Part shown: positions 1-64,000 of the stretch, piece by piece
Layout of the letters: every line of letters starts with the position of its first letter
How positions within the stretch are numbered: position 1 is the first letter of the stretch
DNA from: Bacteroidales bacterium
Lineage (GTDB): Bacteria > Bacteroidota > Bacteroidia > Bacteroidales > JAQXIO01
Assembly (NCBI GenBank): GCA_029007825.1
Contig: JAQXIO010000067.1
Coordinates: forward strand, 3,147-67,146
Length of the DNA: 64,000 nucleotides
Reading direction: 5' to 3'
Position numbers and translations under genes: made by a program
The notes under the pieces: generated by a model
What the model saw: only the letters and a program-made list of their open reading frames with translations
What the model was told of the DNA's origin: nothing
The model's database searches: none

Positions 1-220
1 CCACGATATGAGTAAAAGCCATCAGCAGGAAACACGCCAGCACCCACCAGAAAAACAGGAAAGCCCCCGCATAAGGCCACACATTGGCAGAAAAGACTGC
101 TCCCTCCGTTTTACCCTGGAGCGCATTATGCACGGCAATACTCCCGAAAAGGCATCCCCACCCCACGAACCAGTTCCACAAAACCACGGCAGCGACCATT
201 CTTCTTTTTATGCGTACCAT
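1..220 (-). CDS. hypothetical membrane protein, N-terminal fragment (gene continues past left window edge)
   Basis: Not in ORF track because it is open at the edge. Manual reverse-strand translation from ATG at 220 (alternative ATG at 199) gives MVRIKRRMVAAVVLWNWFVGWGCLFGSIAVHNALQGKTEGAVFSANVWPYAGAFLFFWWVLACFLLMAFTHIV... It has a basic N-terminus then hydrophobic Trp-rich segments, with no stop down to base 2. It starts 13 nt after the stop of the upstream co-directional ORF. Confidence 0.4.
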   Translation of the reverse strand, partial: MVRIKRRMVAAVVLWNWFVGWGCLFGSIAVHNALQGKTEGAVFSANVWPYAGAFLFFWWVLACFLLMAFTHIV

Positions 221-233
221 CCCGATACCTCCC

Positions 234-515
234 CTATACAGATTCGGGAGTAAACCCGGTTACAGATGCCGTACCATGCACGGCAACCCTGTACGGCTCC
301 GTATTCCCGGCTTCTCCCCCATTCAGCTTTTCCAGCATCGACCTAAGTAAACCCTCGATCTCTTTCAATGCCGTCACCTCTCCGATCGACTCTATGCCGA
401 ACACCGAAATACCGTAACGGTCCGACTCCTTCTCCTTTCCAATGTTAATCGTCATAACTCTTAATTTTATTCGTTTATACATCTCTTTCGGTTCCGGTCG
501 AAAATATCCGGACAC
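234..515 (-). CDS. hypothetical protein
   Basis: 93-aa ORF from track. Position 515 is a GTG; in-frame ATGs at 482 and 455 are alternative starts. No recognisable motif. Co-directional with neighbouring small ORFs downstream of the Cro-position gene. Confidence 0.4.
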   Translation of the reverse strand: MSGYFRPEPKEMYKRIKLRVMTINIGKEKESDRYGISVFGIESIGEVTALKEIEGLLRSMLEKLNGGEAGNTEPYRVAVHGTASVTGFTPESV

Positions 516-698
516 TTACACCTCAAATCCGATCGGCATACCGATTCTACATTACATTACCGCCCGAACTCTCACCCATAGCTGAATCCGCATTCCCCTA
601 CCCTGCCACCCTTGCAGCCGTTACGGACAGGCTATGCGCAAAACCACCCGCCACCCCTTTGCCGCATGCAGGGACACTCTCCGGAAAAGACAGCAGCA

Positions 699-884
699 TC
701 AGGAAAAATCATCCGAAGGGCGCCGCACGATAAAAAATTCATTCTCTTCGACCACATAACCGTCGCCATCGCCATTACCATCCCCGGAACACTCGTAAGC
801 CTCGAACCATATTCGCTCCTCCCTCTCGGAAGTGGCAAATGACAAGCATTCGAAAAAATCCTTACGCATAACGGCAATTATCAA
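699..884 (-). CDS. hypothetical small acidic protein
   Basis: 61-aa ORF beginning 12 nt after the stop of ORF 897-1088. Acidic (GDGNGDGDG, EENEF). No motif. Coding status uncertain. Confidence 0.3.
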   Translation of the reverse strand: MIIAVMRKDFFECLSFATSEREERIWFEAYECSGDGNGDGDGYVVEENEFFIVRRPSDDFS

Positions 885-896
885 ATTATCAATAAA

Positions 897-1088
897 TTAA
901 CCTCTAATCTTAACCAATGTGCACGTCATCCGTTCCCGGTCGCTGTAACCGCTGAAACGCATACCGCTCGAAAGCTCCAGGCGCTTCTTCACATTATACA
1001 TATATCCCTGACGCAATATGCTGTCCGTATAGGATTGGTTCACTTTAAGTTCTTTTAAAATTGCCGGTAACGATTGTTGCATATTCAT
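897..1088 (-). CDS. small protein in Cro-like position, divergent from CI-type repressor
   Basis: 63-aa ORF transcribed divergently from the XRE/S24 repressor across a 105-bp AT-rich region that contains the palindromic repeats. The functional label rests on position only; no HTH could be confirmed by eye. Confidence 0.45.
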   Translation of the reverse strand: MNMQQSLPAILKELKVNQSYTDSILRQGYMYNVKKRLELSSGMRFSGYSDRERMTCTLVKIRG

Positions 1089-1145
1089 TAGTTTTTAACT
1101 ACGTTTGCGAATAATGTATATCTATTGTTTCAGTTGCAAATATAT

Positions 1146-1199
1146 AGTCATTTGACAACCATAACAACCATTTGACTATAATTTTATTGTCAAATGACT
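1146..1199. promoter_or_regulatory. candidate operator set: 13-bp perfect inverted repeat AGTCATTTGACAA / TTGTCAAATGACT plus a third half-site
   Basis: agtcatttgacaa at 1146-1158 and its exact reverse complement ttgtcaaatgact at 1187-1199. A third catttgac copy lies at 1169-1176. The right arm overlaps the repressor ATG (1194). Confidence 0.55.
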
Positions 1200-1928
1200 A
1201 ATTTGGAACATTTTTTAAATAAAGCCAGAATGATTAACGAAGATAGAATCCTGAGATTAAGGAAAGTACAAGCACATTTCAAGCTAAACAACAATCAGTT
1301 CGCCGAGAAAATCGGCATTGACAAATCGAATATTAGCAAAATCTATAATGGTCAAAGGACAATAGGAGACGGTATCATCAACAAAATCGTAGTAAATTGC
1401 AATGTGTCGAAAGAGTGGTTCCTTACAGGGCAAGGCAGCATGTTCCTGCCTAATTCGAACGTCTCCTCCTTTGGCCTGATGCCCGTCATGAACGTACCGC
1501 TCGTTCAGCAATACGCCTATGCCGGTTACCTTTGCGGCTACGCAGACCCCGAATACATAAGCGAGCTACCCACGGTACCGTTTATCGTCGACCACGAAGC
1601 CAAAGGCACCTATCTCTGTTTCGAAGTACGCGGCGACAGCATGTACGACGGCACAGAAGAGAGTCTCCTCGAAGGCGACAAGCTGCTGTGCCGGGAGATA
1701 AAACGCGAATTATGGACGACTTATAAACTCCACATCCGCAAATGGGATTTCGTAATTGTGCATCGTACAGACGGCATACTGGTAAAACGCATCAGCGAGC
1801 ACAACCTCGAACGTGGAAGCATAACCGTCCATTCCCTGAATCCGGAATATCCCGACCGTGAACTCCGTTTGGACGATATCTATCAGATATTCAACGTAAT
1901 TGAAGTTTCACGCGCCAGAAAGCGATAA
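1194..1928 (+). CDS. XRE-family HTH / S24 LexA-like peptidase repressor (phage CI-type)
   Basis: N-terminal HTH region (FAEKIGIDKSNISKIYNGQR). C-terminal S24 domain with the Ser motif GDSM and the Lys motif ILVKRI. Confidence 0.9.
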   Translation: MTNLEHFLNKARMINEDRILRLRKVQAHFKLNNNQFAEKIGIDKSNISKIYNGQRTIGDGIINKIVVNCNVSKEWFLTGQGSMFLPNSNVSSFGLMPVMNVPLVQQYAYAGYLCGYADPEYISELPTVPFIVDHEAKGTYLCFEVRGDSMYDGTEESLLEGDKLLCREIKRELWTTYKLHIRKWDFVIVHRTDGILVKRISEHNLERGSITVHSLNPEYPDRELRLDDIYQIFNVIEVSRARKR

Positions 1929-2112
1929 TCCGGACAATCGGCATCCACATCGGTTAAACTTTACTTTTATACTAAAGATCTCTTAATAAAAAGAATAGTT
2001 TTTGTCTTTCTGGTATAAGACAGGAACACCTTGGCACCCGTTATATAAAATTAACACGTAAAGCCAAGACAATTTTCTTGAAATTAAAAGCGAAACCTAA
2101 ATCAAAGAAATT

Positions 2113-2571
2113 ATGAACACACCAATAACTAACCCTCAACAGGATCGTATTCTACTATTACCGGATAAACCACAGGACTTACAAGTTTTCACGACAAATA
2201 CGGCAGAATCGCCAAGCCTTCTCCTCCGAAACGGCAAAAAAGAAAACACACCCTTCCATGTTTTTGAAATGCAGGACAACAGCATGTACGATGGAACCGA
2301 AAACAGCATTTTGATCGGAGACAGGCTCCTATGTCGCGAAATAAATCCACCGTTATGGCCCATTTTCCAGCCACACCCCGATAGAGATGAAATTATAATC
2401 GTTCACCGTTCCGAAGGTATACTGATAAAACGGATTGTTTCATATGATCCGGAAAACTCCCGAATTACCGTCCGTTCATTAAACCCGGAATACCCCGACC
2501 TTCACCTTTATACCGATGACATCATACAGATTTACAGCGTCGAAAACATACTACGCCCGGGCAGACGCTAA
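2113..2571 (+). CDS. S24 LexA/signal-peptidase-like domain protein lacking a DNA-binding domain (paralog of 1194-1928 C-terminus)
   Basis: Residues about 50-150 align by eye to the C-terminal domain of the upstream repressor (NSMYDGTE, GD.LLCREI, IVHR..GIL.KRI, SLNPEYPD, DDI.QI). Ser (DNSM) and Lys (LIKRI) positions are retained. The N-terminal 45 aa are Pro/Gln-rich with no HTH. Confidence 0.75.
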   Translation: MNTPITNPQQDRILLLPDKPQDLQVFTTNTAESPSLLLRNGKKENTPFHVFEMQDNSMYDGTENSILIGDRLLCREINPPLWPIFQPHPDRDEIIIVHRSEGILIKRIVSYDPENSRITVRSLNPEYPDLHLYTDDIIQIYSVENILRPGRR

Positions 2572-2611
2572 CAGCAGAACACATATCCGGAACAATTCAT
2601 AAAACTTCCCG

Positions 2612-2649
2612 GAATAAAAAACAGCCCCCCGTAATTCAAATTACGGGGG
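2612..2649 (-). terminator. rho-independent terminator (hairpin between convergent genes, U-tract on minus strand)
   Basis: Stem cccccgtaa (2626-2634) pairs with ttacggggg (2641-2649), 6-nt loop. The plus-strand A-run 2613-2623 gives a U-tract for the minus-strand MFS transcript. Confidence 0.6.
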
Positions 2650-2682
2650 ACCCAATACAATACCGGTCAAACGGTCGATAAA

Positions 2683-3885
2683 TCACTTCAGATAATCCGA
2701 ATCCGTATCGAAAGCAAAACCATTGCGGTAAAAAAGTATGACCATACTATAAATTGCCGCAAGCACAAGATTGAACTGGAACGGAAACAAATCACTCTTC
2801 GAACCTATCAGATCGCGTATTCCGTCTATTATAAACGGCGCAATCGTAATCGCAACATAATTCGTCGCAAGAATGATCGCGAGCGCCATCGTATTTTTAG
2901 TGGGAGTATCTACGGCCCGCGTCGCCTTATCGTAAACCGTCGGCTGGATAATTCCATATCCCCAACCCATCAGAAACGCACCCGTACAAAGCAGAGGCAT
3001 CGTGTAACCCACACACAGCAACCCCAGCCCCAGAGCAACCGAAAGCATCGCAAAAAAAACGGTACGACGGCGAAAAAGCTTAACGATCAGAGGCAATATA
3101 AAACCCGGCAGAAATATAGCAAAGAAAAATATAGCGGTGATCGTTCCCACTTTCGACGCATCGATACCGTGCTTCGCCAGAAGAAACGGCAAATAATAAG
3201 AAAGCACGATCACAAAAAAAGTCGTCCCGAAATAAAGAAGTACGATAGACACCATCCGTGGGATGATAAACCCCTTCCCCTCCACTTTTTGACCGGCAGG
3301 AGCCGACGGCACATTGGCATAAGAACGGATAGCCCCGAACATAACCAAAGGTATGACCGGCAACAGATAGACAATGAACGGCAAATGCCAGTTCCACCTC
3401 CCGAGCCAACCAACCACCAGCGTAGCCACAATAAGAGACAGATTCGCAACACCCGATTTGATACCCAGCATCTGCATACGCTCCTTACCGTCGAAATTAT
3501 CGGTGATAAGACTTGCCGCAAGAGGAATCAGTAAACCACACCCCACACCCAGCAGGCAACTGACGGCAATAAGCTGCCACATAGCATTCGTGAAGAGATA
3601 AATCACTCCGCTGGCAAGGTAAAAGCCAAGCCCCCAAAGCAAAATAACCGATTTGCTCGACGACGAGGCAATCTGCCCCGAAAGCAATACGAACGGAATG
3701 ATAAAAAGATTCGGAAGAATCGTCAGCATCTGAATCGAAAGCTGCGAAGAACCCGGAAAAATCTTATCCAGGTTAGCCAGCACAGGACTTATCGCCAATC
3801 CGGGCAGATTGACCAGAAGAGAAACAGATAAAATAGCGATCAATGAAGTCAGAGGCATCGTGCCTTTTCCCGTTTTGATATCCAT
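2683..3885 (-). CDS. MFS transporter
   Basis: 400 aa, about 12 hydrophobic segments by eye with a central loop. Composition is typical of the major facilitator superfamily. Substrate unknown. Confidence 0.8.
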   Translation of the reverse strand: MDIKTGKGTMPLTSLIAILSVSLLVNLPGLAISPVLANLDKIFPGSSQLSIQMLTILPNLFIIPFVLLSGQIASSSSKSVILLWGLGFYLASGVIYLFTNAMWQLIAVSCLLGVGCGLLIPLAASLITDNFDGKERMQMLGIKSGVANLSLIVATLVVGWLGRWNWHLPFIVYLLPVIPLVMFGAIRSYANVPSAPAGQKVEGKGFIIPRMVSIVLLYFGTTFFVIVLSYYLPFLLAKHGIDASKVGTITAIFFFAIFLPGFILPLIVKLFRRRTVFFAMLSVALGLGLLCVGYTMPLLCTGAFLMGWGYGIIQPTVYDKATRAVDTPTKNTMALAIILATNYVAITIAPFIIDGIRDLIGSKSDLFPFQFNLVLAAIYSMVILFYRNGFAFDTDSDYLK

Positions 3886-4007
3886 AATGGTAAATAATTA
3901 TTATTAACAGCAATGTAAGTCAAATTAATAACAACCATTATATCGTATTGTTCGCCCCGCTCTCCCCTGTTAATATAAAACCGGCAACGATAAATAATTC
4001 CGGCAAA

Positions 4008-5114
4008 TCAATCGATCCCCTTCCACCATTCGGAAAAGACCTGCGCCGTATCGTTCAGCAACACCCGTTCCCCGATTACAGGCGTAAGCAGGTGCACATG
4101 CCCGTCACTCTTCATCCCGTACGCATGTTTTAACGGATCGTCCCACGCATGCCTGCTCAAGGCAAACTTCGAGTTATGCACCGTCAAGACCTTTCCGGCG
4201 TGCAAATCGGAAACCGCCCTCTTCAGATCATCCGGCATCAGATGGATATACCGCCAATCCTCATTATACTGGCCGTTCTCCATAATAGCCAGGTCGATCG
4301 GCCCAAACCGCTCCGCTATCTCCGCAAAATGCTTGTCATATCCCCCGTCACCACTCATATAAATCCGTTGCGAAGGCGTCTCCAATAGGAAAGAAGCCCA
4401 CAAAGTACGGTTACGGGAAAAGCTGCGGCCCGAAAAATGACGGCTCGGCAAACAATAGACAGCAAAACCATCCGGTAAAGACACCTCCTCGTCCCAGTCC
4501 ATCTCTATAAGGCGGCTCCGGTCGAAACCCCAGTATTCAAAATGCTCACCTACACCCAAAGGGCAAATCACCTTTCCGATACGCCCCTTCAGGCTTTTGA
4601 CCGTTTCGTAATCCAAATGATCCCAATGATCATGCGTAACAATCAGGTAATCGATCTCCGGTATATCGTCGGGACTGAAAACACCCGTCCCTTTGAAAGG
4701 ATTGAACATCAGCGACATCGGAATCTTATCGGTCAGCACCGGGTCCACAAGGAAACGCTTTCCGTCCGTCTGGATAAAATACGACGAATGGCCGAACCAC
4801 ACCAGCACATCCCCCTCCCTGTCCAGACTATGCAGGTCCGGCTGCATAACCGGTAAATCCGCAACAGGTTTCAAACGCTCCCTTTTACTGAAGATAAAAT
4901 CCCACATCATGCCCAACATCCCCTTATCCGAAGTCATTTGCGCCGTCAGGCTCTGATTCCGGAACTCCCCATCCCGGAAATTCGGCGAACGCCGTATGCG
5001 CTCCATCCGCTCGCCCCGGGGCAACCGCCCGAAAGCCGGACGCACCATAAAAGCCGCCACACCCGCTATTGCAACCAACAGAAAAAAAATCACTACCATA
5101 CGCCTCTTTTTCAT
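4008..5114 (-). CDS. MBL-fold metallo-hydrolase (membrane-anchored)
   Basis: HxHxDH motif (VTHDHWDHLD) and later conserved His/Asp residues. I moved the start to ATG 5114 (MKKRRMVVIFFLLVAIAGVAAF, signal anchor). The track ORF extends to 5249 through an implausible Cys-rich leader. Confidence 0.85.
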   Translation of the reverse strand: MKKRRMVVIFFLLVAIAGVAAFMVRPAFGRLPRGERMERIRRSPNFRDGEFRNQSLTAQMTSDKGMLGMMWDFIFSKRERLKPVADLPVMQPDLHSLDREGDVLVWFGHSSYFIQTDGKRFLVDPVLTDKIPMSLMFNPFKGTGVFSPDDIPEIDYLIVTHDHWDHLDYETVKSLKGRIGKVICPLGVGEHFEYWGFDRSRLIEMDWDEEVSLPDGFAVYCLPSRHFSGRSFSRNRTLWASFLLETPSQRIYMSGDGGYDKHFAEIAERFGPIDLAIMENGQYNEDWRYIHLMPDDLKRAVSDLHAGKVLTVHNSKFALSRHAWDDPLKHAYGMKSDGHVHLLTPVIGERVLLNDTAQVFSEWWKGID

Positions 5115-5561
5115 AATCCATTCTATATAAAAACCGGACACCTCCGTTTCCCGTCTCCGGTACTTCAGCGAAGACAAAGAAATAACAGAAGAACAGCAAA
5201 CCACAATTCCACCCTTTGCATACCACCGGCATATCATTATTACCTGCAATTATCATTCCGGAAAACAGGAATTACAAAAAAATAACAACACGGCTTACCA
5301 GACCACACCCCGACCCTGTGTACTTTCATAAGCCGGAAAAGCGGAATATACGAGCATCCCCCCGATTTCCCTTCCATTATCCGCCCTTTTCATAGAAAAA
5401 TCTTCCCGAAACATCCGGACAAAACCCACCTATCCGGTAAAAAATTCCCTTTGCGCCCACCTCCGGCAAAAAACCTGTACCTTATCGGTTAAAAAAGCAC
5501 CCTTAAAACCCCTTTTTCTCCTTACAAAAAGAAATTATTTCCTCTTTTAGAAAGAAAAACG

Positions 5562-5569
5562 TAACTTTG
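5562..5569 (+). promoter_or_regulatory. candidate Bacteroidota -7 promoter box (TAnnTTTG) for ileS
   Basis: taactttg at 5562-5569, 35 nt upstream of the ileS ATG. T-rich stretch about 25-30 nt further upstream. Confidence 0.4.
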
Positions 5570-5603
5570 CACCCTAAAACAAATTACCTAAACAAAGAGT
5601 TAT

Positions 5604-8600
5604 ATGAGTCGGAAATTTGCGGAATACGGACGCTTGGATCTCTCACAGGTCAACAAAGAAATCCTGGAAAAATGGGAAAAAGACAACCTATTCAGGAAAA
5701 GTATGGAAATCCGCCAGGGCGCACCCTCGTTTGTTTTTTACGAAGGCCCTCCCTCGGCAAACGGAATGCCCGGAATTCACCACGTCATTGCCCGCTCGAT
5801 TAAAGATATATTCTGCCGCTACAAAACCATGAAAGGTTATCAGGTAAAGCGGAAAGCAGGATGGGACACCCACGGGCTGCCCGTCGAACTCGGCGTCGAA
5901 AAGAAACTCGGCATAACCAAAGAAGCGATCGGTAAAACCATCACCGTAGCCGAATACAACGCAGAATGCCGTAAAGACGTGATGAAATTCACCCGCGAAT
6001 GGGAAGACCTCACCAACAAGATGGGCTACTGGGTCGATATGGACGATCCCTACATCACCTACGACAACCGCTACATCGAAACCCTATGGTGGCTGCTCAA
6101 AGAACTCTACAAAAAAGGCCTTCTCTACAAAGGCTATACCATACAACCCTACTCCCCCGCAGCAGGTACGGGGCTCAGTACGCACGAGCTGAACCAGCCC
6201 GGCTGCTACCGCGACGTAAAAGACACCACCTGCACGGCACAATTCAAAATCAAAAACCCGAAACCCGAAATGACCGGGTTCGGCGACGCCTATTTCCTCG
6301 CATGGACCACCACCCCGTGGACACTGCCCTCGAATACGGCGCTCTGCGTAGGCCCCAACATAGACTACGTCGCCGTGCAAAGCTATAACCCCTACTCAGG
6401 ACAACCCATGACCGCCATTCTGGCAAAAGCACTGGTAAACACCCTGTTCAATCCGAAAGCCGCCGATATAGCCCTCGAAAACTATAAACCCGGTGATAAA
6501 CTCATACCCTTCAAAATCGTAGCCGGATGGAAAGGCACCGACCTCGTCGGCATGGAATACGAACAACTCATCCCCTGGGTAAACCCCGGCGAAGGCGCCT
6601 TCCGCGTTATCTCCGGCGACTACGTATCGACCGAAGACGGAACCGGAATCGTACACATCGCACCCACTTTCGGTGCCGATGACGACCGCGTGGCAAAAGC
6701 CGCAGGCATACCGCCCCTTATGATGACCGACAAAGACGGCAACCGCCGCCCCATGGTCGATATGACGGGAAAATTCTATCTTCTGAAAGACCTCGACGAA
6801 ACGTTCGTACTCAACTCGGTAAACACCGGACTCTACAAAGAATATGAAGGCCGTTTCGTTAAAAACGCCTTCGACCCGGCACTCAAAGACGACGATACCA
6901 CGCTCGACATCGACCTCTGCGTTATGCTCAAGCAGCAAAACCTCGTATTCAAAATAGAGAAGCACATGCATAACTACCCGCACTGCTGGCGCACCGACAA
7001 ACCCGTGCTCTACTATCCGTTAGACAGTTGGTTTATCCGCACCACAGCGTGCCGCGAACGCATGATCGAGCTCAACAACACCATCAACTGGAAACCCCAG
7101 TCCACCGGAACCGGACGTTTCGGCAAATGGCTCGAAAACCTGCAAGACTGGAACCTCTCCCGCAGCCGCTACTGGGGAACACCCCTGCCCATCTGGCGCA
7201 CCGAAGACGGCAGCGAAGAGAAATGCATCGGTTCGGTTGAAGAACTCTACGACGAAATAGAAAAAGCCGTTGCCGCAGGCGTAATGGAGAAAAACCCCTA
7301 CGCCGCGTTCAAACCCGGCAACTACACGAAAGAAAACTACGAAAAAATCGACCTGCACCGCCCCTATGTCGACGACATCACCCTGTTGTCCGACTCCGGC
7401 AAACCTATGAAACGCGAAAGCGACCTCATCGACGTATGGTTCGATTCCGGCGCTATGCCCTATGCACAGATACACTACCCCTTCGAAAACAAGGAACTGT
7501 TCGATTCACGCACCATCTACCCTGCCGACTTTATCGCCGAAGGCGTAGACCAGACACGCGGATGGTTCTTCACCCTGCATGCCATTGCCACGATGATCTT
7601 CGACAGCGTTGCATACAAAGCAGTAGTATCGAACGGCCTCGTGCTCGATAAAAACGGCAACAAAATGTCGAAACGGCTCGGAAACGCCGTAGATCCGTTC
7701 AGCACGATCGAAAAATATGGCTCCGACCCCCTCCGCTGGTACATGATCACCAACGCATCGCCTTGGGACAACCTCAAATTCGACGTTGACGGCATAGAAG
7801 AAGTACGCCGCAAATTCTTCGGCACCCTTTACAACACCTACTCCTTCTTCGCCCTCTACGCCAACGTAGACGGATTCACATACGAAGAAGCCGAAATACC
7901 CGTCGCGCAACGCCCCGAAATAGACCGCTGGATCATATCCCTCCTCAACTCCCTCATCAAAGAGGTAGACGAAAGCCTCGCAGCCTACGAGCCCACTAAG
8001 GCCGGGCGCGCCATATCCGACTTCGTCAACGACCACCTCAGCAACTGGTACGTACGCCTCAACCGCAAACGCTTCTGGGGCGGAGGGTACGACAACGACA
8101 AAATAGCAGCCTACCAGACACTCTATACCTGTCTGGAAACGGTCGCCAAGCTGATGGCACCCATCGCACCCTTCTTCGCCGACCGTCTCTTCGCCGACCT
8201 CACCTCGGCAACCGGACGCGAAAACGGCCTCTCCGTGCACCTTACGCTCTTCCCGCAATACGATGAAAAACTCATTGACAAAGCGCTCGAAGAACGTATG
8301 CAAATGGCACAAAGCATCTCATCCCTCGTTCTCGCATTACGCAAAAAAGTGAACATCAAGGTACGCCAGCCCCTGCAAACCCTGCTGATACCGGTGACAG
8401 ACGCCCACCAGCAGAAAGCCGTAGAAGCCGTGCAACACCTGATACAAAACGAAGTAAACGTAAAAGAGATCAAATTCGTCGATAATGCCGCCGGAATACT
8501 GGTAAAACGTGTGAAACCCGATTTCAAGAAACTCGGGCCCCGTTACGGTAAGATCATGAAACAGCTGGCAGCAGCCATACAAGCGCTCGATCAGGAACAA

Positions 8601-9023
8601 ATCACCCTGCTCGAAAAAGAAGGCACCCTCACCCTTACCGTCGAAGCACAACCTGTACAAATAACGACAGCCGACGTCGAAATCATATCGGAAGACATCC
8701 CCGGTTGGCTGGTAGCTAACGAAGGACGCCTCACCGTAGCGCTCGACATCACCATCACCGACGAACTGAAAAGGGAAGGCATCGCACGCGAACTCGTCAA
8801 CCGCATACAAAACATGCGCAAAGCGAATAACTTCGATATCACCGATAAAATAGAAGTAACCATCGAAAAGAACGCCGACATCACTCCTGCCGTCGAAGCC
8901 TACCGCGACTACATCGCCGGACAGGTACTCGCCACCTCGGTAACACTGGCCGACAAGCTCGAAGAAGGCGAACAACTCGACACCGACGACTTCGAAGCCC
9001 GCGTCGCCATACGGAAAGTATAA
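5604..9023 (+). CDS. ileS: isoleucine--tRNA ligase
   Basis: 1139 aa. Class I HIGH-region (PSANGMPGIHHV), KMSKS (KMSKRLGN), WDTHGLP editing-domain junction, GWFFTLH. Length and C-terminal extension are typical of the Bacteroidota form. Confidence 0.98.
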   Translation: MSRKFAEYGRLDLSQVNKEILEKWEKDNLFRKSMEIRQGAPSFVFYEGPPSANGMPGIHHVIARSIKDIFCRYKTMKGYQVKRKAGWDTHGLPVELGVEKKLGITKEAIGKTITVAEYNAECRKDVMKFTREWEDLTNKMGYWVDMDDPYITYDNRYIETLWWLLKELYKKGLLYKGYTIQPYSPAAGTGLSTHELNQPGCYRDVKDTTCTAQFKIKNPKPEMTGFGDAYFLAWTTTPWTLPSNTALCVGPNIDYVAVQSYNPYSGQPMTAILAKALVNTLFNPKAADIALENYKPGDKLIPFKIVAGWKGTDLVGMEYEQLIPWVNPGEGAFRVISGDYVSTEDGTGIVHIAPTFGADDDRVAKAAGIPPLMMTDKDGNRRPMVDMTGKFYLLKDLDETFVLNSVNTGLYKEYEGRFVKNAFDPALKDDDTTLDIDLCVMLKQQNLVFKIEKHMHNYPHCWRTDKPVLYYPLDSWFIRTTACRERMIELNNTINWKPQSTGTGRFGKWLENLQDWNLSRSRYWGTPLPIWRTEDGSEEKCIGSVEELYDEIEKAVAAGVMEKNPYAAFKPGNYTKENYEKIDLHRPYVDDITLLSDSGKPMKRESDLIDVWFDSGAMPYAQIHYPFENKELFDSRTIYPADFIAEGVDQTRGWFFTLHAIATMIFDSVAYKAVVSNGLVLDKNGNKMSKRLGNAVDPFSTIEKYGSDPLRWYMITNASPWDNLKFDVDGIEEVRRKFFGTLYNTYSFFALYANVDGFTYEEAEIPVAQRPEIDRWIISLLNSLIKEVDESLAAYEPTKAGRAISDFVNDHLSNWYVRLNRKRFWGGGYDNDKIAAYQTLYTCLETVAKLMAPIAPFFADRLFADLTSATGRENGLSVHLTLFPQYDEKLIDKALEERMQMAQSISSLVLALRKKVNIKVRQPLQTLLIPVTDAHQQKAVEAVQHLIQNEVNVKEIKFVDNAAGILVKRVKPDFKKLGPRYGKIMKQLAAAIQALDQEQITLLEKEGTLTLTVEAQPVQITTADVEIISEDIPGWLVANEGRLTVALDITITDELKREGIARELVNRIQNMRKANNFDITDKIEVTIEKNADITPAVEAYRDYIAGQVLATSVTLADKLEEGEQLDTDDFEARVAIRKV

Positions 9024-9043
9024 GATCATCTTTATTTACATAA

Positions 9044-9087
9044 AAGAGCGGTTGTTCTTATAAAAAGACAACCGCTCTTCTTTGTTT
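9044..9087 (+). terminator. rho-independent terminator of ileS
   Basis: Perfect 12-bp stem aagagcggttgt (9044-9055) pairs with acaaccgctctt (9068-9079), followed by ctttgttt. Confidence 0.8.
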
Positions 9088-9332
9088 CGGATGTATCTGA
9101 ACCGAATTGATTCGATTGCAAACAATTTACATGCTCTTATTGAAAAACGCCCGAAAAACTACAATATTACCCGCCGCACTCTGCTCCAAACACCTTAAAC
9201 AACCTCTATGATCCTCCTCGGTCACATATATTGCACCAAAGCAAAAATCCGGGGCCGCAAAATGCATATCCCTACAATAAACCAACACAACACCCTGCCC
9301 CGTCACACATGCGCTTTCCGGCACAAACACAA

Positions 9333-9368
9333 TCAAAAAAAATCCGGGTGCGAAAAACCACACCCGGA
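9333..9368 (-). terminator. candidate rho-independent terminator (minus strand)
   Basis: Stem tccgggtg (9343-9350) pairs with cacccgga (9361-9368). The plus-strand A-run 9334-9342 gives a U-tract on the minus transcript. It lies about 190 nt downstream of the wHTH gene. Confidence 0.45.
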
Positions 9369-9561
9369 AAACAGCATAAACAAACAAACTATTTTACTGA
9401 AGCGAACAGTCCGTACATCTTATAAGCCAGCCGTTTCAAATCCTCCACTCACCCGGAAAAAAACAAAGCTCTGGCCGCCGGAGTTACTTACCATACAATT
9501 CCGGCTCAATAAAGGGACTGTCATACAACAGATTTACAATCATAGGAACGGTACTGCCTTC

Positions 9562-9780
9562 TTAATAAAATATCTCGGAAACAGACGTATTCCGTTCAAT
9601 GAACAATTCGCCGTCCTCGTCCCGGAGAAGAATCTTATTCTCTTTACACAACCAGCCTAATGCAAAAAACAAATTCTTGTAATTTACCAGCTTGGTCAGC
9701 TCCTGGATAGACAGCTCACCTCTCTCTGAAATCAATTGCCATACGGCATTTACTCTGGTTTGGAAATCTTTCTGTAACAT
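9562..9780 (-). CDS. small winged-helix domain protein (DUF2582-like)
   Basis: 72 aa from ATG 9780 (MLQKDFQTRVNAVWQLISERGELSIQELTKL...GWLCKENKILL). The pattern matches the small wHTH family by recollection. The longer track start (9840) adds a hydrophobic leader that I consider unlikely. Confidence 0.6.
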   Translation of the reverse strand: MLQKDFQTRVNAVWQLISERGELSIQELTKLVNYKNLFFALGWLCKENKILLRDEDGELFIERNTSVSEIFY

Positions 9781-10143
9781 AGCGGTAAGTATTAAAGATG
9801 TAACGTTTACAAATATACAAGCCAAAACAACAAATGACAAATTTGATAAGCAAAAAGATGCAAACCCGCATTATATTATGCTAAAAAAAGCCCGTTATTT
9901 GCATAAAATCAAACACATTAACAGCATGTTACATTTCTGGATACTTTTAAACAGAGACCCAATAAAAAAGTATCAAAATTCATAACTAATAAAATAAGAA
10001 AGACAAAAAAAGGAAGAAAAAGCCACCTCTTATACAAAAACCAACCGAGAAAAATGCACAGCCGGAAGAATCAAGGAATAAGCAAACCCTTCCGGAAAAA
10101 ATAAAATACAGAACCCTCACGGATCGTTCCAGAACATCGAAAA

Positions 10144-10806
10144 TCAGAAATAACAAACCTCTGCATGCTCTGTACCGGCAAACTCACGCAAAAGAGAAAC
10201 CAGCAGAGTCACCGCATCGTCCAGACCGTCACGGCCGCTGTAACCGTTTATAATAGCCAGCAGATGCGAACTGTCCAAACCCAGCTTCGTTCGCTCATGG
10301 TCGCTTGTCGGGGTGCCGATACCCCCTGAAGCATCCCGGTAAACAGGCAGGCACTCGATATTCAGAACGCCCCTGCCGATACCTTCATACGGCTCTTCCG
10401 GACGCCCTACGCCCAATGTCAGCGTATCGCCTGAAATCTTTCCCGCATCGAACCCGCCGATCGAATACCCCGTCTTAGCCGAAACTAAATTAATCAGGTC
10501 GACCACCGTATTTACCCGGTACAGGGATAACCCCTTCACCAAGCGACGGCAAAGACTTTCCGACGAAGGACGGTAACGGTTCGGATCTTTTCCCAGCCGC
10601 TTATACGCCTCGCGTGTCGCCGCTACGGCAGGGTTCTTTTTTATATCCTCCATAACATGCGCCCCTCTGTACCCTTCCGCAAATACATCGATACACCTCC
10701 ACAACTCCTCGTTAAACTCCGTATTCTTTATTGCAGCAAAAACCGCTGCCCCCACGAATCCGGGGCAAGCCTCCCTTATCTCATCCGAAACAACAATCGA
10801 AACCAT
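10144..10806 (-). CDS. B3/B4 tRNA-binding-domain protein (PheT B3/4-related)
   Basis: 220 aa from ATG 10806 (track start 10818 is TTG). MVSIVVSDEIREACPGF...FDAGKI...LTLGVGR layout is typical of stand-alone B3_4 domain proteins. Confidence 0.8.
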   Translation of the reverse strand: MVSIVVSDEIREACPGFVGAAVFAAIKNTEFNEELWRCIDVFAEGYRGAHVMEDIKKNPAVAATREAYKRLGKDPNRYRPSSESLCRRLVKGLSLYRVNTVVDLINLVSAKTGYSIGGFDAGKISGDTLTLGVGRPEEPYEGIGRGVLNIECLPVYRDASGGIGTPTSDHERTKLGLDSSHLLAIINGYSGRDGLDDAVTLLVSLLREFAGTEHAEVCYF

Positions 10807-10971
10807 ATTCCTCAGCAAGCTTTAATTTATTTCATCGCGCCACACTCTGCAACAATATACATCGTTACAAAAATAACACATCTCAATCAAACAAAACATA
10901 CTTGCAAAAAGTCTATAAAAAAATATCCGGCAGAAATAATTCCGCCGGACAAACACCTCTGGAAACGCTAA

Positions 10972-11406
10972 TCACATTTTCAACAAATCATTATAAACAA
11001 GCACGCCCCCGAAATAACCTGTAACAGCAACAAAAACAGCAGCGAGCGAATAAAAAACAAAACCGATATTGCGGAAAAGAACACTATACTTTTTAAACAA
11101 ATGCCTTCCTATATAAAAAACACCGGCAACACAAAACATCGTAACCGTTATGCCGGCAAAAGTGCTATGGATATTCTTTGCCTCCATCAATTTCGGAACC
11201 GTAAAATCAGGAGTAAAAAAAGCTCCTGCCGATGCCGCCGCAATAGCCGATAACACGGCAAAATAAAGAATTATCTCCCCACAGGGGAAACTGCTTCTGC
11301 GCACAAGTGCCACAGCAGCCAGCAACCACCCCAACAGCCCAAGGGCAATCGGGAAATGCACCAGCATAGGATGAATATGAGCCACGTTAAACATAAAAAC
11401 ATTCAT
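10972..11406 (-). CDS. DUF2231-like integral membrane protein
   Basis: 144 aa with four hydrophobic segments and the N-terminal HPMLVHFPIAL motif characteristic of DUF2231. Confidence 0.75.
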   Translation of the reverse strand: MNVFMFNVAHIHPMLVHFPIALGLLGWLLAAVALVRRSSFPCGEIILYFAVLSAIAAASAGAFFTPDFTVPKLMEAKNIHSTFAGITVTMFCVAGVFYIGRHLFKKYSVLFRNIGFVFYSLAAVFVAVTGYFGGVLVYNDLLKM

Positions 11407-11415
11407 TTTTTACAA

Positions 11416-11444
11416 AGACAACAAATGTCTGACATTTGCTGTCT
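11416..11444. promoter_or_regulatory. 29-bp near-perfect palindrome in divergent intergenic region (candidate operator)
   Basis: agacaacaaatgtc (11416-11429), t, gacatttgctgtct (11431-11444). Arms are reverse complements with one mismatch. It starts 10 nt upstream of the DUF2231 start codon. Confidence 0.35.
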
Positions 11445-11643
11445 TCCCTTCGCATTTTTTTCGTAACACCCCTACAGAAAGAAAATATTTTCCCAAAAAC
11501 AAAAAAACTTTCACTAACGTATACGATTTAGTATTCCCCTATTTTCATAGTAGCTCCTCATGCAAAAGTTCCAGTCCAAAATAAAAAGAGAGTCTCAGCG
11601 TTCCTATAAAACAAACCGTAGCAAACAAGCTAACCTCCCGATC

Positions 11644-12153
11644 ATGAAAATTAAAATCTTCAATTTTTTACTCTACGCCCTGTTTCTTTTCCTCCTGTCC
11701 TCCTGCTTCTCATTTCAAGAGATCGGAACAAACGAATACGACAGCGCACAAATACCGTCGGGCACGGAAATAAAAGACATCACATCCGTAGAATGGAAAT
11801 TACTCTGCGGCAAACCCACCCACAATGCAGTCATGATACCACCGCCACAGGATATCCTTCTGACACTCAAAATTATGCCGGACGGACGTTTCAGCGGTTA
11901 TGACGGATGCAACGGTTTTGGAGGTGAAACCCGAATAAAAGGGAATACAATACAATTCCGGTACGGTATGAGTACATCAAGACTATGTGTTGACGACAGA
12001 AATAAGACCAAAGCCCTATTGGACGGGATGCAGCATGTCGACAATTATGCCATCGAAAACAATAAACTCTACCTGAAACAAGGCAATCAGATATGGATGA
12101 TATACGAATTTTTCAAAAAAATCGATCCTCCCTCTCAGGAAAACGATGATTGA
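11644..12153 (+). CDS. META-domain lipoprotein (HslJ-like)
   Basis: Start moved to ATG 11644 (MKIKIFNFLLYALFLFLLSSC, lipobox LSSC). META-type motif GYDGCNGFGG and a second Cys (SRLCV). Confidence 0.8.
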   Translation: MKIKIFNFLLYALFLFLLSSCFSFQEIGTNEYDSAQIPSGTEIKDITSVEWKLLCGKPTHNAVMIPPPQDILLTLKIMPDGRFSGYDGCNGFGGETRIKGNTIQFRYGMSTSRLCVDDRNKTKALLDGMQHVDNYAIENNKLYLKQGNQIWMIYEFFKKIDPPSQENDD

Positions 12154-12239
12154 CAACCCTGATCCGGAAAGCAATACTCAGTTTCTGCCATTTTATATTT
12201 TTCTTTTATCCCCTCATAACAGGAAATTACCAAACCATA

Positions 12240-12285
12240 AATAAAATTCATAAAACAATTATTTATATATTTGCCTTTGTCGGTA
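12240..12285 (+). repeat. orphan copy of a ~46-bp promoter-containing segment (copy 1 of 2)
   Basis: cataaaattcataaaacaattatttatatatttgcctttgtcggta matches 16038-16083 with 3 mismatches; the 34-bp core 12252-12285 has 1 mismatch. It contains tatatttg (TAnnTTTG) at 12266-12273. No plausible plus-strand gene lies downstream. Confidence 0.7.
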
Positions 12286-12313
12286 ACAGGCAAATATCAT
12301 ACAGATAAACCGT

Positions 12314-12604
12314 GTTAACCCGGTACAAGCCTCCCTTCACTAAACTCAGCAGAGACTTTCAGACGAGAAGGACAATAACGGTTCGGTCTTTCTCCAACCG
12401 CTTATCTCTCTTTCATGTGTCGCCACTACGGCAGAATTATACCTTCCATAACATGCGTCCCTCTGCACTCTTCTGTAAATGTATCGATACGCCTCCACAG
12501 CTCCCCTCGTTAAATTCCACATCTTTTATCGTAGCAAAAAACCGCTGCCCCCCAAATCTGGAACAAGTTTCCCTTATCCCATCCGAAACAACGATAAAAA
12601 CCAT
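12314..12604 (-). pseudogene. degraded duplicate of the 5-prime ~290 bp of the B3/4-domain gene
   Basis: DNA aligns by eye to 10510-10806 with many substitutions and small indels. Translation from ATG 12604 begins MVFIVVSDGIRETC.. (real gene MVSIVVSDEIREAC..), then frameshifts and stops. It is truncated at the 3-prime side. Confidence 0.75.
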
Positions 12605-12662
12605 AACATTCGCAATTAAAATCACCCTGTATATCATCATATAAGAACACGCATACCGCTAT

Positions 12663-12706
12663 CACAAAACAAAAACCGGTTTTACACAATCGTATAAAAC
12701 CGGTTT
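12663..12706 (-). terminator. rho-independent terminator of T9SS protease gene
   Basis: 12-bp perfect stem aaaccggtttta (12673-12684) pairs with taaaaccggttt (12695-12706). The plus-strand A-rich run 12663-12672 gives a U-tract on the minus transcript. It lies 20 nt after the stop. Confidence 0.6.
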
Positions 12707-12725
12707 CTACTGACATATCTGAAAT

Positions 12726-15629
12726 TTATTTCCTGATCAAAATCTGTTGTTCGGATTTTCCAACAGAAGATGAAATCTGCAAGACGTAAGCCCCATTATC
12801 CAGGAAAGACAAATCAAGCGAATGTAAACTCGTCGCACTATCGATAGTTTTCAACAAACTACCATTCATATCATACAAGGCAACTTTATTAATTTCAACA
12901 TATTCCGGTGTCATCATATTGACAACTCCGCTCGTAGGATTCGGATAAACCACAATTTCGGAAGAGTTAGAGTCCAATACATCAGTACTGGTCATTTCAC
13001 CAGTGGGCAGAATCTCCGGCGCCCGGAAATCCGCAGCCTCAGCCAAGGCTGAACGCACCACAGACGGGCACGGAACAATCTTCGCTGAAAAATCAGCCCC
13101 TAAAGGGATCGTAGTCCCCGGCTTTATCGTTATAGATTTATAAGCCTCTACGCTATATTTAAGCGCCGTAAAAAACTCGACACCCCGAATCTCTATTGTC
13201 CCAGCCCCTACACTCTTTTTATCTGAAACTTCTGCCAATAATAACGGATCTTTCGGAGTAGCAATAATTTTATCGCCATTACAGTCGGCCACCACAATTT
13301 TCTTATATGCATAAATCGCTTCTGAAGAATTCATGCCAAAAGGCAAAAAATATTTATTGGCGTCCGGATAGCATTGTCTAAATGCATCATGACCTACATA
13401 TCCGGCAGTTAAACGCATCAAAACCTGAGCTTTAATAACTCCTGGAGCTGTCAGTTCAATCTGCTTACTACTTGGCGTATAATATTTTCCGGGATTCGTT
13501 TCTTTATATTCATATGCCGTATTAAACGTATCCGCTGAAACAACATTGCCACTAATACTCCAAGCTCGCATACCGATTCCATAAAACCGCGGCGTATTCC
13601 AATATAAACACTCTTTTCCTGCAGATGAACCAGAATAACAACCCGCCTCTTCTTCTGTTATATTCATCTTCAATGTATTCGAAAGTTGTGCTGACTCCCT
13701 TAATGTTATACGGCTACCCGGAGCATATTTTTGCTGTGGATTTATGATCTCGAGCGTAACATTACCACATGTAGCTTCCCCCGCAGGCTTCACTACAATT
13801 CTAAACTCTTTTATCGAATATCCATCATGACCGTTCGCCTCACGAGAAATGCGGAGCACGGCTTTGTATTCTCCCGGCGCTGTCAACTGAGGTAAAGTTA
13901 TTCCATAATTATTCAAAACAGCTATATTACTATTATTCCCGCTTTTACCTAATGTTACAGCTGGCGCCACATAATAATAATTATCATCACTATAACTATG
14001 AAGCGGATAATATACCCTATCATCAAAAGGCTGCTTATTCACTGTCAAATGAAGAATTGCAACTTCTTTATCTTTATAAAACTGTCCTTGAAGAAAAACC
14101 TTCACAATTGGCTGCTGATCTTCAACCGCATTTGTAACAGTAGGCTGTATTGTTAAATCATAGCCGGAAGGTCCACCCCCATCAATCGGAGGAACATATG
14201 TTCCGGCCTCTGTTCCCATCAAATATCCCCAGAGATCACCGCTGTTTTTATTAGCATCCGATAATTTGCCATAACATGTAATTCTTTCAGTAAGAGGTGA
14301 ATTACATGTCACAGAAGGAACTCCTCCATGACAAACACCTATAACCTGATGTTTATGGTTAAACAAAGGCGATCCGGATGCCCCAGGCTCTGTCTTAAAA
14401 CCAGTTGTTGCCCGTACATCCCAATGGTCATCACCGGGCTTATTCCAACCTGTAGAAGTAGCCGCCGCCTCACTGATCAAAATCTTTTTCACATCTCCTT
14501 CCGGATGATAAACACCGACCAGCGGCTCGCTCGTACTGCCAAGGGGAATAAACGATTCTGAAAAGCTATAACCCGCAAAAGCAACATCGTACTTCGCTAT
14601 ATCCTTCACCGTATTATTCAACTCCAGCAATAAATAATCCGAACGCAACGAACCTTCGTCTCTCGACAGCACCTTAGCGCCCAGTGCCGATTTAGTCGTA
14701 TTTTTAATCAAATCGGATCCGTCACTGCTACACGAGCTGGATTCGTGCCTGAAAAGAAACAGCCAGTCTGCCACCTCCCCCAGCTCCCCCTTACTATTTT
14801 CATAGCAATGGTTAGACGTAAAAACCAACGGCTTAAACCGGGCAACATAATTTGTCCCGTCATTGACCAACACGCCGGAACAATGCCCCCAATACTCACC
14901 AACCGAGTCTTTCAGCAAAATCATTAGAGCCGATTTTATCTCGACATCATATCCACTTCCTGCCAAACAACTCGTATTGATCTGACATGCTGCCGATCCA
15001 TCCGGGCTAAACGGTCCCTTATTAGGAGTAAAACATTTATCGAAAATATAAACCACTCGATCTATAAAGATCGTACTCTTTTTAGCCCCTGCCGGCGCAA
15101 CATATTCCACATAAATGCTTCTGCCATTTATATATTGCGTCAGGAAGGTTTTATCCTCCCTGTTATTTTCAGAAGTAAATGAACCCAGCAACATCGACCG
15201 GTCTTCATTATATACAAAAAGTTTAGCCCCTTTTGCCATCTTAAATTTACTGAAAATCAACTGATACCCTTCAGCTTTCTCCGATTCGATTTTTAATAGC
15301 CACACTTTTTCATCGTTATCGGTCTCTATCTTCTGTGCCGATCTGAAAAAATCGATCCGGGTATATACCTCTTTACCATAATAAAAGCCATCGCTACACT
15401 CTCTGCAATTTCCGCCACGCTCCTCGAGTTCTCTCTTGATCTCTTCCCGGTCAAGATCTTCTACGATATAAGTAGAAACATCTTCGGCTCCGGCCGTTCT
15501 GGCACGTAAACCCTGATTCGAAAAAGAGTACGGCTGCCCTCCGTAGCTTATCTGAGCCGACACGGACGACACAAAAATCAAAAAGCCTGACAACAGGCAA
15601 CATTTCAGCAAAATTCCAATTTTATTCAT
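12726..15629 (-). CDS. secreted trypsin-like (S1-type) serine endopeptidase with T9SS C-terminal sorting domain
   Basis: 967 aa. Signal peptide (..VSSVSAQ). Candidate triad motifs TSNHCY (His), SDYLLLEL (Asp), EPGASGSPLF (Ser). C-terminus VVYPNPTSGVVNM...LDLSFLDNGAYVLQI...QILIRK is typical of T9SS type A CTDs. Confidence 0.85.
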   Translation of the reverse strand: MNKIGILLKCCLLSGFLIFVSSVSAQISYGGQPYSFSNQGLRARTAGAEDVSTYIVEDLDREEIKRELEERGGNCRECSDGFYYGKEVYTRIDFFRSAQKIETDNDEKVWLLKIESEKAEGYQLIFSKFKMAKGAKLFVYNEDRSMLLGSFTSENNREDKTFLTQYINGRSIYVEYVAPAGAKKSTIFIDRVVYIFDKCFTPNKGPFSPDGSAACQINTSCLAGSGYDVEIKSALMILLKDSVGEYWGHCSGVLVNDGTNYVARFKPLVFTSNHCYENSKGELGEVADWLFLFRHESSSCSSDGSDLIKNTTKSALGAKVLSRDEGSLRSDYLLLELNNTVKDIAKYDVAFAGYSFSESFIPLGSTSEPLVGVYHPEGDVKKILISEAAATSTGWNKPGDDHWDVRATTGFKTEPGASGSPLFNHKHQVIGVCHGGVPSVTCNSPLTERITCYGKLSDANKNSGDLWGYLMGTEAGTYVPPIDGGGPSGYDLTIQPTVTNAVEDQQPIVKVFLQGQFYKDKEVAILHLTVNKQPFDDRVYYPLHSYSDDNYYYVAPAVTLGKSGNNSNIAVLNNYGITLPQLTAPGEYKAVLRISREANGHDGYSIKEFRIVVKPAGEATCGNVTLEIINPQQKYAPGSRITLRESAQLSNTLKMNITEEEAGCYSGSSAGKECLYWNTPRFYGIGMRAWSISGNVVSADTFNTAYEYKETNPGKYYTPSSKQIELTAPGVIKAQVLMRLTAGYVGHDAFRQCYPDANKYFLPFGMNSSEAIYAYKKIVVADCNGDKIIATPKDPLLLAEVSDKKSVGAGTIEIRGVEFFTALKYSVEAYKSITIKPGTTIPLGADFSAKIVPCPSVVRSALAEAADFRAPEILPTGEMTSTDVLDSNSSEIVVYPNPTSGVVNMMTPEYVEINKVALYDMNGSLLKTIDSATSLHSLDLSFLDNGAYVLQISSSVGKSEQQILIRK

Positions 15630-16037
15630 AAGTATATCATATATTTATTTGCAAACATCTCCTATTCAACCCAACCTATTTTCCGAAAAGAAATAGCATC
15701 CTATAATAAAAAGCACTTGATATGCATATATATTTATAAACATTTACAAAAATATATAATTCATTTAATAAAACAACCATAATAATAATGATTATTTATA
15801 GCGCTGTTTAAGAAATCAAATAAACTTATTTTAACAAAACAGTTGATTACGCCTCAGCAATATGCCATATACCGACTTTTTTAACCGATAAGTCAGTCAT
15901 AATTCGCAGCACAAAGAATTAACATAATACAGCATAAATCATATCAACTGTGTATCAGCCACAACTACTCCTATATATTTTTTAATCATCTTAATACGAT
16001 TCGTCTATTACACCATTCCTCTTTATTTATCCCAAAT

Positions 16038-16083
16038 CATAAAATTTACAAAACAATTATTTATATATTTGTCTTTGTCGGTA
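16038..16083 (+). repeat. promoter-containing segment (copy 2 of 2), functional copy upstream of DUF975 gene
   Basis: cataaaatttacaaaacaattatttatatatttgtctttgtcggta. The -7 box tatatttg sits at 16064-16071, 59 nt upstream of ATG 16130. Confidence 0.7.
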
Positions 16084-16129
16084 GCAAACCACTGCTATGT
16101 AGATACACTTAACCTATAAAACAACACAT

Positions 16130-16762
16130 ATGGAAAAAATTCAAGCATCCGCTATGCGTGCAGAAGCACGCGAAGCACTCAAAGGCAAATGGAACATCTC
16201 TGCACTGGCAGCACTGGTGTATGTACTGGTTTCACTCGTTATACAGGCTCCCGCCGAACGCATGACAATCGTCACCATTATCCTCGCCCTCACCATCGGG
16301 GTTATGATGGGGATCAACCTCTATTACATTTTTCAGGACCTTCTCCTCGCTGGAAAAAAACCGGAAATCGGAGAACTCTTCTCCTTTAAGAACTACTGGA
16401 AAGTACTTGCCACCACACTTCTGGCAGGGGTATTGATAATCATCGGGGTTATCCTGCTGATTGTTCCCGGCATCATTGTAGCACTCGGCCTCTCCCAATA
16501 CTACTACATTCTGCGCGAACATCCCGAATACTCTCCCGCCGAAGTATTGAGCACAAGCTGGAAAATGATGAAAGGGCATAAAATGGAATTCTTTATACTC
16601 GGGCTGAGCTTTATCGGGTGGGTCCTTCTCGGAATCATCAGTGTCGTAGGAATCCTGTGGGTAATACCTTATATATACACCGCTATGGCAGCCTTTTACC
16701 GGAAGCTGAAAGAAATTGAAGGCGAAACCATCGTTATCGTGGAAGAAACTGTTACAGAATAA
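16130..16762 (+). CDS. DUF975-family integral membrane protein
   Basis: 210 aa. The N-terminal AREALKGKW motif and 4-5 hydrophobic segments are typical of DUF975. Confidence 0.75.
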   Translation: MEKIQASAMRAEAREALKGKWNISALAALVYVLVSLVIQAPAERMTIVTIILALTIGVMMGINLYYIFQDLLLAGKKPEIGELFSFKNYWKVLATTLLAGVLIIIGVILLIVPGIIVALGLSQYYYILREHPEYSPAEVLSTSWKMMKGHKMEFFILGLSFIGWVLLGIISVVGILWVIPYIYTAMAAFYRKLKEIEGETIVIVEETVTE

Positions 16763-16822
16763 AACGAAACTTTCCGGAAAAGAAGGGATAACGACCACCC
16801 CTTCTGATCACAATAAAAAGAG

Positions 16823-16857
16823 AGCCGCAGGAGAATCAACCCCTGCGGCTTTCATTC
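16823..16857 (+). terminator. candidate rho-independent terminator
   Basis: Stem agccgcagg (16823-16831) pairs with cctgcggct (16842-16850), followed by ttcattc (weak T-tract). Confidence 0.45.
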
Positions 16858-17176
16858 GTAAAACCGCCGCACTTCCGTCTATACCGTTCGGAAATATAAA
16901 CCGTACACATACCAGCTTCCCATACCGTAAAGACACGGCACCCTGTAAAGCGAAGGCAAGCCGGAGGAAACCCTCTCAGGAAAACAAGCTCCATTCCGTG
17001 AAACAAAGCCGGCTCAAACTATTCCGCAAATCCGGCGTTTTTCGTACCTTGCATACAAATTAAGGACAACGTGCCGGAAAATAAATAATCGTTGTTGTAT
17101 CGAGCAAAAAACAATTATTTTCATCACCCGAACCGCCGCCGCATAAAAGCCCGGTAAAAAAGAGAAAAATATTTTG

Positions 17177-18322
17177 ATGGATCTGAAAATTTTAAACATT
17201 ATCGAAGCGGTTACCATAACCACCTTCTTCCTGTCGGGACTCGTCTTACTCTTTTTATCGAAAGGCTGCAGCGCAAAAAAAGCGCTCGGCTGGGGTATGC
17301 TCTACGTCGGAGTCGTAATAACAGCCGGGAAATACCTCATGCACCACTATGCAGCGGCAACGCTGCAGATACTGAAACCCCTCACGATACTGATGGGACT
17401 TCCCGTTGCAGGCGTCTTTATCTTCTATCTTTACGAACTGGTTTATCCCGGATGGGTAACACGTAAAAAAATCGCATTGATCGCCGCACCCGCACTGCTG
17501 TCAATCGCTCTCTACTTGTGCGGATTCGCTTTCCTTTTCCGGCCCGTATCCATAACGTCGTACGGGCAGTTGTGGGACAACCTCTTCTCCTTCGACATTC
17601 TGATGCGTATACTAATGGTCTCCATCAGCATAGGCTACGCCGTTATGCTCCTGATCCTCTCCATACGCCTGTCGGAAATAAAAGAAAAACACATCATTGA
17701 GCTCTACTCTTTCCGCAGAAAAGTATCGATCGACTGGATGATTGCGGTTGCAGCGCTAAACTTCCTGCTATGCCTCATCTTCCTCTTCAACCTCTTTACC
17801 GTCAGCTCATCCGTAATCTTTCTCCACCACATACTCAGCGCAGCCATGTACTTCTTTATTGCCATCATGGCATTCAGGCAGGAAACGGTACTGAAAGAAG
17901 AAAACCCCGCAACCCCCGACACCAAAGACTACAAAGACTACAAAGACTACAAAGAGGCGTTGGCAGACGAATGGTACGGCCGGCTCGAACGCTATATGGA
18001 CGAAAAGAAACCCTACCTGAACCCCAAATTGACCTTGCCGCAACTGGCCTCCGAAATAGGTAAAAACCGCACCAACCTCTCCGCGTTGATACATGAACGC
18101 TACGGAACCAGTTTCCTGGACTTTATCAACCGTTACCGCATAAACGAGTTCAAGCGGATACTGGACGAATGCGGAGCGCAAAACATCAAGATCAGCGAAA
18201 TCTATACCGAAATCGGCTTCCAGTCACGAACTACCTTCTATAAATATTTTACAAAGCACGAAGGCGTCACCCCGTCGGAATATCTGCGCACCCGCAGAGA
18301 AACAAAAACACCCGAACCATAA
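17177..18322 (+). CDS. membrane-anchored AraC-family transcriptional regulator
   Basis: About 7 N-terminal hydrophobic segments, a KDYKDYKDYK linker, and a C-terminal AraC HTH (LTLPQLASEIGKNRTNLSALI...IGFQSRTTFYKYFTKHEGVTPSEY). Start set to ATG 17177 (track start 17174 is TTG). Confidence 0.8.
   Translation: MDLKILNIIEAVTITTFFLSGLVLLFLSKGCSAKKALGWGMLYVGVVITAGKYLMHHYAAATLQILKPLTILMGLPVAGVFIFYLYELVYPGWVTRKKIALIAAPALLSIALYLCGFAFLFRPVSITSYGQLWDNLFSFDILMRILMVSISIGYAVMLLILSIRLSEIKEKHIIELYSFRRKVSIDWMIAVAALNFLLCLIFLFNLFTVSSSVIFLHHILSAAMYFFIAIMAFRQETVLKEENPATPDTKDYKDYKDYKEALADEWYGRLERYMDEKKPYLNPKLTLPQLASEIGKNRTNLSALIHERYGTSFLDFINRYRINEFKRILDECGAQNIKISEIYTEIGFQSRTTFYKYFTKHEGVTPSEYLRTRRETKTPEP
17924..17955 (+). 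repeat. 9-bp tandem repeat (aaagactac x3 plus partial), in frame
   Basis: aaagactac at 17924-17932, 17933-17941 and 17942-17950, then aaagag. Encodes KDYKDYKDYKE. Confidence 0.9.
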
Positions 18323-18610
18323 AGACCGGCATCGTATATTCCGCTCCCACTCCCCCGCTTCATAAGCCCGGACCAACAAGAATCCGACCGGAAACCGCAA
18401 ACAACGGAAAAAAACACAGCAACATTATCCCGTATTCAAACAGGCTACTGCAACAACGCCTTCCCCTCGCAGGAGCCGCACCCTTCTCCGGCAGACTCGT
18501 TTCGCCCCTCCGGCAAAAGACATATCACAGTTCCCCTTAGAAGTGCCGCCTACGTACCTTGCGGCAGCAGAAAAACATTCCCCTGCAAAAAAACACTTGA
18601 CGGCAACCGG

Positions 18611-18651
18611 AATAAATAAAGAGAGGATATCCCTTTTCCGGATACCCTCTC
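18611..18651 (-). terminator. rho-independent terminator of the giant T9SS gene pair
   Basis: Stem gagaggatatcc (18621-18632) pairs with ggataccctctc (18640-18651), 1 mismatch, 7-nt loop. Plus-strand aataaataaa (18611-18620) gives a U-rich tract on the minus transcript. It lies 23 nt after the stop. Confidence 0.6.
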
Positions 18652-18673
18652 CTCTCATTCGACTATGCCTGTT

Positions 18674-21600
18674 CTATTCGACATACAGCAATACCGGGTT
18701 GCCGTCAACCGTAACAACATACATACCGCCCTCCGTGACGGGAATCCGTATATCGTTCTCTTCGTGGAAGCCCGCATAAACGGTTTGCCCCGCAAGATTA
18801 TTCAGAACCACCGTACACCCCCCGGCCTCCAGGCGTACGATATGAACGGTACGGCGGCTCGCAAACACCTTCGGCACATCCTGTCCCGCGTCGCCGATAC
18901 CCGTAACCGGTTCGAATTCGGCGGCTATATAAACATCGCCAACCACCACAAGCGTATTCGCGGCAAGCGGCAATCCGTTTACAGTCAGTTTTACCAGCTG
19001 GTAGTTATTCCCCGCCTCCGTTTTCACGGTGATAACCGAACCGTATTCCACCTTACCGCCTCCCGTAACCAGCGTATCGGCATTCCATACCTCTACACTT
19101 CCGTTTCCGGTCGCCACTGTCGTTACCGCATAACGGTTCAGAACCACACCCTCTACCGTCACCGTCTTATCTTCGCGTATATCGTCGATCACATAAACAC
19201 CCTCGCTCTTCCGGATTTCCGTTCCGTTCACCTTCACCACCGGAACCGACTGGCTGTAACTCTCCAGCAACTCGACCTTAAATTTGAATACACCCCCCTC
19301 GGGCACATTCTCTGCATCATATCCCTCTGCCGCCGTAGCCACGACACCTTTTATACGGGGCAACTCAACGGTATAAGAAGGAATCGGCTCGAAGAATGCC
19401 GAAAGCTCGACGGTATCGGTCACCGTAAAGGCACACGGATTCACCGTAGTGGCCGCCCTATCGTTCCAGTGCACGAAACGGTAACCCTCGTCGGGCACTG
19501 CCATAGCGCTTACCGACGTGCCGTACTTATACGTACCCGTATAGTCGGTAAGAGGCACCACCGTTCCCCCCTCCGTCTGTTTTACGGTAACAGGGTAAGC
19601 GTTCGCCTTAACATGTACCCATACCAAAGTATGCTTCGTTATATTTTCGATGCGGTAAACCCCGTCGTCCGCCGCCGCAACGGTAGCGCCCTGCCCGGCA
19701 ACCACTGCCGGCGAATAATGGTTATACGCATCCGACTTCGTCACTTTAAACGAGAACGGTGCCGGATAAAGCACAATGCCTCTCGGCGGCGTTACCGTAA
19801 TACCCTGCGAAGCCACCGTCGTTACGGTATAGCTGTCGGGCGTTATACCCGCCACCGTTACCGTTATATCCTTGTTCACATTTTCGATACTGTATTTTCC
19901 GTTCGACGGAAGCAGGCGCACACCATCGGCAAAAACGGTAAAATCCGAATTTCCGTATCCCTGTTCCGGAACCACGGCAAAAGCAAACGTACTGCCTTCC
20001 GGAACTGCCGCCGCATCGCAACCGTTCAGCGAAACGAAAAGCACCTTGTCCGTATCGGGGAAAACCACCCGGTAATAGCTTTTCTCCGGCTTCTGTACAA
20101 ACAGCGCCGCAAACGACGTATCGCTCTCGACAACCACTTTGTACGGATTACCGATCTCCCCGCTGCTCCATGAATCGAACAACCTGCCCTCTCCTGCCGC
20201 AGCGGTAAGAGTTATAGACTGCCCGTGCAAAACGTCCGACGACTGGCTGGCCGTAATAATACCCCCATCGGTCTGCGTCAGCGACACGTTATAACGGTTC
20301 CGCTCGAGACCGCTTACCAGAACCAACACATTCTCCGTTACCGGACTCACCGTATAAACATCCTGGTTTATACCGATCACCTTGCCGTTAGCGACAACAG
20401 TCACCTGCGAACGGTCATACCCCTCATCCGGCACTACCCGGAACGAGAAATCCCCGCCCTCGGGTACATAATCGGCATTATACCCGTTCACGGCGCTCAC
20501 CGTCGCACCCTCCGTTGCGGGAAGCGTCACCTTATAAAACGATACCGGAGGTTTTTCTTCAAACACCGCTTCATACGTAACATCATCCGTCACGATCACC
20601 ATGCGCGGGTTAGCGTCCGGCTGGCTGCCGTCCGTCCAGTGGCTGAACGTCATTCCCTCATCGGCCTTCGCCTGCAGCAGCACAGGCGAACCATGCGGCA
20701 CCCCCGCGCTTTTTCCGGCATAAATCATACCGCCCGACGATTGTTTCAACGTCAGATCATAAGTGTTCCGCCTGATACCCCCGATCGAAACGACCGTGTG
20801 GCCGGTAACATTTGTCAACGTATACCGGTTGCCCGACGAAGTCAAAGTCCCGTTCGTCACATTCACCACCGGAACAGAAGCGCTGTAAGCCGCATCCGTA
20901 AGAAGGTCGAAGACAAAAGGCTCGCCGTATTTCACCGTATGCGAGGCAGCCTCTACCGTCACGCCCTTTACCGGCGGCACAGCCACCTTATACACATCCG
21001 TAACCACACCTTCCACGGTAATATTCACATCCGCATGCACATCCGGAACGCTGTATATTCCCGCAGCCGGAACCAACACCTCCCCATCGGCACGTACCGT
21101 AACGACCGATTGCGTATGCCCCTCTTCGAGCACCGCGCTGAAACGGAACGTAGCGCCGTCGGGCACAGCCGTAGCGTCACCCTCAGCCGCGGCAAAATGA
21201 ATCCCCGCCTCCGTCGGGAATACGACACGGTAATACAGCGTCTCCTCTTTCGTACGGAACAAAGCCGACAAGACAGTATCACCAGTCAGAACTATTTCAT
21301 ACGGATTGGCCATACTGCCGTTGCTCCACCTTTCGAAAAGATGCTCCTCATCCGCTTCGGCTTTCAGCAACACCCGGCTCCCTACCGGAAACTGTTGCGC
21401 CTGGCCGCTTCCGTTCGCCGTCACTGTTCCGCCTTCCGACGGCTCCGGCGTAAGCGTATAACTGTTCAGTACAACCCCTGATATTTCTATGTTTTTATCC
21501 TCTTTCACAGCTGTTACGGTATAGTACCCGTCCGCACCGGGAACCAAAGGCAAACCGTTCGCAGACACCTCTATCTGCGACTCGTCGTACAAAAGCTCCG

Positions 21601-24600
21601 GCATTACCGTAAAACGGAAATCATCGCCGTAAGAAACCGCCGTCATTCCCGCCGGAGTGACACTCGCACCTTCCGGTTGCGGCACCGACACCGTATATTG
21701 GTTTTTCGTTACTCCGTAAACAAACACAGACAAATCGCCCTCTACCGCACCGATCTCATACTTTCCTTCGTCAAACGGCAACAATACCTTTCCTCCGGCA
21801 ACCACCTGCGGCTGCGATTCGCTGCAACTCTCGTCAGGAAGCACCTCGAAGCGGTAGCTATCTCCGTGCTCTACCTCCGTTATACCTTCCGGAATACTCT
21901 GCACGACCGCATTTACGACCGACGGCAAAGTTACCTTATAGCGGTTCTTCACTACCCCTTCTACCGTCACGGTCATATTTTCCCTTACAGCATCGATCGT
22001 ATAAATACCGTTATCCTGGGCGATTATCCGTCCGTTTGCCTTCACCGTCACCTCCGACCGGTCGAACGGCTCCTGCAGGAACAGGCGGAAAGCAAAGTCG
22101 TTGCCTTCCACTACCCCCGAAGCGTTATAACCCGCAACGGCAACGGCAACATACTCGTCGCTCACCGGCAATGCAACACTATAATAAGTCACACCCGGCT
22201 CCTTCTCCTCGAACGAAGCGCCGAAAGTCAGGTTCTCCGTCACCTTCACCATACGGGGATTCGACGTCAGGCCATCGTTCCATTTCCCGAAATAATAGCC
22301 GTCGGAAGGAATCGCCTTCAAAGCAACTGTGCTTCCGTGCGGAACAGCACTTGCAGAAGGAGTAACCTCGAAAGAACCGGAAGCACTGGGAGTAAACCCG
22401 ATCGTATAGGTATTCAAAGCGAGCCCCTCTACCGTAACCGCCACATCCGACGTTACATTCGTTATCCGGTAGGTATTCGCCGAAACCGGACTCAGAACGC
22501 TGCCGCCGGCCTTCACGACAGGAACAGACTGGCTGCAACTCACCGCCGGCGTCACCGTAAAGGTAAAATCATCGCCGTGGTAAACGGAATTCTTCCCCTT
22601 TTGCGGAATTGCGGCAAACGCATTGTCAGGTATGGAAACCGTATAACTGTTTTTCCGTATCCCCTCCACCGAAACCGTAAGGTCGCCCGTCACCGCACCG
22701 ATGGTATAGACGCCCGCCGACGGTATCAACAACACATTCCCGATATGCACCACCGGCTCGGAACGGTCGTAAGCCACAGCCGGCGTTACCGTAAAGCTGC
22801 ACGCCTCGCCGTGCAAAACGCCCGACTGCCACGCCGGATCGGTAAATGCAAGGGAAGCTCCCTCCACGACAGGCAATGTAACGCTATAGCGGTTTTGTAC
22901 GATCCCCTCAACAGAAACCGCTGTGTTCTGCCGTACATCCGGCAGGACATATACACCGTTCGTCCCCCTCGGCAACACAGCAGACCCCGATTTTACGGTA
23001 AACGGCGACTCCGTATACCCCTTCCCGGGCGTTACCGTAAACAGAAAGTCACTCCCCTCGGGAACCGCATTTATATCGTACCCCTCGGCCGAAACAACCG
23101 ACGCATGCTCCGTGCCCGTAAAAGAAACCTTATACGTTACCGCCGGAACGACGCTAAAAGAGGCGGTAAAAGCCGTATCGCCGTACACCGGAACCTGCCG
23201 GGGATTACTCTTGTTCCCATCCGTCCATGTGTCGAAACGGTAACCCTCGTCCGGCGTTGCCGTCAGCACGGCAAGCGAACCGTACGGAACCGTCTCCGGC
23301 GCAGCAGCACTGCCGCCCGTACCCGAATATACCCTGACATCGTACATATTGACCCGGACTCCTTTCACCGAAACGGTCACATCCTCCTGTACGTTCCGTA
23401 TCTCGTAAACTCCGCCCCCCATGTCCGACAGGCGTATGCCCCGCGCCGAAACCTCCGGCTGCGATTCGGAATAAGCTTCATCCAGAGACATCCTAAAGCG
23501 GAACGTACCCCCATGCTCCGTCGTATTGCCGCTCCCGGCCGTCAGCACCGCGCCTTCCACATCGGGCAAAGTAACCGTATAGCGGTTTTTCGTCACATTC
23601 GTTATAGATACCGCCACATCCGACGTCACATCCTCGATCGTATAAACACCCGACTGTGAAGCAAGAATTACCCCCCCAGCCGTTACGACAGGCTCCGAAT
23701 GCGAATAAGCCCCGTCAAGCAGCAGCGAAAAGCTGAAATCGTCTCCGTGCCGCACCGTCAACGACTCCGGAGCCTGTATCGTAACGCCCGCCACATAAGA
23801 AGGCATCGTAACCTTGTAACTATTCAGTTCGCTGCCCGTTGCCCGCACCGTAACGTCCTCACGCACATGCTCCACCGTATAAACACCGTTTACTTCGTCG
23901 AGAAGCTCGTTTCCCGCCCACACGCTGATATCCGAACGGTTATAGGCAGGCTCCAGCTTCACCTCGAACTTAAAATCCTGGAGAAAACCGATCCCCGTAG
24001 CGTTATACCCTTCGGCCGCAGCATAAATCACACCCGGTGCCGGGCTGAACGTTACGGCATGTTTTCCCACGGCTATAAACCGGGCGGTAATATCCACAGC
24101 CTTCGTCACCGCAAACGGACCGAACGGATTGGCAGAACTCAGCCCATCGTTCCACGAAACAAAACGGGCATTCGCATCGGGCGAAGCGTTAAGCACGATA
24201 CGCGTACCGTGCGGAAGCAAATAAGTAGCCGGTTCCGTTACGCCACCCTCTTTAAAAGGATCGTACACAGTCCCGGTCGCCGCATCGAAAATATTGATCC
24301 TGCCGCCCTCCGAAGGATGCAGCGTAACAGGATAACTGTTCAACATCGGAGGCGATACCGTCACCGTCATATCGCCCACCACCGAATCGATCCGGTACAC
24401 GCCATTGGCAGGCAAAAGGGAAATACCGCTTCCGGTCGTAACCGAAAGCTCCGAATTACTGTACTCCTCATCTACACGCAGCATAAAGCTGAACGGCTCC
24501 CCGTGGGGTATATCGGTATAATCGCCGGAAGCCTCCAGCTCCACATGCTCCGGAAGCCCGAATTCGATCGAGTAACGATTAAGTTCGAATGCCGCATCGA

Positions 24601-26203
24601 ACACGGTATTTCCGCCGATCGTCAGGCTGTCGCCCTCCAGCGGCTCGCCATTGGCGGTAAGGCGCGAAAGATGATAGCCGTTACCGGGCACCGTCGTAAC
24701 CCCGACTACCGAACCCACCGGAAGCGAACTGCCGCTGATTACCGCCGCGCCGCCGCAGCTTAACTGCAACATGCCGTTTTCCGGCTGCCGGTAAGTTATA
24801 ATACACTGTTTCAAACGGAACGAAGCATACACCGTCGTATCCCTCATCAGTACGAAACTGCTGTTATTCGCTATCGGATTGGCGCCTATGCGAAGCTCGT
24901 CGAGCTCATAACCGTTCGCCTCGTCGGGCGTAGCCCGAACAGTCAGCGTCGTATTTCCTTTCAGCAAGCTTCCGCTCTCTACCGGCTCGTCACCGTTCAG
25001 GACAACAAGCGCACCGTTCTCCGGCTGTGCGTAAGTAACACTCACCTCCCGCTGGCTCAACAACAGCCGGAACGTTTTCTGCACCCCCTGCAAAGAGGCG
25101 GTCAGCAACACCCCCGCATCGGAAGTCAGGCTGTTTACCACGGTAGCATTTGCCCCCTTTACGGATAAAGCGTTTTCGTCAGACGAGCTCCACGCCGCTC
25201 CTGCCGCCGTACTCACCATAAAACTGCTCTTTACATCGGCATACGTCTCACCCGCATTCAAAAATACGGGCGTAGCGGCAACCTTTGCGGCCGCGCTTCC
25301 CGACATACCTTTCAGCAACGGATAAAGTTCCGGAGAATACTCCCATACCGTATAGTCGCCCAGCAGCGAAAGCAAACCGCTTCCCGTCATTTCGGACGAC
25401 AATTTGCCGGTGCCCCCTTCACCCTCGTAAACCGGGCAAAGCTGCTTATCGAAAATGCAATTACTGATGCTACCCCTCGTCTGTCCTGCAATATTTCCCG
25501 TCACCGATACGCCTTCAACAAAGCCGCTATTATAACAATTCTGTATCGATATTCTTCCTGCCGGAGAACGCCCCAGCAAGCCGCCGACCCCCGCGTTTCC
25601 TTTCACCGGGGCAGCATTATAGCAATATTGTATCTTGCCCGGCAGCGTTCCCGAACTTCCGCCGGCTATACCGCCGACCTGATCGGCACCCTCCACGCCG
25701 GCAACGTTAAAACAACGCGTAATCGTTGCGCCGTTGGCGTCGCCCGCAAGGCCGCCGCACATCGAACCGCCCCTTACCGTCCCCGACAAAACGCCGAGAT
25801 TGGAGACAGAGCCGCCTTCAAAGCGCCCGAACAACCCCGCGTTATCGCGCCCGTTCGTTATGCTCAGGTTCAGGATCACATGATTGTTTCCGTCGAAATT
25901 TCCCATAAACGTACCTTGCGTACCGATCGGCGTCCACTCCTTGCCGTTCAGGTCGATATCCGTTTCGAGACGGAACCAGACATCTTCGAAATGTACGTTC
26001 GAAATCCCCTCCGGGTCGGCCAACATAGCCAGTTGCGCCGCCGTTTTGATCAGGAATGGGTTCGACTTGGTGCCGTTTCCGTTCCCTTCGGCAATAAAAC
26101 TCTCCTTCGTTATGCCGTCCCATACGGAAACGGTCTGGGAAAATATCGTATGAACGGACAGAATCACACTCGCCAGTAATAAAATGCTTTTGCTCGCTTT
26201 CAT
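18674..26203 (-). CDS. giant T9SS-secreted surface protein: GLUG-motif region plus many InlB-B-repeat-like / Ig-like modules
   Basis: 2509 aa. Signal peptide (..HTIFSQ). N-terminal repeated GG(L/I)(A/L)G motifs (GGLAGD, GGIAGG, GGLLGR). The rest has recurring modules of form GG.V...G..V.L.A.P..GY.F..W.DG...NP....V..D....A.F interleaved with ~85-aa modules (Y.V.LP...GA...HG..F.F.V.P...Y..S.P.V...G..L....G.Y.I..V..D..V.V.G). The C-terminal ~70 aa resemble a T9SS CTD. Confidence 0.9.
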   Translation of the reverse strand: MKASKSILLLASVILSVHTIFSQTVSVWDGITKESFIAEGNGNGTKSNPFLIKTAAQLAMLADPEGISNVHFEDVWFRLETDIDLNGKEWTPIGTQGTFMGNFDGNNHVILNLSITNGRDNAGLFGRFEGGSVSNLGVLSGTVRGGSMCGGLAGDANGATITRCFNVAGVEGADQVGGIAGGSSGTLPGKIQYCYNAAPVKGNAGVGGLLGRSPAGRISIQNCYNSGFVEGVSVTGNIAGQTRGSISNCIFDKQLCPVYEGEGGTGKLSSEMTGSGLLSLLGDYTVWEYSPELYPLLKGMSGSAAAKVAATPVFLNAGETYADVKSSFMVSTAAGAAWSSSDENALSVKGANATVVNSLTSDAGVLLTASLQGVQKTFRLLLSQREVSVTYAQPENGALVVLNGDEPVESGSLLKGNTTLTVRATPDEANGYELDELRIGANPIANNSSFVLMRDTTVYASFRLKQCIITYRQPENGMLQLSCGGAAVISGSSLPVGSVVGVTTVPGNGYHLSRLTANGEPLEGDSLTIGGNTVFDAAFELNRYSIEFGLPEHVELEASGDYTDIPHGEPFSFMLRVDEEYSNSELSVTTGSGISLLPANGVYRIDSVVGDMTVTVSPPMLNSYPVTLHPSEGGRINIFDAATGTVYDPFKEGGVTEPATYLLPHGTRIVLNASPDANARFVSWNDGLSSANPFGPFAVTKAVDITARFIAVGKHAVTFSPAPGVIYAAAEGYNATGIGFLQDFKFEVKLEPAYNRSDISVWAGNELLDEVNGVYTVEHVREDVTVRATGSELNSYKVTMPSYVAGVTIQAPESLTVRHGDDFSFSLLLDGAYSHSEPVVTAGGVILASQSGVYTIEDVTSDVAVSITNVTKNRYTVTLPDVEGAVLTAGSGNTTEHGGTFRFRMSLDEAYSESQPEVSARGIRLSDMGGGVYEIRNVQEDVTVSVKGVRVNMYDVRVYSGTGGSAAAPETVPYGSLAVLTATPDEGYRFDTWTDGNKSNPRQVPVYGDTAFTASFSVVPAVTYKVSFTGTEHASVVSAEGYDINAVPEGSDFLFTVTPGKGYTESPFTVKSGSAVLPRGTNGVYVLPDVRQNTAVSVEGIVQNRYSVTLPVVEGASLAFTDPAWQSGVLHGEACSFTVTPAVAYDRSEPVVHIGNVLLIPSAGVYTIGAVTGDLTVSVEGIRKNSYTVSIPDNAFAAIPQKGKNSVYHGDDFTFTVTPAVSCSQSVPVVKAGGSVLSPVSANTYRITNVTSDVAVTVEGLALNTYTIGFTPSASGSFEVTPSASAVPHGSTVALKAIPSDGYYFGKWNDGLTSNPRMVKVTENLTFGASFEEKEPGVTYYSVALPVSDEYVAVAVAGYNASGVVEGNDFAFRLFLQEPFDRSEVTVKANGRIIAQDNGIYTIDAVRENMTVTVEGVVKNRYKVTLPSVVNAVVQSIPEGITEVEHGDSYRFEVLPDESCSESQPQVVAGGKVLLPFDEGKYEIGAVEGDLSVFVYGVTKNQYTVSVPQPEGASVTPAGMTAVSYGDDFRFTVMPELLYDESQIEVSANGLPLVPGADGYYTVTAVKEDKNIEISGVVLNSYTLTPEPSEGGTVTANGSGQAQQFPVGSRVLLKAEADEEHLFERWSNGSMANPYEIVLTGDTVLSALFRTKEETLYYRVVFPTEAGIHFAAAEGDATAVPDGATFRFSAVLEEGHTQSVVTVRADGEVLVPAAGIYSVPDVHADVNITVEGVVTDVYKVAVPPVKGVTVEAASHTVKYGEPFVFDLLTDAAYSASVPVVNVTNGTLTSSGNRYTLTNVTGHTVVSIGGIRRNTYDLTLKQSSGGMIYAGKSAGVPHGSPVLLQAKADEGMTFSHWTDGSQPDANPRMVIVTDDVTYEAVFEEKPPVSFYKVTLPATEGATVSAVNGYNADYVPEGGDFSFRVVPDEGYDRSQVTVVANGKVIGINQDVYTVSPVTENVLVLVSGLERNRYNVSLTQTDGGIITASQSSDVLHGQSITLTAAAGEGRLFDSWSSGEIGNPYKVVVESDTSFAALFVQKPEKSYYRVVFPDTDKVLFVSLNGCDAAAVPEGSTFAFAVVPEQGYGNSDFTVFADGVRLLPSNGKYSIENVNKDITVTVAGITPDSYTVTTVASQGITVTPPRGIVLYPAPFSFKVTKSDAYNHYSPAVVAGQGATVAAADDGVYRIENITKHTLVWVHVKANAYPVTVKQTEGGTVVPLTDYTGTYKYGTSVSAMAVPDEGYRFVHWNDRAATTVNPCAFTVTDTVELSAFFEPIPSYTVELPRIKGVVATAAEGYDAENVPEGGVFKFKVELLESYSQSVPVVKVNGTEIRKSEGVYVIDDIREDKTVTVEGVVLNRYAVTTVATGNGSVEVWNADTLVTGGGKVEYGSVITVKTEAGNNYQLVKLTVNGLPLAANTLVVVGDVYIAAEFEPVTGIGDAGQDVPKVFASRRTVHIVRLEAGGCTVVLNNLAGQTVYAGFHEENDIRIPVTEGGMYVVTVDGNPVLLYVE

Positions 26204-26219
26204 TTTCTGTTCTGCTTTA

Positions 26220-29200
26220 TTATTGCTTGATAATCTTTACTCTCCTCGTCTCGTCGCCCGTAACCACCAGCATATACACGCCCGAAGCGAAATGGGCGAT
26301 ATTGACGGTGCCGCCCTCGAAACGGTCGGCCTGCCATACCACGGCACCCGAAGCGTCCAGAATCACTGCCTTTTCGGCAGGTGCATCGAGATTTACGGTA
26401 ATCTCATAATCGGCAGGAACCGGATAAACCGATATTCCGTCCGAAACGGCATCATCCGTACCGCTCCAGTTTTTCAGCGACAACACAAACGGATCGGCAA
26501 GCGAACCGGTCAGCCCGTCGGAAACGAACGTCGTGCTTTCGGCTATATCGAACACCTGCCCCCTTGCAGCGTCGTAATACCTGAACGTAAGCTTCTCACC
26601 CGGCGTATCGCCATAGACATAGAGCAGATAACGCCAACCCTCGCCGTCCACATACTGCGGCACCGCTGCGCCGCGTAATTCCGATCCCGCAAACACACCG
26701 ATCTCGTCGGCACCTCCGGGTATATGGTTATTTATTTGAGCGATCACGATCATCGTTCCGGCATAAGCATACGGATCGGGTTTCCAGTACGAAGTCTCCG
26801 GAACAGCTTCGGCCAGTGCGCTCCGGCTGTTAAGGGTCGTTTCCGGATAAATAAAACTGCGCGGCGACAATGCCTTATACATATAGCCCGTTCCCGGACG
26901 CAGAGTTGTCAGCGAACCGATCCACCCCATACCGCTGTGATAAACGGCAAAGCCATCCTGGCTCTTCACCATCTCGCCCTCCTGCGGAACGGCATTCACG
27001 AAGGCCTCTTTCAGCGACAGCGGCACCGATGGCGTGTAGCCGATCCAGTTCCAGCCGTGCGGAACGGCAGGATTGTCCGACGTAGACAAGTGAATAAGGC
27101 GCCGGACTCCTCCCAGCGAAGCCCCCTGTATCTCAACCGTAGTCCCCGTTGTGCTCTTCACCTTATACATCTCTTCCGGTATCATCGAAAGTGCGCCGTT
27201 CAGCCATTTGCCATCCTGGTAAATAGCTCCGCCGCTCTGCGACTTTATCATTGAAATTCCGCCTTCATGCCCTTCGAACAAGGCGCTTACCGAATTGGCG
27301 CCTTTCGCATCGACGGTAAGGGAAACCCAGTTCCATCCCTGTTGCAGCGCCATATTCTGCTGCAAAGTATTTCCCGTTACAAAATGAACGGGCGCACCGG
27401 GCGTACCCAAAGGCCTGTCGGCATTGAAAACAATATCGTCCGGAAGCACATGCGAGTAAATTTTACCCGTGCTGGCATCCCATACCTTGAATACGATCGG
27501 CTGCGAAGACTGGGGATTATACACATTCATAAATACGAACGTCTCGTACAGTTTGTCACTCACCCGCTGGGGCGAAGCCACCCCGATACACGTATTGCCC
27601 GAGAACGCCCCGATAAGGTCTTCCGTATCGGCAGACAACTCTCCGCCTACGGTCAGGTCGCCCAGTATCGTCATCACCACATCGCGGCCTATCGACGGAT
27701 CGACCGCCCACACGGGAGCATCCCCGTACACTTTCAGGCTGATACGCAAAGGCTCGGCAATCCCGTTGTCCTCATTATACAAATAAACCAACTCTTCATA
27801 CTCGCCGATAGAAAGCTCGTCGTCCACATGGAAAGTGAGTTCCGTAGCCCCTACCGAACCGATATCGCCCGAAACCTCCGAAACGCTCAGCCACCACGGC
27901 AAATGCCGGATGCTGTACGACACGCTTTTACTGCCGAGGTTGGTTACCGAAGCGGTAAAGCTGAGAGGCTCGTCGACCGGTTTCTGCGTTTCGACAAAGC
28001 TGCTTTTCCATTTCAGCGTATTGCGCAGAACATATACATTCCACGAATGCGCCCCCTCTATATCGTTCCCGTTCAGGTCTTTGATGCCCGAAGCCGTAAC
28101 CGTCAGATTCTGTTTCTCTATATATTTGTCTTCCAGGTTGATATTTACCACTACCCGTTCGGAAGAAGCCACATACGTCGACGCGATATTCTGTGTCGGG
28201 CGCGCATCGCGCAACAACGGCACATCGCTACCGAACACAAGCGCCGTTCCGTCAACACATTCCGCCGGCCCTGCCGGAACCGTACTGTTCAAAAGCCCCG
28301 ACTCTGCCGTAGCCTCGACCGTCTGCTGCCCGAAACTGTCTTCCACGTAGCGTTCGAACGGATAATATACGGTCAGTCCCGCCTCATCGCCCCGCATCTT
28401 CGTGTGCATCCAGTGCGAAATAAGCGGCGGCTCCCGGTAACTGTTCCACATGCGCACCTCATCGATCGACCCGGTAAACGGACTGCTGTAAACGACACCC
28501 GCCGTTTCCGCATAACCCAAAACCCCGAGGTAAGTATAAGTCTGCTCTATACCCCCGATCTCATTACCCGGCACACGGTAAGTCTGCACCCCGTCGAGCA
28601 GCACGTCGGCATACCCGTTACGGTTGACCGTCAGGGCGAAATGGTGCCATGACCCGTCCGTATAACGGTCGGGAGCCACGTTATGCTTACGTCCCGCGCT
28701 CCAGAGCACGACACTGTCGCCGTACACAATACGCACCGACAACGCCCCCCTGCGGTTAATCTCGTTCCCCGCATCGGTACCGTCGCCCTTGCCTGCCGAG
28801 AAGAGGGCCGCCTCCGTGCCCGAGGGCTGCCCGCCGGACTTAAACCAGAATTCGAGCGTAAAGTTTTCGTCCGGAAGCACAAGGCCGTTTACCGAACTGT
28901 TATACCGCAATGCCTTACCCTCGCTCCCGATCACGGCAGCCTTTCCGCCGGCGCCCGCAAACCAGTCGGTAGCTACGGTCATATGCCGCGACGAAGTCCT
29001 GTCTTCCGCCAGATCGCCGTGCGCCTCGTTCATCGGCCAGTAATGCATCAATCCAAGCTCGCTACCCGATAAGACGGAACTCTGCGAAGCATAGATATCG
29101 CCCTGCATCCGCGCCTCGTTCCAGATACGGACATCCCGTATCTTACCTTTCAGCGAAGCCGCGCCGCCCGGATTAGCCCCTAAGTAAAGAACCCCTATGC

Positions 29201-32200
29201 TGGCGGTCGAATCAGGCACCGCCACATGGTCGATTGCCACTACATCTTTATCCTCATAAGAAACATAGGCGCACAGGCTCCTCGTCACCCGGTCGAACGT
29301 TACCGCCACATGCTGCCATGAAGCTTCGCCATACGCATCTTTCAACGGAACAATAGCCTTTTCCGATACGACCGTCGTTCCCCCGATACGTATCCGCAGC
29401 TTATTATCGGCCGTATAGCCGATGCCCAGTTTCTCTTTCGTCGCATAAAGCGATACGGCATCCTCGTCCCGGTCGCCGTTACGCTGCAGCCAGAACTCCG
29501 TCGTAAACGACTTCCCGTTCAGGTTCACCGGACCCGTTGTATAAGCCGTGCCCCCGTCGCCGTCGAACGACAGCCCCTCGTTATTGGCCGTACGCGCGCC
29601 GTTCGTAACCCCCTCGATCAGGAAACTTTCACTCGTAAGAGCCCCCTGATTGATCGGTTCGTTGAAATTCACCGCAATCTGCGACGACGGCAACAAAATT
29701 CCGTTCGCCGGCTCGGTACTCATTACCTGCGGGCGCTGCATATCTTTGATAATCGAAACCGGCTCGGTCGCATTCTCCCGCGCCGCACCCGTCGCAATGC
29801 ATTCGCTCACGGCACGCACCTCGTACGTGCCGTCGTTCAGGGCATTCATATCGATCGTATATTGTATATCGTTCCCCTCGATCACATATTTCGGTGTCGT
29901 CGTCTCAGATTCCCATGCAGCAGAATCAACGCAGAAAACGGCCGCCGTCACCCAGTCGCTCGTTCCGCTGCGCCGGTATTGCAAGGCAATCTTTGTAAAA
30001 TCCTTATAGCTCGTATCGAAACCGTCCACACGCACATAAAGCTGGTCGCCCGTATTATTGTTCAGCAAATCGTTGTTCTCGGGCGCCGTCATACGCAAGT
30101 CACTGCATGAAGGAGTGAAATAGACAGAGAAACGATCCACGTCGTAAACCTCGCTCGCCGACTGGAAACCGAACCACTGGCAATTCGAATGCAGTATCAA
30201 TTCTATATTTTCATAGTTAAGGCTATCCAGCCGCGACTGCACGAACTTAATCTGCTTATGAACCGTTTGTCCGGCAGGAATCGTAATATTGATGCCGCTG
30301 TTCAACGGATTCCCTTCAAGGGTAATATCCGCACCATAAGCATCGATTTTGGAGTTCGTGCACAACCCGTAGGTAATCTCCTTCCCTGCCTCCGAATTAT
30401 TGGACAACTTCACGTCGATCAGCACCTCTGTACCCGTAGGCACATCGGTCACCGTCTTATTGACAATTTCGATTTTCGGATTCTCGACCTTCTGTGTAGC
30501 CGTTTGCAACAAATGCTTGCCTGACTCGTAATACTTCGTCCGCACCTCGCCTTCATAAGGACAGGCAGTCTGTCCGCCCCGTAACACGAACACCGGCGAA
30601 GAAGCCGCCTCCTCGTAAACATCGACCGAAAGGTACGAATTCACATTCGACTCTTTCAACGTGTAAGTCGTCGTATGCGACGTTTCATCCGACCCGGAAA
30701 AAGAGGGCGTAATACCGAAAGAGAATTTCTGTCCGGGCATCGCCGTTACCCCGTTGCTGAATATATCACCGAAAAATCCGGTATACTGGTGCAGATCGAG
30801 ATGCAAGGCAACAGAGAAACCTCCACCATGGCTATCGGAGCGGGATGAAGTTTGCGTAAAAGAAGTTCCGCTATCGAACGAATAATTGTTCGTCACCTTT
30901 CCCCCTCCTATCGCTTCCACTTTTTCCCGCTCGTTTCTCGCCAAAGTCTCTTTCCACGCCGCAATCTGGTCGTTGCAGTTAAGAACAGCGTCGCCCGGCA
31001 CATAATCCGGTTGGCGTTGGGCTTCTTCCGAAGGTAAAAACATCATATAACTTTGTCCTTTCGACAAGTCGTTTTCGGGTCCCAGCGGATCATCGCCCCA
31101 CACCGGATCGTTATTACTCGTTCCATAGCCGGCATCACCCGGCCTCAAAGTCGTCAGGTAAATATTCTGGTCGGTCGTATTCACGAAATCGGACGGTATC
31201 GACTCTACCGTAGTAAGGTAACTGTTCCGCAACTCCTCCAGGTTCGGAATCACTTCGCCCTCGATTTGGGCGCCCGAATAGAGGAACGTCGTTTCGAAAT
31301 CGGTCGATACCCCGATCTCCTTATTCCTTCCGACAGTAAAAGTTTTAGCTTCCTGCTGATATTCCATATCGATATGAGCACCTTCTTCCAAACGATCTGT
31401 CTCATAGATACCGACCCAATTCATCTCACCCACCGACAAATTAGTACTCGTCCCGACAAACACATCGCCCGAAGCCCCCACATGCGAAGCATCGGTTCCC
31501 GTACTGACCGCCGATGTCGTCGTATTGCGCAACGTATAATTATAATTCCCGTTCAAAGTCAAGCCCAAATTAAATCCCAGATTCATCTTATTTCCTACCT
31601 GAGCTTTAATATTAGTCTGGACAAAAGGTGTTCCCACCGACTTATCCACATGATAACCGGTTACGACATAGGCTCCGAAACCAAACGAAGTAGAAAGCGG
31701 CATCGCGTCTATTTTCAGGTTGAAAGTCGAAGTAGAACCCTCCGACCGCGTGGCGCTGCTTGCCGACCCGGGAGGATCGCGGAGAATATCGGTAACAAGG
31801 TCGGGGCCTTTCGTTACAAAATTATTGCCCGTCGGGATACCGCCCAGCACAAAAGCCGAAAAGGTATCGTTCTCTTCCCACTCGTAAACCGTATTGGCCT
31901 TCGTCTTTACCGAAACGGACAAGCCGAGTTGGAAACTCTTATCCGGATTCGACGAATCGTAGTTGATATTCGGGAATCCTGCAATAAAACCGTAAGTACA
32001 AACCGTATCGAACGGCAGCTCCATATCTTTGCCGCTCACCGTAGAACCGTCGAGCGCCACCGAATCGAGTGCCAGAGCGTTGTTGACAAGCAACGTCGCA
32101 TCGGTAACCGGCACATAATCCTCTTCACCCGTATCGCCGTTGACATAAATCTCGTCGGCCGTTATTTCGAATTCGTAATACTGGTCTTTCAGGTAAACCG

Positions 32201-35200
32201 GAGCCCCGAAAGCATATTGCACGGCACTCTCCTCGTCGGCAAGCGAAGTAAGCGGGATCGTAATCGTATCGCCCGTAAGCACGTCGATATACTTATATTT
32301 GTCTTCACCGAACGAAGGAACCGAACCATTGTAAATCTTCGCCATTTTATCGGTCACCCGGATAGACGGGGTTTCGTAATGCACGAATTTCTGCAGCACA
32401 TTGCACGTAAACGTATCCTGCAACAGCTCCTTATGATCGCCCACCGTAACCGAGTCGCTGAAATACTGCGTCTCCATGGCCGCCATATCGGAAAGATCGA
32501 CCGTTATGACATCTTCACCGAAATACCCCTCTTCCGTGTAAGGCCGGTTTTTCAGGTAAGCCTTTACCGTATATTTCTCAGGAAGCAGCCGGGCTACATA
32601 TTCGCCCGAACCCGCTTCCGTACCGATTATATATGAATCGTTCCCTTCGGCATTGTTCTCGATCGCAAGCGACGACCGGAGCTTTTTACCGACACCGAAC
32701 GTTTCTACAGTATCCGAAGCGGTAATCCCCGGCAGCCTGTACTTCGACTTTTGCGGGGAAAGCTCGATCAGCACTTCGCCGATATTATTCCTGCTGAGCC
32801 CAAAGCCCACCTCGAGGGCGTTCTGCACGGCACCCCCTACGGCACTTCCGGCAATCACGGCGCGCGTCACGTCATAAAACATAAGCGGACTGGTCAGGTC
32901 AGACTGGAAATTATAGGTTTCATTCTTGGCCGGATAACAACCGTCGTTTTCAAACACATGCCCCTCTTTCGAAACGCTCAGCGTATGATTGCCCACAGGC
33001 ACGCTCAATTCGAAATACCCCTCGGTATCCGTCGTCACCATCGCACCGTCCGTACCGCTGATGGCCGGACTGCCGTCGATCATAACCACGGCGTTTTCCA
33101 CCGGAAACAAAGCGGTTTGTTCATCTCCGATACGTGTAGAATCGCGGTACTTCACATAACCCGTCACACGAAACGAAGAACGATCGAGAAAATCCACACC
33201 GTTTTGCACCGTCGCTCCGTTCGCCCCGATATGAATGGAAACCTCCGAAGGCGTAAACTGGTGCGTACCCATCATAGGCACTACCGAATAAGTCGTACCC
33301 TGTCCTTCGTAAGGCACACCCGAAATAACGTACGAACCGTCGGCATTGGTAATCCCTCTGAGCCAGAACTGGTTTTCGGAAGGTACCACAGGCGACGAAG
33401 CCACATTGAATAAATTACCGTTATTCTGGTTATAATTGTCGGCATTGACAAACGAAGCGTCGAAGAAATAATCCTTCAGCCCCTCGTCCAGGCGCCAGTA
33501 CGCATACAACCCAGCCTCATTACCGGCCAACGTACGGCCGTAATTATCTTTTATATGATCGGCGGTAAGCGCCTTCTTCCACAGGCGTACTTCATCCAGC
33601 AAACCGCAATAACCGCTTTCAATAGAGGGATCGGCAAGATTTCCGATCGTCGTTTTCCCCTTTGCCCCGGTGGTAAAAGACGGTGTTCCCGCAACCTGCG
33701 CCTTGCGCTCGCCGTCGATGTAAATCTCCATGCCATTCCCCACCACAATCGATACATGGCAAAAACGGGGACCCGATTGTCTGGCTCCGGGAATTTCCGC
33801 ATGCGCCATATCCAAAGGCGCCGATATAAGAGGCGACGCCATATTCTGATCCTGGCAAAGCGCGATCCGGTTGCCCGTAAGATAAATCGTAAACTCATGC
33901 TCCTGGTGGTACAACACAGCCTGCTCCTTCTCCATAGGGAGAATCCAGGCCTGCCACGTAAAGCCCTCAGAAGGCACGATAGACAAAGGCTCCTTCTTAA
34001 AGTTGACAACCGCGTATGCAGGCTTTCTCGCACCGTCCGAAGCCATCTTCGAAGTATTGAAAAAGAAGAGGCTGCGCCATCCGATGGAAAGGTCGCCCTC
34101 GTCACGCAGGTACAGCATAGCCGATGCACCCTGCACTGCATTACCGCCCGAATACGCTATTTTTCCCGTAATGGTTGCCAGAGGCTGTATAAAACCAACG
34201 ACCCCCGAACCGATTACCTTTTCGGAATAAGCCCCCTCCGCAGAAGCATCCTCCTGCGAACAATAATACTTCGCCACTACCTTATATTCATAGTACAATC
34301 CCGCCGCAGGCGTGTTGTCCGTATAATTTTCCGTCGTATTCTTTCCGTCCGAATTATACTCGTCTACCAACGCATATTCGGCCGACGAATCGCCTACCAC
34401 CCGCCGGTAAATCTGGTATTTTCCCACGAGCGAAGGAGACGTGATGCTCCACGTCAGCATTACCTTATCGGAATAAATACCCTGCGAAGCTTTTAGGGGC
34501 GATGTCACCTCGACCTCGGCCGACACGATCTGCGGATCGGTAGCCTCGCCCGTAACCACGGTTTTCTCCGGATAATTCGTAGAAAGCTTGAAATAATAGG
34601 AATAAGGTGTACAATAATCGACCCGGTCCGTATAAACCCGTTCGATATACGACTGGCAACTGCGTACCACCACGATCTCCTCGCCGCCGCCCGACCGCCA
34701 CAGGTCAAGCTGCTCCGACTCGCAATTCGGTTCGCTCCACTCGATCTTCATCTGCGCCTTATTTTCCGATGAAACAGGCGTTACCCTCAGCGAAGGCACA
34801 GTACCGTTATCTATGTTCACATTTACATTCATCGAAGAAGTATTGCAATCTCCGGAAGGAAATTCATCGGGAAACGTTCCGTGATAAATCAGGTACGTAT
34901 AATCCAGCGTACGTCCCGAAGTCCCGATCTTATGTACATAACTTTTATCCGAATAAAGCGGATTACCGGGCAGACGTACAAACTCGCCTCCGTTTTCGCT
35001 GCACCAGATAGATACCGGCGAATTTCGCGTATCGGCATTCGCCTCATTATCATATGCATCCCATTCGATCAGCATGGAACCGGAACAACGGTCGTAACCG
35101 ACATTTCGCAGATACGCCGCATCGTAACCCAGAAAATGCACCGGAGCCGTTTCGAGGTAACACCACATATTCCTGTACCCGTCGGAATTCGCATACTTAA

Positions 35201-36047
35201 AAGTTATGCTGGCATCCCATGGCCAGCTTTCGCTGAAAGCATCGAAATCATAACTGCCTTCAGATTCTAGCCCGGACATTTCCCGACTGTAGCCTATTCG
35301 GCCAAATTCACTGAAAGCGCCTATTTCCACTTTACTGGAAGAATTATTCGACCATTCGGCATTCCTCCAGCTGAAACGAAACGTATTACACGACTTCCGC
35401 TCTATTGTAATCGAAGGTGTTCTGGGTGGACTGACAGTTATCTGGTAATTCACCGTACTGTGATGGTCGCCACCTCCCTGCGAATAATTGCCGCCGCAGT
35501 CCGAATCCCTGTCCCAGAAATATTCGAGTGAAACCTCCACCCGCTGACCAATCAGATGAGACGGGCAATACCAACGGACATACGCCCAGCGGCAATCGCC
35601 CCAGTCTTCCAGGTCGCCGTAGCCAGACTCCTTCCGCAAATCCTTCTGGTGCACCAAATCCTTTATCACTTCGACATAGCCGCCGCAGTCGTCATAATCC
35701 CCGAAACCATACTCGCTGCTGCGCGACAAACGCCAGTCATTATCCCCATCGTTCCCCTTCTGGGGTTTCAGCGTCGATACGAGAATCCCGTTGACCCTCA
35801 CTTTTACATAGGCCATACGGTCTTCTACCCCGTAATTGTCATAATACAGGTAACGGAACTCCACATAAGGCTGGTCCAGAAAATCGACCGATACGTTTTT
35901 GTCCTTATGGTCGTACCCCCCCTCATGAAGGCGGATATGCCGGTCTTCGATAAAATCGACATCGGCAAACACGGAAACCGCAAAAAACAAACCGAAAAAC
36001 GATAACAATAAACGAATATCGAAAAAATGTAAAAATTTTGCCCTCAT
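26220..36047 (-). CDS. giant T9SS-secreted surface protein with three LamG/ConA-like lectin modules and carboxypeptidase-regulatory-like module
   Basis: 3275 aa. Signal peptide (..AVSVFAD). Three LamG-type endings (LDEVRLWKKALTADHI, IRDVRIWNEARMQGDI, IDEVRMWNSYREP). A CarbopepD_reg-like stretch (ITNADGSYVISGVPYEG). C-terminus ISVYPVPADYEITVNL...GVYMLVVTGDETRRVKIIKQ is typical of a T9SS CTD. The stop is 16 nt before the start of the next gene. Confidence 0.9.
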   Translation of the reverse strand: MRAKFLHFFDIRLLLSFFGLFFAVSVFADVDFIEDRHIRLHEGGYDHKDKNVSVDFLDQPYVEFRYLYYDNYGVEDRMAYVKVRVNGILVSTLKPQKGNDGDNDWRLSRSSEYGFGDYDDCGGYVEVIKDLVHQKDLRKESGYGDLEDWGDCRWAYVRWYCPSHLIGQRVEVSLEYFWDRDSDCGGNYSQGGGDHHSTVNYQITVSPPRTPSITIERKSCNTFRFSWRNAEWSNNSSSKVEIGAFSEFGRIGYSREMSGLESEGSYDFDAFSESWPWDASITFKYANSDGYRNMWCYLETAPVHFLGYDAAYLRNVGYDRCSGSMLIEWDAYDNEANADTRNSPVSIWCSENGGEFVRLPGNPLYSDKSYVHKIGTSGRTLDYTYLIYHGTFPDEFPSGDCNTSSMNVNVNIDNGTVPSLRVTPVSSENKAQMKIEWSEPNCESEQLDLWRSGGGEEIVVVRSCQSYIERVYTDRVDYCTPYSYYFKLSTNYPEKTVVTGEATDPQIVSAEVEVTSPLKASQGIYSDKVMLTWSITSPSLVGKYQIYRRVVGDSSAEYALVDEYNSDGKNTTENYTDNTPAAGLYYEYKVVAKYYCSQEDASAEGAYSEKVIGSGVVGFIQPLATITGKIAYSGGNAVQGASAMLYLRDEGDLSIGWRSLFFFNTSKMASDGARKPAYAVVNFKKEPLSIVPSEGFTWQAWILPMEKEQAVLYHQEHEFTIYLTGNRIALCQDQNMASPLISAPLDMAHAEIPGARQSGPRFCHVSIVVGNGMEIYIDGERKAQVAGTPSFTTGAKGKTTIGNLADPSIESGYCGLLDEVRLWKKALTADHIKDNYGRTLAGNEAGLYAYWRLDEGLKDYFFDASFVNADNYNQNNGNLFNVASSPVVPSENQFWLRGITNADGSYVISGVPYEGQGTTYSVVPMMGTHQFTPSEVSIHIGANGATVQNGVDFLDRSSFRVTGYVKYRDSTRIGDEQTALFPVENAVVMIDGSPAISGTDGAMVTTDTEGYFELSVPVGNHTLSVSKEGHVFENDGCYPAKNETYNFQSDLTSPLMFYDVTRAVIAGSAVGGAVQNALEVGFGLSRNNIGEVLIELSPQKSKYRLPGITASDTVETFGVGKKLRSSLAIENNAEGNDSYIIGTEAGSGEYVARLLPEKYTVKAYLKNRPYTEEGYFGEDVITVDLSDMAAMETQYFSDSVTVGDHKELLQDTFTCNVLQKFVHYETPSIRVTDKMAKIYNGSVPSFGEDKYKYIDVLTGDTITIPLTSLADEESAVQYAFGAPVYLKDQYYEFEITADEIYVNGDTGEEDYVPVTDATLLVNNALALDSVALDGSTVSGKDMELPFDTVCTYGFIAGFPNINYDSSNPDKSFQLGLSVSVKTKANTVYEWEENDTFSAFVLGGIPTGNNFVTKGPDLVTDILRDPPGSASSATRSEGSTSTFNLKIDAMPLSTSFGFGAYVVTGYHVDKSVGTPFVQTNIKAQVGNKMNLGFNLGLTLNGNYNYTLRNTTTSAVSTGTDASHVGASGDVFVGTSTNLSVGEMNWVGIYETDRLEEGAHIDMEYQQEAKTFTVGRNKEIGVSTDFETTFLYSGAQIEGEVIPNLEELRNSYLTTVESIPSDFVNTTDQNIYLTTLRPGDAGYGTSNNDPVWGDDPLGPENDLSKGQSYMMFLPSEEAQRQPDYVPGDAVLNCNDQIAAWKETLARNEREKVEAIGGGKVTNNYSFDSGTSFTQTSSRSDSHGGGFSVALHLDLHQYTGFFGDIFSNGVTAMPGQKFSFGITPSFSGSDETSHTTTYTLKESNVNSYLSVDVYEEAASSPVFVLRGGQTACPYEGEVRTKYYESGKHLLQTATQKVENPKIEIVNKTVTDVPTGTEVLIDVKLSNNSEAGKEITYGLCTNSKIDAYGADITLEGNPLNSGINITIPAGQTVHKQIKFVQSRLDSLNYENIELILHSNCQWFGFQSASEVYDVDRFSVYFTPSCSDLRMTAPENNDLLNNNTGDQLYVRVDGFDTSYKDFTKIALQYRRSGTSDWVTAAVFCVDSAAWESETTTPKYVIEGNDIQYTIDMNALNDGTYEVRAVSECIATGAARENATEPVSIIKDMQRPQVMSTEPANGILLPSSQIAVNFNEPINQGALTSESFLIEGVTNGARTANNEGLSFDGDGGTAYTTGPVNLNGKSFTTEFWLQRNGDRDEDAVSLYATKEKLGIGYTADNKLRIRIGGTTVVSEKAIVPLKDAYGEASWQHVAVTFDRVTRSLCAYVSYEDKDVVAIDHVAVPDSTASIGVLYLGANPGGAASLKGKIRDVRIWNEARMQGDIYASQSSVLSGSELGLMHYWPMNEAHGDLAEDRTSSRHMTVATDWFAGAGGKAAVIGSEGKALRYNSSVNGLVLPDENFTLEFWFKSGGQPSGTEAALFSAGKGDGTDAGNEINRRGALSVRIVYGDSVVLWSAGRKHNVAPDRYTDGSWHHFALTVNRNGYADVLLDGVQTYRVPGNEIGGIEQTYTYLGVLGYAETAGVVYSSPFTGSIDEVRMWNSYREPPLISHWMHTKMRGDEAGLTVYYPFERYVEDSFGQQTVEATAESGLLNSTVPAGPAECVDGTALVFGSDVPLLRDARPTQNIASTYVASSERVVVNINLEDKYIEKQNLTVTASGIKDLNGNDIEGAHSWNVYVLRNTLKWKSSFVETQKPVDEPLSFTASVTNLGSKSVSYSIRHLPWWLSVSEVSGDIGSVGATELTFHVDDELSIGEYEELVYLYNEDNGIAEPLRISLKVYGDAPVWAVDPSIGRDVVMTILGDLTVGGELSADTEDLIGAFSGNTCIGVASPQRVSDKLYETFVFMNVYNPQSSQPIVFKVWDASTGKIYSHVLPDDIVFNADRPLGTPGAPVHFVTGNTLQQNMALQQGWNWVSLTVDAKGANSVSALFEGHEGGISMIKSQSGGAIYQDGKWLNGALSMIPEEMYKVKSTTGTTVEIQGASLGGVRRLIHLSTSDNPAVPHGWNWIGYTPSVPLSLKEAFVNAVPQEGEMVKSQDGFAVYHSGMGWIGSLTTLRPGTGYMYKALSPRSFIYPETTLNSRSALAEAVPETSYWKPDPYAYAGTMIVIAQINNHIPGGADEIGVFAGSELRGAAVPQYVDGEGWRYLLYVYGDTPGEKLTFRYYDAARGQVFDIAESTTFVSDGLTGSLADPFVLSLKNWSGTDDAVSDGISVYPVPADYEITVNLDAPAEKAVILDASGAVVWQADRFEGGTVNIAHFASGVYMLVVTGDETRRVKIIKQ

Positions 36048-36330
36048 ATAGCACCTTTATTAAACTAAATCAGTTGTATTTAATCAATTAGCTGCACAAA
36101 GTAAGAAAAAAAATATTTATTTCTTTGTCCAAAGTTTACATTTTCATGTACAGATTCTACATAAATTCACACACAAGGAATATTTATTACACTGTAAAAA
36201 AACAAATTACACCCTGACAAAAAACAAACGGCAAAATAGAATATCTTTCTTCAAAAAAAGCGGAGAACCCGATTTATACGCGGAAGCATACAATCGTCGA
36301 ACCTTTCAGATACAACTCAGACAGATATAC

Positions 36331-36376
36331 ATAAAAAACCGGCAACAGTAGAGCGCAAAGGCTCCACCGTTGCCGG
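36331..36376 (-). terminator. rho-independent terminator after MarR gene (hairpin usable in both directions)
   Basis: Stem ccggcaac (36339-36346) pairs with gttgccgg (36369-36376), with inner gagc/gctc pairing. A-run 36333-36338 upstream on plus gives the U-tract on minus. T-rich sequence lies downstream on plus. Confidence 0.55.
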
Positions 36377-36469
36377 ATATAAAATTTTCAGAAAATAATC
36401 CGGATACTTCCTGCCGTTCCGTTTTGTCCCGCAACATACCATTTCCGGCAGCAACGATACCCGGCGAAA

Positions 36470-36823
36470 CTACCTGCCGAGAACCGACTTCAACAATTCG
36501 GGAATCTCCACCGAACCGCACTTTATTTCAGACAGGCGTTTCCGCCCCTCCTCCGTAAGGGAAAAATACATCTGGCGCTTATCCTTTTCTCCCAGTACAC
36601 GCTCGATCAGCCCCTTGCCCTCTACCGAACGGATTACCTTCGATGTATTCGAAGCTGTAAGCCCCAGCAGCTCCGCGATCTCTCCCGACGAAAGCCGCTC
36701 TGCCCTGCTCAGGCTGCACAGCAACATCCCCTCGTTGAGGCATAGACGATGCTCCTTCTCGAAACGCCCCTCGAATTCGGCGATCGAACGGTAAATATCA
36801 CGTATTTTACATAAAGTCTCCAT
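36470..36823 (-). CDS. MarR-family transcriptional regulator
   Basis: 117 aa from ATG 36823. wHTH core (LNEGMLLCSLSRAERLSSGEIAELLGLTASNTSKVIRSVEGKGLIERV..DKRQMYFSLTEEG). Confidence 0.85.
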   Translation of the reverse strand: METLCKIRDIYRSIAEFEGRFEKEHRLCLNEGMLLCSLSRAERLSSGEIAELLGLTASNTSKVIRSVEGKGLIERVLGEKDKRQMYFSLTEEGRKRLSEIKCGSVEIPELLKSVLGR

Positions 36824-36939
36824 AAAACGTTCTTCTTTTTTCTCTGAATTACTCACGGCGCAGGAAAATATTCCCGCCACCGGAAGAATAACACCTGCAA
36901 AAATAGCAACTATGTACCTTTCACAGGTATAATCCCCTC

Positions 36940-37431
36940 TTATTTATTCAGCAACACCTTGTCGATCGCCTCCTTGAACGACGCCTTCGGCATAGCCCCC
37001 TGCGCCATCTGAGGCTGTCCCTCCATAGGAATAAACAACAGCGACGGAATACTGCGGATACCGAAAGCCGCCGCAAGCTCCTGCTCCCTCTCCGTATTTA
37101 CCTTATAAATATAAATCTCGCCGGCATATTCGGCGGCAAGCTCCTCGAGGATAGGAGCAATACTCTTGCACGGCCCGCACCAGGAAGCGTAAAAATCGAC
37201 GATCGCAGGCTTATCGCCCAGATATTTCCACTCCGAAGGATTCCCCTCGAAATCCGCCACTTTACTCAAAAAATCCGCTTTTGTCAATTCGATTGTTTTC
37301 ATCTTATTTTCACTTTTTAATTGATTATTGTTCTGTTTCTCCTGTGTCTGCGCATTACCGCAAGCCACAAGCCCCCCTGCCATAAACAATACGGCAAAGA
37401 GTTTTCTTATCTGTATTCTATTCATTTTCAT
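36940..37431 (-). CDS. thioredoxin-family lipoprotein
   Basis: Lipobox LVAC. WCGPC active site. Thioredoxin fold motifs (VDFYASWCGPCK, RSIPSLLF). Confidence 0.9.
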   Translation of the reverse strand: MKMNRIQIRKLFAVLFMAGGLVACGNAQTQEKQNNNQLKSENKMKTIELTKADFLSKVADFEGNPSEWKYLGDKPAIVDFYASWCGPCKSIAPILEELAAEYAGEIYIYKVNTEREQELAAAFGIRSIPSLLFIPMEGQPQMAQGAMPKASFKEAIDKVLLNK

Positions 37432-37528
37432 AATTCCTAATCATTATGCCGGACCCCTCCCGCCCGCGATGCAGCCGAAAGAACGGCACAACTCAGAGGC
37501 AACGGAACACATCCGGCGGTTTTACAAC

Positions 37529-37738
37529 CTATTTCTCTTTCGGCACATCCCGCTCGAAAGCATTAAAAAGCAGGCCGCCCAGAACCGCCCCCCATAGAGC
37601 GCTGTTTACGGGCGAAGAGGTAATCGGGCACGAACCGCTGCTGCACCCTATAAAATACCAGTACAGAAAGCCACCCAACGCACCAGTCAGTACGCCGGTC
37701 AATGTCACCCAGTGACGCTTTAAAAACATCTTTATCAT
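37529..37738 (-). CDS. small two-helix membrane protein with CSSGSC motif
   Basis: 69 aa, two Gly-rich hydrophobic helices flanking IGCSSGSCPI. Positioned between the persulfide reductase and thioredoxin genes on the same strand. Confidence 0.55.
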   Translation of the reverse strand: MIKMFLKRHWVTLTGVLTGALGGFLYWYFIGCSSGSCPITSSPVNSALWGAVLGGLLFNAFERDVPKEK

Positions 37739-37899
37739 AACCCGTTCATTTTTTAATTAGACACTCTTTTTTATCCGGTAACGATCCGGATTCTGTCACC
37801 TTCCGGCACATGCCCCGTCAGACACGCACACTCTCTCTTTTCAGGGAAAACCCCGCTACCGGAAATATTCCGGCGGCACAGCATTCCGCATACGCCTTT

Positions 37900-40347
37900 C
37901 TATATAAACAAATTCACGTTCGCTTTGTCGGCACGCTCCATATAAGTCGCTACGCCACCCACCGTTACCTCGTCGAGCAGCTCCTCACGCTTTACCCCCA
38001 TCACATCCATAGACATCTGGCACGCGATAAACTCAACGCCCTGTCCGAGCGCCTGGCTGCGGAGCGTCTCGAGCGATTCGATACCCTTTCGTTTCATAAT
38101 ATACCGCATCATACGGTCGCCGATACCGAACATACTCATCTTCGAAAGCGACAGGCGCAGCGAATCCGACGGCAGCATCATTGAAAACATCCTGCCGAAC
38201 AAATCCTTTTTCACCTTGGGCTTCTCCGTTTTCTTGATGACATTCAACCCCCAGAAGGTAAAGAAAATCGAAACCTTCCGGCCCGTAGCCGCCGCACCGT
38301 TGGCAAGCACGAAAGTCGCCAACGCCTTATCCAGGTCATCGCTGAACAGAATCAGCGTCTTTCCCTTTTCGTCGCACGAAGTCGCCACGCTGCACTTTTC
38401 CGGCGCACCCTTTTCGATCACCACCGTATAGCGCCCTTTATCTTCCATATTCGAGATAAGCTTATGCCCCGTCGTATTGCACCACGCCCCGGCATCGCGC
38501 GAAAAACCGGCATCCGTTGCCACCACTTCCGCACGTTCACCCTCCTTTATCGCATCGATAGCCTGTTTCACCCGCAGGATAGGTCCCGGGCATTGCATAC
38601 CGCAGGCATCGATCTTAACCGTTTTCACCGGACTCTCCGCTACAGAATCGCTCACACGATCCCTCTTCTCATTCGATACCGGCGAAACCGGATTTACGAT
38701 AGGAGCCGTAGCCGCCGAATAAGTACGGTAACCGCCCGAAAGATTCTTCACGTCGGCAAAACCCCGCGCCATCAGGATTCTCTGTGCGAGGTAACCCCGT
38801 ACGCCCACCGAACAGTAAACATAAACTTCCCTGTCCGACGGAATCTCCGGAAGGCGTCCGCGCACCTCGTCCAGCGGAATATTCACCGCACCGGCAATCG
38901 CCCCGAAAGCAAACTCCTCCTTCGTGCGCACATCCAGCACGAACACCCCTCTTTCCACGGCACCCGCCATATCCCGCCACGTAACGGCAGGCATAGCGCC
39001 GCTAATAATATTTCCGGCCACATAACCGGCAATCGCGATAGGATCTTTCGCCGATGAGAAAGGCGGCGCATAAGCCTGCTCGAGTCGCGCAAGGTCATAA
39101 ACCGTACCACCCAGCTTGATAACCAACGCAGCCTGGTCGATACGCTTATCCACGCCATCGTACCCCACACCCTGAGCACCGTACAATTTCCCGTTCTCCG
39201 GGTCGAAAGTCAGTTTCAGGCTCAAAGGCAGTGCACTAGGATAATAGCCCGCATGCGACAAAGCATGCGTCGCCGCGCTACGGTACGCTATATCCATCTG
39301 CTTCAGCCGTTTTGCCGGAAGCCCCGTCGAAGCCACCGTCATATCGAACACCTTTGCGACCGAAGTTCCGATAGCCCCCTCATATTTCGTGATATTTCCG
39401 AAAACCATATTATCCGCTACGATACGCCCCTGACGATTAGCAGGATTGGCAAGATAGTTAAGCCACGGCTTTCCCGTAAGCGGATGCGGATATTCGATAG
39501 CATCACCCACCGCATACACATCCTTCGCCGAAGTCTCCAGAAACTCGTTCACCCGTATTCCGCCCGTCTCGCCCGTTTCGATACCGGCAGCCTTTGCAAG
39601 CGTTGTCTCCGGACGCACGCCGATAGACAAGATAACCAGATCGGCATTTATACTCTCCCCGTTATCGAAAAAGACCTTCAAACCATCGTCCCCACGTTCG
39701 AAACGCTTCACACTCCGGCCGAGAAACAACCGCACCCCCTTCTGCAGAAGATGCTGGTGAATAAGCGACGCCATGGAGAAATCGAGCGGAGCCATCACCT
39801 GGTTACCCATCTCCACGACAGAAACCTCGGCACCCGCATGATACAGGTTCTCCGCCATCTCCAAACCGATAAATCCGGCGCCTACCACAACGGCCTTCCC
39901 GATTTTATGCCTCTCCATATAGCTCTTGATACGATCGGTATCCTCCACATTGCGGAGCGTGAAAATCCCTTCCGAACCGATCCCCTCCAAAGGCGGCTTC
40001 ACCGGAACGGCACCCGGCGAAAGCAACAGCCGGTCGTAACTCTCGATATAAGAACTTCCGTCCGAACGCCGCACCGTAACGGTTTTCGCAGCGGTATCGA
40101 TAGCCGTAACCTCGTTCTCCACACGCACGTCCACATTCAGACGCCGTCCGAACGAAGCGGGCGTCTGCACGAACAACTTCTCCCGGTCGGTAATCGTCCC
40201 CCCGATATAATAGGGCAACCCGCAATTCGCATACGAGATATACTTTCCCTTCTCCATCAAAACGATCTCGGCAAACTCATCCGCCCTACGGATTCTTGCC
40301 GCCGCCGTAGCACCTCCGGCTACACCTCCGATAATAACATGTTTCAT
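37900..40347 (-). CDS. four-domain CoA-disulfide/persulfide reductase - rhodanese - TusA-like - DsrE-like fusion protein
   Basis: 815 aa. FAD GxGxxG (GGVAGGATAA). CoADR-type redox Cys (SYANCGLPYY). NAD site (VVVGAGFIGLE). Rhodanese loop (VYCSVGVRG). TusA CPxP motif (CGMQCPGP). C-terminal DsrE/F-like domain. Confidence 0.9.
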   Translation of the reverse strand: MKHVIIGGVAGGATAAARIRRADEFAEIVLMEKGKYISYANCGLPYYIGGTITDREKLFVQTPASFGRRLNVDVRVENEVTAIDTAAKTVTVRRSDGSSYIESYDRLLLSPGAVPVKPPLEGIGSEGIFTLRNVEDTDRIKSYMERHKIGKAVVVGAGFIGLEMAENLYHAGAEVSVVEMGNQVMAPLDFSMASLIHQHLLQKGVRLFLGRSVKRFERGDDGLKVFFDNGESINADLVILSIGVRPETTLAKAAGIETGETGGIRVNEFLETSAKDVYAVGDAIEYPHPLTGKPWLNYLANPANRQGRIVADNMVFGNITKYEGAIGTSVAKVFDMTVASTGLPAKRLKQMDIAYRSAATHALSHAGYYPSALPLSLKLTFDPENGKLYGAQGVGYDGVDKRIDQAALVIKLGGTVYDLARLEQAYAPPFSSAKDPIAIAGYVAGNIISGAMPAVTWRDMAGAVERGVFVLDVRTKEEFAFGAIAGAVNIPLDEVRGRLPEIPSDREVYVYCSVGVRGYLAQRILMARGFADVKNLSGGYRTYSAATAPIVNPVSPVSNEKRDRVSDSVAESPVKTVKIDACGMQCPGPILRVKQAIDAIKEGERAEVVATDAGFSRDAGAWCNTTGHKLISNMEDKGRYTVVIEKGAPEKCSVATSCDEKGKTLILFSDDLDKALATFVLANGAAATGRKVSIFFTFWGLNVIKKTEKPKVKKDLFGRMFSMMLPSDSLRLSLSKMSMFGIGDRMMRYIMKRKGIESLETLRSQALGQGVEFIACQMSMDVMGVKREELLDEVTVGGVATYMERADKANVNLFI

Positions 40348-40400
40348 CTTCTGACTGATCTATATTTTTATTAATTAAATTCTAAAAGAAAATAATTCTA

Positions 40401-40466
40401 TTGGAAATAATAATGCAAAGATACTATTATTTTCCAATAAAACAAATTTCCAATGGAAAATAAATA
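40401..40466. promoter_or_regulatory. cluster of TGGAAA(A)TAA half-sites in inverted orientation (candidate operator) upstream of persulfide reductase operon
   Basis: ttggaaataata (40401-40412) faces tattattttccaa (40425-40437). A further palindrome tttcca-a-tggaaa lies at about 40447-40459, followed by ataaa. All sit 54-120 nt upstream of ATG 40347. Confidence 0.5.
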
Positions 40467-40821
40467 CATCGATTGAAAAATAACATTCCGGCACTCCGCC
40501 GCACCCCTCCACCCAAAAAGTTTTTCCTTATAAAAACAAAAAAACAGGCACAGTTTTCTTACTGCCGCAACCGCCTTATCCCCCCCCGATCCTGCTTATC
40601 TGCGCATCAGTTGCACACCGTTTCTGCCGTCTGCATATCCGGCTAAGAAACAAGCCGTTAAAAACGGCCTTGTATTTTCCGCAAATCCGTTTTTCCTATT
40701 TGCGGAATATGTCATTCCCAAATCCCGGGTACTATTGTAGGTGTAAAAATTATTGAATATCTTAGCGCCCTCAACAGAACAATTCCCTATTGGATTTGTT
40801 TCACTATAAATCTTTAAAACT

Positions 40822-41202
40822 ATGTCAGAGAAAACAAGATATTCAGACGCCGAATTGGAAGAATTCCGCGCCATTATAGTGGAAAAACTGGAGAAAGCGA
40901 AAACCGATTATGAGATTTTAAAAGGCACTCTGATGAATACCGATGGCAACGACGTATCAGACACCTCCCCCACTTTCAAAGTGTTGGAAGAAGGCGCCGC
41001 CACCCTCTCGAAAGAGGAAGCCGGACGGTTGGCGCAACGCCAGATGAAATTCATCCAGAACCTGCAGGCAGCACTGGTGCGCATCGAAAACAAGACCTAC
41101 GGGGTTTGCCGCGAAACAGGCAAGCTGATACCAAAGGAACGCCTTCGCGCCGTACCACATGCAACCCTCAGCATCGAAGCAAAATCGGCAAAAAAGAGAT
41201 AA
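40822..41202 (+). CDS. DksA/TraR-family protein (Cys-poor zinc-finger variant)
   Basis: 126 aa. Coiled-coil region, then YGVCRETGKLIPKERLRAVPHATLSIEAK. Only one of the four canonical Cys is present. Confidence 0.8.
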   Translation: MSEKTRYSDAELEEFRAIIVEKLEKAKTDYEILKGTLMNTDGNDVSDTSPTFKVLEEGAATLSKEEAGRLAQRQMKFIQNLQAALVRIENKTYGVCRETGKLIPKERLRAVPHATLSIEAKSAKKR

Positions 41203-41243
41203 GGCGGAAGCTGCGGCTCTCCGTCCTGCAGGACATTCCGGAT

Positions 41244-41290
41244 CAAGGCTCGGAGGCCGGAAAAGCCTTTGAGCCTTGTCGTGGATTTTA
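41244..41290 (+). terminator. candidate terminator/attenuator hairpin between dksA-like gene and lspA
   Basis: Stem caaggctc (41244-41251) pairs with gagccttg (41271-41278), with inner aggc/gcct pairing, followed by tcgtggattttattt. Confidence 0.4.
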
Positions 41291-41315
41291 TTTACACTAA
41301 AACAGGCATTAAAAG

Positions 41316-41969
41316 GTGAAACAGGACAGCGTAAAAAAACTCATTAAAGCGCTCTTACTAATTTTCGTAATACTGCTGATCGACCAGGCTTCTAAAATCT
41401 GGATCAAGACACACATGCAGCTATACGAAAGCATCGAGATAACCAAGTGGTTCTACATATACTTTACCGAAAACAACGGCATGGCATTCGGCATGGAGAT
41501 ATTCGGAAAACTCTTCCTCTCCCTCTTCCGCATCGTAGCCATCGGCTTTATAGGCTATTACCTCTTTACGCTGATACGTAAAAACTACTCTTTCGGTTAC
41601 ATCGCCACCATAGCACTGATTTTCGCCGGAGCACTGGGCAACATCATAGACAGTATCTTTTACGGCGTAATCTTCAACCACAGTTTCGGACAGGTAGCCA
41701 CCCTCTTCCCGTCCGAAGGAGGATACGAAACGTTCCTCTACGGAAAAGTGGTCGACATGCTCTACTTCCCCCTTTTCAGCACCGTCCTGCCCGAATGGCT
41801 GCCCTTCTGGGGAGGAGAAGAATTCCTCTTCTTCCGTCCCATATTCAACATTGCCGACTCCTCCATTACGATAGGCGTCTTTATCCTCATACTCTTTTAC
41901 AGGAAAACGCTTTCCGCCAGTCTGAACAACGACGCCAAAACGGAAAAGCAAAGCAAGGCGACCACCTGA
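41316..41969 (+). CDS. lspA: lipoprotein signal peptidase II
   Basis: GTG start in track. Conserved ENNGMAFG and PIFNIADSSI (catalytic Asp motifs). Four TM segments. Confidence 0.9.
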   Translation: MKQDSVKKLIKALLLIFVILLIDQASKIWIKTHMQLYESIEITKWFYIYFTENNGMAFGMEIFGKLFLSLFRIVAIGFIGYYLFTLIRKNYSFGYIATIALIFAGALGNIIDSIFYGVIFNHSFGQVATLFPSEGGYETFLYGKVVDMLYFPLFSTVLPEWLPFWGGEEFLFFRPIFNIADSSITIGVFILILFYRKTLSASLNNDAKTEKQSKATT

Positions 41970-42010
41970 AACCATACGGATAAACAGCAGGAAACAAACA
42001 CCCCCGATAT

Positions 42011-42772
42011 ATGTACCGCATCTTCTTACTCCTTACGCTTACGCTTGCACTCCTGACAACAACAGGCTGCAAGAAAGACTCCGTGCTCAGCGAACGGAAA
42101 ACGGAAGAATTGCTGTACGATATGCACCTCGCCGATGCCATTATGGAAAGAGAATTTCAGAAAGGCAGTCTCTCCGACAGCATACGCAACAGTATGTACG
42201 CCTCGGTATTCGAAAAACACGGCGTAACGAAGGCACAGTTCGACACAACAATTTCGTGGTACGGACGCAACCTCGACAAATACATCGGAATATACAAACG
42301 CCTCTCCGCCCGCTTCGCAGAAGAAAGCAACACCTACCAGAAACTGGCGGAACAGCAAACCGGTGAAACCATACAAAACGATACGACCACCATTCTGGAC
42401 GGTGAAAAAAGAGTAATATTCTCCAATTTCGATTTCCCCCTCATCCGGAAATTTAAAATGCCCCTGTCTCCCGATACGACGGCAGACAAACAATATCAGC
42501 TTAAATTCTCCACCTTCGGCATCAACCCGAAAATGAAGTACTTCCCGCGCGTACAGCTCTCCCTGCACTACGCCGACACCACCGACACGAAAAGCCTTAC
42601 ATTGCAGAACGACAGCACATACACACTCGACATTCCAGTATTGAAACAGCATACGCCCACCGGAATATCCGGCTTCTTTTTCGTGCGCCCCTACAGCAAC
42701 TACTTCTACCGCGTGATATTCGACGACATATCGCTCACCGATACCATCGCCGCACAGCAACCCGACCGATGA
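42011..42772 (+). CDS. DUF4296-like lipoprotein
   Basis: Lipobox TTGC. N-terminal KTEELLYDMHLADAI motif. Position directly after lspA, as commonly seen in Bacteroidota. Confidence 0.7.
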   Translation: MYRIFLLLTLTLALLTTTGCKKDSVLSERKTEELLYDMHLADAIMEREFQKGSLSDSIRNSMYASVFEKHGVTKAQFDTTISWYGRNLDKYIGIYKRLSARFAEESNTYQKLAEQQTGETIQNDTTTILDGEKRVIFSNFDFPLIRKFKMPLSPDTTADKQYQLKFSTFGINPKMKYFPRVQLSLHYADTTDTKSLTLQNDSTYTLDIPVLKQHTPTGISGFFFVRPYSNYFYRVIFDDISLTDTIAAQQPDR

Positions 42773-43158
42773 AACGCTTCGCCGCACACCGCATCTGCTT
42801 TTCTCCCGGAGCCTGCTTCGACATCTACTGGATCGGACTTGACGACGACGGCTCCCTCCTCCAACTGGAGCCCCTCGAAAACGAAATAGCCGCAACCGTT
42901 TTCCTCAACGGCTTGATCCTGATGGTTCCCGCAGGGCAATACGCAAGCCCGGAAGAAGCCGAAGAGCAATTCAACCGCTACATAACACGACACCCCCGCC
43001 GGAAACTCACGGAATTTCTGGAAGAAACAGGATTGACCGCCCCACCCCGCATCGGTGGGCACTACTATCCCCTACACCTTGAAAACTTCGATTTCCCTGC
43101 GTCGGAACTCCGCGCAGACAACAGCCGTGGCGACCGCCACGTTAAGCGACTTATCTGA
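42769..43158 (+). CDS. hypothetical protein; last 22 codons lie inside the left 65-bp direct repeat
   Basis: 129-aa ORF with ATGA start/stop overlap with the upstream gene. No motif. Its 3-prime end (FDFPASELRADNSRGDRHVKRL) is encoded by the repeat copy at 43087-43151. Confidence 0.5.
   Translation: MKRFAAHRICFSPGACFDIYWIGLDDDGSLLQLEPLENEIAATVFLNGLILMVPAGQYASPEEAEEQFNRYITRHPRRKLTEFLEETGLTAPPRIGGHYYPLHLENFDFPASELRADNSRGDRHVKRLI
43087..43151 (+). repeat. 65-bp direct repeat, left copy (att-like)
   Basis: ttcgatttccctgcgtcggaactccgcgcagacaacagccgtggcgaccgccacgttaagcgact is identical base for base to 53931-53995. It contains the internal palindrome cgtggcg-ac-cgccacg (43126-43141). Confidence 0.95.
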
Positions 43159-43531
43159 CAACATCCATTCCGGAAACCTGCAAAAACCGCCTCTGCCTTT
43201 CGTTTTCGGGAACACCCATTTCCGCTTAATCGCAAAAAATTCCGTACAAACAAAATCTTATAAATATACCCGTTCCAGGTACCAGCGCCGGAATTTAGCC
43301 CGGTATTTGGAAAAAAGATAAGACTCATCCGGAGCATAAAACAGTTGTCCACTCACCCTTCTCCGCAATCGGTACCCCATTCGCATTTTGCAAAATGGCA
43401 AGAAAAGAAAAACCAGCCACTGCGCCGGAACAGATTCGAAAAATATAGGAGAAACTCGGCAATGAAATACCTTCATTTTTCGGTGTAAGTTTATAAATCC
43501 TACTCACTATCTTTTTTATACGATAGAGATA

Positions 43532-45928
43532 CTATCGTGATCTCTCTTCTTCGTTTCCTATCTGTGCCTTTTTTACATTAACCTCTTTTCCTGCACGAAA
43601 ATTCCAACGGGCAGATATTCCAAAAGCACGTCCGGCAATCGATTGATGAGAAATTACAGTTCGGGTGCTTATCCCCGGCTGTTCCATTTCGGCTCTCATA
43701 GTCCATTTACCATTATCAAATATATTATTAACAACAGCCGATACGGTCAATCTATTTTGCAAGAAACTTTTTCGAAGACCCATATCGAACGAGTTATAAG
43801 CCTTTGTTTTCATATTTCCTTCAAGTCCTCCTGACATATAAGAAAAATTAGCTTCTAAACTCCAATTTTTCATGAAAGTAAATATATTATTAATACGGCC
43901 TTGAAATATGCTTTTATTATATTCATAATCATTTACCACGTTTCTTGCATAGGCATATGTCGCATCAACTCCTAATCGCCACCATTTAAAGGGATTAAAC
44001 GGCATATTGAGAGAAGTATAATATTGTTGGGACTTGCCGATATTTTGACTTTGATAAAGAGTAACCTCCGGATTGTCAATGTCTTGCATCATGACTTGAG
44101 CTACCATTCCTTTACCATCAAAAAATCCTAATGTCAATGAATATTTCTGTCTCAAAATACCCGTCACATTGTAATGATTATAATAAGATGGTTGAAGGTC
44201 GGGATTTCCCACTATATAACTGTAACTGCTGATTTGCTGTCGATAAGGATTAAGATTGCTAAAACTAGGACGATCGATGCCTTGACTAAAACTTGCATTG
44301 ATCATATTTCCTTTTTCTTTATTTAAAATATATTGAAGACTGATAAAACCAAAGAAATCTGTGTAATGAAGTTTTTTAACATCTTCCGGATGAGAATATG
44401 AATAAGGATTAACCAAAGTATTTTCCACTCTTAAACCAGCATTCAAATTAATCTTTCCTAAAGAAGCAGATCCATTAATGTAGGCTCCTAAAACACCTTC
44501 TTTGTATATATAATTATCGTCGAGATCAGGATCAGGAATCATATTGCCATCTTCTAATTTCGAATTGATTAATTCTGTGTTCATATTCGTATATGTATAT
44601 TTTATTCCCGTTTCCGCTCGAAATTTCGAATTAAAGATATGATTATAATCCGCCTTAATAGTATACAGATCAGTTTGTCCGTTCCAATCCATCGTATTCC
44701 CCTTTTCAATCGACTGCAACAGATCAAGTTTCTCAAATGAATAACTATCCGAATACCTATTGTTCCGATCATATAGATAATCAGCAATTACTTTTAAATT
44801 AGACCCCTTTTCATCTATGGTAATATTATAATTTAATGATGCCATATATCTATGATTTTTAATATCCGAATCATAAGTACTGGTTAAATCGGAGATCTCA
44901 TCTGAAACTTTTGTGTATCCCGAAGATGGGCTTTGAGTAGCATTATTATTAATTGAATAATCAAAATTTACGCCAATATTCTGTTTATCGGTAATTTCAT
45001 AAACGCTACCCAAACGCCCTGAATAAGATTTTACTTTTGCAGAACCCTTACTTATATTATGAATTTCTCTTTTATTTCCCGTAAGATAATGGGTTAACTC
45101 CTCCACAGTGGACTTAATCTTTTTATCGTCATAATTAAAGTTTGAATAGAAACTAAGTTTATTGATTCGATAATCAAGATTCACACTCGGACGGAGCAAG
45201 GAAGGGAAAATATTTTTTTGCATATTCATATTCATGCCAACAGAACCTGTAAGCCCGGCATTAACCGAACGTTTCAACTTGATCTTAATTACTCCGCCCA
45301 TTGCATTAGCATCATATTGTGCTCCTGCTGTCGGTATAATTTCAATTGAACTTACTTGTTCTGCATCTATGCTTTCCAAATATACCATCAATTCTTCATG
45401 AGACATTTTCAACTCCCGATCGTTTACATAAATCTGCGATACGTTATTGCCGTTAATAGAAAGTCCTTTTCCCCTTGCATACCAGACTCCCGGCGCTAAG
45501 CCCAACAGTTCTAAAGAAGTTCTGCCGATAGCAATGGGCTTTCCTGCAGTAATAAATGTATAGCTATCAGCGGTACGTCGGATCATATCGGCTGTTATCA
45601 TGACATCATTGAGTTGGTTTACAGATTCTTTTAAAATCAAATCACCGATATTTATTTTTCCTTCTACTTTGATTGGCTTTATTAGTGTCTCGTAACCTAA
45701 AAATGCAACCCGTAAAATATAATTATTTTTAGCAATATTTGCTATCTCGAATTTTCCGTCATTATCAGCAACAGTTCCTGAAACTGTAAGGGAATCAGTA
45801 TCTAACAGACTAACTGTAGCAAATGCTAAAGGATTATTCTGTTGATCTTTTATAGTTCCGTTAATGGATTCTCCTAAAACAGGGAAAGATAAGTAAACTA
45901 AAACGAAAATTAATGTGTGTTTTTTCAT
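43532..45928 (-). CDS. outer-membrane beta-barrel protein with CarboxypepD_reg-like and plug domains (TonB-dependent-receptor-like)
   Basis: 798 aa. Signal peptide. INGTIKDQQNNPLAFATVSLLD...DGKFEI (CarbopepD_reg). Plug-like segment (LELLGLAPGV...GGVIKIKLKR). Alternating beta-strand pattern to the C-terminus. Starts 11 nt after the upstream gene. Confidence 0.85.
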   Translation of the reverse strand: MKKHTLIFVLVYLSFPVLGESINGTIKDQQNNPLAFATVSLLDTDSLTVSGTVADNDGKFEIANIAKNNYILRVAFLGYETLIKPIKVEGKINIGDLILKESVNQLNDVMITADMIRRTADSYTFITAGKPIAIGRTSLELLGLAPGVWYARGKGLSINGNNVSQIYVNDRELKMSHEELMVYLESIDAEQVSSIEIIPTAGAQYDANAMGGVIKIKLKRSVNAGLTGSVGMNMNMQKNIFPSLLRPSVNLDYRINKLSFYSNFNYDDKKIKSTVEELTHYLTGNKREIHNISKGSAKVKSYSGRLGSVYEITDKQNIGVNFDYSINNNATQSPSSGYTKVSDEISDLTSTYDSDIKNHRYMASLNYNITIDEKGSNLKVIADYLYDRNNRYSDSYSFEKLDLLQSIEKGNTMDWNGQTDLYTIKADYNHIFNSKFRAETGIKYTYTNMNTELINSKLEDGNMIPDPDLDDNYIYKEGVLGAYINGSASLGKINLNAGLRVENTLVNPYSYSHPEDVKKLHYTDFFGFISLQYILNKEKGNMINASFSQGIDRPSFSNLNPYRQQISSYSYIVGNPDLQPSYYNHYNVTGILRQKYSLTLGFFDGKGMVAQVMMQDIDNPEVTLYQSQNIGKSQQYYTSLNMPFNPFKWWRLGVDATYAYARNVVNDYEYNKSIFQGRINNIFTFMKNWSLEANFSYMSGGLEGNMKTKAYNSFDMGLRKSFLQNRLTVSAVVNNIFDNGKWTMRAEMEQPGISTRTVISHQSIAGRAFGISARWNFRAGKEVNVKKAQIGNEEERSR

Positions 45929-45939
45929 ATCTTAAAAAA

Positions 45940-48111
45940 TCAATATGGAGTAAAAACGAAAAGATTTGACATATACCATCCAATATATTTAGAAATATAA
46001 TTTTGCACCCCAAAATCTTGAATCTTTAATTCATCTTTATATTGCATTAGCATCTTTTGTTTATCATCCTGTAAAGATTTCAATTGACTTTGTCCGCTTA
46101 AAACCAAATATCTGGTCGCATATAGCTCATAATTTAATTTATTATTCTTGTCAAACTCCACCAATGCCAAATTAAGCCATGCTTTAGGCAAATTTGGCAT
46201 CATCTCTAAGGCTTTGGAAATAAATTTTTCTGCTTCTGATTTTCTATCTAGTAAATATAGGCTCTTCCCGATATTCGAAATGATTATTGGATTTTGTTCA
46301 CGCTCGGCACTATTTATCAAGGACTCAATAAGAATGTCTTTTACATAAGGATCTGCATTATCAATTTCCTTCCAATAACAAGAGTTCAGTACAGACGGAT
46401 TATATTTTACCGCTTTAATTAAATAATCAGTCCATTTATTATTATTTTTATTTAAATATAAAATACGTGACAATGATAAATTATATAGAGCATTTTCTGG
46501 AAATTCTTCTACTAAAGTTTTTAGTCTATTTATAGCAACAATAGTATTTCCTCTCTCATAAATCATATAAGCAATATTGTGGTCAAGCAAAGGACTCCTA
46601 TAATAATTGGTTACGCATCGAAAATATTTAATCGCAATATTTAAATTTACAGTATCGTTCATTTCGTAATACTGTTTCCAATACATATATCCCTTGTTTA
46701 TAAAAGTTGGCATAAAATCGTCACAGTCTTTCAATATTTTTAGCGCACTATCAATATTGCCCCCTTCGGCCAATTTTACAGCTTTATCATTAAGTTTATT
46801 AGAGTTGCTTAAAGAAAGAGAAATCGATAAGATGCCTAGGCAAATAATAAAAGGTATAATTGAAATCCATTTAGTTATGTCTTTATTTATTATAAATGTA
46901 TTCTTTGCGTCAATATTCTGAACTGCCGCTAATAGTGTAAACATAACTAATTTCAGAGACATAGAATTCAACAATACCGGAAAAGACAACTCTCTAATCA
47001 AAATTGTTACGGATATAATTAGAAACAGAGGGAAAATAAGATTTAAATGGATCCGTTTAAGCAGATAAACAAAAATTACAATTAAGAATAATAACCATAG
47101 ACTAAATCCAATTATCCCTTTCTCTATCAATAATTGAGATATTATATGGGGAGCGAATGTTGTGAAACTTGTTTTATCAGATTCGTATCTCTTTGTATTT
47201 ATTATTTGAGAAAATGTACCTGAACCAGCCCCGAAGAATAAATTTTCATTTATTTTTTTGAAAGATGCTTTAGATGACAGAACCCTCCCCTCTATACTTT
47301 TTTGTTGGGAGATAGTTTCTGTAAAATTTAAAGTTTGAAAAACTTCCGAAACAAATGGCCTTATTATTAGCAATAGACATATGGCTACACAACAAGATAA
47401 ACATAGTTTAGTAATCAATTTTGTTTTGCTAAATACAAGAAGCAAAAATAAAGATATCAAAAGAAAAATAAACGCAACATAAATCCCTCTTGAAAAGGAT
47501 GTTATTATTCCATATGTTACAGGAATCAAGCAGAAAATAAGTATTATTCTCAATCTTAAAAGTTTTCTACAATATAAAATTGAAAATAGTATTAATCCTG
47601 CAAATCCTAAAAGATACGAACTCCATATATTTATAGATTGGCCTAATGGTTTATATAAATACCTAAATGGATATAGACTGTCAAATTGGGCAATATTATA
47701 AATTAAATCCTCAAAATAGAAAAATGCGACACAACCTAATAATGCTGCGACTCCTATTATTAAACCATAAGAAAATAACAAATATTCAAATTCAACTTTT
47801 TTGTTAAAACATAATCTCAATACCAAATAATATAGCGTGCAAATAACGCTTATTTTTAAGTGTATGAAATTTGTAATGAAATTTACCGATATAAATTGCA
47901 GTATTATTTCGTATAATAATAAAATTACAATTAGCGTATCAATACAAGTAAGACGTAAAACAGCCGATTTTAACTTAATAAATATTACAAAGGATAATAT
48001 AATTCCGATTGAGAAAAACGGATCATTAATCTTTGAAGTTAATGATAATATAAATAAAATTGCTAATAAAAATAGGCTTACTATCAATTGAGGCTTTATA
48101 GATGAAGTCAT
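45940..48111 (-). CDS. polytopic membrane protein with O-antigen-ligase-like (Wzy_C) core and C-terminal TPR repeats
   Basis: 723 aa. About 10-12 TM segments. Wzy_C-type motifs (SFSRGIYVAF ... R..S.K..F.KI....FFGAGSGTF ... FAPHIISQLLIEKGIIGF). The C-terminal ~300 aa have TPR-like repeats (AEKFISKALEMMPNLPKAWLNLALV). Starts 3 nt after the M50 gene. Confidence 0.8.
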   Translation of the reverse strand: MTSSIKPQLIVSLFLLAILFILSLTSKINDPFFSIGIILSFVIFIKLKSAVLRLTCIDTLIVILLLYEIILQFISVNFITNFIHLKISVICTLYYLVLRLCFNKKVEFEYLLFSYGLIIGVAALLGCVAFFYFEDLIYNIAQFDSLYPFRYLYKPLGQSINIWSSYLLGFAGLILFSILYCRKLLRLRIILIFCLIPVTYGIITSFSRGIYVAFIFLLISLFLLLVFSKTKLITKLCLSCCVAICLLLIIRPFVSEVFQTLNFTETISQQKSIEGRVLSSKASFKKINENLFFGAGSGTFSQIINTKRYESDKTSFTTFAPHIISQLLIEKGIIGFSLWLLFLIVIFVYLLKRIHLNLIFPLFLIISVTILIRELSFPVLLNSMSLKLVMFTLLAAVQNIDAKNTFIINKDITKWISIIPFIICLGILSISLSLSNSNKLNDKAVKLAEGGNIDSALKILKDCDDFMPTFINKGYMYWKQYYEMNDTVNLNIAIKYFRCVTNYYRSPLLDHNIAYMIYERGNTIVAINRLKTLVEEFPENALYNLSLSRILYLNKNNNKWTDYLIKAVKYNPSVLNSCYWKEIDNADPYVKDILIESLINSAEREQNPIIISNIGKSLYLLDRKSEAEKFISKALEMMPNLPKAWLNLALVEFDKNNKLNYELYATRYLVLSGQSQLKSLQDDKQKMLMQYKDELKIQDFGVQNYISKYIGWYMSNLFVFTPY

Positions 48112-48114
48112 ATA

Positions 48115-49335
48115 TTAAAGCGTTTTAGCTGCATCATTTATCTTTAGCAAGTGTTTTTTTACAAGCGGATATAAGGTTTTATATAAAACATATACAGTAA
48201 ACATGAAAAAAATAAGTTGCCCGAAACACCTCTGCATCAACTGTAAATCAGGCATGGATCCAGTAGAAATCATAAATATCAATTCCTTTATATGCCCCGG
48301 AAAGGTCCTGAAGAATTTTATTATAAACACAGGTATGAAATATAAAAAATAAAAACCGAAAATCAAGTTAACTAGTATTGTATATATAATTGCAACCGTT
48401 CTTTGCTTTTTTGAAATAGCTAAAAGGTAGGGTCGCTTATTAATAGGCTTTTTAAAAGATCGATTAAAATAATACTTAAATACTTCAGAAGTTCTTTGCC
48501 TTAAGTTGGGAATACCCAATAAATCTGACATAATCCAATAACCATCAAATTTTAAAAATGGATTAAGAGTAATCGCCATATTAATATTTACCGACAGGAT
48601 ATAATACTTTAATATATTATTTCCGGTTTCAGCATATATCAAAAACATGGGAATCAGTAATATTAGTTGAAAATATATTCCCGCTATATTTACCACCATT
48701 TTTTGTAGTTTTGGTAACTGCCATACTTCAGAAACATCGGTGTAAAAAACAGGAAAATTTATATAAAGCCCAAATCCAATTCCTCCGTGATTAACTCCAA
48801 AATATCTGCATGCGGAGGCATGCCCTAACTCATGAAAAAATGAAGATAATATAAACAATCCCAATAATCCGATAATCATATAAAGATCTATCTGGTTAGT
48901 ATTGAATATTGTTAAATTATTCGTAAAAAACAGTATCTCTAAAACCACTATCGCTACCATAATAAGTAACGATATCCATTTATTAAATAATACCTTAAGA
49001 ATATTGGATAATGTACCTATTGTTTTTTCAGAAAGCAGCTCTATATTAAAAATAAATGGAGAAGATTTTTCCTTAGAAGCAGGCTTCAATATTTTACCCA
49101 AACAATTTTCTATTATAGATTCAATTTCTTCATCATTAAATATCCGCCCTTTTTTTGCATAAAACTCTTTCAACCCGTCTATAGATGATTTTTCTTTCAA
49201 AAGATCTATTAACTCAAAGACTGTTTCGTTAATTTCAAAATTTCTTTCTTTATAACATACTATATAGCGCTGATCGACATTCGATGTTGCCAGCTTTCGT
49301 ATTTCAAGCTCATGAATCAATTTGAGATCTACCAT
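48115..49335 (-). CDS. M50-family (site-2-protease-like) intramembrane zinc metalloprotease with PqqD/RRE-like N-terminal domain
   Basis: 406 aa. HExxH in a TM helix (FFHELGHA). Second M50 signature NxxPxxxxDG (NPFLKFDGYW). N-terminal ~85 soluble aa (YIVCYKERNFEINETVFELIDLLKEKSSIDGLKEFYAKKGRIFNDEEIESIIENCLGKIL) have the layout of PqqD-type peptide-binding domains. Confidence 0.85.
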   Translation of the reverse strand: MVDLKLIHELEIRKLATSNVDQRYIVCYKERNFEINETVFELIDLLKEKSSIDGLKEFYAKKGRIFNDEEIESIIENCLGKILKPASKEKSSPFIFNIELLSEKTIGTLSNILKVLFNKWISLLIMVAIVVLEILFFTNNLTIFNTNQIDLYMIIGLLGLFILSSFFHELGHASACRYFGVNHGGIGFGLYINFPVFYTDVSEVWQLPKLQKMVVNIAGIYFQLILLIPMFLIYAETGNNILKYYILSVNINMAITLNPFLKFDGYWIMSDLLGIPNLRQRTSEVFKYYFNRSFKKPINKRPYLLAISKKQRTVAIIYTILVNLIFGFYFLYFIPVFIIKFFRTFPGHIKELIFMISTGSMPDLQLMQRCFGQLIFFMFTVYVLYKTLYPLVKKHLLKINDAAKTL

Positions 49336-49353
49336 AATTTAGAACAATTGAGA

Positions 49354-49376
49354 GGGGGTATAAATTATATACCCCC
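49354..49376 (-). terminator. intra-operon GC-clamped stem-loop just after precursor gene (possible partial terminator or mRNA-stabilising/processing hairpin)
   Basis: gggggtata (49354-49362) pairs with tataccccc (49368-49376), 5-nt loop, 18 nt downstream of the precursor stop on the minus strand. Only a weak U-tract follows. Confidence 0.5.
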
Positions 49377-49394
49377 AAAAGTTTAGCCTACAAG

Positions 49395-49583
49395 TTATGA
49401 TACCGGAGAACAAACGTTTTGTTCTGAGCTACACTGAACGGCGCAAAAACAAGCGGCACCGTCAATCCCATCTACAGGGCCAAACAGATCCAACAAGCCT
49501 CCCACCGTAAGAATGTCTGTTTCAAGACGTTTCTCAAGTTCCTGAACAAAAAAATCATCATACAACTGCTCATTAAGAGGCAT
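49395..49583 (-). CDS. candidate RiPP precursor peptide (acidic helical leader, GG motif, Cys-rich C-terminal core)
   Basis: 62 aa: MPLNEQLYDDFFVQELEKRLETDILTVGGLLDLFGPVDGIDGAACFCAVQCSSEQNVCSPVS. Cys at 45, 47, 51 and 58. Lies 65 nt after the rSAM/SPASM gene and 59 nt before the M50 gene, on the same strand. Confidence 0.75.
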   Translation of the reverse strand: MPLNEQLYDDFFVQELEKRLETDILTVGGLLDLFGPVDGIDGAACFCAVQCSSEQNVCSPVS

Positions 49584-49648
49584 TAATTCCTCTTTTTTTC
49601 ATTTTTTTTCATAGTGAAAATTTAAAATTAAATTAATAAAAACACAGG

Positions 49649-51052
49649 TTACTGCATAGCCGGCATAACACACTCCTCGTACGCTTTATTAGCAGCATAT
49701 TTAAAGGTATTAGAATAGCCATCACAATAATTGCTGTTTATATCTTTATTTCTTGTAATAGAAAGGTGTAGGCATCCTCCACTACATAGCAGAGCGTATT
49801 TGCACACGGAACAATTTTCTGATCCATTTATATTTCTGGCATGCCATCTACTAAGCTCTGGTGTCCACTGTATTTTATCGGAGTATTTGCCTATTACATT
49901 TTGAGGGTTTCCCACAAGGCTCCAACAGCCATAAATATTTCCATACGGATCAAAAATATAAGAACCGCTTTGGGCTGCACAAAATGTTGAATTTAAATAT
50001 ATCTTCCTTTTTTCTTTAATCGCTTTTGATAATTTATTATATATTCCAAAATCCTGACACCCGTACTTATTACCATTAAATTCTAATTGCTTGTAATTTA
50101 TTCTATTAAATTCTTCTCTATTTAAATAGTTTAAAACAGCGCTTTTATTATTAGCATCGGGAGAATAATCCTTTAACAAGGCCGACTTAAATGCGAATTT
50201 TTCAAATTTACTATATCCAAGTTCGTCGAAATAATTTAAAATTTTTTTAATGTCACTGATGTTATTTTTATCAGTATTGTAACGTATCGCAACAGCTATA
50301 TCTTTTTTTAATGCAATTCCTATATTTTTCACTATCTTATCAAACGATCTTCCCGTTAAATAATGAATACGCCTATTATCATGTTCTTCCTTAAACCCAT
50401 CAATGGTTATCTGCAAAGTATTAATCTTTTCAGGAGAAAGCAGATCTTCATAGTGATCTAAATCATAGCCATTGGTTATAGCCATAAAAGTCATTCCAAA
50501 TTTTTGTGCCCTTGATACTATATATTCTACTATTTCTTTATTTTCTTTAAGTAAAGGCTCTCCCCCATATAAAATACTTTGCCGGCTTCTTAATTCTGCC
50601 CGAGGTTCTATTTGTTCCATTGCATAGAATGCTTTATCAACCAGCTCTTTAGTAAATTTTCTCTTTGTCCATTGATGTCCCTCCCCTGATATCTCGTTTT
50701 CATAACAATATGGGCATCTAAAATTACAATCATAGGAAATTAAAAACATGAAATTTTTAAAAAGGCTTTTATCTTTACGATGCATCAGATTTGCAAGCTT
50801 TTTTACATATTCTCTCTCTTCCCGCAATGTCTTTGTTGTAATATATCCTCTACTAATTAATAATTTCAAAGTATCATCATTTAGGCCATCTGATTGTAAA
50901 TTTATGAAGCTTCCATTTTCCTTTAAATACTTCACTATTTGTTTACTTGCAACATCTATAGCTCCTGTGTAGCCATGAATTAGCATGTATTTTTCCGATG
51001 CTTTTTCTAATTTAATGAAAATAGTATACGAAGATAAACGATAATTAATCAT
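49649..51052 (-). CDS. radical SAM / SPASM-domain peptide maturase
   Basis: 467 aa. CNFRCPYC (Cx3Cx2C at C109/C113/C116) after a ~100-aa N-terminal extension. GGEPLL. Full SPASM Cys pattern: CAAQSGSYIFDPYGNIYGC (with Gx4C), CSVCKYALLCSGGC (Cx2Cx5Cx3C) and a final NYCDGY. Confidence 0.92.
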   Translation of the reverse strand: MINYRLSSYTIFIKLEKASEKYMLIHGYTGAIDVASKQIVKYLKENGSFINLQSDGLNDDTLKLLISRGYITTKTLREEREYVKKLANLMHRKDKSLFKNFMFLISYDCNFRCPYCYENEISGEGHQWTKRKFTKELVDKAFYAMEQIEPRAELRSRQSILYGGEPLLKENKEIVEYIVSRAQKFGMTFMAITNGYDLDHYEDLLSPEKINTLQITIDGFKEEHDNRRIHYLTGRSFDKIVKNIGIALKKDIAVAIRYNTDKNNISDIKKILNYFDELGYSKFEKFAFKSALLKDYSPDANNKSAVLNYLNREEFNRINYKQLEFNGNKYGCQDFGIYNKLSKAIKEKRKIYLNSTFCAAQSGSYIFDPYGNIYGCWSLVGNPQNVIGKYSDKIQWTPELSRWHARNINGSENCSVCKYALLCSGGCLHLSITRNKDINSNYCDGYSNTFKYAANKAYEECVMPAMQ

Positions 51053-51547
51053 AATGCATTAGATTGTTAATTATTTATAATTATAGATAGAAATAATATT
51101 ATTTTACTATAAATATAATATTATCCCCAAAACAAGCAGATTATTATCTAATAATTAGGATTTCCTAAATAAGAAGAAGTCCTGATTTTTCCATAAAATA
51201 AAAATTTAAGGTGTGGCTTATATAGTAACTCAATTACAAATCTATAATTAAACTTTCATTATTTGAAATAGTCAATGCTATAAAATACGTTAATTATATA
51301 AAATTATACTTTTATTATGATATTCATAAATACCGATAGGTATCCGTTCGCTCCGATTATAAATTTCTCCATATATTTTTTTTAACCTAATACTCTATTA
51401 AAATTTTGGATTCCGATAAAATGGAATAACTTTTTCAATTCGAGATTTTAAAAGACGAAGCCTGAATATTACCATAGTCCTACCAACCACAAAACAACAG
51501 AAAAGTAATAGATCGCACTTTTAAACTTTCTCATTATTTTCATACGG

Positions 51548-53380
51548 CTATTCTACTGGAGATCTATAAATATCCGAGAAATAACGAAAAAACAGTTCAT
51601 CCCTGTTTTCGGCAGGATTGAAATGGCCTTCATTCTCGACACGCCGGTAAAGAATACGGTTATTATATTTCTTTGCCTTTTCCACAAATTTGTCCGCCTG
51701 ACTGATAGGAATTTCATTATTACGCGAATGCGATATGAATAAATACGTCTGCGCGGGCAATTTATTTAAACTGTCAATCAAATAATCGGGATAAATCCCG
51801 TTTGAAACTCCAACCCCAGCAGCCAGCGCCGGATTACGCTGGCAGGCACTCAACGCTTTGGTACCACCGGCGCATCCACCCAACAAATAAATACCTCGGT
51901 CGTCGATAGCATAATGCCGTTTCAAATCGCTCAACGCTTCATTCAGATCTGTATCCGCTTCGGCATTGTAAATAAGCTGGGCACGCAAATAAGGAAATAA
52001 CAAAGCAAAACCGTACTCATCGGCAAGACGGTACTCCCAACTAAGGAAATCAATATCCGAAATATACCAGCTAAGAGGCATAATCGGAGGATCGGCAAAA
52101 TAGTAGGGCATATAAATGACCAATGGAACCTTACGGGTGCTATCGGCACATAACTGCGGGGAAATATGGAAAAGATAATATTGTTCCGACGAATCCGACG
52201 GAGATACATACTTTTTTAGAAAAGTTCCCGGTCGGTTGCGCAAAGTCGAACCACTCGAAACAGCCCGGTCTATATCCTGCAATTGAAGCAAAGTCGATAA
52301 TTTATTCCTCGAATTAAATGAAACATCATGCACCCGGTAAGCCGCCGAACGCTGCTCCTTCAAATGATCGTACCGCTGTTGCAGAGAAGAGACATAATCC
52401 CCGGCATCTGCCCTCTCTCCCGATTCGCAATACACCTCTGAAACCAAAGCATCGAAAAACGGATCTATTTCTCCTATAAAACAATACTCTGCCAAAACCG
52501 TATCCGGCAATGATAATTCAGACCGGTACAAACCGTCCGATAATCCTTCGGGAAGCGCTACTTTCCAACTACTATATCTCTCTACAACACCAGCCTCTCC
52601 CGCCGGTAAAGTATTCCGGTCAACCCCGAATTGTTTACAGTCCTGCAAATCATACAATGCAAACCCGACCTTCTCCGAATAGGCGTAAGGCCCCAAATAA
52701 ATCTCCACCGAATCGTCCCTTCCCTCAATAACAGGATCGACAACGAAATCACACCAGTAATCGTTCCGGTAATGACTTCTGGCAACCAGCTCATCCTGTA
52801 CCGAACAATAAAACTCCCAGTGGGAAACACCCTTCTCTACTTCCGTTTGTGAAAGTTTTACAACCACCGTATTATCGCCCTCAGCAAGAGAAGCGACAAT
52901 ATGGTTCTCTACCTGTTTTTTTATATTTCTTTTCCACTGACATGCAAAAATATTCTCCGAATTCAGCCAGACTTCCATCTGCTGCGCAAAGTTAAAACCG
53001 AAAACAACTGTCTTGGCCTGAGAAGAATACACATTAAAAAACAAATACACACACGATGGTTCTTTAACACTTGGAAAAAAATCATTAAAATCAAAATAAT
53101 TCTCCAGATTTGGCGACAAAGTCCGCACCTTAACACCCCGCTTTCTCAAAACATCCAAAGCGGCAAATCCACCTTTATATATTTCCGGATCGAAATTACC
53201 GGATAAATCCGAACAGCTTGCACTATCGATACGGAGCGGAAACGAAGCACAAACCTTATTTATCACTACTTCCGAATTGCCTTCGGAAAAATCGACCGAA
53301 AACCGGGGGGTTTTTGTACATGAACAAATCAGCACACAAAAAACAGGGAAAACTCGAAAGAAAATACATGTGGTTTTCAT
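51548..53380 (-). CDS. lipoprotein with C-terminal alpha/beta-hydrolase-like domain (Cys at nucleophile-elbow position)
   Basis: 610 aa. Lipobox LICSC. C-terminal ~200 aa are esterase/peptidase-like with IYLLGGCAGG where GxSxG is expected, and a late His (ENEGHF). Confidence 0.7.
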   Translation of the reverse strand: MKTTCIFFRVFPVFCVLICSCTKTPRFSVDFSEGNSEVVINKVCASFPLRIDSASCSDLSGNFDPEIYKGGFAALDVLRKRGVKVRTLSPNLENYFDFNDFFPSVKEPSCVYLFFNVYSSQAKTVVFGFNFAQQMEVWLNSENIFACQWKRNIKKQVENHIVASLAEGDNTVVVKLSQTEVEKGVSHWEFYCSVQDELVARSHYRNDYWCDFVVDPVIEGRDDSVEIYLGPYAYSEKVGFALYDLQDCKQFGVDRNTLPAGEAGVVERYSSWKVALPEGLSDGLYRSELSLPDTVLAEYCFIGEIDPFFDALVSEVYCESGERADAGDYVSSLQQRYDHLKEQRSAAYRVHDVSFNSRNKLSTLLQLQDIDRAVSSGSTLRNRPGTFLKKYVSPSDSSEQYYLFHISPQLCADSTRKVPLVIYMPYYFADPPIMPLSWYISDIDFLSWEYRLADEYGFALLFPYLRAQLIYNAEADTDLNEALSDLKRHYAIDDRGIYLLGGCAGGTKALSACQRNPALAAGVGVSNGIYPDYLIDSLNKLPAQTYLFISHSRNNEIPISQADKFVEKAKKYNNRILYRRVENEGHFNPAENRDELFFRYFSDIYRSPVE

Positions 53381-53915
53381 AGCGGTAATTTCATTAATAT
53401 AATAAAGTCAATCCAAGCTTCTCTCCCTTCTTGTCCAAACCGGGAAACGCCTACCACCTACAGAAAATTCTACAAAAAGGCCTTCCCTCAATTCAGAGAC
53501 AGCAACAAAAGACGGAACAAAACACCCTTCATAATAGCAAACCTCAGTATAAATCAAAGGTCATTTACAAACATCGGAAATATATTCGAAAAAATAAGCT
53601 CCAACCTTTAATTTATAAAATTTCCAAATAACCTTTTCCTATATCCTTCTCCGGAACACCGACAAAAGTAAAAAAGAAAAAACCGCCACACCCTATAAAT
53701 AAAGCTATTTCAACATTAGCATAAAGCGCTGCGGACATTATTCGCAAAAAGACCTCTTGCCCCAACCATTATGCAACGTCTGAAAATCGAAAAATCTCGA
53801 ACAAACGGAAGCGATCAATATACTTAAAAGTAAAAGTACAAACTACGTATATATCAATCACAAAAAAACAATTGGCATATCCCGGTAAACATTATCCGCT
53901 ACGAAAATAAAACCT

Positions 53916-54680
53916 CTATTTTTTCGGAAATTCGATTTCCCTGCGTCGGAACTCCGCGCAGACAACAGCCGTGGCGACCGCCACGTTAAGCGACTCTGAC
54001 GTAACACTGTCAGGCGGAAAATTCGGAATATAAAGCCGGTGCGTCAGAAGGGCATCCACCTCCGCACTGATACCGTTCCCCTCGTTCCCCATAACGATCA
54101 TACCCTTTCCGTCCAGTTTTTCACCATACAGGTTATTACCGTCCAGAACGGTTCCGTAAAGAGGCATATCCAACGTTTTCAGAAACGGTACAAGATCAGT
54201 ATAATGCACCCTCACGCGTGCCAGCGCACCCATCGTAGCCTGCACCGTCTTCGGGTTATACACATCCGCGCACTGGTGCGAACAAAACACCTCGCCGATA
54301 CCGAACCAATCCGCCAGACGGATAATCGTACCCATATTGCCCGGATCCTGCACCCCGTCCAACGCCAACGACAATTTCCCTTTCAGCGCCTCCCTGTCCG
54401 GCTCGTAAACCGGTTGGCGGAATACTGCCAGCACATCCTGCGGCGACTTCAGCAGCGAAGCGCTACGGATATCCTGCTCGTCCGCCACCACTAACTCCTC
54501 CGTATGTAAATCGCCCTGCGTAGCCATCCATTGCGGCTTTGCCACCAGCAACTCACACTCGAAATGCCCTAACAGGTCGGCCACTAATTTATTCCCTTCG
54601 GCAAGAAAAACACCGTACTCATCCCGAAACTTCTTTTTCTCTAACGACTTAATATATTTGATTTTATTCTTACTCAGCAT
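53916..54680 (-). CDS. TrmH/SpoU-family RNA 2-prime-O-methyltransferase
   Basis: 254 aa. SpoU motifs DPGNMGTIIRLAD, MGNEGNGIS and SLNVAVATAVV. The last ~21 codons before FPKK-stop lie in the right 65-bp repeat. Confidence 0.9.
   Translation of the reverse strand: MLSKNKIKYIKSLEKKKFRDEYGVFLAEGNKLVADLLGHFECELLVAKPQWMATQGDLHTEELVVADEQDIRSASLLKSPQDVLAVFRQPVYEPDREALKGKLSLALDGVQDPGNMGTIIRLADWFGIGEVFCSHQCADVYNPKTVQATMGALARVRVHYTDLVPFLKTLDMPLYGTVLDGNNLYGEKLDGKGMIVMGNEGNGISAEVDALLTHRLYIPNFPPDSVTSESLNVAVATAVVCAEFRRREIEFPKK
53931..53995 (+). repeat. 65-bp direct repeat, right copy (att-like), inside 3-prime end of TrmH-family gene
   Basis: Identical to 43087-43151. On the minus strand it encodes SLNVAVATAVVCAEFRRREIE. 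Confidence 0.95.
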
Positions 54681-54705
54681 CTGTTTATAATGTTATCAAA
54701 CAAAA

Positions 54706-55146
54706 TTATAAGGTTAGCACTTGGGTAAACTCATTATTTTTTTGAAAGTCATCATCCCATATAAATTTCACTTTAATTGTTTTCGGAAATCCCACTATTA
54801 ATCGAAATATCACTTCAGTCGAATCTTGAGGATTTAACAATTCATAAGGAAATGGGTTTTTAAATATATCTAAACGGTCAGCATTACTTATTAACTCAAA
54901 TCGCACATTTAATGCCTTAGATCGCCCCTTATTATATACTTTTAATGTTCTTGGCCCTTTTCCTACTTTTACAATATTTCCTCTTATCTGAGCCTTTTTT
55001 ATCTCAAGTTCTTCTATTTCGTTCTTTTTAAGTTGATAATCATTTAATTTTCTTTCTTGTTTTTTCAACTTATTATCATGAAATATAAAAGTAAAAATAC
55101 CAAATAATAAAGCAATACATGCCACAATAAGACTAGCTAATTCCAT
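54706..55146 (-). CDS. hypothetical membrane-anchored protein
   Basis: 146 aa. One N-terminal TM helix, a Lys/Glu-rich coiled segment, then a beta-rich C-terminal domain. AT-rich. Starts 3 nt after the upstream ORF. Confidence 0.55.
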   Translation of the reverse strand: MELASLIVACIALLFGIFTFIFHDNKLKKQERKLNDYQLKKNEIEELEIKKAQIRGNIVKVGKGPRTLKVYNKGRSKALNVRFELISNADRLDIFKNPFPYELLNPQDSTEVIFRLIVGFPKTIKVKFIWDDDFQKNNEFTQVLTL

Positions 55147-55149
55147 ATT

Positions 55150-55422
55150 TCACTTAAATCTTATAAATTTATTTCCACTGAATATTTTCCTAAATTTTCT
55201 AGTAATATCTTCTTCAATCTCAGCACTAATCTCCGCTTTAAATGAATCCACTCCTTCCAGAATTGTTCCTTCATTTAATTCAACCAATTCATCATACCCT
55301 CCCGGATATTCCCTATTACAAAGATTACATTTAATATGACTTCTATCCTCATCAAATTCAAAATCTTCACCACCACATGTTATACATCTAAGAATAATAT
55401 TTCTCGTATAATATTTTTTCAT
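55150..55422 (-). CDS. hypothetical zinc-ribbon protein
   Basis: 90 aa with CITCGG ... CNLCNREY (CxxC-x17-CxxC) and an acidic C-terminal half. AT-rich. Confidence 0.55.
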   Translation of the reverse strand: MKKYYTRNIILRCITCGGEDFEFDEDRSHIKCNLCNREYPGGYDELVELNEGTILEGVDSFKAEISAEIEEDITRKFRKIFSGNKFIRFK

Positions 55423-55532
55423 ATTCTAATATCATTTTAATACTAAATTAGACTTAAAAATGCAAAACACAAAACACTTTAGACGAATCATGTTGATTAG
55501 ATTAAAATATTTCTGTAAATCCAAAATTTTGT

Positions 55533-55572
55533 ATCAATAAAAAATTATCCCCTCTGATAAACCAGAGAGGAT
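55533..55572 (-). terminator. weak candidate terminator after TolC-family gene
   Basis: cccctctg (55549-55556) pairs with cagagagg (55563-55570), one mismatch. The plus-strand A-run at about 55538-55545 gives a U-tract on the minus transcript. Confidence 0.35.
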
Positions 55573-55616
55573 AATAACATACTTTTTTATTTACACTTTT
55601 AAAGTCTGAATATTTT

Positions 55617-56936
55617 TTACTCCAAACGTCCCGTTGCCCGCAGATATTCCGTTTCATAAATCTTATACTGCGTCTGAGCCTCTATATAATTGCTCTGAGA
55701 CTGCTGCCATTGCGACTGCGCATCTAACAAATCGGTCAGCGTACACATCGAAGCATCGTAACGCCCCTGCATCACGCGCAGATTCTCATCAGCCTGCCGG
55801 CACCCCAGCTCAGCCGTCTCCACCATACGATAACCATCCGTCACATTCTGGACAGCCTGGCGCACCTCGATACTCAGCAAACGCGTATTCCTCTGTAAAT
55901 CCAGTTCTGCATTCTGCAGATCCAGCCTCGCCTTCTTCACCTTCTTCAACCCCTCGCCCCAGTGGAAAAGCGGAATATTGACCGAAAGCATGGCAAGGCC
56001 GAAACCATCCTGGAACTTTTGGGTATAAGGAACATATCCGCCCATACCGTCGCTCGCCACACCATTCATCTTCACATTACCGTAATAAGAATATCCTGCC
56101 GAAAGTCCCACCATAGGAAGAATATCGGCACGGACAGACTTGATCTGTTCCTGCTGCGCCCCTACCTGCATCTGCAAAAGCTTCAGTTCGGGACGTTCGG
56201 CAATGCTCTCGTCCATCCGTGTAGGAGCCGCAACCGAAATAACCGTATCGGTCGGCACGATTTCCGTGTCCAATGATTTGCCCAACACATTGCAAAGCGC
56301 CAGTCGACACAAGTCAGAACCGTTCCGCGCCTTCTGCAACTGGTACTCTATCTCGCTCCGCTTCGTCGTGATACGCAGCAAATCGTTCTCCGTTCCCATC
56401 TCCGCGGCAACACTTACCTCCGCCTGCCTGTACAAAGCCTCCATCTGCCGGCTGTACGTTTCGAGCATACGCACCTTCCTCTCCACCGCGATAAAAGTCC
56501 AGTAAGCATGATCGGCATCCGCTATCACCTCCATACGCGTTTTACGCTGCGTCTCGGCAGCACATTCGCGCCCGATCTTAGCTAACTTATTACCGGCCAT
56601 GATACGCCCTCCGGCATAAATAGGCTGTGTCAGCGTTATACCCGCAAAATACATGCCCCGCATCTGCAATTCCGCACCCATCATATCGAGATCGGGAAAC
56701 ACATAAGTACCTGAAGCCATAGCATCGAACTTAGGCAGATAAGCCGTAAAAGCAATTGCCTTGTCCAGTTCCGCCTGCCGCAAAGCATTATCAGCCTTCT
56801 TAAGCTCTTCGTTATGGGCAAGAGCCATCTGCCGGCACTCCGCCTGCGAAAGAACGAGAGGATTCTGTGCGGCAGCACCCATGCCCGGCACCACGATAGC
56901 AGCGATATATATAAGAATTCGTTTCATCTTTTTCAT
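55617..56936 (-). CDS. TolC-family outer-membrane efflux protein
   Basis: 439 aa. Signal peptide. Two-repeat coiled-coil/barrel organisation with typical motifs (LSLSQAECRQMALAHNEELK-type N-terminus, YLPKF, NIPLFHWG). Last gene of the efflux operon. Confidence 0.9.
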   Translation of the reverse strand: MKKMKRILIYIAAIVVPGMGAAAQNPLVLSQAECRQMALAHNEELKKADNALRQAELDKAIAFTAYLPKFDAMASGTYVFPDLDMMGAELQMRGMYFAGITLTQPIYAGGRIMAGNKLAKIGRECAAETQRKTRMEVIADADHAYWTFIAVERKVRMLETYSRQMEALYRQAEVSVAAEMGTENDLLRITTKRSEIEYQLQKARNGSDLCRLALCNVLGKSLDTEIVPTDTVISVAAPTRMDESIAERPELKLLQMQVGAQQEQIKSVRADILPMVGLSAGYSYYGNVKMNGVASDGMGGYVPYTQKFQDGFGLAMLSVNIPLFHWGEGLKKVKKARLDLQNAELDLQRNTRLLSIEVRQAVQNVTDGYRMVETAELGCRQADENLRVMQGRYDASMCTLTDLLDAQSQWQQSQSNYIEAQTQYKIYETEYLRATGRLE

Positions 56937-57001
56937 CTTAATTTAAAATCGAAACACAATACAGGTTTCTGTTACTCTTTATACAATACTGAAATACCCG
57001 G

Positions 57002-60000
57002 TCACTTCTGCGTTTTTTCCGGCTTCTTCACATGGAACAGCGCCGTATAGAACAAAGGCAGCAAAATCAGGGTAATAATCGTACCCACCGTCAGGCCGCC
57101 CATAATGGTAATAGCCATCGAACCGTACATCGGGTCGGCAACCAGCGGGATCATACCCACGATCGTGGTAAGCGACGCCATGATTACCGGACGCACACGC
57201 GATACAGTAGCATTGATCACGGCATCGTACGGATGCTGGTGCTCCTCCTTATACAGGCGGTTGATCTCATCCACCAGCACAATAGAATTTTTCACCATCA
57301 TACCGATCAGCCCCATCATACCGATAATCGCCATAAACGTAAACGGCTCGCGGAAAGTAAGCAGCGCCACGGTAATACCGCAGAACACGAACGGGAAACA
57401 GATCAGGATCAGGAAAACCTTCTTCCAGTTATTGAAAAGCAGCAGCAAAATACCAAGAATGATAAACATCGTGATAGGCATATACTTCATCAGGTTATTG
57501 ATCGCATCATCCTGCATCTCGATTTCACCCACCCACTTCATATTATAGCCCTCCGGCAGATGAATCGCATCAATATCGTCTTTGATAGACTCCATTACCT
57601 TGGCCGGCGTAGCGTCGTACAGCTCGTAATCCGGGTCGCATTCCGCCTCGATCGCACGCTGGCCGTTTTCGCGGAGCACCAAATCCTCCTCCCAGTCCAA
57701 GCGCACATCGCGCGTAACATTGCTCAGCGGCGTGCTTCGGAACATTTTATCCTGCAGCTCACTCATCCCCTTCGAGCCGGTCATAACACCCTTCATATCC
57801 TCGTCGGTCATCCGCACGTTCATCATGCTCCACACCGGTATGTCGTTCAGGTTCTTGATCTTGCTCCCGTCGGCATTGCGTACCATCAGGTTTACAATCA
57901 CCATACGGTCCTGATCGTTCAGCAAACCCACAGGCATGCCGTCCGTAGCAGCCATCAGGGCATTCCCCACGTCACCGCGCTCGATGCCAGAACGCAAAGC
58001 ATCCTGCTGCACATATTCGGCAATAAGCGATTTACCCTTCGGCTTCCAGTTATTCTGCACCGAGTACGGGTCCACATACGGGCAATTGCGCATAATAGCC
58101 TCCGCCTGCCCGGCAAGGTCGCGAAGCACGGAAGGATCGGGGCCTGTAAACTGCACCTCCACCGTATGGGTAGTAGAGATAGAGAAATTATATTTACGGA
58201 GACGGATATAAGCGTCGGGATACTTCTCCCGCAACAACTTACGAACCGACGGAATCTGTTCCACAACGGTAGCATAATCCTTACAATCCACGATCAGCTC
58301 GCCGTAACAATCGCCCCCCGATGTCATCGGACGCACTAAGCAGTAACGCGCCGGAGCACTCCCCATACTGGCAGCCACGCGTTCCACCTCCGGGTTCTGC
58401 ATCAGCAGCTCGCTCATCTCCAGCAGGTCATGGCGCACACGTTCCGGGTCTGTCTGCGCAGGCAGGTAATACTCTACGATAAACTGTTTGTAATCGAAAT
58501 CGGGGAAAAAGATATTCTTCACCTTGCTCATTCCGAAAATACAAAGAGCCAATACCGCAAAAGCCACGACAATAGTCGTTTTCTTATATTCGATCAAGAA
58601 AGCGATGCTGCGGCGCACAAAACGGTGAATAGGCGAATTCATCACCTCCTCGCTCGTTTTTTTCTTATCATCCTTCTCTCGCGCCGGCAGCCACGCCTTG
58701 GCACACATCGGCACCTGCACCAATGCCAGCACCCAGCTCGCCAACAAACTCACGCACAAAACGAGGAACAAATCGTGCGCATACTCCCCCGCCGAATCGG
58801 GCGAAAGGTAAACATTCACGAAAGTAGAAGCAGCGATTATGGTAGCCCCCAGCAACGGCATCGCCGTATTCCGCCCGATGCGGTACAGGTACGTCTTCGG
58901 CCCCAGACCCCGCTTCTTATCGATCAGGATACCGTCCATAATAACGATGGCATTATCCACCAGCATACCCATAGCGACAATAAAAGCCCCTAACGAAATA
59001 CGCTGCAAGGTAGTGCCCAGACTAAGCAAAATCGGGAAAGACACAGCAATCGTAAGCACCAGACCAAAGCCGATAATAACGCCGCTGCGGAATCCCATGG
59101 TAAAAATCAAAACCAAAATCACGATAGCCACCGACTCGATCAGGTTAATCATAAACGAATTGATCGCCTCGTCAACCTTTTCAGGCTGGAAAAAAACCTT
59201 CTCCGTCTCCATGCCGGCAGGTACCTCTTTCATCACCTCCGCCAGCCGCGCATCCACCGCTTTACCCACATCGGGCACGATAGCACTTGACTCCATAGCG
59301 ATACAAATAGCCAGAGCCGGCTTTCCGTCCACAAAAAAGCCGTTGCGCTGAGGCTCGGCATACGTCCGCTCGATCATTGCGATATCGCCCAAGCGCATCT
59401 GCTTGCCATCCATCGTGCTGATAAGCAAATTACGAATATCTTCCTCGTTCTCGATCGCCTCGTCCACGCGAAGCTGAATCTTGTCGTCGCCGTTCTGGTA
59501 AGCCCCCGCATTCACCGTCTTCCCCGCATTCTGCAAAGACATCATAATCTGCGCCGGCACAATACCGTTGCGCGAAATCTTCTCCTTCGGCACGATAATA
59601 TTGATCACCTCGTCGCGGTTCCCGACAATATTGATGCGCTTCACACCTTTTACCCCGAGCAACTCGCGGCGCAGCATCTTCGCATACTTGTACATCTCAG
59701 GATAAGAATAACCGTCGCTCGTAAAAGCATAGAAAATACCGTACACATCCATCATATCGTCCACCACGATCGGATCGTAACAATCCTGCGGCAACTTCAT
59801 CCGCGCATCGCTCACCTTACGGCGCAGCAAATCGAAATGCTGCTCTAAGTCCTTCATCAACACCGTTGTCTGGAACTCGACCGTAAACATAGCCGACCCG
59901 CTCTGACACTCGGTCTTTATCTTTTTTACGTTCGGCAAGGCACGGAGCTCGTCCTCCATAACCTGTGCCACTTTCAACTCTACCTCATGGGCACTGGCGC

Positions 60001-60157
60001 CGGGATAAGGCACCACCACCATTGCCTGCTTTACGGCGATAGCCGGGTCTTCTAACTTCGGCATCTGCAGGAACGAAAGCACACCCGCTATCAGGATACC
60101 GGCCATCAACGACCAGAACAAGGTCGGACGGCGGATAAAAAATTCGGTCAGCTTCAT
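57002..60157 (-). CDS. RND efflux permease (AcrB/AcrD/AcrF family)
   Basis: 1051 aa. 12-TM pattern with two large periplasmic loops. FFIRRPTLFW N-terminus. The start overlaps the adaptor stop (ATGA at 60155-60159). Confidence 0.95.
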   Translation of the reverse strand: MKLTEFFIRRPTLFWSLMAGILIAGVLSFLQMPKLEDPAIAVKQAMVVVPYPGASAHEVELKVAQVMEDELRALPNVKKIKTECQSGSAMFTVEFQTTVLMKDLEQHFDLLRRKVSDARMKLPQDCYDPIVVDDMMDVYGIFYAFTSDGYSYPEMYKYAKMLRRELLGVKGVKRINIVGNRDEVINIIVPKEKISRNGIVPAQIMMSLQNAGKTVNAGAYQNGDDKIQLRVDEAIENEEDIRNLLISTMDGKQMRLGDIAMIERTYAEPQRNGFFVDGKPALAICIAMESSAIVPDVGKAVDARLAEVMKEVPAGMETEKVFFQPEKVDEAINSFMINLIESVAIVILVLIFTMGFRSGVIIGFGLVLTIAVSFPILLSLGTTLQRISLGAFIVAMGMLVDNAIVIMDGILIDKKRGLGPKTYLYRIGRNTAMPLLGATIIAASTFVNVYLSPDSAGEYAHDLFLVLCVSLLASWVLALVQVPMCAKAWLPAREKDDKKKTSEEVMNSPIHRFVRRSIAFLIEYKKTTIVVAFAVLALCIFGMSKVKNIFFPDFDYKQFIVEYYLPAQTDPERVRHDLLEMSELLMQNPEVERVAASMGSAPARYCLVRPMTSGGDCYGELIVDCKDYATVVEQIPSVRKLLREKYPDAYIRLRKYNFSISTTHTVEVQFTGPDPSVLRDLAGQAEAIMRNCPYVDPYSVQNNWKPKGKSLIAEYVQQDALRSGIERGDVGNALMAATDGMPVGLLNDQDRMVIVNLMVRNADGSKIKNLNDIPVWSMMNVRMTDEDMKGVMTGSKGMSELQDKMFRSTPLSNVTRDVRLDWEEDLVLRENGQRAIEAECDPDYELYDATPAKVMESIKDDIDAIHLPEGYNMKWVGEIEMQDDAINNLMKYMPITMFIILGILLLLFNNWKKVFLILICFPFVFCGITVALLTFREPFTFMAIIGMMGLIGMMVKNSIVLVDEINRLYKEEHQHPYDAVINATVSRVRPVIMASLTTIVGMIPLVADPMYGSMAITIMGGLTVGTIITLILLPLFYTALFHVKKPEKTQK

Positions 60158-61215
60158 CAGATCAATCCTCCCACATTGGTTTCGGCAGGCTCCTCTATCA
60201 CCCGCACCTTCTCATTCTCCTGCAAAGCATTCACTCCGGCCTTTATAACCCGCTCGTCACCGTTCAGGCCCGATGTAATCACCGCATTGCCCGATGCATC
60301 GGTACCGTCTACCGTAACCTCTCTCCGCACAACAGTAGTATCGTTGCCCAGCACCCATACATACGTGTTCTCCTTCTCCCGGAAAAGAGTATGCAAAGGC
60401 AACGTGAAAAAACCGGCATTCTCCGAACCGGCTATACGGATTCCGATCTCGACGTTCATACCGGCGGTCAAGCGTTTATCGTCCGCCCCGTCGAATACAA
60501 GGCGCATTCTGTACAACTGGTTTCCGTCAGCCTTCGGCGTAATACTGATCAACTTCATCGGCAACTCTTCGCCCCCCGTAAAAGCCGACTGGCAGAAAAA
60601 TCCGGTGAAACGGTCGCGCTGTACGAACAGACTCGCAGGAATATCGACTTCCACCTCCATTCGCTTTACATCTAACAGGTTCACGATCGGAGTTCCGGCA
60701 TCCACCATCTCGGCAGGTTCGAAATTCACACTCTGCACATACCCGTCCACAGGCGCATAAAGGCGCGTATAATCCAGCTTGTTCTGGTTCGTCTGCAACT
60801 GTACCTTCAACTGCTGCAGCCCCGCTACCGCCTTCTCATAGTCATTCCCCGAGAGGCTCTTTTCATCGTACAACTTCTTCATACGCGCCACCTCGTTTTT
60901 CATCTGGTCGTATTGAATCTGAGCCGCCTCGACCCCCAGCTTATAATCGGCATCGTCCAGACGCGCAATCAACTGTCCCTGACGCACGTAATCACCCTCC
61001 TTCACCGCTATACGTTCAATCTGTCCGGGCGTCTTAAACCCCAAACTGATTTCATGCGCCTCCTGCACGATACCCGAAAACGATTTTACGCTTTCCGTAC
61101 CCAGCCGTACAGGTTCGGTCAATACTACGCTGCGGGTGAACGTCTCCTGCTGTTTTTCCGCACATCCGCAGAGAAGGCACGAAACAGCTACCATGGTTGT
61201 CATTATTCCTTTCAT
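60157..61215 (-). CDS. RND efflux periplasmic adaptor (MFP/HlyD-like) lipoprotein
   Basis: Start set to ATG 61215 (MKGIMTTMVAVSCLLCGC lipobox). Lipoyl/barrel-sandwich motifs (VKEGDYVRQGQLIARLD, APVDGYV). Confidence 0.9.
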   Translation of the reverse strand: MKGIMTTMVAVSCLLCGCAEKQQETFTRSVVLTEPVRLGTESVKSFSGIVQEAHEISLGFKTPGQIERIAVKEGDYVRQGQLIARLDDADYKLGVEAAQIQYDQMKNEVARMKKLYDEKSLSGNDYEKAVAGLQQLKVQLQTNQNKLDYTRLYAPVDGYVQSVNFEPAEMVDAGTPIVNLLDVKRMEVEVDIPASLFVQRDRFTGFFCQSAFTGGEELPMKLISITPKADGNQLYRMRLVFDGADDKRLTAGMNVEIGIRIAGSENAGFFTLPLHTLFREKENTYVWVLGNDTTVVRREVTVDGTDASGNAVITSGLNGDERVIKAGVNALQENEKVRVIEEPAETNVGGLI

Positions 61216-61396
61216 CAATTTTTCGAATTTGGATTTCTCGGCCGCAAAGTTCACACTTTTCCACCTCTTCTCAATAACCTTATTATCCGATAAAATGGTC
61301 TAAAGGATGGATTTTCGCTAAAAATCGGACAAAAAGGACAAATTTATTGTCCGGGAAAAGATATATTTGTAATAAAATTGATTTGTCCGACAAAAT

Positions 61397-62314
61397 ATGG
61401 TTATAAAAGAAAGCTCCATATTCAGCCAGCTCGACCTGATGATGCTTCCCTCGACCGAGCGCACACTGATTTTCGAAGACGAACTTATGCTAACCGACAA
61501 CATCGGATATCCTCCCGAGCTGGAACCAGTTCCATCGTTCGTCACATCCTCCTCCTACCCTTTCAAACTGATGTTCACCCTCGTAATGTGCTGCACGAAA
61601 GGACATATGCGGGTAAGGCTGAACCTGATGGAATACGAACTGAAAGCAAACGGCGTACTCATAGCCATCCCCAACTCGATCGGCGAATGCCTGGAAATAA
61701 GCAGCGATTTCCAAGTAGCGGTACTGGCAATATCCGGCAATAGCCTCCCGGCGGAAAGCAATCCGGCAGGAAGCATACAAGCGCTGAAATTCCTCACCCA
61801 ACAAGCTCTCCTTCATCTCTCTGACGAAGAACTGGAAGAATTTCTCTCCATCTACAACCTGATGCGCCGGAAAATACAGCAGCCAAACTATGCATTTACA
61901 CGCGAAGCATTGAAAGGCTATATGCAAGTACTTTTCTGCAATGGCTACAATACGATGGTGACACACGGAAAAGCGGAAAAATCGGCAGCGGGAAACCGCC
62001 AGCAAATGTTGTTCGATACCTTTCTGGAACAGGTGCAGAAGCATTACACCCGGCAACGAAGCATCAGCTACTATGCCAACGCACTCTGCATCACCCCGAA
62101 ATACCTCTCGCAGGCAGTATACAAAGTAAGTGGCCGCTACGCCGGCGAATGGATAAAAGATTACGTGATTCTGGAAGCGAAAGCCCTGCTGAAAAGCAAA
62201 AAATACACAGTGCAGCAGGTAAGCGACCTGCTCGATTTCGCCAATGTCTCCTTCTTCGGAAAGTATTTCAAGGCGGCAGTAGGGTGCTCGCCGAGAAAAT
62301 ACCAGATGGGATAA
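61397..62314 (+). CDS. AraC-family transcriptional regulator, divergent from efflux operon
   Basis: 305 aa. C-terminal double HTH (ISYYANALCITPKYLSQAV ... VQQVSDLLDFANVSFFGKYFKAAVGCSPRKY). Confidence 0.9.
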   Translation: MVIKESSIFSQLDLMMLPSTERTLIFEDELMLTDNIGYPPELEPVPSFVTSSSYPFKLMFTLVMCCTKGHMRVRLNLMEYELKANGVLIAIPNSIGECLEISSDFQVAVLAISGNSLPAESNPAGSIQALKFLTQQALLHLSDEELEEFLSIYNLMRRKIQQPNYAFTREALKGYMQVLFCNGYNTMVTHGKAEKSAAGNRQQMLFDTFLEQVQKHYTRQRSISYYANALCITPKYLSQAVYKVSGRYAGEWIKDYVILEAKALLKSKKYTVQQVSDLLDFANVSFFGKYFKAAVGCSPRKYQMG

Positions 62315-62508
62315 GAGAAGCACGGCACGTTCCTTTCCCGATTCGCCCGCCAAAGCGATTTTTTTGCGGGGCAAAGAGAAAAAGAAGCACCGAATAAGCT
62401 ATCTTTGCGATAGATAAGCAAACTCTGCAACACATCCGTCCGTTGGCACGCAACGGCAATACGCAGAGAAAATACAAACCAAAACCCTCTAAAAGCGAAC
62501 GCAGGTCG

Positions 62509-64000
62509 ATGAACGTCAAACCATTTCTTTTGTGGCTGCTATGTTTCACATTGGCTGCGTGCAGCACGACCAAGTACGTGCCCGAAGGCCAGTTCCTGCT
62601 CGATAAGGTAAACCTCGAGATCGACGATAAAAGCGTCAACAAAAAAGACGTCCGTAACTCCATCCGGCAATTGCCCAACATGGAATTTTTAGGAATCGCC
62701 AAAACGACCCTGATGATCTACAGCCTCTCCAACCGCGACAGCTCCCGTTGGTTCAGCAAGCTGCTGCGGAAACTGGGCGATCCCCCCGTTATCCTCGACA
62801 CCACGCTCGTCGAACGTTCCAACCACGACCTCCGGCTCACCCTTATAAACAAAGGCTATACCGACGCAACCGTCTCGTCGGAAGTAAAAACGAAAAAGAA
62901 AAAAGCCGTCGTGACCTACACCGTCGAAGCCGGGTTGCCCTTCCGCATCCGGGAATACGGCCGCATCATCCCCGACACAGCCATCGCAAAAATCGTCGAA
63001 CGCGAAATGCAGCGCCCCCCACGAAACATCTTCAAATCACGAAGCAACACCTATAAAGGCACACTGATAAAACCCGGCGACCTCTTCGACCGGAATATAC
63101 TCGACGAAGAGCGCCAGCGCATAGCCTCCGGCCTCCGCAGGTCGGGCTACTACGGATTCGGCAAAAACAACCTCGGCTACCTCGCCGACACCACCGTAGC
63201 CTTCAAGGAAGCCGACATAACCCTCTATACCCAGCTTGCAAACGACTCCGTCCCCACCGAACAGTACAAAAAATACCGTATCGGACAAGTCTTTGTCTAT
63301 ACCGGCTTCGATCCCCTCACAAACCCCGAAAGCAACCCCGCCTCCATCCGCGACACCATACAATTCCGCAACATCAACATCGTACGCGGAAAAGGCGACC
63401 GCCTCCGCTCCAGCATACTCTGGCGCAACAACTACATCGAACCCGGCTCCCTTTACAACGAACGGCGCGTCGAACAAACCTATTCCGCCTATGCCGGGCT
63501 CCGTGCACTCAAAAGCTCCAACATCCGCTTCTCCGAATACATGGAAAACGACTCGGCAATGCTCAAATGCTCCATACTCACCATACCAGGCAAAAAAATG
63601 GGATTCGGGATCGACCTCGAAGGCACCAACACCGCCGGCGACCTCGGCGTCGCCTCCATCTTCACCTACCAGCACCGCAACCTCTTCAAAGGCTCTGAAG
63701 TGCTGGCACTGAAAGTGCGCGGCGCATACGAAGCAATCACCAGCAACGACATAAACAACTTCTTCGAGATAGGTGGCGAAGCAAGCATCAACATCCCCAC
63801 CGTAGTGTTCCCCTTCCTCTCGGCCAACACACGGAAAAGACTGAAAGCCTCTACCGAGTTCGCCATCAGCTACGATTACCAGACACGTCCCGAATACGAC
63901 CGCACCCTCACCTCCGGATCGTGGAAATACATCTGGCAAAACCGCTTTGCTACTGCCGACCGGCACACCTTCCGGCTGCTCGACATCGACTACGTGTACC
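62509..64000 (+). CDS. BamA/TamA (Omp85)-family outer-membrane protein, N-terminal ~497 aa (continues past right window edge)
   Basis: Not in ORF track (open at the edge). Manual translation from ATG 62509 gives MNVKPFLLWLLCFTLAACSTTKYVPEGQFLLDKVNLEIDDKSV... It has POTRA-like units (KAVVTYTVEAGLPFRIREY) then beta-barrel-like strands (MGFGIDLEGTNTAGDLGVASIFTYQHRNLFKG). No stop occurs up to 64000. Confidence 0.65.
   Translation, partial: MNVKPFLLWLLCFTLAACSTTKYVPEGQFLLDKVNLEIDDKSVNKKDVRNSIRQLPNMEFLGIAKTTLMIYSLSNRDSSRWFSKLLRKLGDPPVILDTTLVERSNHDLRLTLINKGYTDATVSSEVKTKKKKAVVTYTVEAGLPFRIREYGRIIPDTAIAKIVEREMQRPPRNIFKSRSNTYKGTLIKPGDLFDRNILDEERQRIASGLRRSGYYGFGKNNLGYLADTTVAFKEADITLYTQLANDSVPTEQYKKYRIGQVFVYTGFDPLTNPESNPASIRDTIQFRNINIVRGKGDRLRSSILWRNNYIEPGSLYNERRVEQTYSAYAGLRALKSSNIRFSEYMENDSAMLKCSILTIPGKKMGFGIDLEGTNTAGDLGVASIFTYQHRNLFKGSEVLALKVRGAYEAITSNDINNFFEIGGEASINIPTVVFPFLSANTRKRLKASTEFAISYDYQTRPEYDRTLTSGSWKYIWQNRFATADRHTFRLLDIDYVY

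Follow-up and report, generated by a model that had tools for sequence, protein, structure and literature searches.

Leader peptidases in which an intramembrane metalloprotease is fused to a RiPP recognition element (RRE) are known from the daptides, where the RRE-M50 architecture of MpaP/DapP, the "RRE-peptidase", has been published (Ren et al. 2023, bioRxiv 10.1101/2023.03.08.531785). MpaP carries an N-terminal RRE of ~100 aa in front of an intramembrane M50/S2P core, and the daptide leader is cut directly after the motif ELExMEAP. In the literature searched, the dependence of MpaP on its RRE is based on prediction and heterologous production. RiPP precursors are also processed by the membrane-bound M50 proteases EpeP/YydH (epipeptide) and TglG/TmoG (pearlin). 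According to reviews, EpeP works together with a radical SAM (rSAM) enzyme and is presumed to link cleavage to export, and TglG/TmoG are carboxypeptidases that act on the scaffold peptide. Direct biochemistry on the coupling of docking and cleavage was found for no M50 enzyme in the literature searched, and literature searches on the leader motif described below and on the combination of PqqD and M50 returned nothing relevant. The cassette presented here is not described in the paper on RiPP mining of the Bacteroidales.

The window, by which we mean the complete stretch of 64 kb that was analysed, contains a low-GC island (GC 28-33%, against ~50% outside) in which a protease gene, a precursor gene and an rSAM gene lie together. 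The preliminary description of this DNA had treated the fusion of an RRE to an M50 protease as unusual; since the daptides already have such an enzyme, the window protease is better seen as a further case of a known design. We propose that it is an inner-membrane M50 leader peptidase of the MpaP superfamily, fused to a cytoplasmic RRE, that serves an rSAM/SPASM pathway, a reading to which we assign a probability of about 0.68. The island and its genes are as follows.

43084..43151, no strand assigned: direct repeat of 68 nt, left copy, at the border of the low-GC island with the cassette
43532..45928, minus strand: outer-membrane beta-barrel with CarboxypepD_reg, Plug and OMP_b-brl_3 domains (Pfam, 1.3e-87), the last gene of the cassette
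45940..48111, minus strand: polytopic Wzy_C (O-antigen-ligase-like) protein with a C-terminal TPR (Pfam Wzy_C, 4.2e-13, and TPR)
48115..49335, minus strand: RRE-M50 fusion protein gene, putative leader peptidase (open reading frame with ATG start, 406 aa)
49395..49583, minus strand: precursor peptide of 62 aa, leader PLNEQLYDDFFVQELEKRLETDIL..GG, core with four Cys (CFCAVQC...C)
49649..51052, minus strand: radical SAM/SPASM peptide maturase of 467 aa (Pfam Radical_SAM, NCBIfam SPASM domain)
51548..53380, minus strand: predicted lipoprotein of 610 aa with a weakly alpha/beta-hydrolase-like C-terminus, inside the island
53916-54680: SpoU-family methyltransferase gene
53928..53995, no strand assigned: direct repeat of 68 nt, right copy, which forms the 3' terminus of the methyltransferase gene just listed

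The cassette with protease, rSAM enzyme and precursor is mobile, and its product would be a cross-linked Cys-rich peptide. Within the protease the features of interest are these.

49060..49335, minus strand: soluble N-terminal domain, residues 1-92, a probable divergent PqqD-like RRE by translation, fold and hhalign, predicted by topology to be cytoplasmic
48820..48834, minus strand: zinc-binding and catalytic motif HELGH, residues 168-172, where TM2 ends on the side of the cytoplasm
48541..48564, minus strand: NPFLKFDG, the second S2P motif, residues 258-265, after TM4, with the third zinc ligand Asp264

Sequence and model together support the assignment of the protein as an inner-membrane zinc metalloprotease of the M50/S2P type. 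In an alignment of 49 homologs H168, E169, G171 and H172 are invariant, as are T256, L257, N258, P259, D264, G265, Y266 and W267 (motif TLNPFxKFDGYW). Both M50 signatures had been claimed beforehand: the HExxH motif indeed lies in a predicted helix (151-178 in the AlphaFold model), but the second motif does not literally read NxxPxxxxDG; it is N-P-x4-D-G, which keeps the P-x4-DG spacing of S2P with the N directly before the P. The claim of about six transmembrane helices beyond the HExxH helix was too high, as hydropathy and AlphaFold give about six in total (~119-138, 149-178, 209-237, 240-256, ~320-338 and ~374-392). In the topology predicted by the positive-inside rule, the N-domain, HELGH and the second motif all face the cytoplasm. 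In the full-length AF2 model (pLDDT 87.8), helix 151-178 is followed by a predicted re-entrant beta-hairpin (strands 186-191 and 194-199), and the top Foldseek match of the model is SpoIVFB (8vjl, prob 1.00, E 0.012). With Pfam M50 (PF02163) the window protein scores 18 bits, below the gathering score of 27.2, which is passed by other family members (P0239 31.0, P0248 30.1 and L068 28.4 bits, and many precomputed cases). The best NCBIfam match is the daptide MpaP model NF041824 (daptide_HExxH; 98.5 bits, over residues 97-292 only, and below the curated cutoff of 300 bits), followed by YydH/LiaK (NF058609, 60.9 bits against a cutoff of 225 bits). Judged by sequence, the closest curated relatives of the protein are thus the RiPP leader peptidases MpaP and YydH/LiaK. 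With 246 positions the YydH/LiaK profile is short, and its alignment with the window protein begins only at residue 106; a counterpart of the N-domain thus seems to be missing from the YydH/LiaK family.

The N-domain itself is conserved in all of the ~1000 homologs. As had been anticipated from the letters for the first ~85 residues, soluble strands are followed by helices: AlphaFold gives a short helix, strands 11-15, 23-28 and 31-35, and helices 37-49, 52-61 and 68-83, and this beta3-alpha3 topology was obtained in two independent predictions (pLDDT 81-91). A three-strand/three-helix fold like the predicted one is found in PqqD and in standalone or fused RREs (5sxy, 3g2b, TbiB1 5v1v, LynD 4v1u, McbB 6gri, TigE 8vpo), to which the domain has 10-14% identity and no significant direct match, and from which it differs in being fused to a membrane protease. 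The Foldseek comparison that had been suggested returned solved RREs as the best matches by probability or TM-score, none of them significant: PqqD 5sxy (prob 0.77) superposes over 73 columns with TM 0.49/0.50 and rmsd 3.4 A, the matches of highest TMq include TigE, LynD and McbB (all of these E-values are >0.2), and TbiB1 appears among the RRE matches of the full-length model. Pfam, NCBIfam and PDB sequences were searched with the isolated N-domain, with each of 30 members and with a 30-sequence profile; neither the domain by itself nor its profile had any hit, and no PqqD match came from 10 distant full-length family members either.

The link to PqqD is made by profile comparison. Aligned directly with PqqD (a 3-sequence profile) by hhalign, the N-domain falls in the right register without reaching significance (P 0.0096); with the N-domain of a Bacillales M50 family it aligns at Prob 97.4% (P 9.9e-12, 76 columns). 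The latter domain in turn matches PqqD (Prob 73%, P 3.1e-5) and the N-domains of Pfam-positive PqqD-M50 fusions (P 7.9e-4), so that the chain passes through one small intermediate family of 9 sequences; reversed controls gave P 0.26-0.4. The window N-domain alone reaches P 0.04-0.3 with the PqqD-M50 fusions, which is not significant. For the full-length profile, the alignments with MpaP, with the PqqD-M50 fusions and with the B. cereus protein have Prob 99.9% (E 1.5e-35) and run colinearly from residue 19 on. Fold, hhalign chain and colinear alignment support the idea, put forward in the preliminary description, of an M50 protease fused to a PqqD/RRE-like domain, and the N-domain would then be a highly divergent PqqD-type RRE.

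The likeness to MpaP extends to the position of the HExxH motif (168 in the window protein, 179-210 in relatives), to tblastn alignments with annotated Streptomyces mpaP genes, which start at residues 21-24 (matches H8 and H3), and to the leader motifs (ELExMEAP in the daptides, ELE-x-RLETDP here). In contrast, identity to MpaP is ~22% with a score far under the family cutoff, and the window RRE is too divergent for detection by HMMs, unlike that of MpaP. The modifying enzyme is of the rSAM/SPASM type and the core is Cys-rich, whereas the cassette lacks the daptide DapB DUF-RRE, alcohol dehydrogenase, aminotransferase and methyltransferase as well as an ABC transporter. The phyla differ too (Bacteroidota/FCB against Actinomycetota/Bacillota). 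The nearest relative outside the FCB clade is the M50 'peptidase' of Bacillus, Paenibacillus and Brevibacillus, e.g. QGV10561.1 on plasmid p1 of B. cereus JHU (locus L089), an uncharacterised family of only ~10 clusters with 27% identity to the window protein, whose N-domain is the one aligned above at Prob 97.4%. As in the window, its genes adjoin those of rSAM and SPASM proteins, but its cluster has an ABC/FtsX exporter and is without the Wzy_C/TPR and OMP partners. The PqqD-M50 fusions, annotated as 'PqqD family peptide modification chaperone', have the same domain order as the window protein: PF05402, which has a threshold of 23.4 bits, is passed ahead of PF02163 (Anoxybacillus WP_066327528.1 32.2, Pontibrevibacter WP_166194579.1 24.1), and their M50 core also matches daptide_HExxH. 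They differ in that the Anoxybacillus protein lies in a thiopeptide cluster and the Pontibrevibacter protein carries an extra HlyD adaptor (PqqD-M50-HlyD).

Peptides of the leader family to which the window precursor belongs were found in 61 of the 87 homolog loci (69 distinct peptides). The shared leader motif of these Cys-rich precursors is LNxxLxxEFxIxELEERLETDPL, or LNxxLxxEFxIxELE-x-RLETDPL; the window precursor is Cys-rich and ends in ...SPVS, not in Thr as a daptide precursor would. Around half of the leaders have a GG ~4 residues past the motif, and in many from Bacteroidales xxGG(L) follows RLETDPL at a short distance, whereas the GG is absent in Ignavibacteria, Latescibacterota and Flavobacteriales, where the Cys-rich core directly follows RLE[MLT]. 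Among the 55 well-flanked homolog loci 47 contain an rSAM gene, 45 a Cys-rich precursor with the leader motif, and 42 both. It had been stated in advance that homologs occurring mostly without adjacent peptides would speak against a leader peptidase; the idea stands here because the homologs overwhelmingly adjoin precursors and rSAM enzymes.

The rSAM enzyme has NCBIfam matches of the CefB/TIGR04463/FlmE/PapB type, all below cutoffs, and its best PDB match is CteB (5wgg; residues 84-445 aligned to 84-434). The N-terminal extension of ~100 aa that had been noted is present in the 467-aa maturase and is probably an RRE of its own. No similarity was found by hhalign between this domain and the N-domain of the M50 protein (Prob 2%), so that the two, if both are RREs, are not recent duplicates. 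Between the protease gene and the Wzy_C/TPR gene that follows it there are 3 nt, and a homolog of the latter was found in 59 of the 87 loci, nearly always immediately 3' of the M50 gene; the outer-membrane barrel was found in 36. A clade of Prevotella and Segatella has an M50 gene that reads through into the OMP barrel, giving a single M50-signal-peptide-OMP open reading frame. An interpretation of the 1094-aa Prevotella reading frames as M50-Wzy fusions was rejected, as hhalign identified the C-terminal part as the OMP barrel. Members of the family are present in 565 or more species-level genomes, chiefly those of gut and oral Bacteroidales, and often lie on mobile DNA. They constitute a new and large Bacteroidota/FCB clade, as yet uncurated, that is associated with rSAM peptides, the Wzy_C/TPR protein and the outer-membrane barrel.

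In the mechanism that we propose, the Cys-rich core of the 62-aa precursor would be cross-linked by the rSAM/SPASM enzyme with the help of its own N-terminal recognition domain. On the cytoplasmic face of the membrane, the conserved leader segment (FVQELEKRLETD in the window) would bind to the protease's RRE by adding a strand to it. The cut, at or shortly after the leader motif, would be made by the HELGH/Asp264 site, which lies where TM2 and TM4 end towards the cytoplasm. We infer the binding of the leader, the site of cleavage, the order of the steps and any role of the protease in export; that cleavage is coupled to translocation is speculation. The preliminary description was right about the absence of an ABC exporter, there being no open reading frame with an ABC signature anywhere within the 64-kb window. 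Other Gram-negative RiPP systems export their products by a PCAT/ABC-MFP-TolC route. This could be replaced by a trans-envelope machine of RRE-M50, Wzy_C/TPR protein and outer-membrane barrel, which would cleave the leader at the inner membrane and bring the product across both membranes, with the Prevotella/Segatella reading frame as its fossil, although we regard this extension as rather doubtful.

A different division of labour is conceivable, in which the leader is cut at the GG by a C39/PCAT or periplasmic protease encoded elsewhere and the M50 protein trims the peptide in a second step, breaks down the leader once it is released, or serves producer immunity or export. The GG site near the motif in many Bacteroidales leaders could point to such a C39-type cut, the lipoprotein of 610 aa inside the island has a weak hydrolase-like region, and EpeX production in B. 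subtilis persists after deletion of EpeP, according to a review. However, with a GG in only about half of the leaders and in none of those of the three lineages named above, with no ABC-signature reading frame in the window, with a lipoprotein gene that is not conserved with the cassette and for which the 87 loci contain no homolog, and with leader peptidases as the nearest curated relatives of the M50 protein, we consider a cut by another enzyme unlikely.

Both halves of the fusion allow a regulatory interpretation as well. Soluble regulatory domains are common in S2P enzymes (the PDZ of RseP, the CBS of SpoIVFB), and the N-domain might be a winged-helix-like module that does not bind leaders but acts as a gate or regulator, or as a docking site for the rSAM or Wzy_C/TPR partner. 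This would fit the lack of a significant direct match to PqqD, and also the confinement of the domain to this M50 family: an exhaustive HMM search of 1.84 billion representative proteins for standalone copies or copies on other enzymes gave 244 matches, and among the best 150 the full-length ones have the domain N-terminally on an M50 protein of ~400 aa, five inspected short ones are contig-end fragments and the remaining short ones are assumed to be alike. The order strand-strand-strand-helix-helix-helix is nevertheless that of an RRE and not of a classical wHTH, the best structural matches are RREs, and the profile is tied to N-domains of relatives that are Pfam-positive for PqqD or positive in RRE-Finder. 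Moreover, in the alignment of 49 homologs the most conserved residues of the domain lie on beta3 (R-x-F-E-V) and alpha1, and the leader groove of RREs includes beta3; a module without leader binding therefore seems quite improbable to us. Bacterial M50 enzymes, RseP and SpoIVFB among them, are classically known for regulated intramembrane proteolysis. With SpoIVFB as the top Foldseek match, the protein could be a signalling site-2 protease that cleaves a membrane regulator and so controls expression of the cassette. Yet neither a sigma or anti-sigma factor nor another single-pass regulator was found in the island, the protein is without a PDZ or CBS domain and scores far higher against RiPP protease models than against RseP, and its gene is tightly linked to precursors, all of which makes a signalling role very improbable.

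An RRE-fused leader peptidase remains the reading we prefer. The RRE-fused intramembrane leader peptidase, first seen in the daptides, would thus also serve a large family of rSAM peptides, in which current Pfam and NCBIfam models miss the RRE and, in the window protein, the M50 domain as well. The leader motif and the N-domain profile can be used as handles for mining such clusters, and the three components precursor, rSAM enzyme and protease offer a compact system for studying how docking of a leader on an RRE is coupled to intramembrane cleavage.

Sequence comparison and predicted structure confirm the M50-type protein with a soluble N-domain that the preliminary description had reported, and support its reading as an RRE-fused putative leader peptidase. 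The protein is encoded in a cassette of six genes, all on the minus strand, in the order lipoprotein, rSAM/SPASM, precursor, RRE-M50, Wzy_C/TPR and OMP barrel, within an island flanked by a direct repeat:

Features of the cassette and its flanks
53928-53995 and 43084-43151: copies of a 68-nt direct repeat, 67/68 identical, 10,844 bp apart
51548-53380, minus strand: predicted lipoprotein (MKTT...LICSC), 610 aa, preceding the rSAM gene within the island
49649-51052, minus strand: rSAM/SPASM enzyme, best PDB relative the thioether-forming CteB
49395-49583, minus strand: precursor
48115-49335, minus strand: RRE-M50 protease, ORF of 406 aa
45940-48111, minus strand: Wzy_C/TPR membrane protein
43532-45928, minus strand: OMP barrel

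The HExxH motif of the protease was found as HELGH (residues 168-172), whereas the second motif departs from the literal NxxPxxxxDG form that had been described, being N-P-x4-D-G (NPFLKFDG, residues 258-265) with the P-x4-DG spacing preserved. In an alignment of 49 homologs (39-53% identity), H168, E169, G171, H172, T256, L257, N258, P259, D264, G265, Y266 and W267 are invariant. Hydropathy and the AlphaFold model indicate about six membrane helices, in total and not as further ones. From K and R counts, the cytoplasmic side would hold the N-terminal stretch of 119 residues, the loop at 257-319 and the C-terminus, so that both catalytic motifs would lie at cytoplasmic helix ends, and a modelled beta-hairpin (186-199) after the HExxH helix takes the position of the site-2 protease re-entrant loop. 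SpoIVFB was the top Foldseek match of the model (prob 1.00). The Pfam M50 score is sub-threshold (18 vs 27.2 bits); members of the family do exceed the threshold. The best curated matches were MpaP, the daptide intramembrane metalloprotease (NF041824; 98.5 bits), and YydH/LiaK (60.9 bits), both RiPP leader peptidases. Both scores are far under the family cutoffs.

The N-domain (residues 1-92) is soluble and kept across the whole protease family (consensus TSS..KYL..Y..R.FEV...VA.LI..LQ.S.S..E......G..YTE.....II.K.I.PI). Two AlphaFold runs, on the full-length protein and on the N-domain alone, agreed on strands 11-15, 23-28 and 31-35 followed by helices 37-49, 52-61 and 68-83 (pLDDT 81-91), the strand-strand-strand-helix-helix-helix order of an RRE, as had been proposed. 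Foldseek returned nothing significant for this domain (all E > 0.2); within that range, RREs were best by probability or TM-score, namely PqqD 5sxy (prob 0.77, TM 0.49/0.50, rmsd 3.4 A, 73 columns), TigE, LynD, McbB and, with the full-length model as query, TbiB1. By sequence, neither single N-domains nor their profiles matched Pfam, NCBIfam or the PDB, and hhalign against a small PqqD profile kept the correct register at P 0.0096. When 1.84 billion representatives were searched exhaustively with the domain profile, 244 matches had E <= 0.001. Among the 150 listed, the full-length proteins bear the domain at the N-terminus and the inspected short ones are contig-end fragments; on this listing the domain is confined to this M50 family.

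A link to known RREs was provided by a tblastn search of plasmids with the protease, which revealed four kinds of relatives: annotated Streptomyces mpaP genes (aligned from residues 21-24 on), a B. cereus 'peptidase' adjoining radical SAM and SPASM genes (residues 23-287 aligned), an Anoxybacillus protein from a thiopeptide cluster and a Pontibrevibacter PqqD-M50-HlyD protein, the last two annotated 'PqqD family peptide modification chaperone'. In these two, PF05402 scores above gathering ahead of PF02163 (32.2 and 24.1 bits, respectively). All four have matches to the daptide protease model, which for the B. cereus, Anoxybacillus and Pontibrevibacter proteins begin at its N-terminal positions. 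The full-length family profile aligned colinearly with the four over residues 19-321 (Prob 99.9%, E 1.5e-35). The N-domain profile matched nine B. cereus-family N-domains (Prob 97.4%, P 9.9e-12, 76 columns), which in turn matched PqqD (Prob 73%, P 3.1e-5) and the two Pfam-positive fusions (P 7.9e-4); reversed-sequence controls gave P 0.26-0.4. Judged from sequence and predicted fold, the N-domain thus very probably (roughly 0.85) belongs, as a divergent form, to the RRE lineage fronting this M50 branch, the estimate being tempered because the chain hangs on one small intermediate family. Its putative leader binding is held with less confidence.

The homologs do not mostly occur without peptides: among the 55 loci with enough flanking DNA, 45 contain a precursor, 47 an rSAM gene and 42 both. 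Over all 87 homolog loci the rSAM gene was found in 59, as was the Wzy_C gene, nearly always directly 3' of the protease gene. The 69 distinct precursors share a leader consensus (s.nn.l..ef..eeLEeRLETDPL..gg), followed by a core with a median of four Cys. Ignavibacteria, Latescibacterota and some Flavobacteriales have a Cys-rich core that starts directly after RLE[MLT], which marks the ELE-x-RLE segment as a putative recognition core. The daptide leader carries the motif ELExMEAP and is cleaved directly after it (Ren et al. 2023, bioRxiv 10.1101/2023.03.08.531785). This resemblance would fit recognition by homologous RREs, and it suggests putative cleavage of the precursor at or just past RLETDP(L). 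Some loci have three to four tandem precursor genes (L020:9154-9924, L062:16201-17091, L064:14795-15375, L066:7364-7630); in L066 the leader also occurs twice in series ahead of one core in a single ORF. One locus, L001, has peptide and protease but lacks the rSAM gene. The rSAM/SPASM enzyme of the window aligns with CteB over 84-445 (84-434 in CteB), and its N-terminal extension therefore equals that of CteB in length.

The repeat-flanked island (43.15-53.93 kb) holds the whole cassette and has a GC content of 28-33%, against ~50% outside. The 3' end of a SpoU-family methyltransferase gene (53916-54680) forms the repeat, and the island looks like a site-specific insertion into that gene end; no integrase was identified among its six long ORFs. 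The lipoprotein gene has a higher GC content (~42%) than the remaining island, its product shows a weak S9/PHB-depolymerase-like hydrolase region, and no homologs occur in the 87 related loci; at the cassette edge, unrelated proteins of 636-663 aa are found in other loci. Just outside the island, adjoining the methyltransferase gene, are two small low-GC ORFs (54706-55422, minus strand) that obtained no family assignment: one encodes 146 aa with a TM helix at the N-terminus, the other 90 aa with a zinc-ribbon-like set of two CxxC pairs. Elsewhere, in four human gut metagenome loci (L001-L004), the cassette has as neighbours genes for integrase, DDE transposase, RteC and HTH_17 proteins, as is usual for conjugative or mobilisable elements of Bacteroides; in a further case it is found on an 18.8-kb Muribaculaceae plasmid (CP061010.1; L070).

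The noted absence of an ABC exporter holds throughout the 64-kb window, in which no ORF has an ABC signature. That the protease itself might translocate the peptide is unlikely, since related Gram-positive clusters retain ABC exporters beside RRE-M50. The conserved Wzy_C/TPR protein and OMP barrel make the better, still speculative, candidates for an export route. The same goes for a clade of Prevotella/Segatella whose RRE-M50 gene runs stop-free via a signal-peptide-like segment (KKAMAAVAILFAVVPNAGAQQ) into an OMP barrel homolog (~1094 aa; C-terminal part against the cassette OMP, hhalign Prob 99.8%). These read-through ORFs are L062:9983-13264, L063:3142-6426, L064:9983-13267, L066:2552-5836, L067:9983-13267 and L069:11-3196. 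It is odd for a protease of the inner membrane to share one reading frame with a protein of the outer membrane, and the product may be cut by signal peptidase. In Bacteroidales, the protease gene is nearly always followed directly by that of the Wzy_C protein, which is polytopic, resembles O-antigen ligases/polymerases and has a TPR domain at its C-terminus; export, lipid or glycan attachment and scaffolding are possible roles in the peptide pathway. A homologous M50 core also occurs in plasmid proteins that bear the annotation 'HlyD family efflux transporter periplasmic adaptor subunit' (matches H27, H35, H37-H40) of E. coli, Citrobacter, Kosakonia and Eleftheria. E. coli accounts for 17/97 matching plasmid records, and the Pontibrevibacter protein (L090:5374-7515) is a triple fusion of 713 aa.

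M50 enzymes are established in RiPP maturation (EpeP/YydH, TglG/TmoG, MpaP), and 'RRE-peptidase' fusions have been published for daptides, MpaP being 'an RRE-dependent intramembrane peptidase' (Ren et al. 2023, bioRxiv 10.1101/2023.03.08.531785). With NCBI also naming some PqqD-M50 fusions 'PqqD family peptide modification chaperone', the proposed concept is correct but known, and the architecture will not surprise a RiPP specialist. In the literature searched we found no description of the FCB-group clade, of its pairing with rSAM/SPASM and the LN..ELEERLETDPL leader family, or of its fixed partnership with Wzy_C/TPR and an OMP barrel. The protease family comprises ~1000 clusters at 90% identity, with relatives present in 565 or more species-representative genomes, mostly of Bacteroidales but also of Elizabethkingia, Balneola, Saprospiraceae, Ignavibacteria, Latescibacterota and Kryptoniota. 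No protein of the FCB-group clade reaches the NCBIfam cutoffs; a family that is widespread in human-associated Bacteroidales is invisible to current models.

Follow-up and report, generated by a model that had tools for sequence, protein, structure and literature searches.

The 62-residue open reading frame examined here very probably encodes a genuine RiPP precursor, as predicted from its conserved leader, its hypervariable Cys-rich C-terminal part and its place between an rSAM/SPASM gene and the gene of an HExxH protease. It lies in a 64,000-nucleotide stretch of DNA from a Bacteroidales bacterium (GCA_029007825.1 JAQXIO010000067.1:3147-67146), hereafter called the window. The explanation that accounts best for the whole of the data, and which we consider likely, is that the leader of the peptide is bound by the rSAM enzyme, the Cys-rich core is modified, and the leader is then cleaved by the HExxH protease.

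In the mechanism that we propose, the N-terminal RRE-like domain of the rSAM/SPASM enzyme, whose gene lies just upstream, would bind the acidic leader (LNxxLYDEFxxQ-ELExRLETDPL). The Cys-rich core would then be the substrate of the enzyme, and the most probable outcome is Cys-derived thioethers like those made by its nearest characterised relatives, to which we give about an even chance. The HExxH protease would remove the leader between RLET and the first Cys, plausibly within the PLxVGGLLDLF linker, and may also serve to translocate the product over the inner membrane, a role proposed for the epipeptide protease EpeP. A Wzy_C-TPR protein and a TonB-receptor-like barrel encoded in the same cassette would act later, in the envelope, where export, re-uptake or further modification are among their possible roles.

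The rSAM-modified peptides of Gram-negative gut bacteria have barely been explored, and the family described here occurs in common genera of the human and animal gut. Hypervariable cores behind a fixed leader, often with several copies in tandem, are the mark of a bioactive or signalling peptide that is diversifying, and the same combination offers a convenient scaffold for engineering. The leader motif also provides a simple handle for annotating hundreds of open reading frames now called hypothetical. A CteB-like enzyme is paired here with a site-2-protease-like peptidase and with two envelope proteins without an assigned RiPP role, and this pairing makes it possible to ask, in testable form, how Gram-negative bacteria process and export peptides of this kind when no PCAT is involved.

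The precursor gene and its surroundings

Translation of the open reading frame gave MPLNEQLYDDFFVQELEKRLETDILTVGGLLDLFGPVDGIDGAACFCAVQCSSEQNVCSPVS, a peptide of 62 residues in which Gly28, Gly29, Cys45, Cys47, Cys51 and Cys58 stand exactly where the original prediction had placed them; the strand, which had not been given, is the minus strand. Residues 1–33 include eight acidic and two basic residues, and the core holds four Cys. The gene is separated by 65 nt from the rSAM/SPASM gene on one side and by 59 nt from the protease gene on the other, and all three are part of a tight minus-strand cassette in the order rSAM, precursor, protease, Wzy_C-TPR protein and barrel (Table 1). The original prediction had described the gene as less AT-rich than its neighbours, and its GC content is indeed 43.9%, compared with 31.5% for the rSAM gene, 29.4% for the protease gene and 27.9% for the Wzy_C-TPR gene, the four surrounding genes spanning 27.9–34.3%. 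Compared with the window mean of 46.8%, the precursor gene deviates little; the unusual genes are its neighbours, which form a low-GC island. In the six reading frames of the window, a family HMM that had the window sequence among its members found one match (E = 3e-19; next best, E = 0.22), in line with the single precursor copy that had been claimed. The 62-residue peptide itself matched no Pfam or NCBIfam family.

Table 1. Features of the precursor locus, with positions counted from the first nucleotide of the window.
Feature	Position	Strand	Remarks
TonB-dependent-receptor-like outer-membrane barrel, 798 aa	43532..45928	-	Pfam CarboxypepD_reg + Plug + OMP_b-brl_3
Wzy_C (O-antigen-ligase-like) polytopic protein with C-terminal TPR, 723 aa	45940..48111	-	Pfam Wzy_C 4e-13, TPR
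HExxH intramembrane metalloprotease, 406 aa, M50/site-2-protease-like	48115..49335	-	NCBIfam daptide_HExxH, YydH/LiaK
Stem-loop GGGGGUAUA-UAAUU-UAUACCCCC, 9 bp, GC-capped	49354..49376	-	between precursor stop and protease start
Precursor peptide gene	49395..49583	-	62 aa as called; stop TAA 49395-49397
Cys-rich core, Cys45 to Ser62, CFCAVQCSSEQNVCSPVS	49398..49451	-	hypervariable zone of the family
Gly28-Gly29 in hydrophobic linker (I/P)LxVGGLLDLF	49497..49502	-	
Conserved leader block, residues 15–25, E-L-E-K-R-L-E-T-D-I-L	49509..49541	-	family consensus ELExRLETDPL
Mini-ORF MKKNEKKRN*, out of frame with the precursor	49583..49612	-	A8 + A7 runs; stop overlaps precursor ATG (TAATG)
rSAM/SPASM peptide maturase, 467 aa, N-terminal RRE-like domain	49649..51052	-	Pfam Radical_SAM, NCBIfam SPASM
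Bacteroidetes -7 box TAnnTTTG (TAGATTTG), single match	51237..51244	-	about 185 nt upstream of rSAM start; weak

A family of precursors beside rSAM genes

A word-indexed homology search with the single 62-residue peptide returned no match, itself included, and homologues came to light only once loci had been collected by way of the rSAM gene. At E ≤ 1e-20 the rSAM protein is matched by 958 homologues, mostly from Bacteroidales, the closest of which (52% identical) belongs to a locus from an ENA metagenome, L081. We aligned 22 rSAM homologues and fetched 80 genomic loci, in which every open reading frame of at least 25 aa was compared by phmmer with the window peptide alone. About 95 small open reading frames were matched in these 80 independent loci, with E-values down to 2e-14, and nearly all of them come directly 3' of the rSAM gene and share its strand. 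In 68 of 78 loci the rSAM gene is followed, on its own strand, by one to six such homologues. Tandem arrays reach six copies in one locus (L002), four in two others (L008 and L043) and three in a further two (L022 and L033). The open reading frame is clearly conserved in related loci, and a copy that is interrupted was seen in one of them, a frameshifted precursor of Bacteroides pyogenes (L009). The shared layout supports the original prediction of a RiPP precursor beside its rSAM maturase.

A search with a profile built from 42 of these peptides extended the family to at least 825 members in a set of 5.8 billion proteins, all of them named 'hypothetical protein' and devoid of any Pfam domain; a separate, exhaustive profile search gave 298 clusters at 50% identity, all with lengths of 44–141 aa. 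No NCBIfam model fitted the family when the 42 members were scanned at E ≤ 1, the sole match to a RiPP family being one weak hit to AzmA (E = 0.0033), while five other single-member matches concern unrelated families. The family, which is at home in both gut and environmental Bacteroidota, spans the FCB group, with most members in Bacteroidales and others in Flavobacteriales, Chitinophagales, Balneolales, Ignavibacteria and Latescibacterota. The gut genera that carry it include Bacteroides, Phocaeicola, Prevotella/Segatella, Parabacteroides, Paraprevotella and Butyricimonas, and it was also found in the oral pathogen Tannerella forsythia and in Elizabethkingia meningoseptica.

Collecting homologues beside related rSAM genes and aligning them, a check suggested together with the original prediction, brought out a conserved leader and a variable core. 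In the alignment of 197 distinct homologues, which was anchored on the LExRLE motif, the block E-L-E-x-R-L-E-T-D-P-L at residues 15–25 has an entropy of no more than about 1 bit per position, except at x (residue 18), which is free to vary (3.06 bits). Arg19 is present in 100% of the sequences, Glu21 in 99%, Leu16 and Glu17 in 97% each, and Thr22 and Pro24 in 95%; the last of these is Ile in the window peptide. A moderately conserved SLNxxLYDEF precedes the block. The acidic ELEKRLE segment had been likened to RiPP leader recognition motifs, and its standing as a conserved block supports this assignment.

From residue 34 onward the entropy exceeds 3.3 bits and the variable part contains 17% Cys, which supports the earlier view of the Cys-rich C-terminal segment as a variable core. 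The number of Cys per peptide ranges from 0 to 11, most often three or four, with at least two in 193 of the 197 homologues, and CxxxC, Cx5C and CxC are the spacings preferred. Peptides with an odd number of Cys are about as common as those with an even number (96 versus 101), which argues against a purely disulfide role. No consistent acceptor-residue motif was found near the Cys residues across the 197 homologues, unlike the CX3D of PapA. The only enrichment around Cys is Tyr at position +3, which in our reading probably reflects the abundant FCSPICDFTCLVY subfamily. The closest relative, L081, encodes ...AAGFCFIQCSSEQNICSPVTR, which is identical to the window core at 14 of 20 positions; Cys47, Cys51 and Cys58 are kept and Cys45 is replaced by Gly, leaving CxxQCSSEQN(V/I)CSPV in common.

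The maturase and the chemistry of the core

The rSAM enzyme has the CxxxCxxC motif at residues 109, 113 and 116 and a canonical seven-Cys SPASM motif at residues 358, 376, 414, 417, 423, 427 and 443, of which the pattern Cx17C...Cx2Cx5Cx3C...C is invariant in the 22 aligned homologues; the SPASM model TIGR04085 scored 53 bits against a cut-off of 27. An AF2 model of the protein (pLDDT 87.3) consists of an N-terminal domain of β-sheet and helix, an rSAM barrel and a SPASM domain. Foldseek placed CteB (5WGG/5WHY) and TigE (8VPO), a cyclopropylglycine synthase, at the top, both over the full length, followed by SuiB and anSME, with EpeE as a distant fold match only. CteB is also the best sequence match in the PDB.

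All NCBIfam matches of the enzyme are maturases of Cys-rich peptides, namely CefB, TIGR04463, FlmE/OhkG, PapB and SCIFF. The scores against the respective equivalog cut-offs were 128 versus 600 bits for CefB, 114.6 versus 340 for PapB, 85.5 versus 425 for SCIFF, 77 versus 453 for QhpD and 44 versus 625 for StsB, and none of the curated thioether-synthase equivalog cut-offs tested (PapB, SCIFF, QhpD and StsB) was reached. Because the scores are far below every equivalog cut-off, the chemistry cannot be transferred by homology. Sequence and model together suggest that the enzyme works like a peptide cross-linker of the CteB type; it stands outside all curated families.

A genuine precursor could also receive an rSAM modification other than a thioether, such as a C-C or C-O cross-link, epimerisation, Cys oxidation or another new linkage, and its Cys residues could then serve as disulfides or metal ligands. 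We regard this as unlikely without being far-fetched. It would agree with an enzyme that falls under the cut-off of all characterised families, whose fold is equally close to that of TigE and which also matched SuiB. Import is the usual task of TonB-dependent receptors, and given the TonB-receptor-like barrel of the cassette the product might act as a metallophore or as a signal that is taken up. In Bacteroides, the rSAM RiPP cluster itf includes a TonB-dependent transporter and forms a Trp-Ile C-C link (PMC11002830). Against such products stand the near-universal presence of at least two Cys, the sole feature of its kind in the core, the equal frequency of odd and even Cys counts, and the identity of the nearest relative in both structure and sequence, CteB, which is a thioether synthase.

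Envelope proteins and the low-GC island

The preferred mechanism leaves the two envelope proteins for a later step, and their distribution is less uniform than that of the other partners. The Wzy_C-TPR protein has about 12 TM-like segments, and its homologues lie inside the cassette in 25 loci as well as in L081. Homologues of the barrel were detected by phmmer (E ≤ 1e-5) in 20 loci, but the gene maps place a barrel of about 760 aa between precursor and protease in many more Bacteroidales loci than phmmer found, and in six loci of Prevotellaceae type the barrel is fused in frame to the protease. Other loci contain MacB-type ABC pumps, and L081 additionally has an OEP and a membrane-fusion protein. 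The invariant core of the cassette is the rSAM gene, the precursor and the protease only.

A bolder reading, which we rate as rather improbable, takes the system for a new class of envelope-processed RiPP, in which an undescribed rSAM cross-link would be installed, the Wzy_C-TPR protein, as a RiPP tailoring enzyme of a new kind, would glycosylate or ligate the peptide, and the barrel would provide passage through the outer membrane. The Wzy_C domain might be regarded as O-antigen-ligase- or PglL-like in such a scheme, with ligation to a lipid-linked glycan or to the cell surface.

Further genes vary with the host. Upstream in the loci of gut Bacteroidales lies the gene of a TPR/TM protein of about 580 aa, which we read as a regulator on the basis of a LuxR-like C-terminal helix-turn-helix judged by eye. 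These loci also encode, on the upstream side, a DUF3244/Por_Secre_tail protein and an F5/8 type C protein of 650 aa. In the Elizabethkingia/Balneola clade the locus includes a squalene-hopene-cyclase-like protein.

In the window the cassette coincides with an island of 26–34% GC, extending from about 43.5 to 51.5 kb, whereas the flanks have 45–55% GC and contain the housekeeping genes lspA, an rRNA methylase and an RND efflux pump. Such a sharp low-GC island over the cassette points to horizontal acquisition; flanking repeats or att sites were sought around the island and none was convincing. A 610-aa protein encoded upstream (51548..53380) was considered as a cassette member and rejected because it has native GC content and no homologue in any related locus.

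The N-terminus and the integrity of the window copy

The window peptide is typical of the family except for Ile24 in place of the conserved Pro and for its very short N-terminus. Between a TGA and the called ATG, five in-frame codons spell KKEEL, in agreement with the family consensus. Immediately upstream, in another frame, a mini-ORF starts with an ATG at 49612 and probably represents, by its sequence, the displaced N-terminus of the precursor. One additional A in the A7 run at 49593-49599 would yield MKKNEKKEELMPLNE... / MKKNEKKEELMPLNEQLY..., in agreement with homologues, of which MKKNEKKHFAEELISLNE has an N-terminus resembling the frame-restored one. Because a single added A restores a homologue-like N-terminus, the true N-terminus of the precursor may be 10 residues longer than called. 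The displacement could be due to a homopolymer error, to phase variation, or to a fixed frameshift for which the internal Met compensates. It leaves the leader block and the core unaffected, and short N-termini such as MELKSLNE and MNAELVSLND are native to the family.

The combination of Ile24 and an apparently displaced N-terminus means that the window copy could be impaired. Taken further, the precursor or the whole cassette might be a decaying, horizontally acquired copy from which no product is made any more. The nine N-terminal codons that are out of frame, the Ile at a position where Pro is 95% conserved and the low GC content of the cassette would all fit such decay, as would the absence here of upstream genes present in relatives (the regulator and the 650-aa F5/8 type C protein) and the frameshifted precursor of a relative, Bacteroides pyogenes L009. 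We nevertheless find decay improbable, for all five open reading frames of the cassette are intact, the enzymes retain their catalytic Cys and Zn motifs, neither the leader block nor the core is damaged, the core is conserved with that of L081, and short N-termini are natural in the family.

Leader removal and the Gly-Gly motif

The protease gene accompanies the rSAM gene in 55 of 78 loci. Its product scored with daptide_HExxH (4e-28) and YydH/LiaK (1.5e-16) of NCBIfam, in both cases under the cut-offs (98.5 versus 300 bits and 60.9 versus 225 bits), and with Peptidase_M50 of Pfam at 18 bits against a cut-off of 27.2. The zinc motifs H168ExxH172 and N258Px4DG265 are found in all 55 of 55 homologues, and the protein has about five TM-like segments. 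A PqqD-like RRE was sought in its first 100 residues, for which Pfam gave no match at E ≤ 10; hhalign of the N-terminus against the N-terminal profile of the rSAM enzyme gave a probability of 1.6%, and a single-sequence AF2 model of this region reached a pLDDT of only 45.7. We think it fairly likely that this adjacent HExxH protein is the leader peptidase. The M50 protease EpeP has been reported as sufficient for epipeptide production and is thought both to cleave and to export (PMC10885120).

The original prediction had drawn attention to a Gly-Gly motif as a leader cleavage site. The motif is present; what did not stand is its role as a defining cleavage motif. Gly28 is conserved in 67% and Gly29 in 65% of the 197 homologues, and one third of the members lack GG. 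The DPLxxGGLxDL linker is absent from the clades of Elizabethkingia, Balneola, Saprospiraceae, Ignavibacteria and Latescibacterota, where the first Cys follows RLE within 2–5 residues. Since the linker is missing in these distant clades, the functional leader would end near RLE(T), and GG would be a lineage-specific feature of the linker.

It had also been remarked that a GG leader without a C39 exporter implied either an atypical site or an atypical protease. No C39/PCAT gene was found in the window cassette or within 6 kb in any of the 68 RLE-type loci, in which the ABC genes are of MacB type only. The conserved HExxH protease gene, directly downstream of the precursor here, together with the lack of PCAT in RLE-type loci, largely resolves this puzzle in favour of a different protease. 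The hydrophobic PLxVGGLLDLF, with its helix-breaking GG, would be a plausible substrate for a site-2 protease. Conversely, it is very doubtful that GG is a PCAT site.

For GG to be a true double-glycine site after all, the PCAT gene would have to lie at another place in the genome. Most Bacteroidales members do carry GG (65–67%), Bacteroidales RiPP clusters commonly combine PCAT with GG precursors (PMC10352776), and a sister rSAM clade (L075-L077, 35% identical) has PCAT and no RLE-type precursor. This route appears highly improbable in view of the PCAT-free neighbourhoods of the RLE-type loci, the members without GG and whole clades without the linker, and the dedicated protease gene conserved beside the precursor. 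As for the idea that the open reading frame arose by chance between two genes, its short length, the lack of a Pfam or NCBIfam match and the empty first word-based search might have spoken for it, but it is refuted, virtually beyond doubt, by conservation of position, strand and sequence in dozens of loci from several phyla.

Relation to known systems

The ranthipeptide/SCIFF systems (CteA/CteB, PapA/PapB and Tte1186) are similar in having a maturase composed of an RRE-like N-terminus, an rSAM core and a seven-Cys SPASM domain, and a leader with a Cys-rich core encoded beside the enzyme; CteB is the best match in both sequence and fold. The present system differs from them in its unrelated leader ELExRLETDPL, in the lack of a conserved acceptor of the CX3D/T type, in scores far under the cut-offs, in its Gram-negative FCB hosts and in its accessory proteins, namely the M50-like protease, the Wzy_C-TPR protein and the TonB-receptor-like barrel. 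With the epipeptides (EpeX/YydF, EpeE/YydG and EpeP/YydH) and the daptides it shares a small cassette of rSAM-RiPP type with an intramembrane HExxH/M50 protease beside the precursor that presumably cleaves the product and, in the case of EpeP, also exports it. However, the protease is under the cut-offs of both NCBIfam models, the rSAM enzyme is CteB-like rather than EpeE-like and the core is Cys-rich and hypervariable.

The Bacteroidales precursors with a GG motif and PCAT (NCBIfam GG-Bacteroidales; PMC10352776) resemble the present family in host order, in the rSAM enzyme and in a Gly-Gly that often precedes the core, whereas the cassettes described here have no PCAT, the GG is conserved in only 65–67% of members and no NCBIfam model matches. 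A BAGEL4 survey of Bacteroidales covered the PCAT/GG clusters (PMC10352776). The top NCBIfam matches of the enzyme, CefA/CefB ('Cys-every-fifth'), TIGR04463 and FlmE/OhkG, belong to uncharacterised or partly characterised orphan RiPP families. FlmE/OhkG is found in the DD(I/V)LF orphan family, with different precursors, and some families of this kind come from Bacteroidota (PMC12703449). The present enzyme scored 119–128 bits with these models against cut-offs of 500–600, the precursor signatures are others, and the cassette has no peptide arginase. The itf cluster of Bacteroides thetaiotaomicron is likewise a Bacteroides rSAM RiPP cluster with a TonB-dependent outer-membrane protein. It comprises the rSAM enzyme ItfD, the YcaO protein ItfB, the PCAT ItfE and the TonB-dependent transporter ItfF (PMC11002830); its precursor has a C-terminal ITF motif, and YcaO, PCAT and the Trp-Ile C-C chemistry are features of itf that set it apart from the present system.

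A search of the full-text literature for the leader motif and the gene combination found no description, most subscription journals being outside its coverage. Because this coverage is partial and large rSAM atlases may list such clusters unnamed, we provisionally regard the system as an apparently undescribed rSAM-RiPP with a leader signature of its own, a leader peptidase of site-2-protease type and unexplained envelope partners.

Transcript architecture

The gap between the rSAM gene and the precursor contained no promoter-like element. A scan for sigma-70 promoters performed no better than shuffled sequences (52 sites versus 48 expected) and was set aside. The -7 box motif TAnnTTTG, of which the weak match upstream of the rSAM gene is listed in Table 1, has a frequency of 0.75 per kb in the cassette.

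Around the stem-loop between precursor and protease, a 71-nt fold has a ΔG of -19.9 kcal/mol (z = -3.2), and none of 200 shuffled sequences folded as well. The stem-loop is probably an attenuator or an mRNA stabiliser. In 31 of 67 homologous cases a strong hairpin comes after the precursor gene, compared with 2 of 53 control segments, and a hairpin after the precursor is the classic RiPP arrangement that favours the production of more precursor than enzyme.

Possible horizontal acquisition of the cassette and the precursor start

The five-gene cassette, comprising the rSAM/SPASM enzyme, the RiPP precursor, the HExxH protease, the Wzy_C-TPR protein, and the TonB-receptor-like barrel, occupies a sharply bounded island of 26–34% GC between flanks of 45–55% GC (Table), which suggests that the cassette was acquired horizontally. 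Repeats flanking the island were searched for and none were found. Inserting one A into an A7 run upstream of the precursor ATG would restore the N-terminus typical of the family. The apparently displaced N-terminus of the precursor could stem from a frameshift that has become fixed, from phase variation, or from a homopolymer error. Among related loci, the precursor is frameshifted in Bacteroides pyogenes (L009), and a tandemly duplicated leader occurs within a single ORF of L034, where the first copy lacks a core.

Table. Positions of features in the window and in related loci
Sequence	Position	Strand	Feature
Window	18674-36047	minus	two giant ORFs, 2509 and 3275 aa
Window	37900-40347	minus	multidomain protein, 815 aa; Pyr_redox_2, rhodanese, TusA, and DsrE-like domains
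Window	43500-51500		low-GC island with five-gene cassette
Window	49583-49612	minus	mini-ORF MKKNEKKRN*, out of frame, overlapping precursor ATG
Window	54500-55500		small second low-GC patch, about 30% GC
Window	54706..55146		ORF in second patch, 146 aa, no Pfam match
Window	55150..55422		ORF in second patch, 90 aa, no Pfam match
L009	7472-7649		precursor in two ORF fragments
L034	7364-7630		ORF with duplicated leader
L032-L035, L041, L043	about 2650-5945		protease-barrel frame, 1094 aa

Host and neighboring genes

Flanking the second low-GC patch are the gene of an rRNA methylase on one side and an operon for RND efflux on the other. One of the giant ORFs contains Listeria-Bacteroides repeats and the other Laminin_G_3 domains with a Por_Secre_tail (T9SS sorting) domain, and these features place the host among the T9SS-bearing Bacteroidota. 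The 815-aa protein resembles a sulfur-trafficking fusion of the CoA-disulfide-reductase type.

Variation among related loci

In a sister rSAM clade with 35–36% identity (L075-L077), among whose members is Bacteroides oleiciplenus, the rSAM gene is accompanied by that of a 738-aa peptidase-ABC exporter (PCAT), and the loci contain no RLE-type precursor. Several loci whose cassettes are of the typical Bacteroidales type (L012, L035, L041, L046, L047, and L070) belong to MAGs that carry the labels Clostridia, Lachnospiraceae, Roseburia, or Gammaproteobacteria, and their contigs are probably mis-binned.

A single continuous frame encodes both the HExxH protease and the barrel in the Prevotellaceae-type loci (L032-L035, L041, and L043), with an internal signal-peptide-like stretch at the junction. 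Such a fusion of inner- and outer-membrane proteins is unusual and speaks for a functional connection between protease and barrel. Downstream of the protease in the Elizabethkingia, Balneola, and Saprospiraceae cassettes (L014/L068, L018, L030, and L060), the Wzy_C-TPR and barrel genes are replaced by two others, one for a CarboxypepD_reg protein of 279 aa and one for a protein of 653 aa that contains a SQHop_cyclase_C/prenyltransferase-like toroid and a DDxxD-like motif, a gene set that may represent a different tailoring step.
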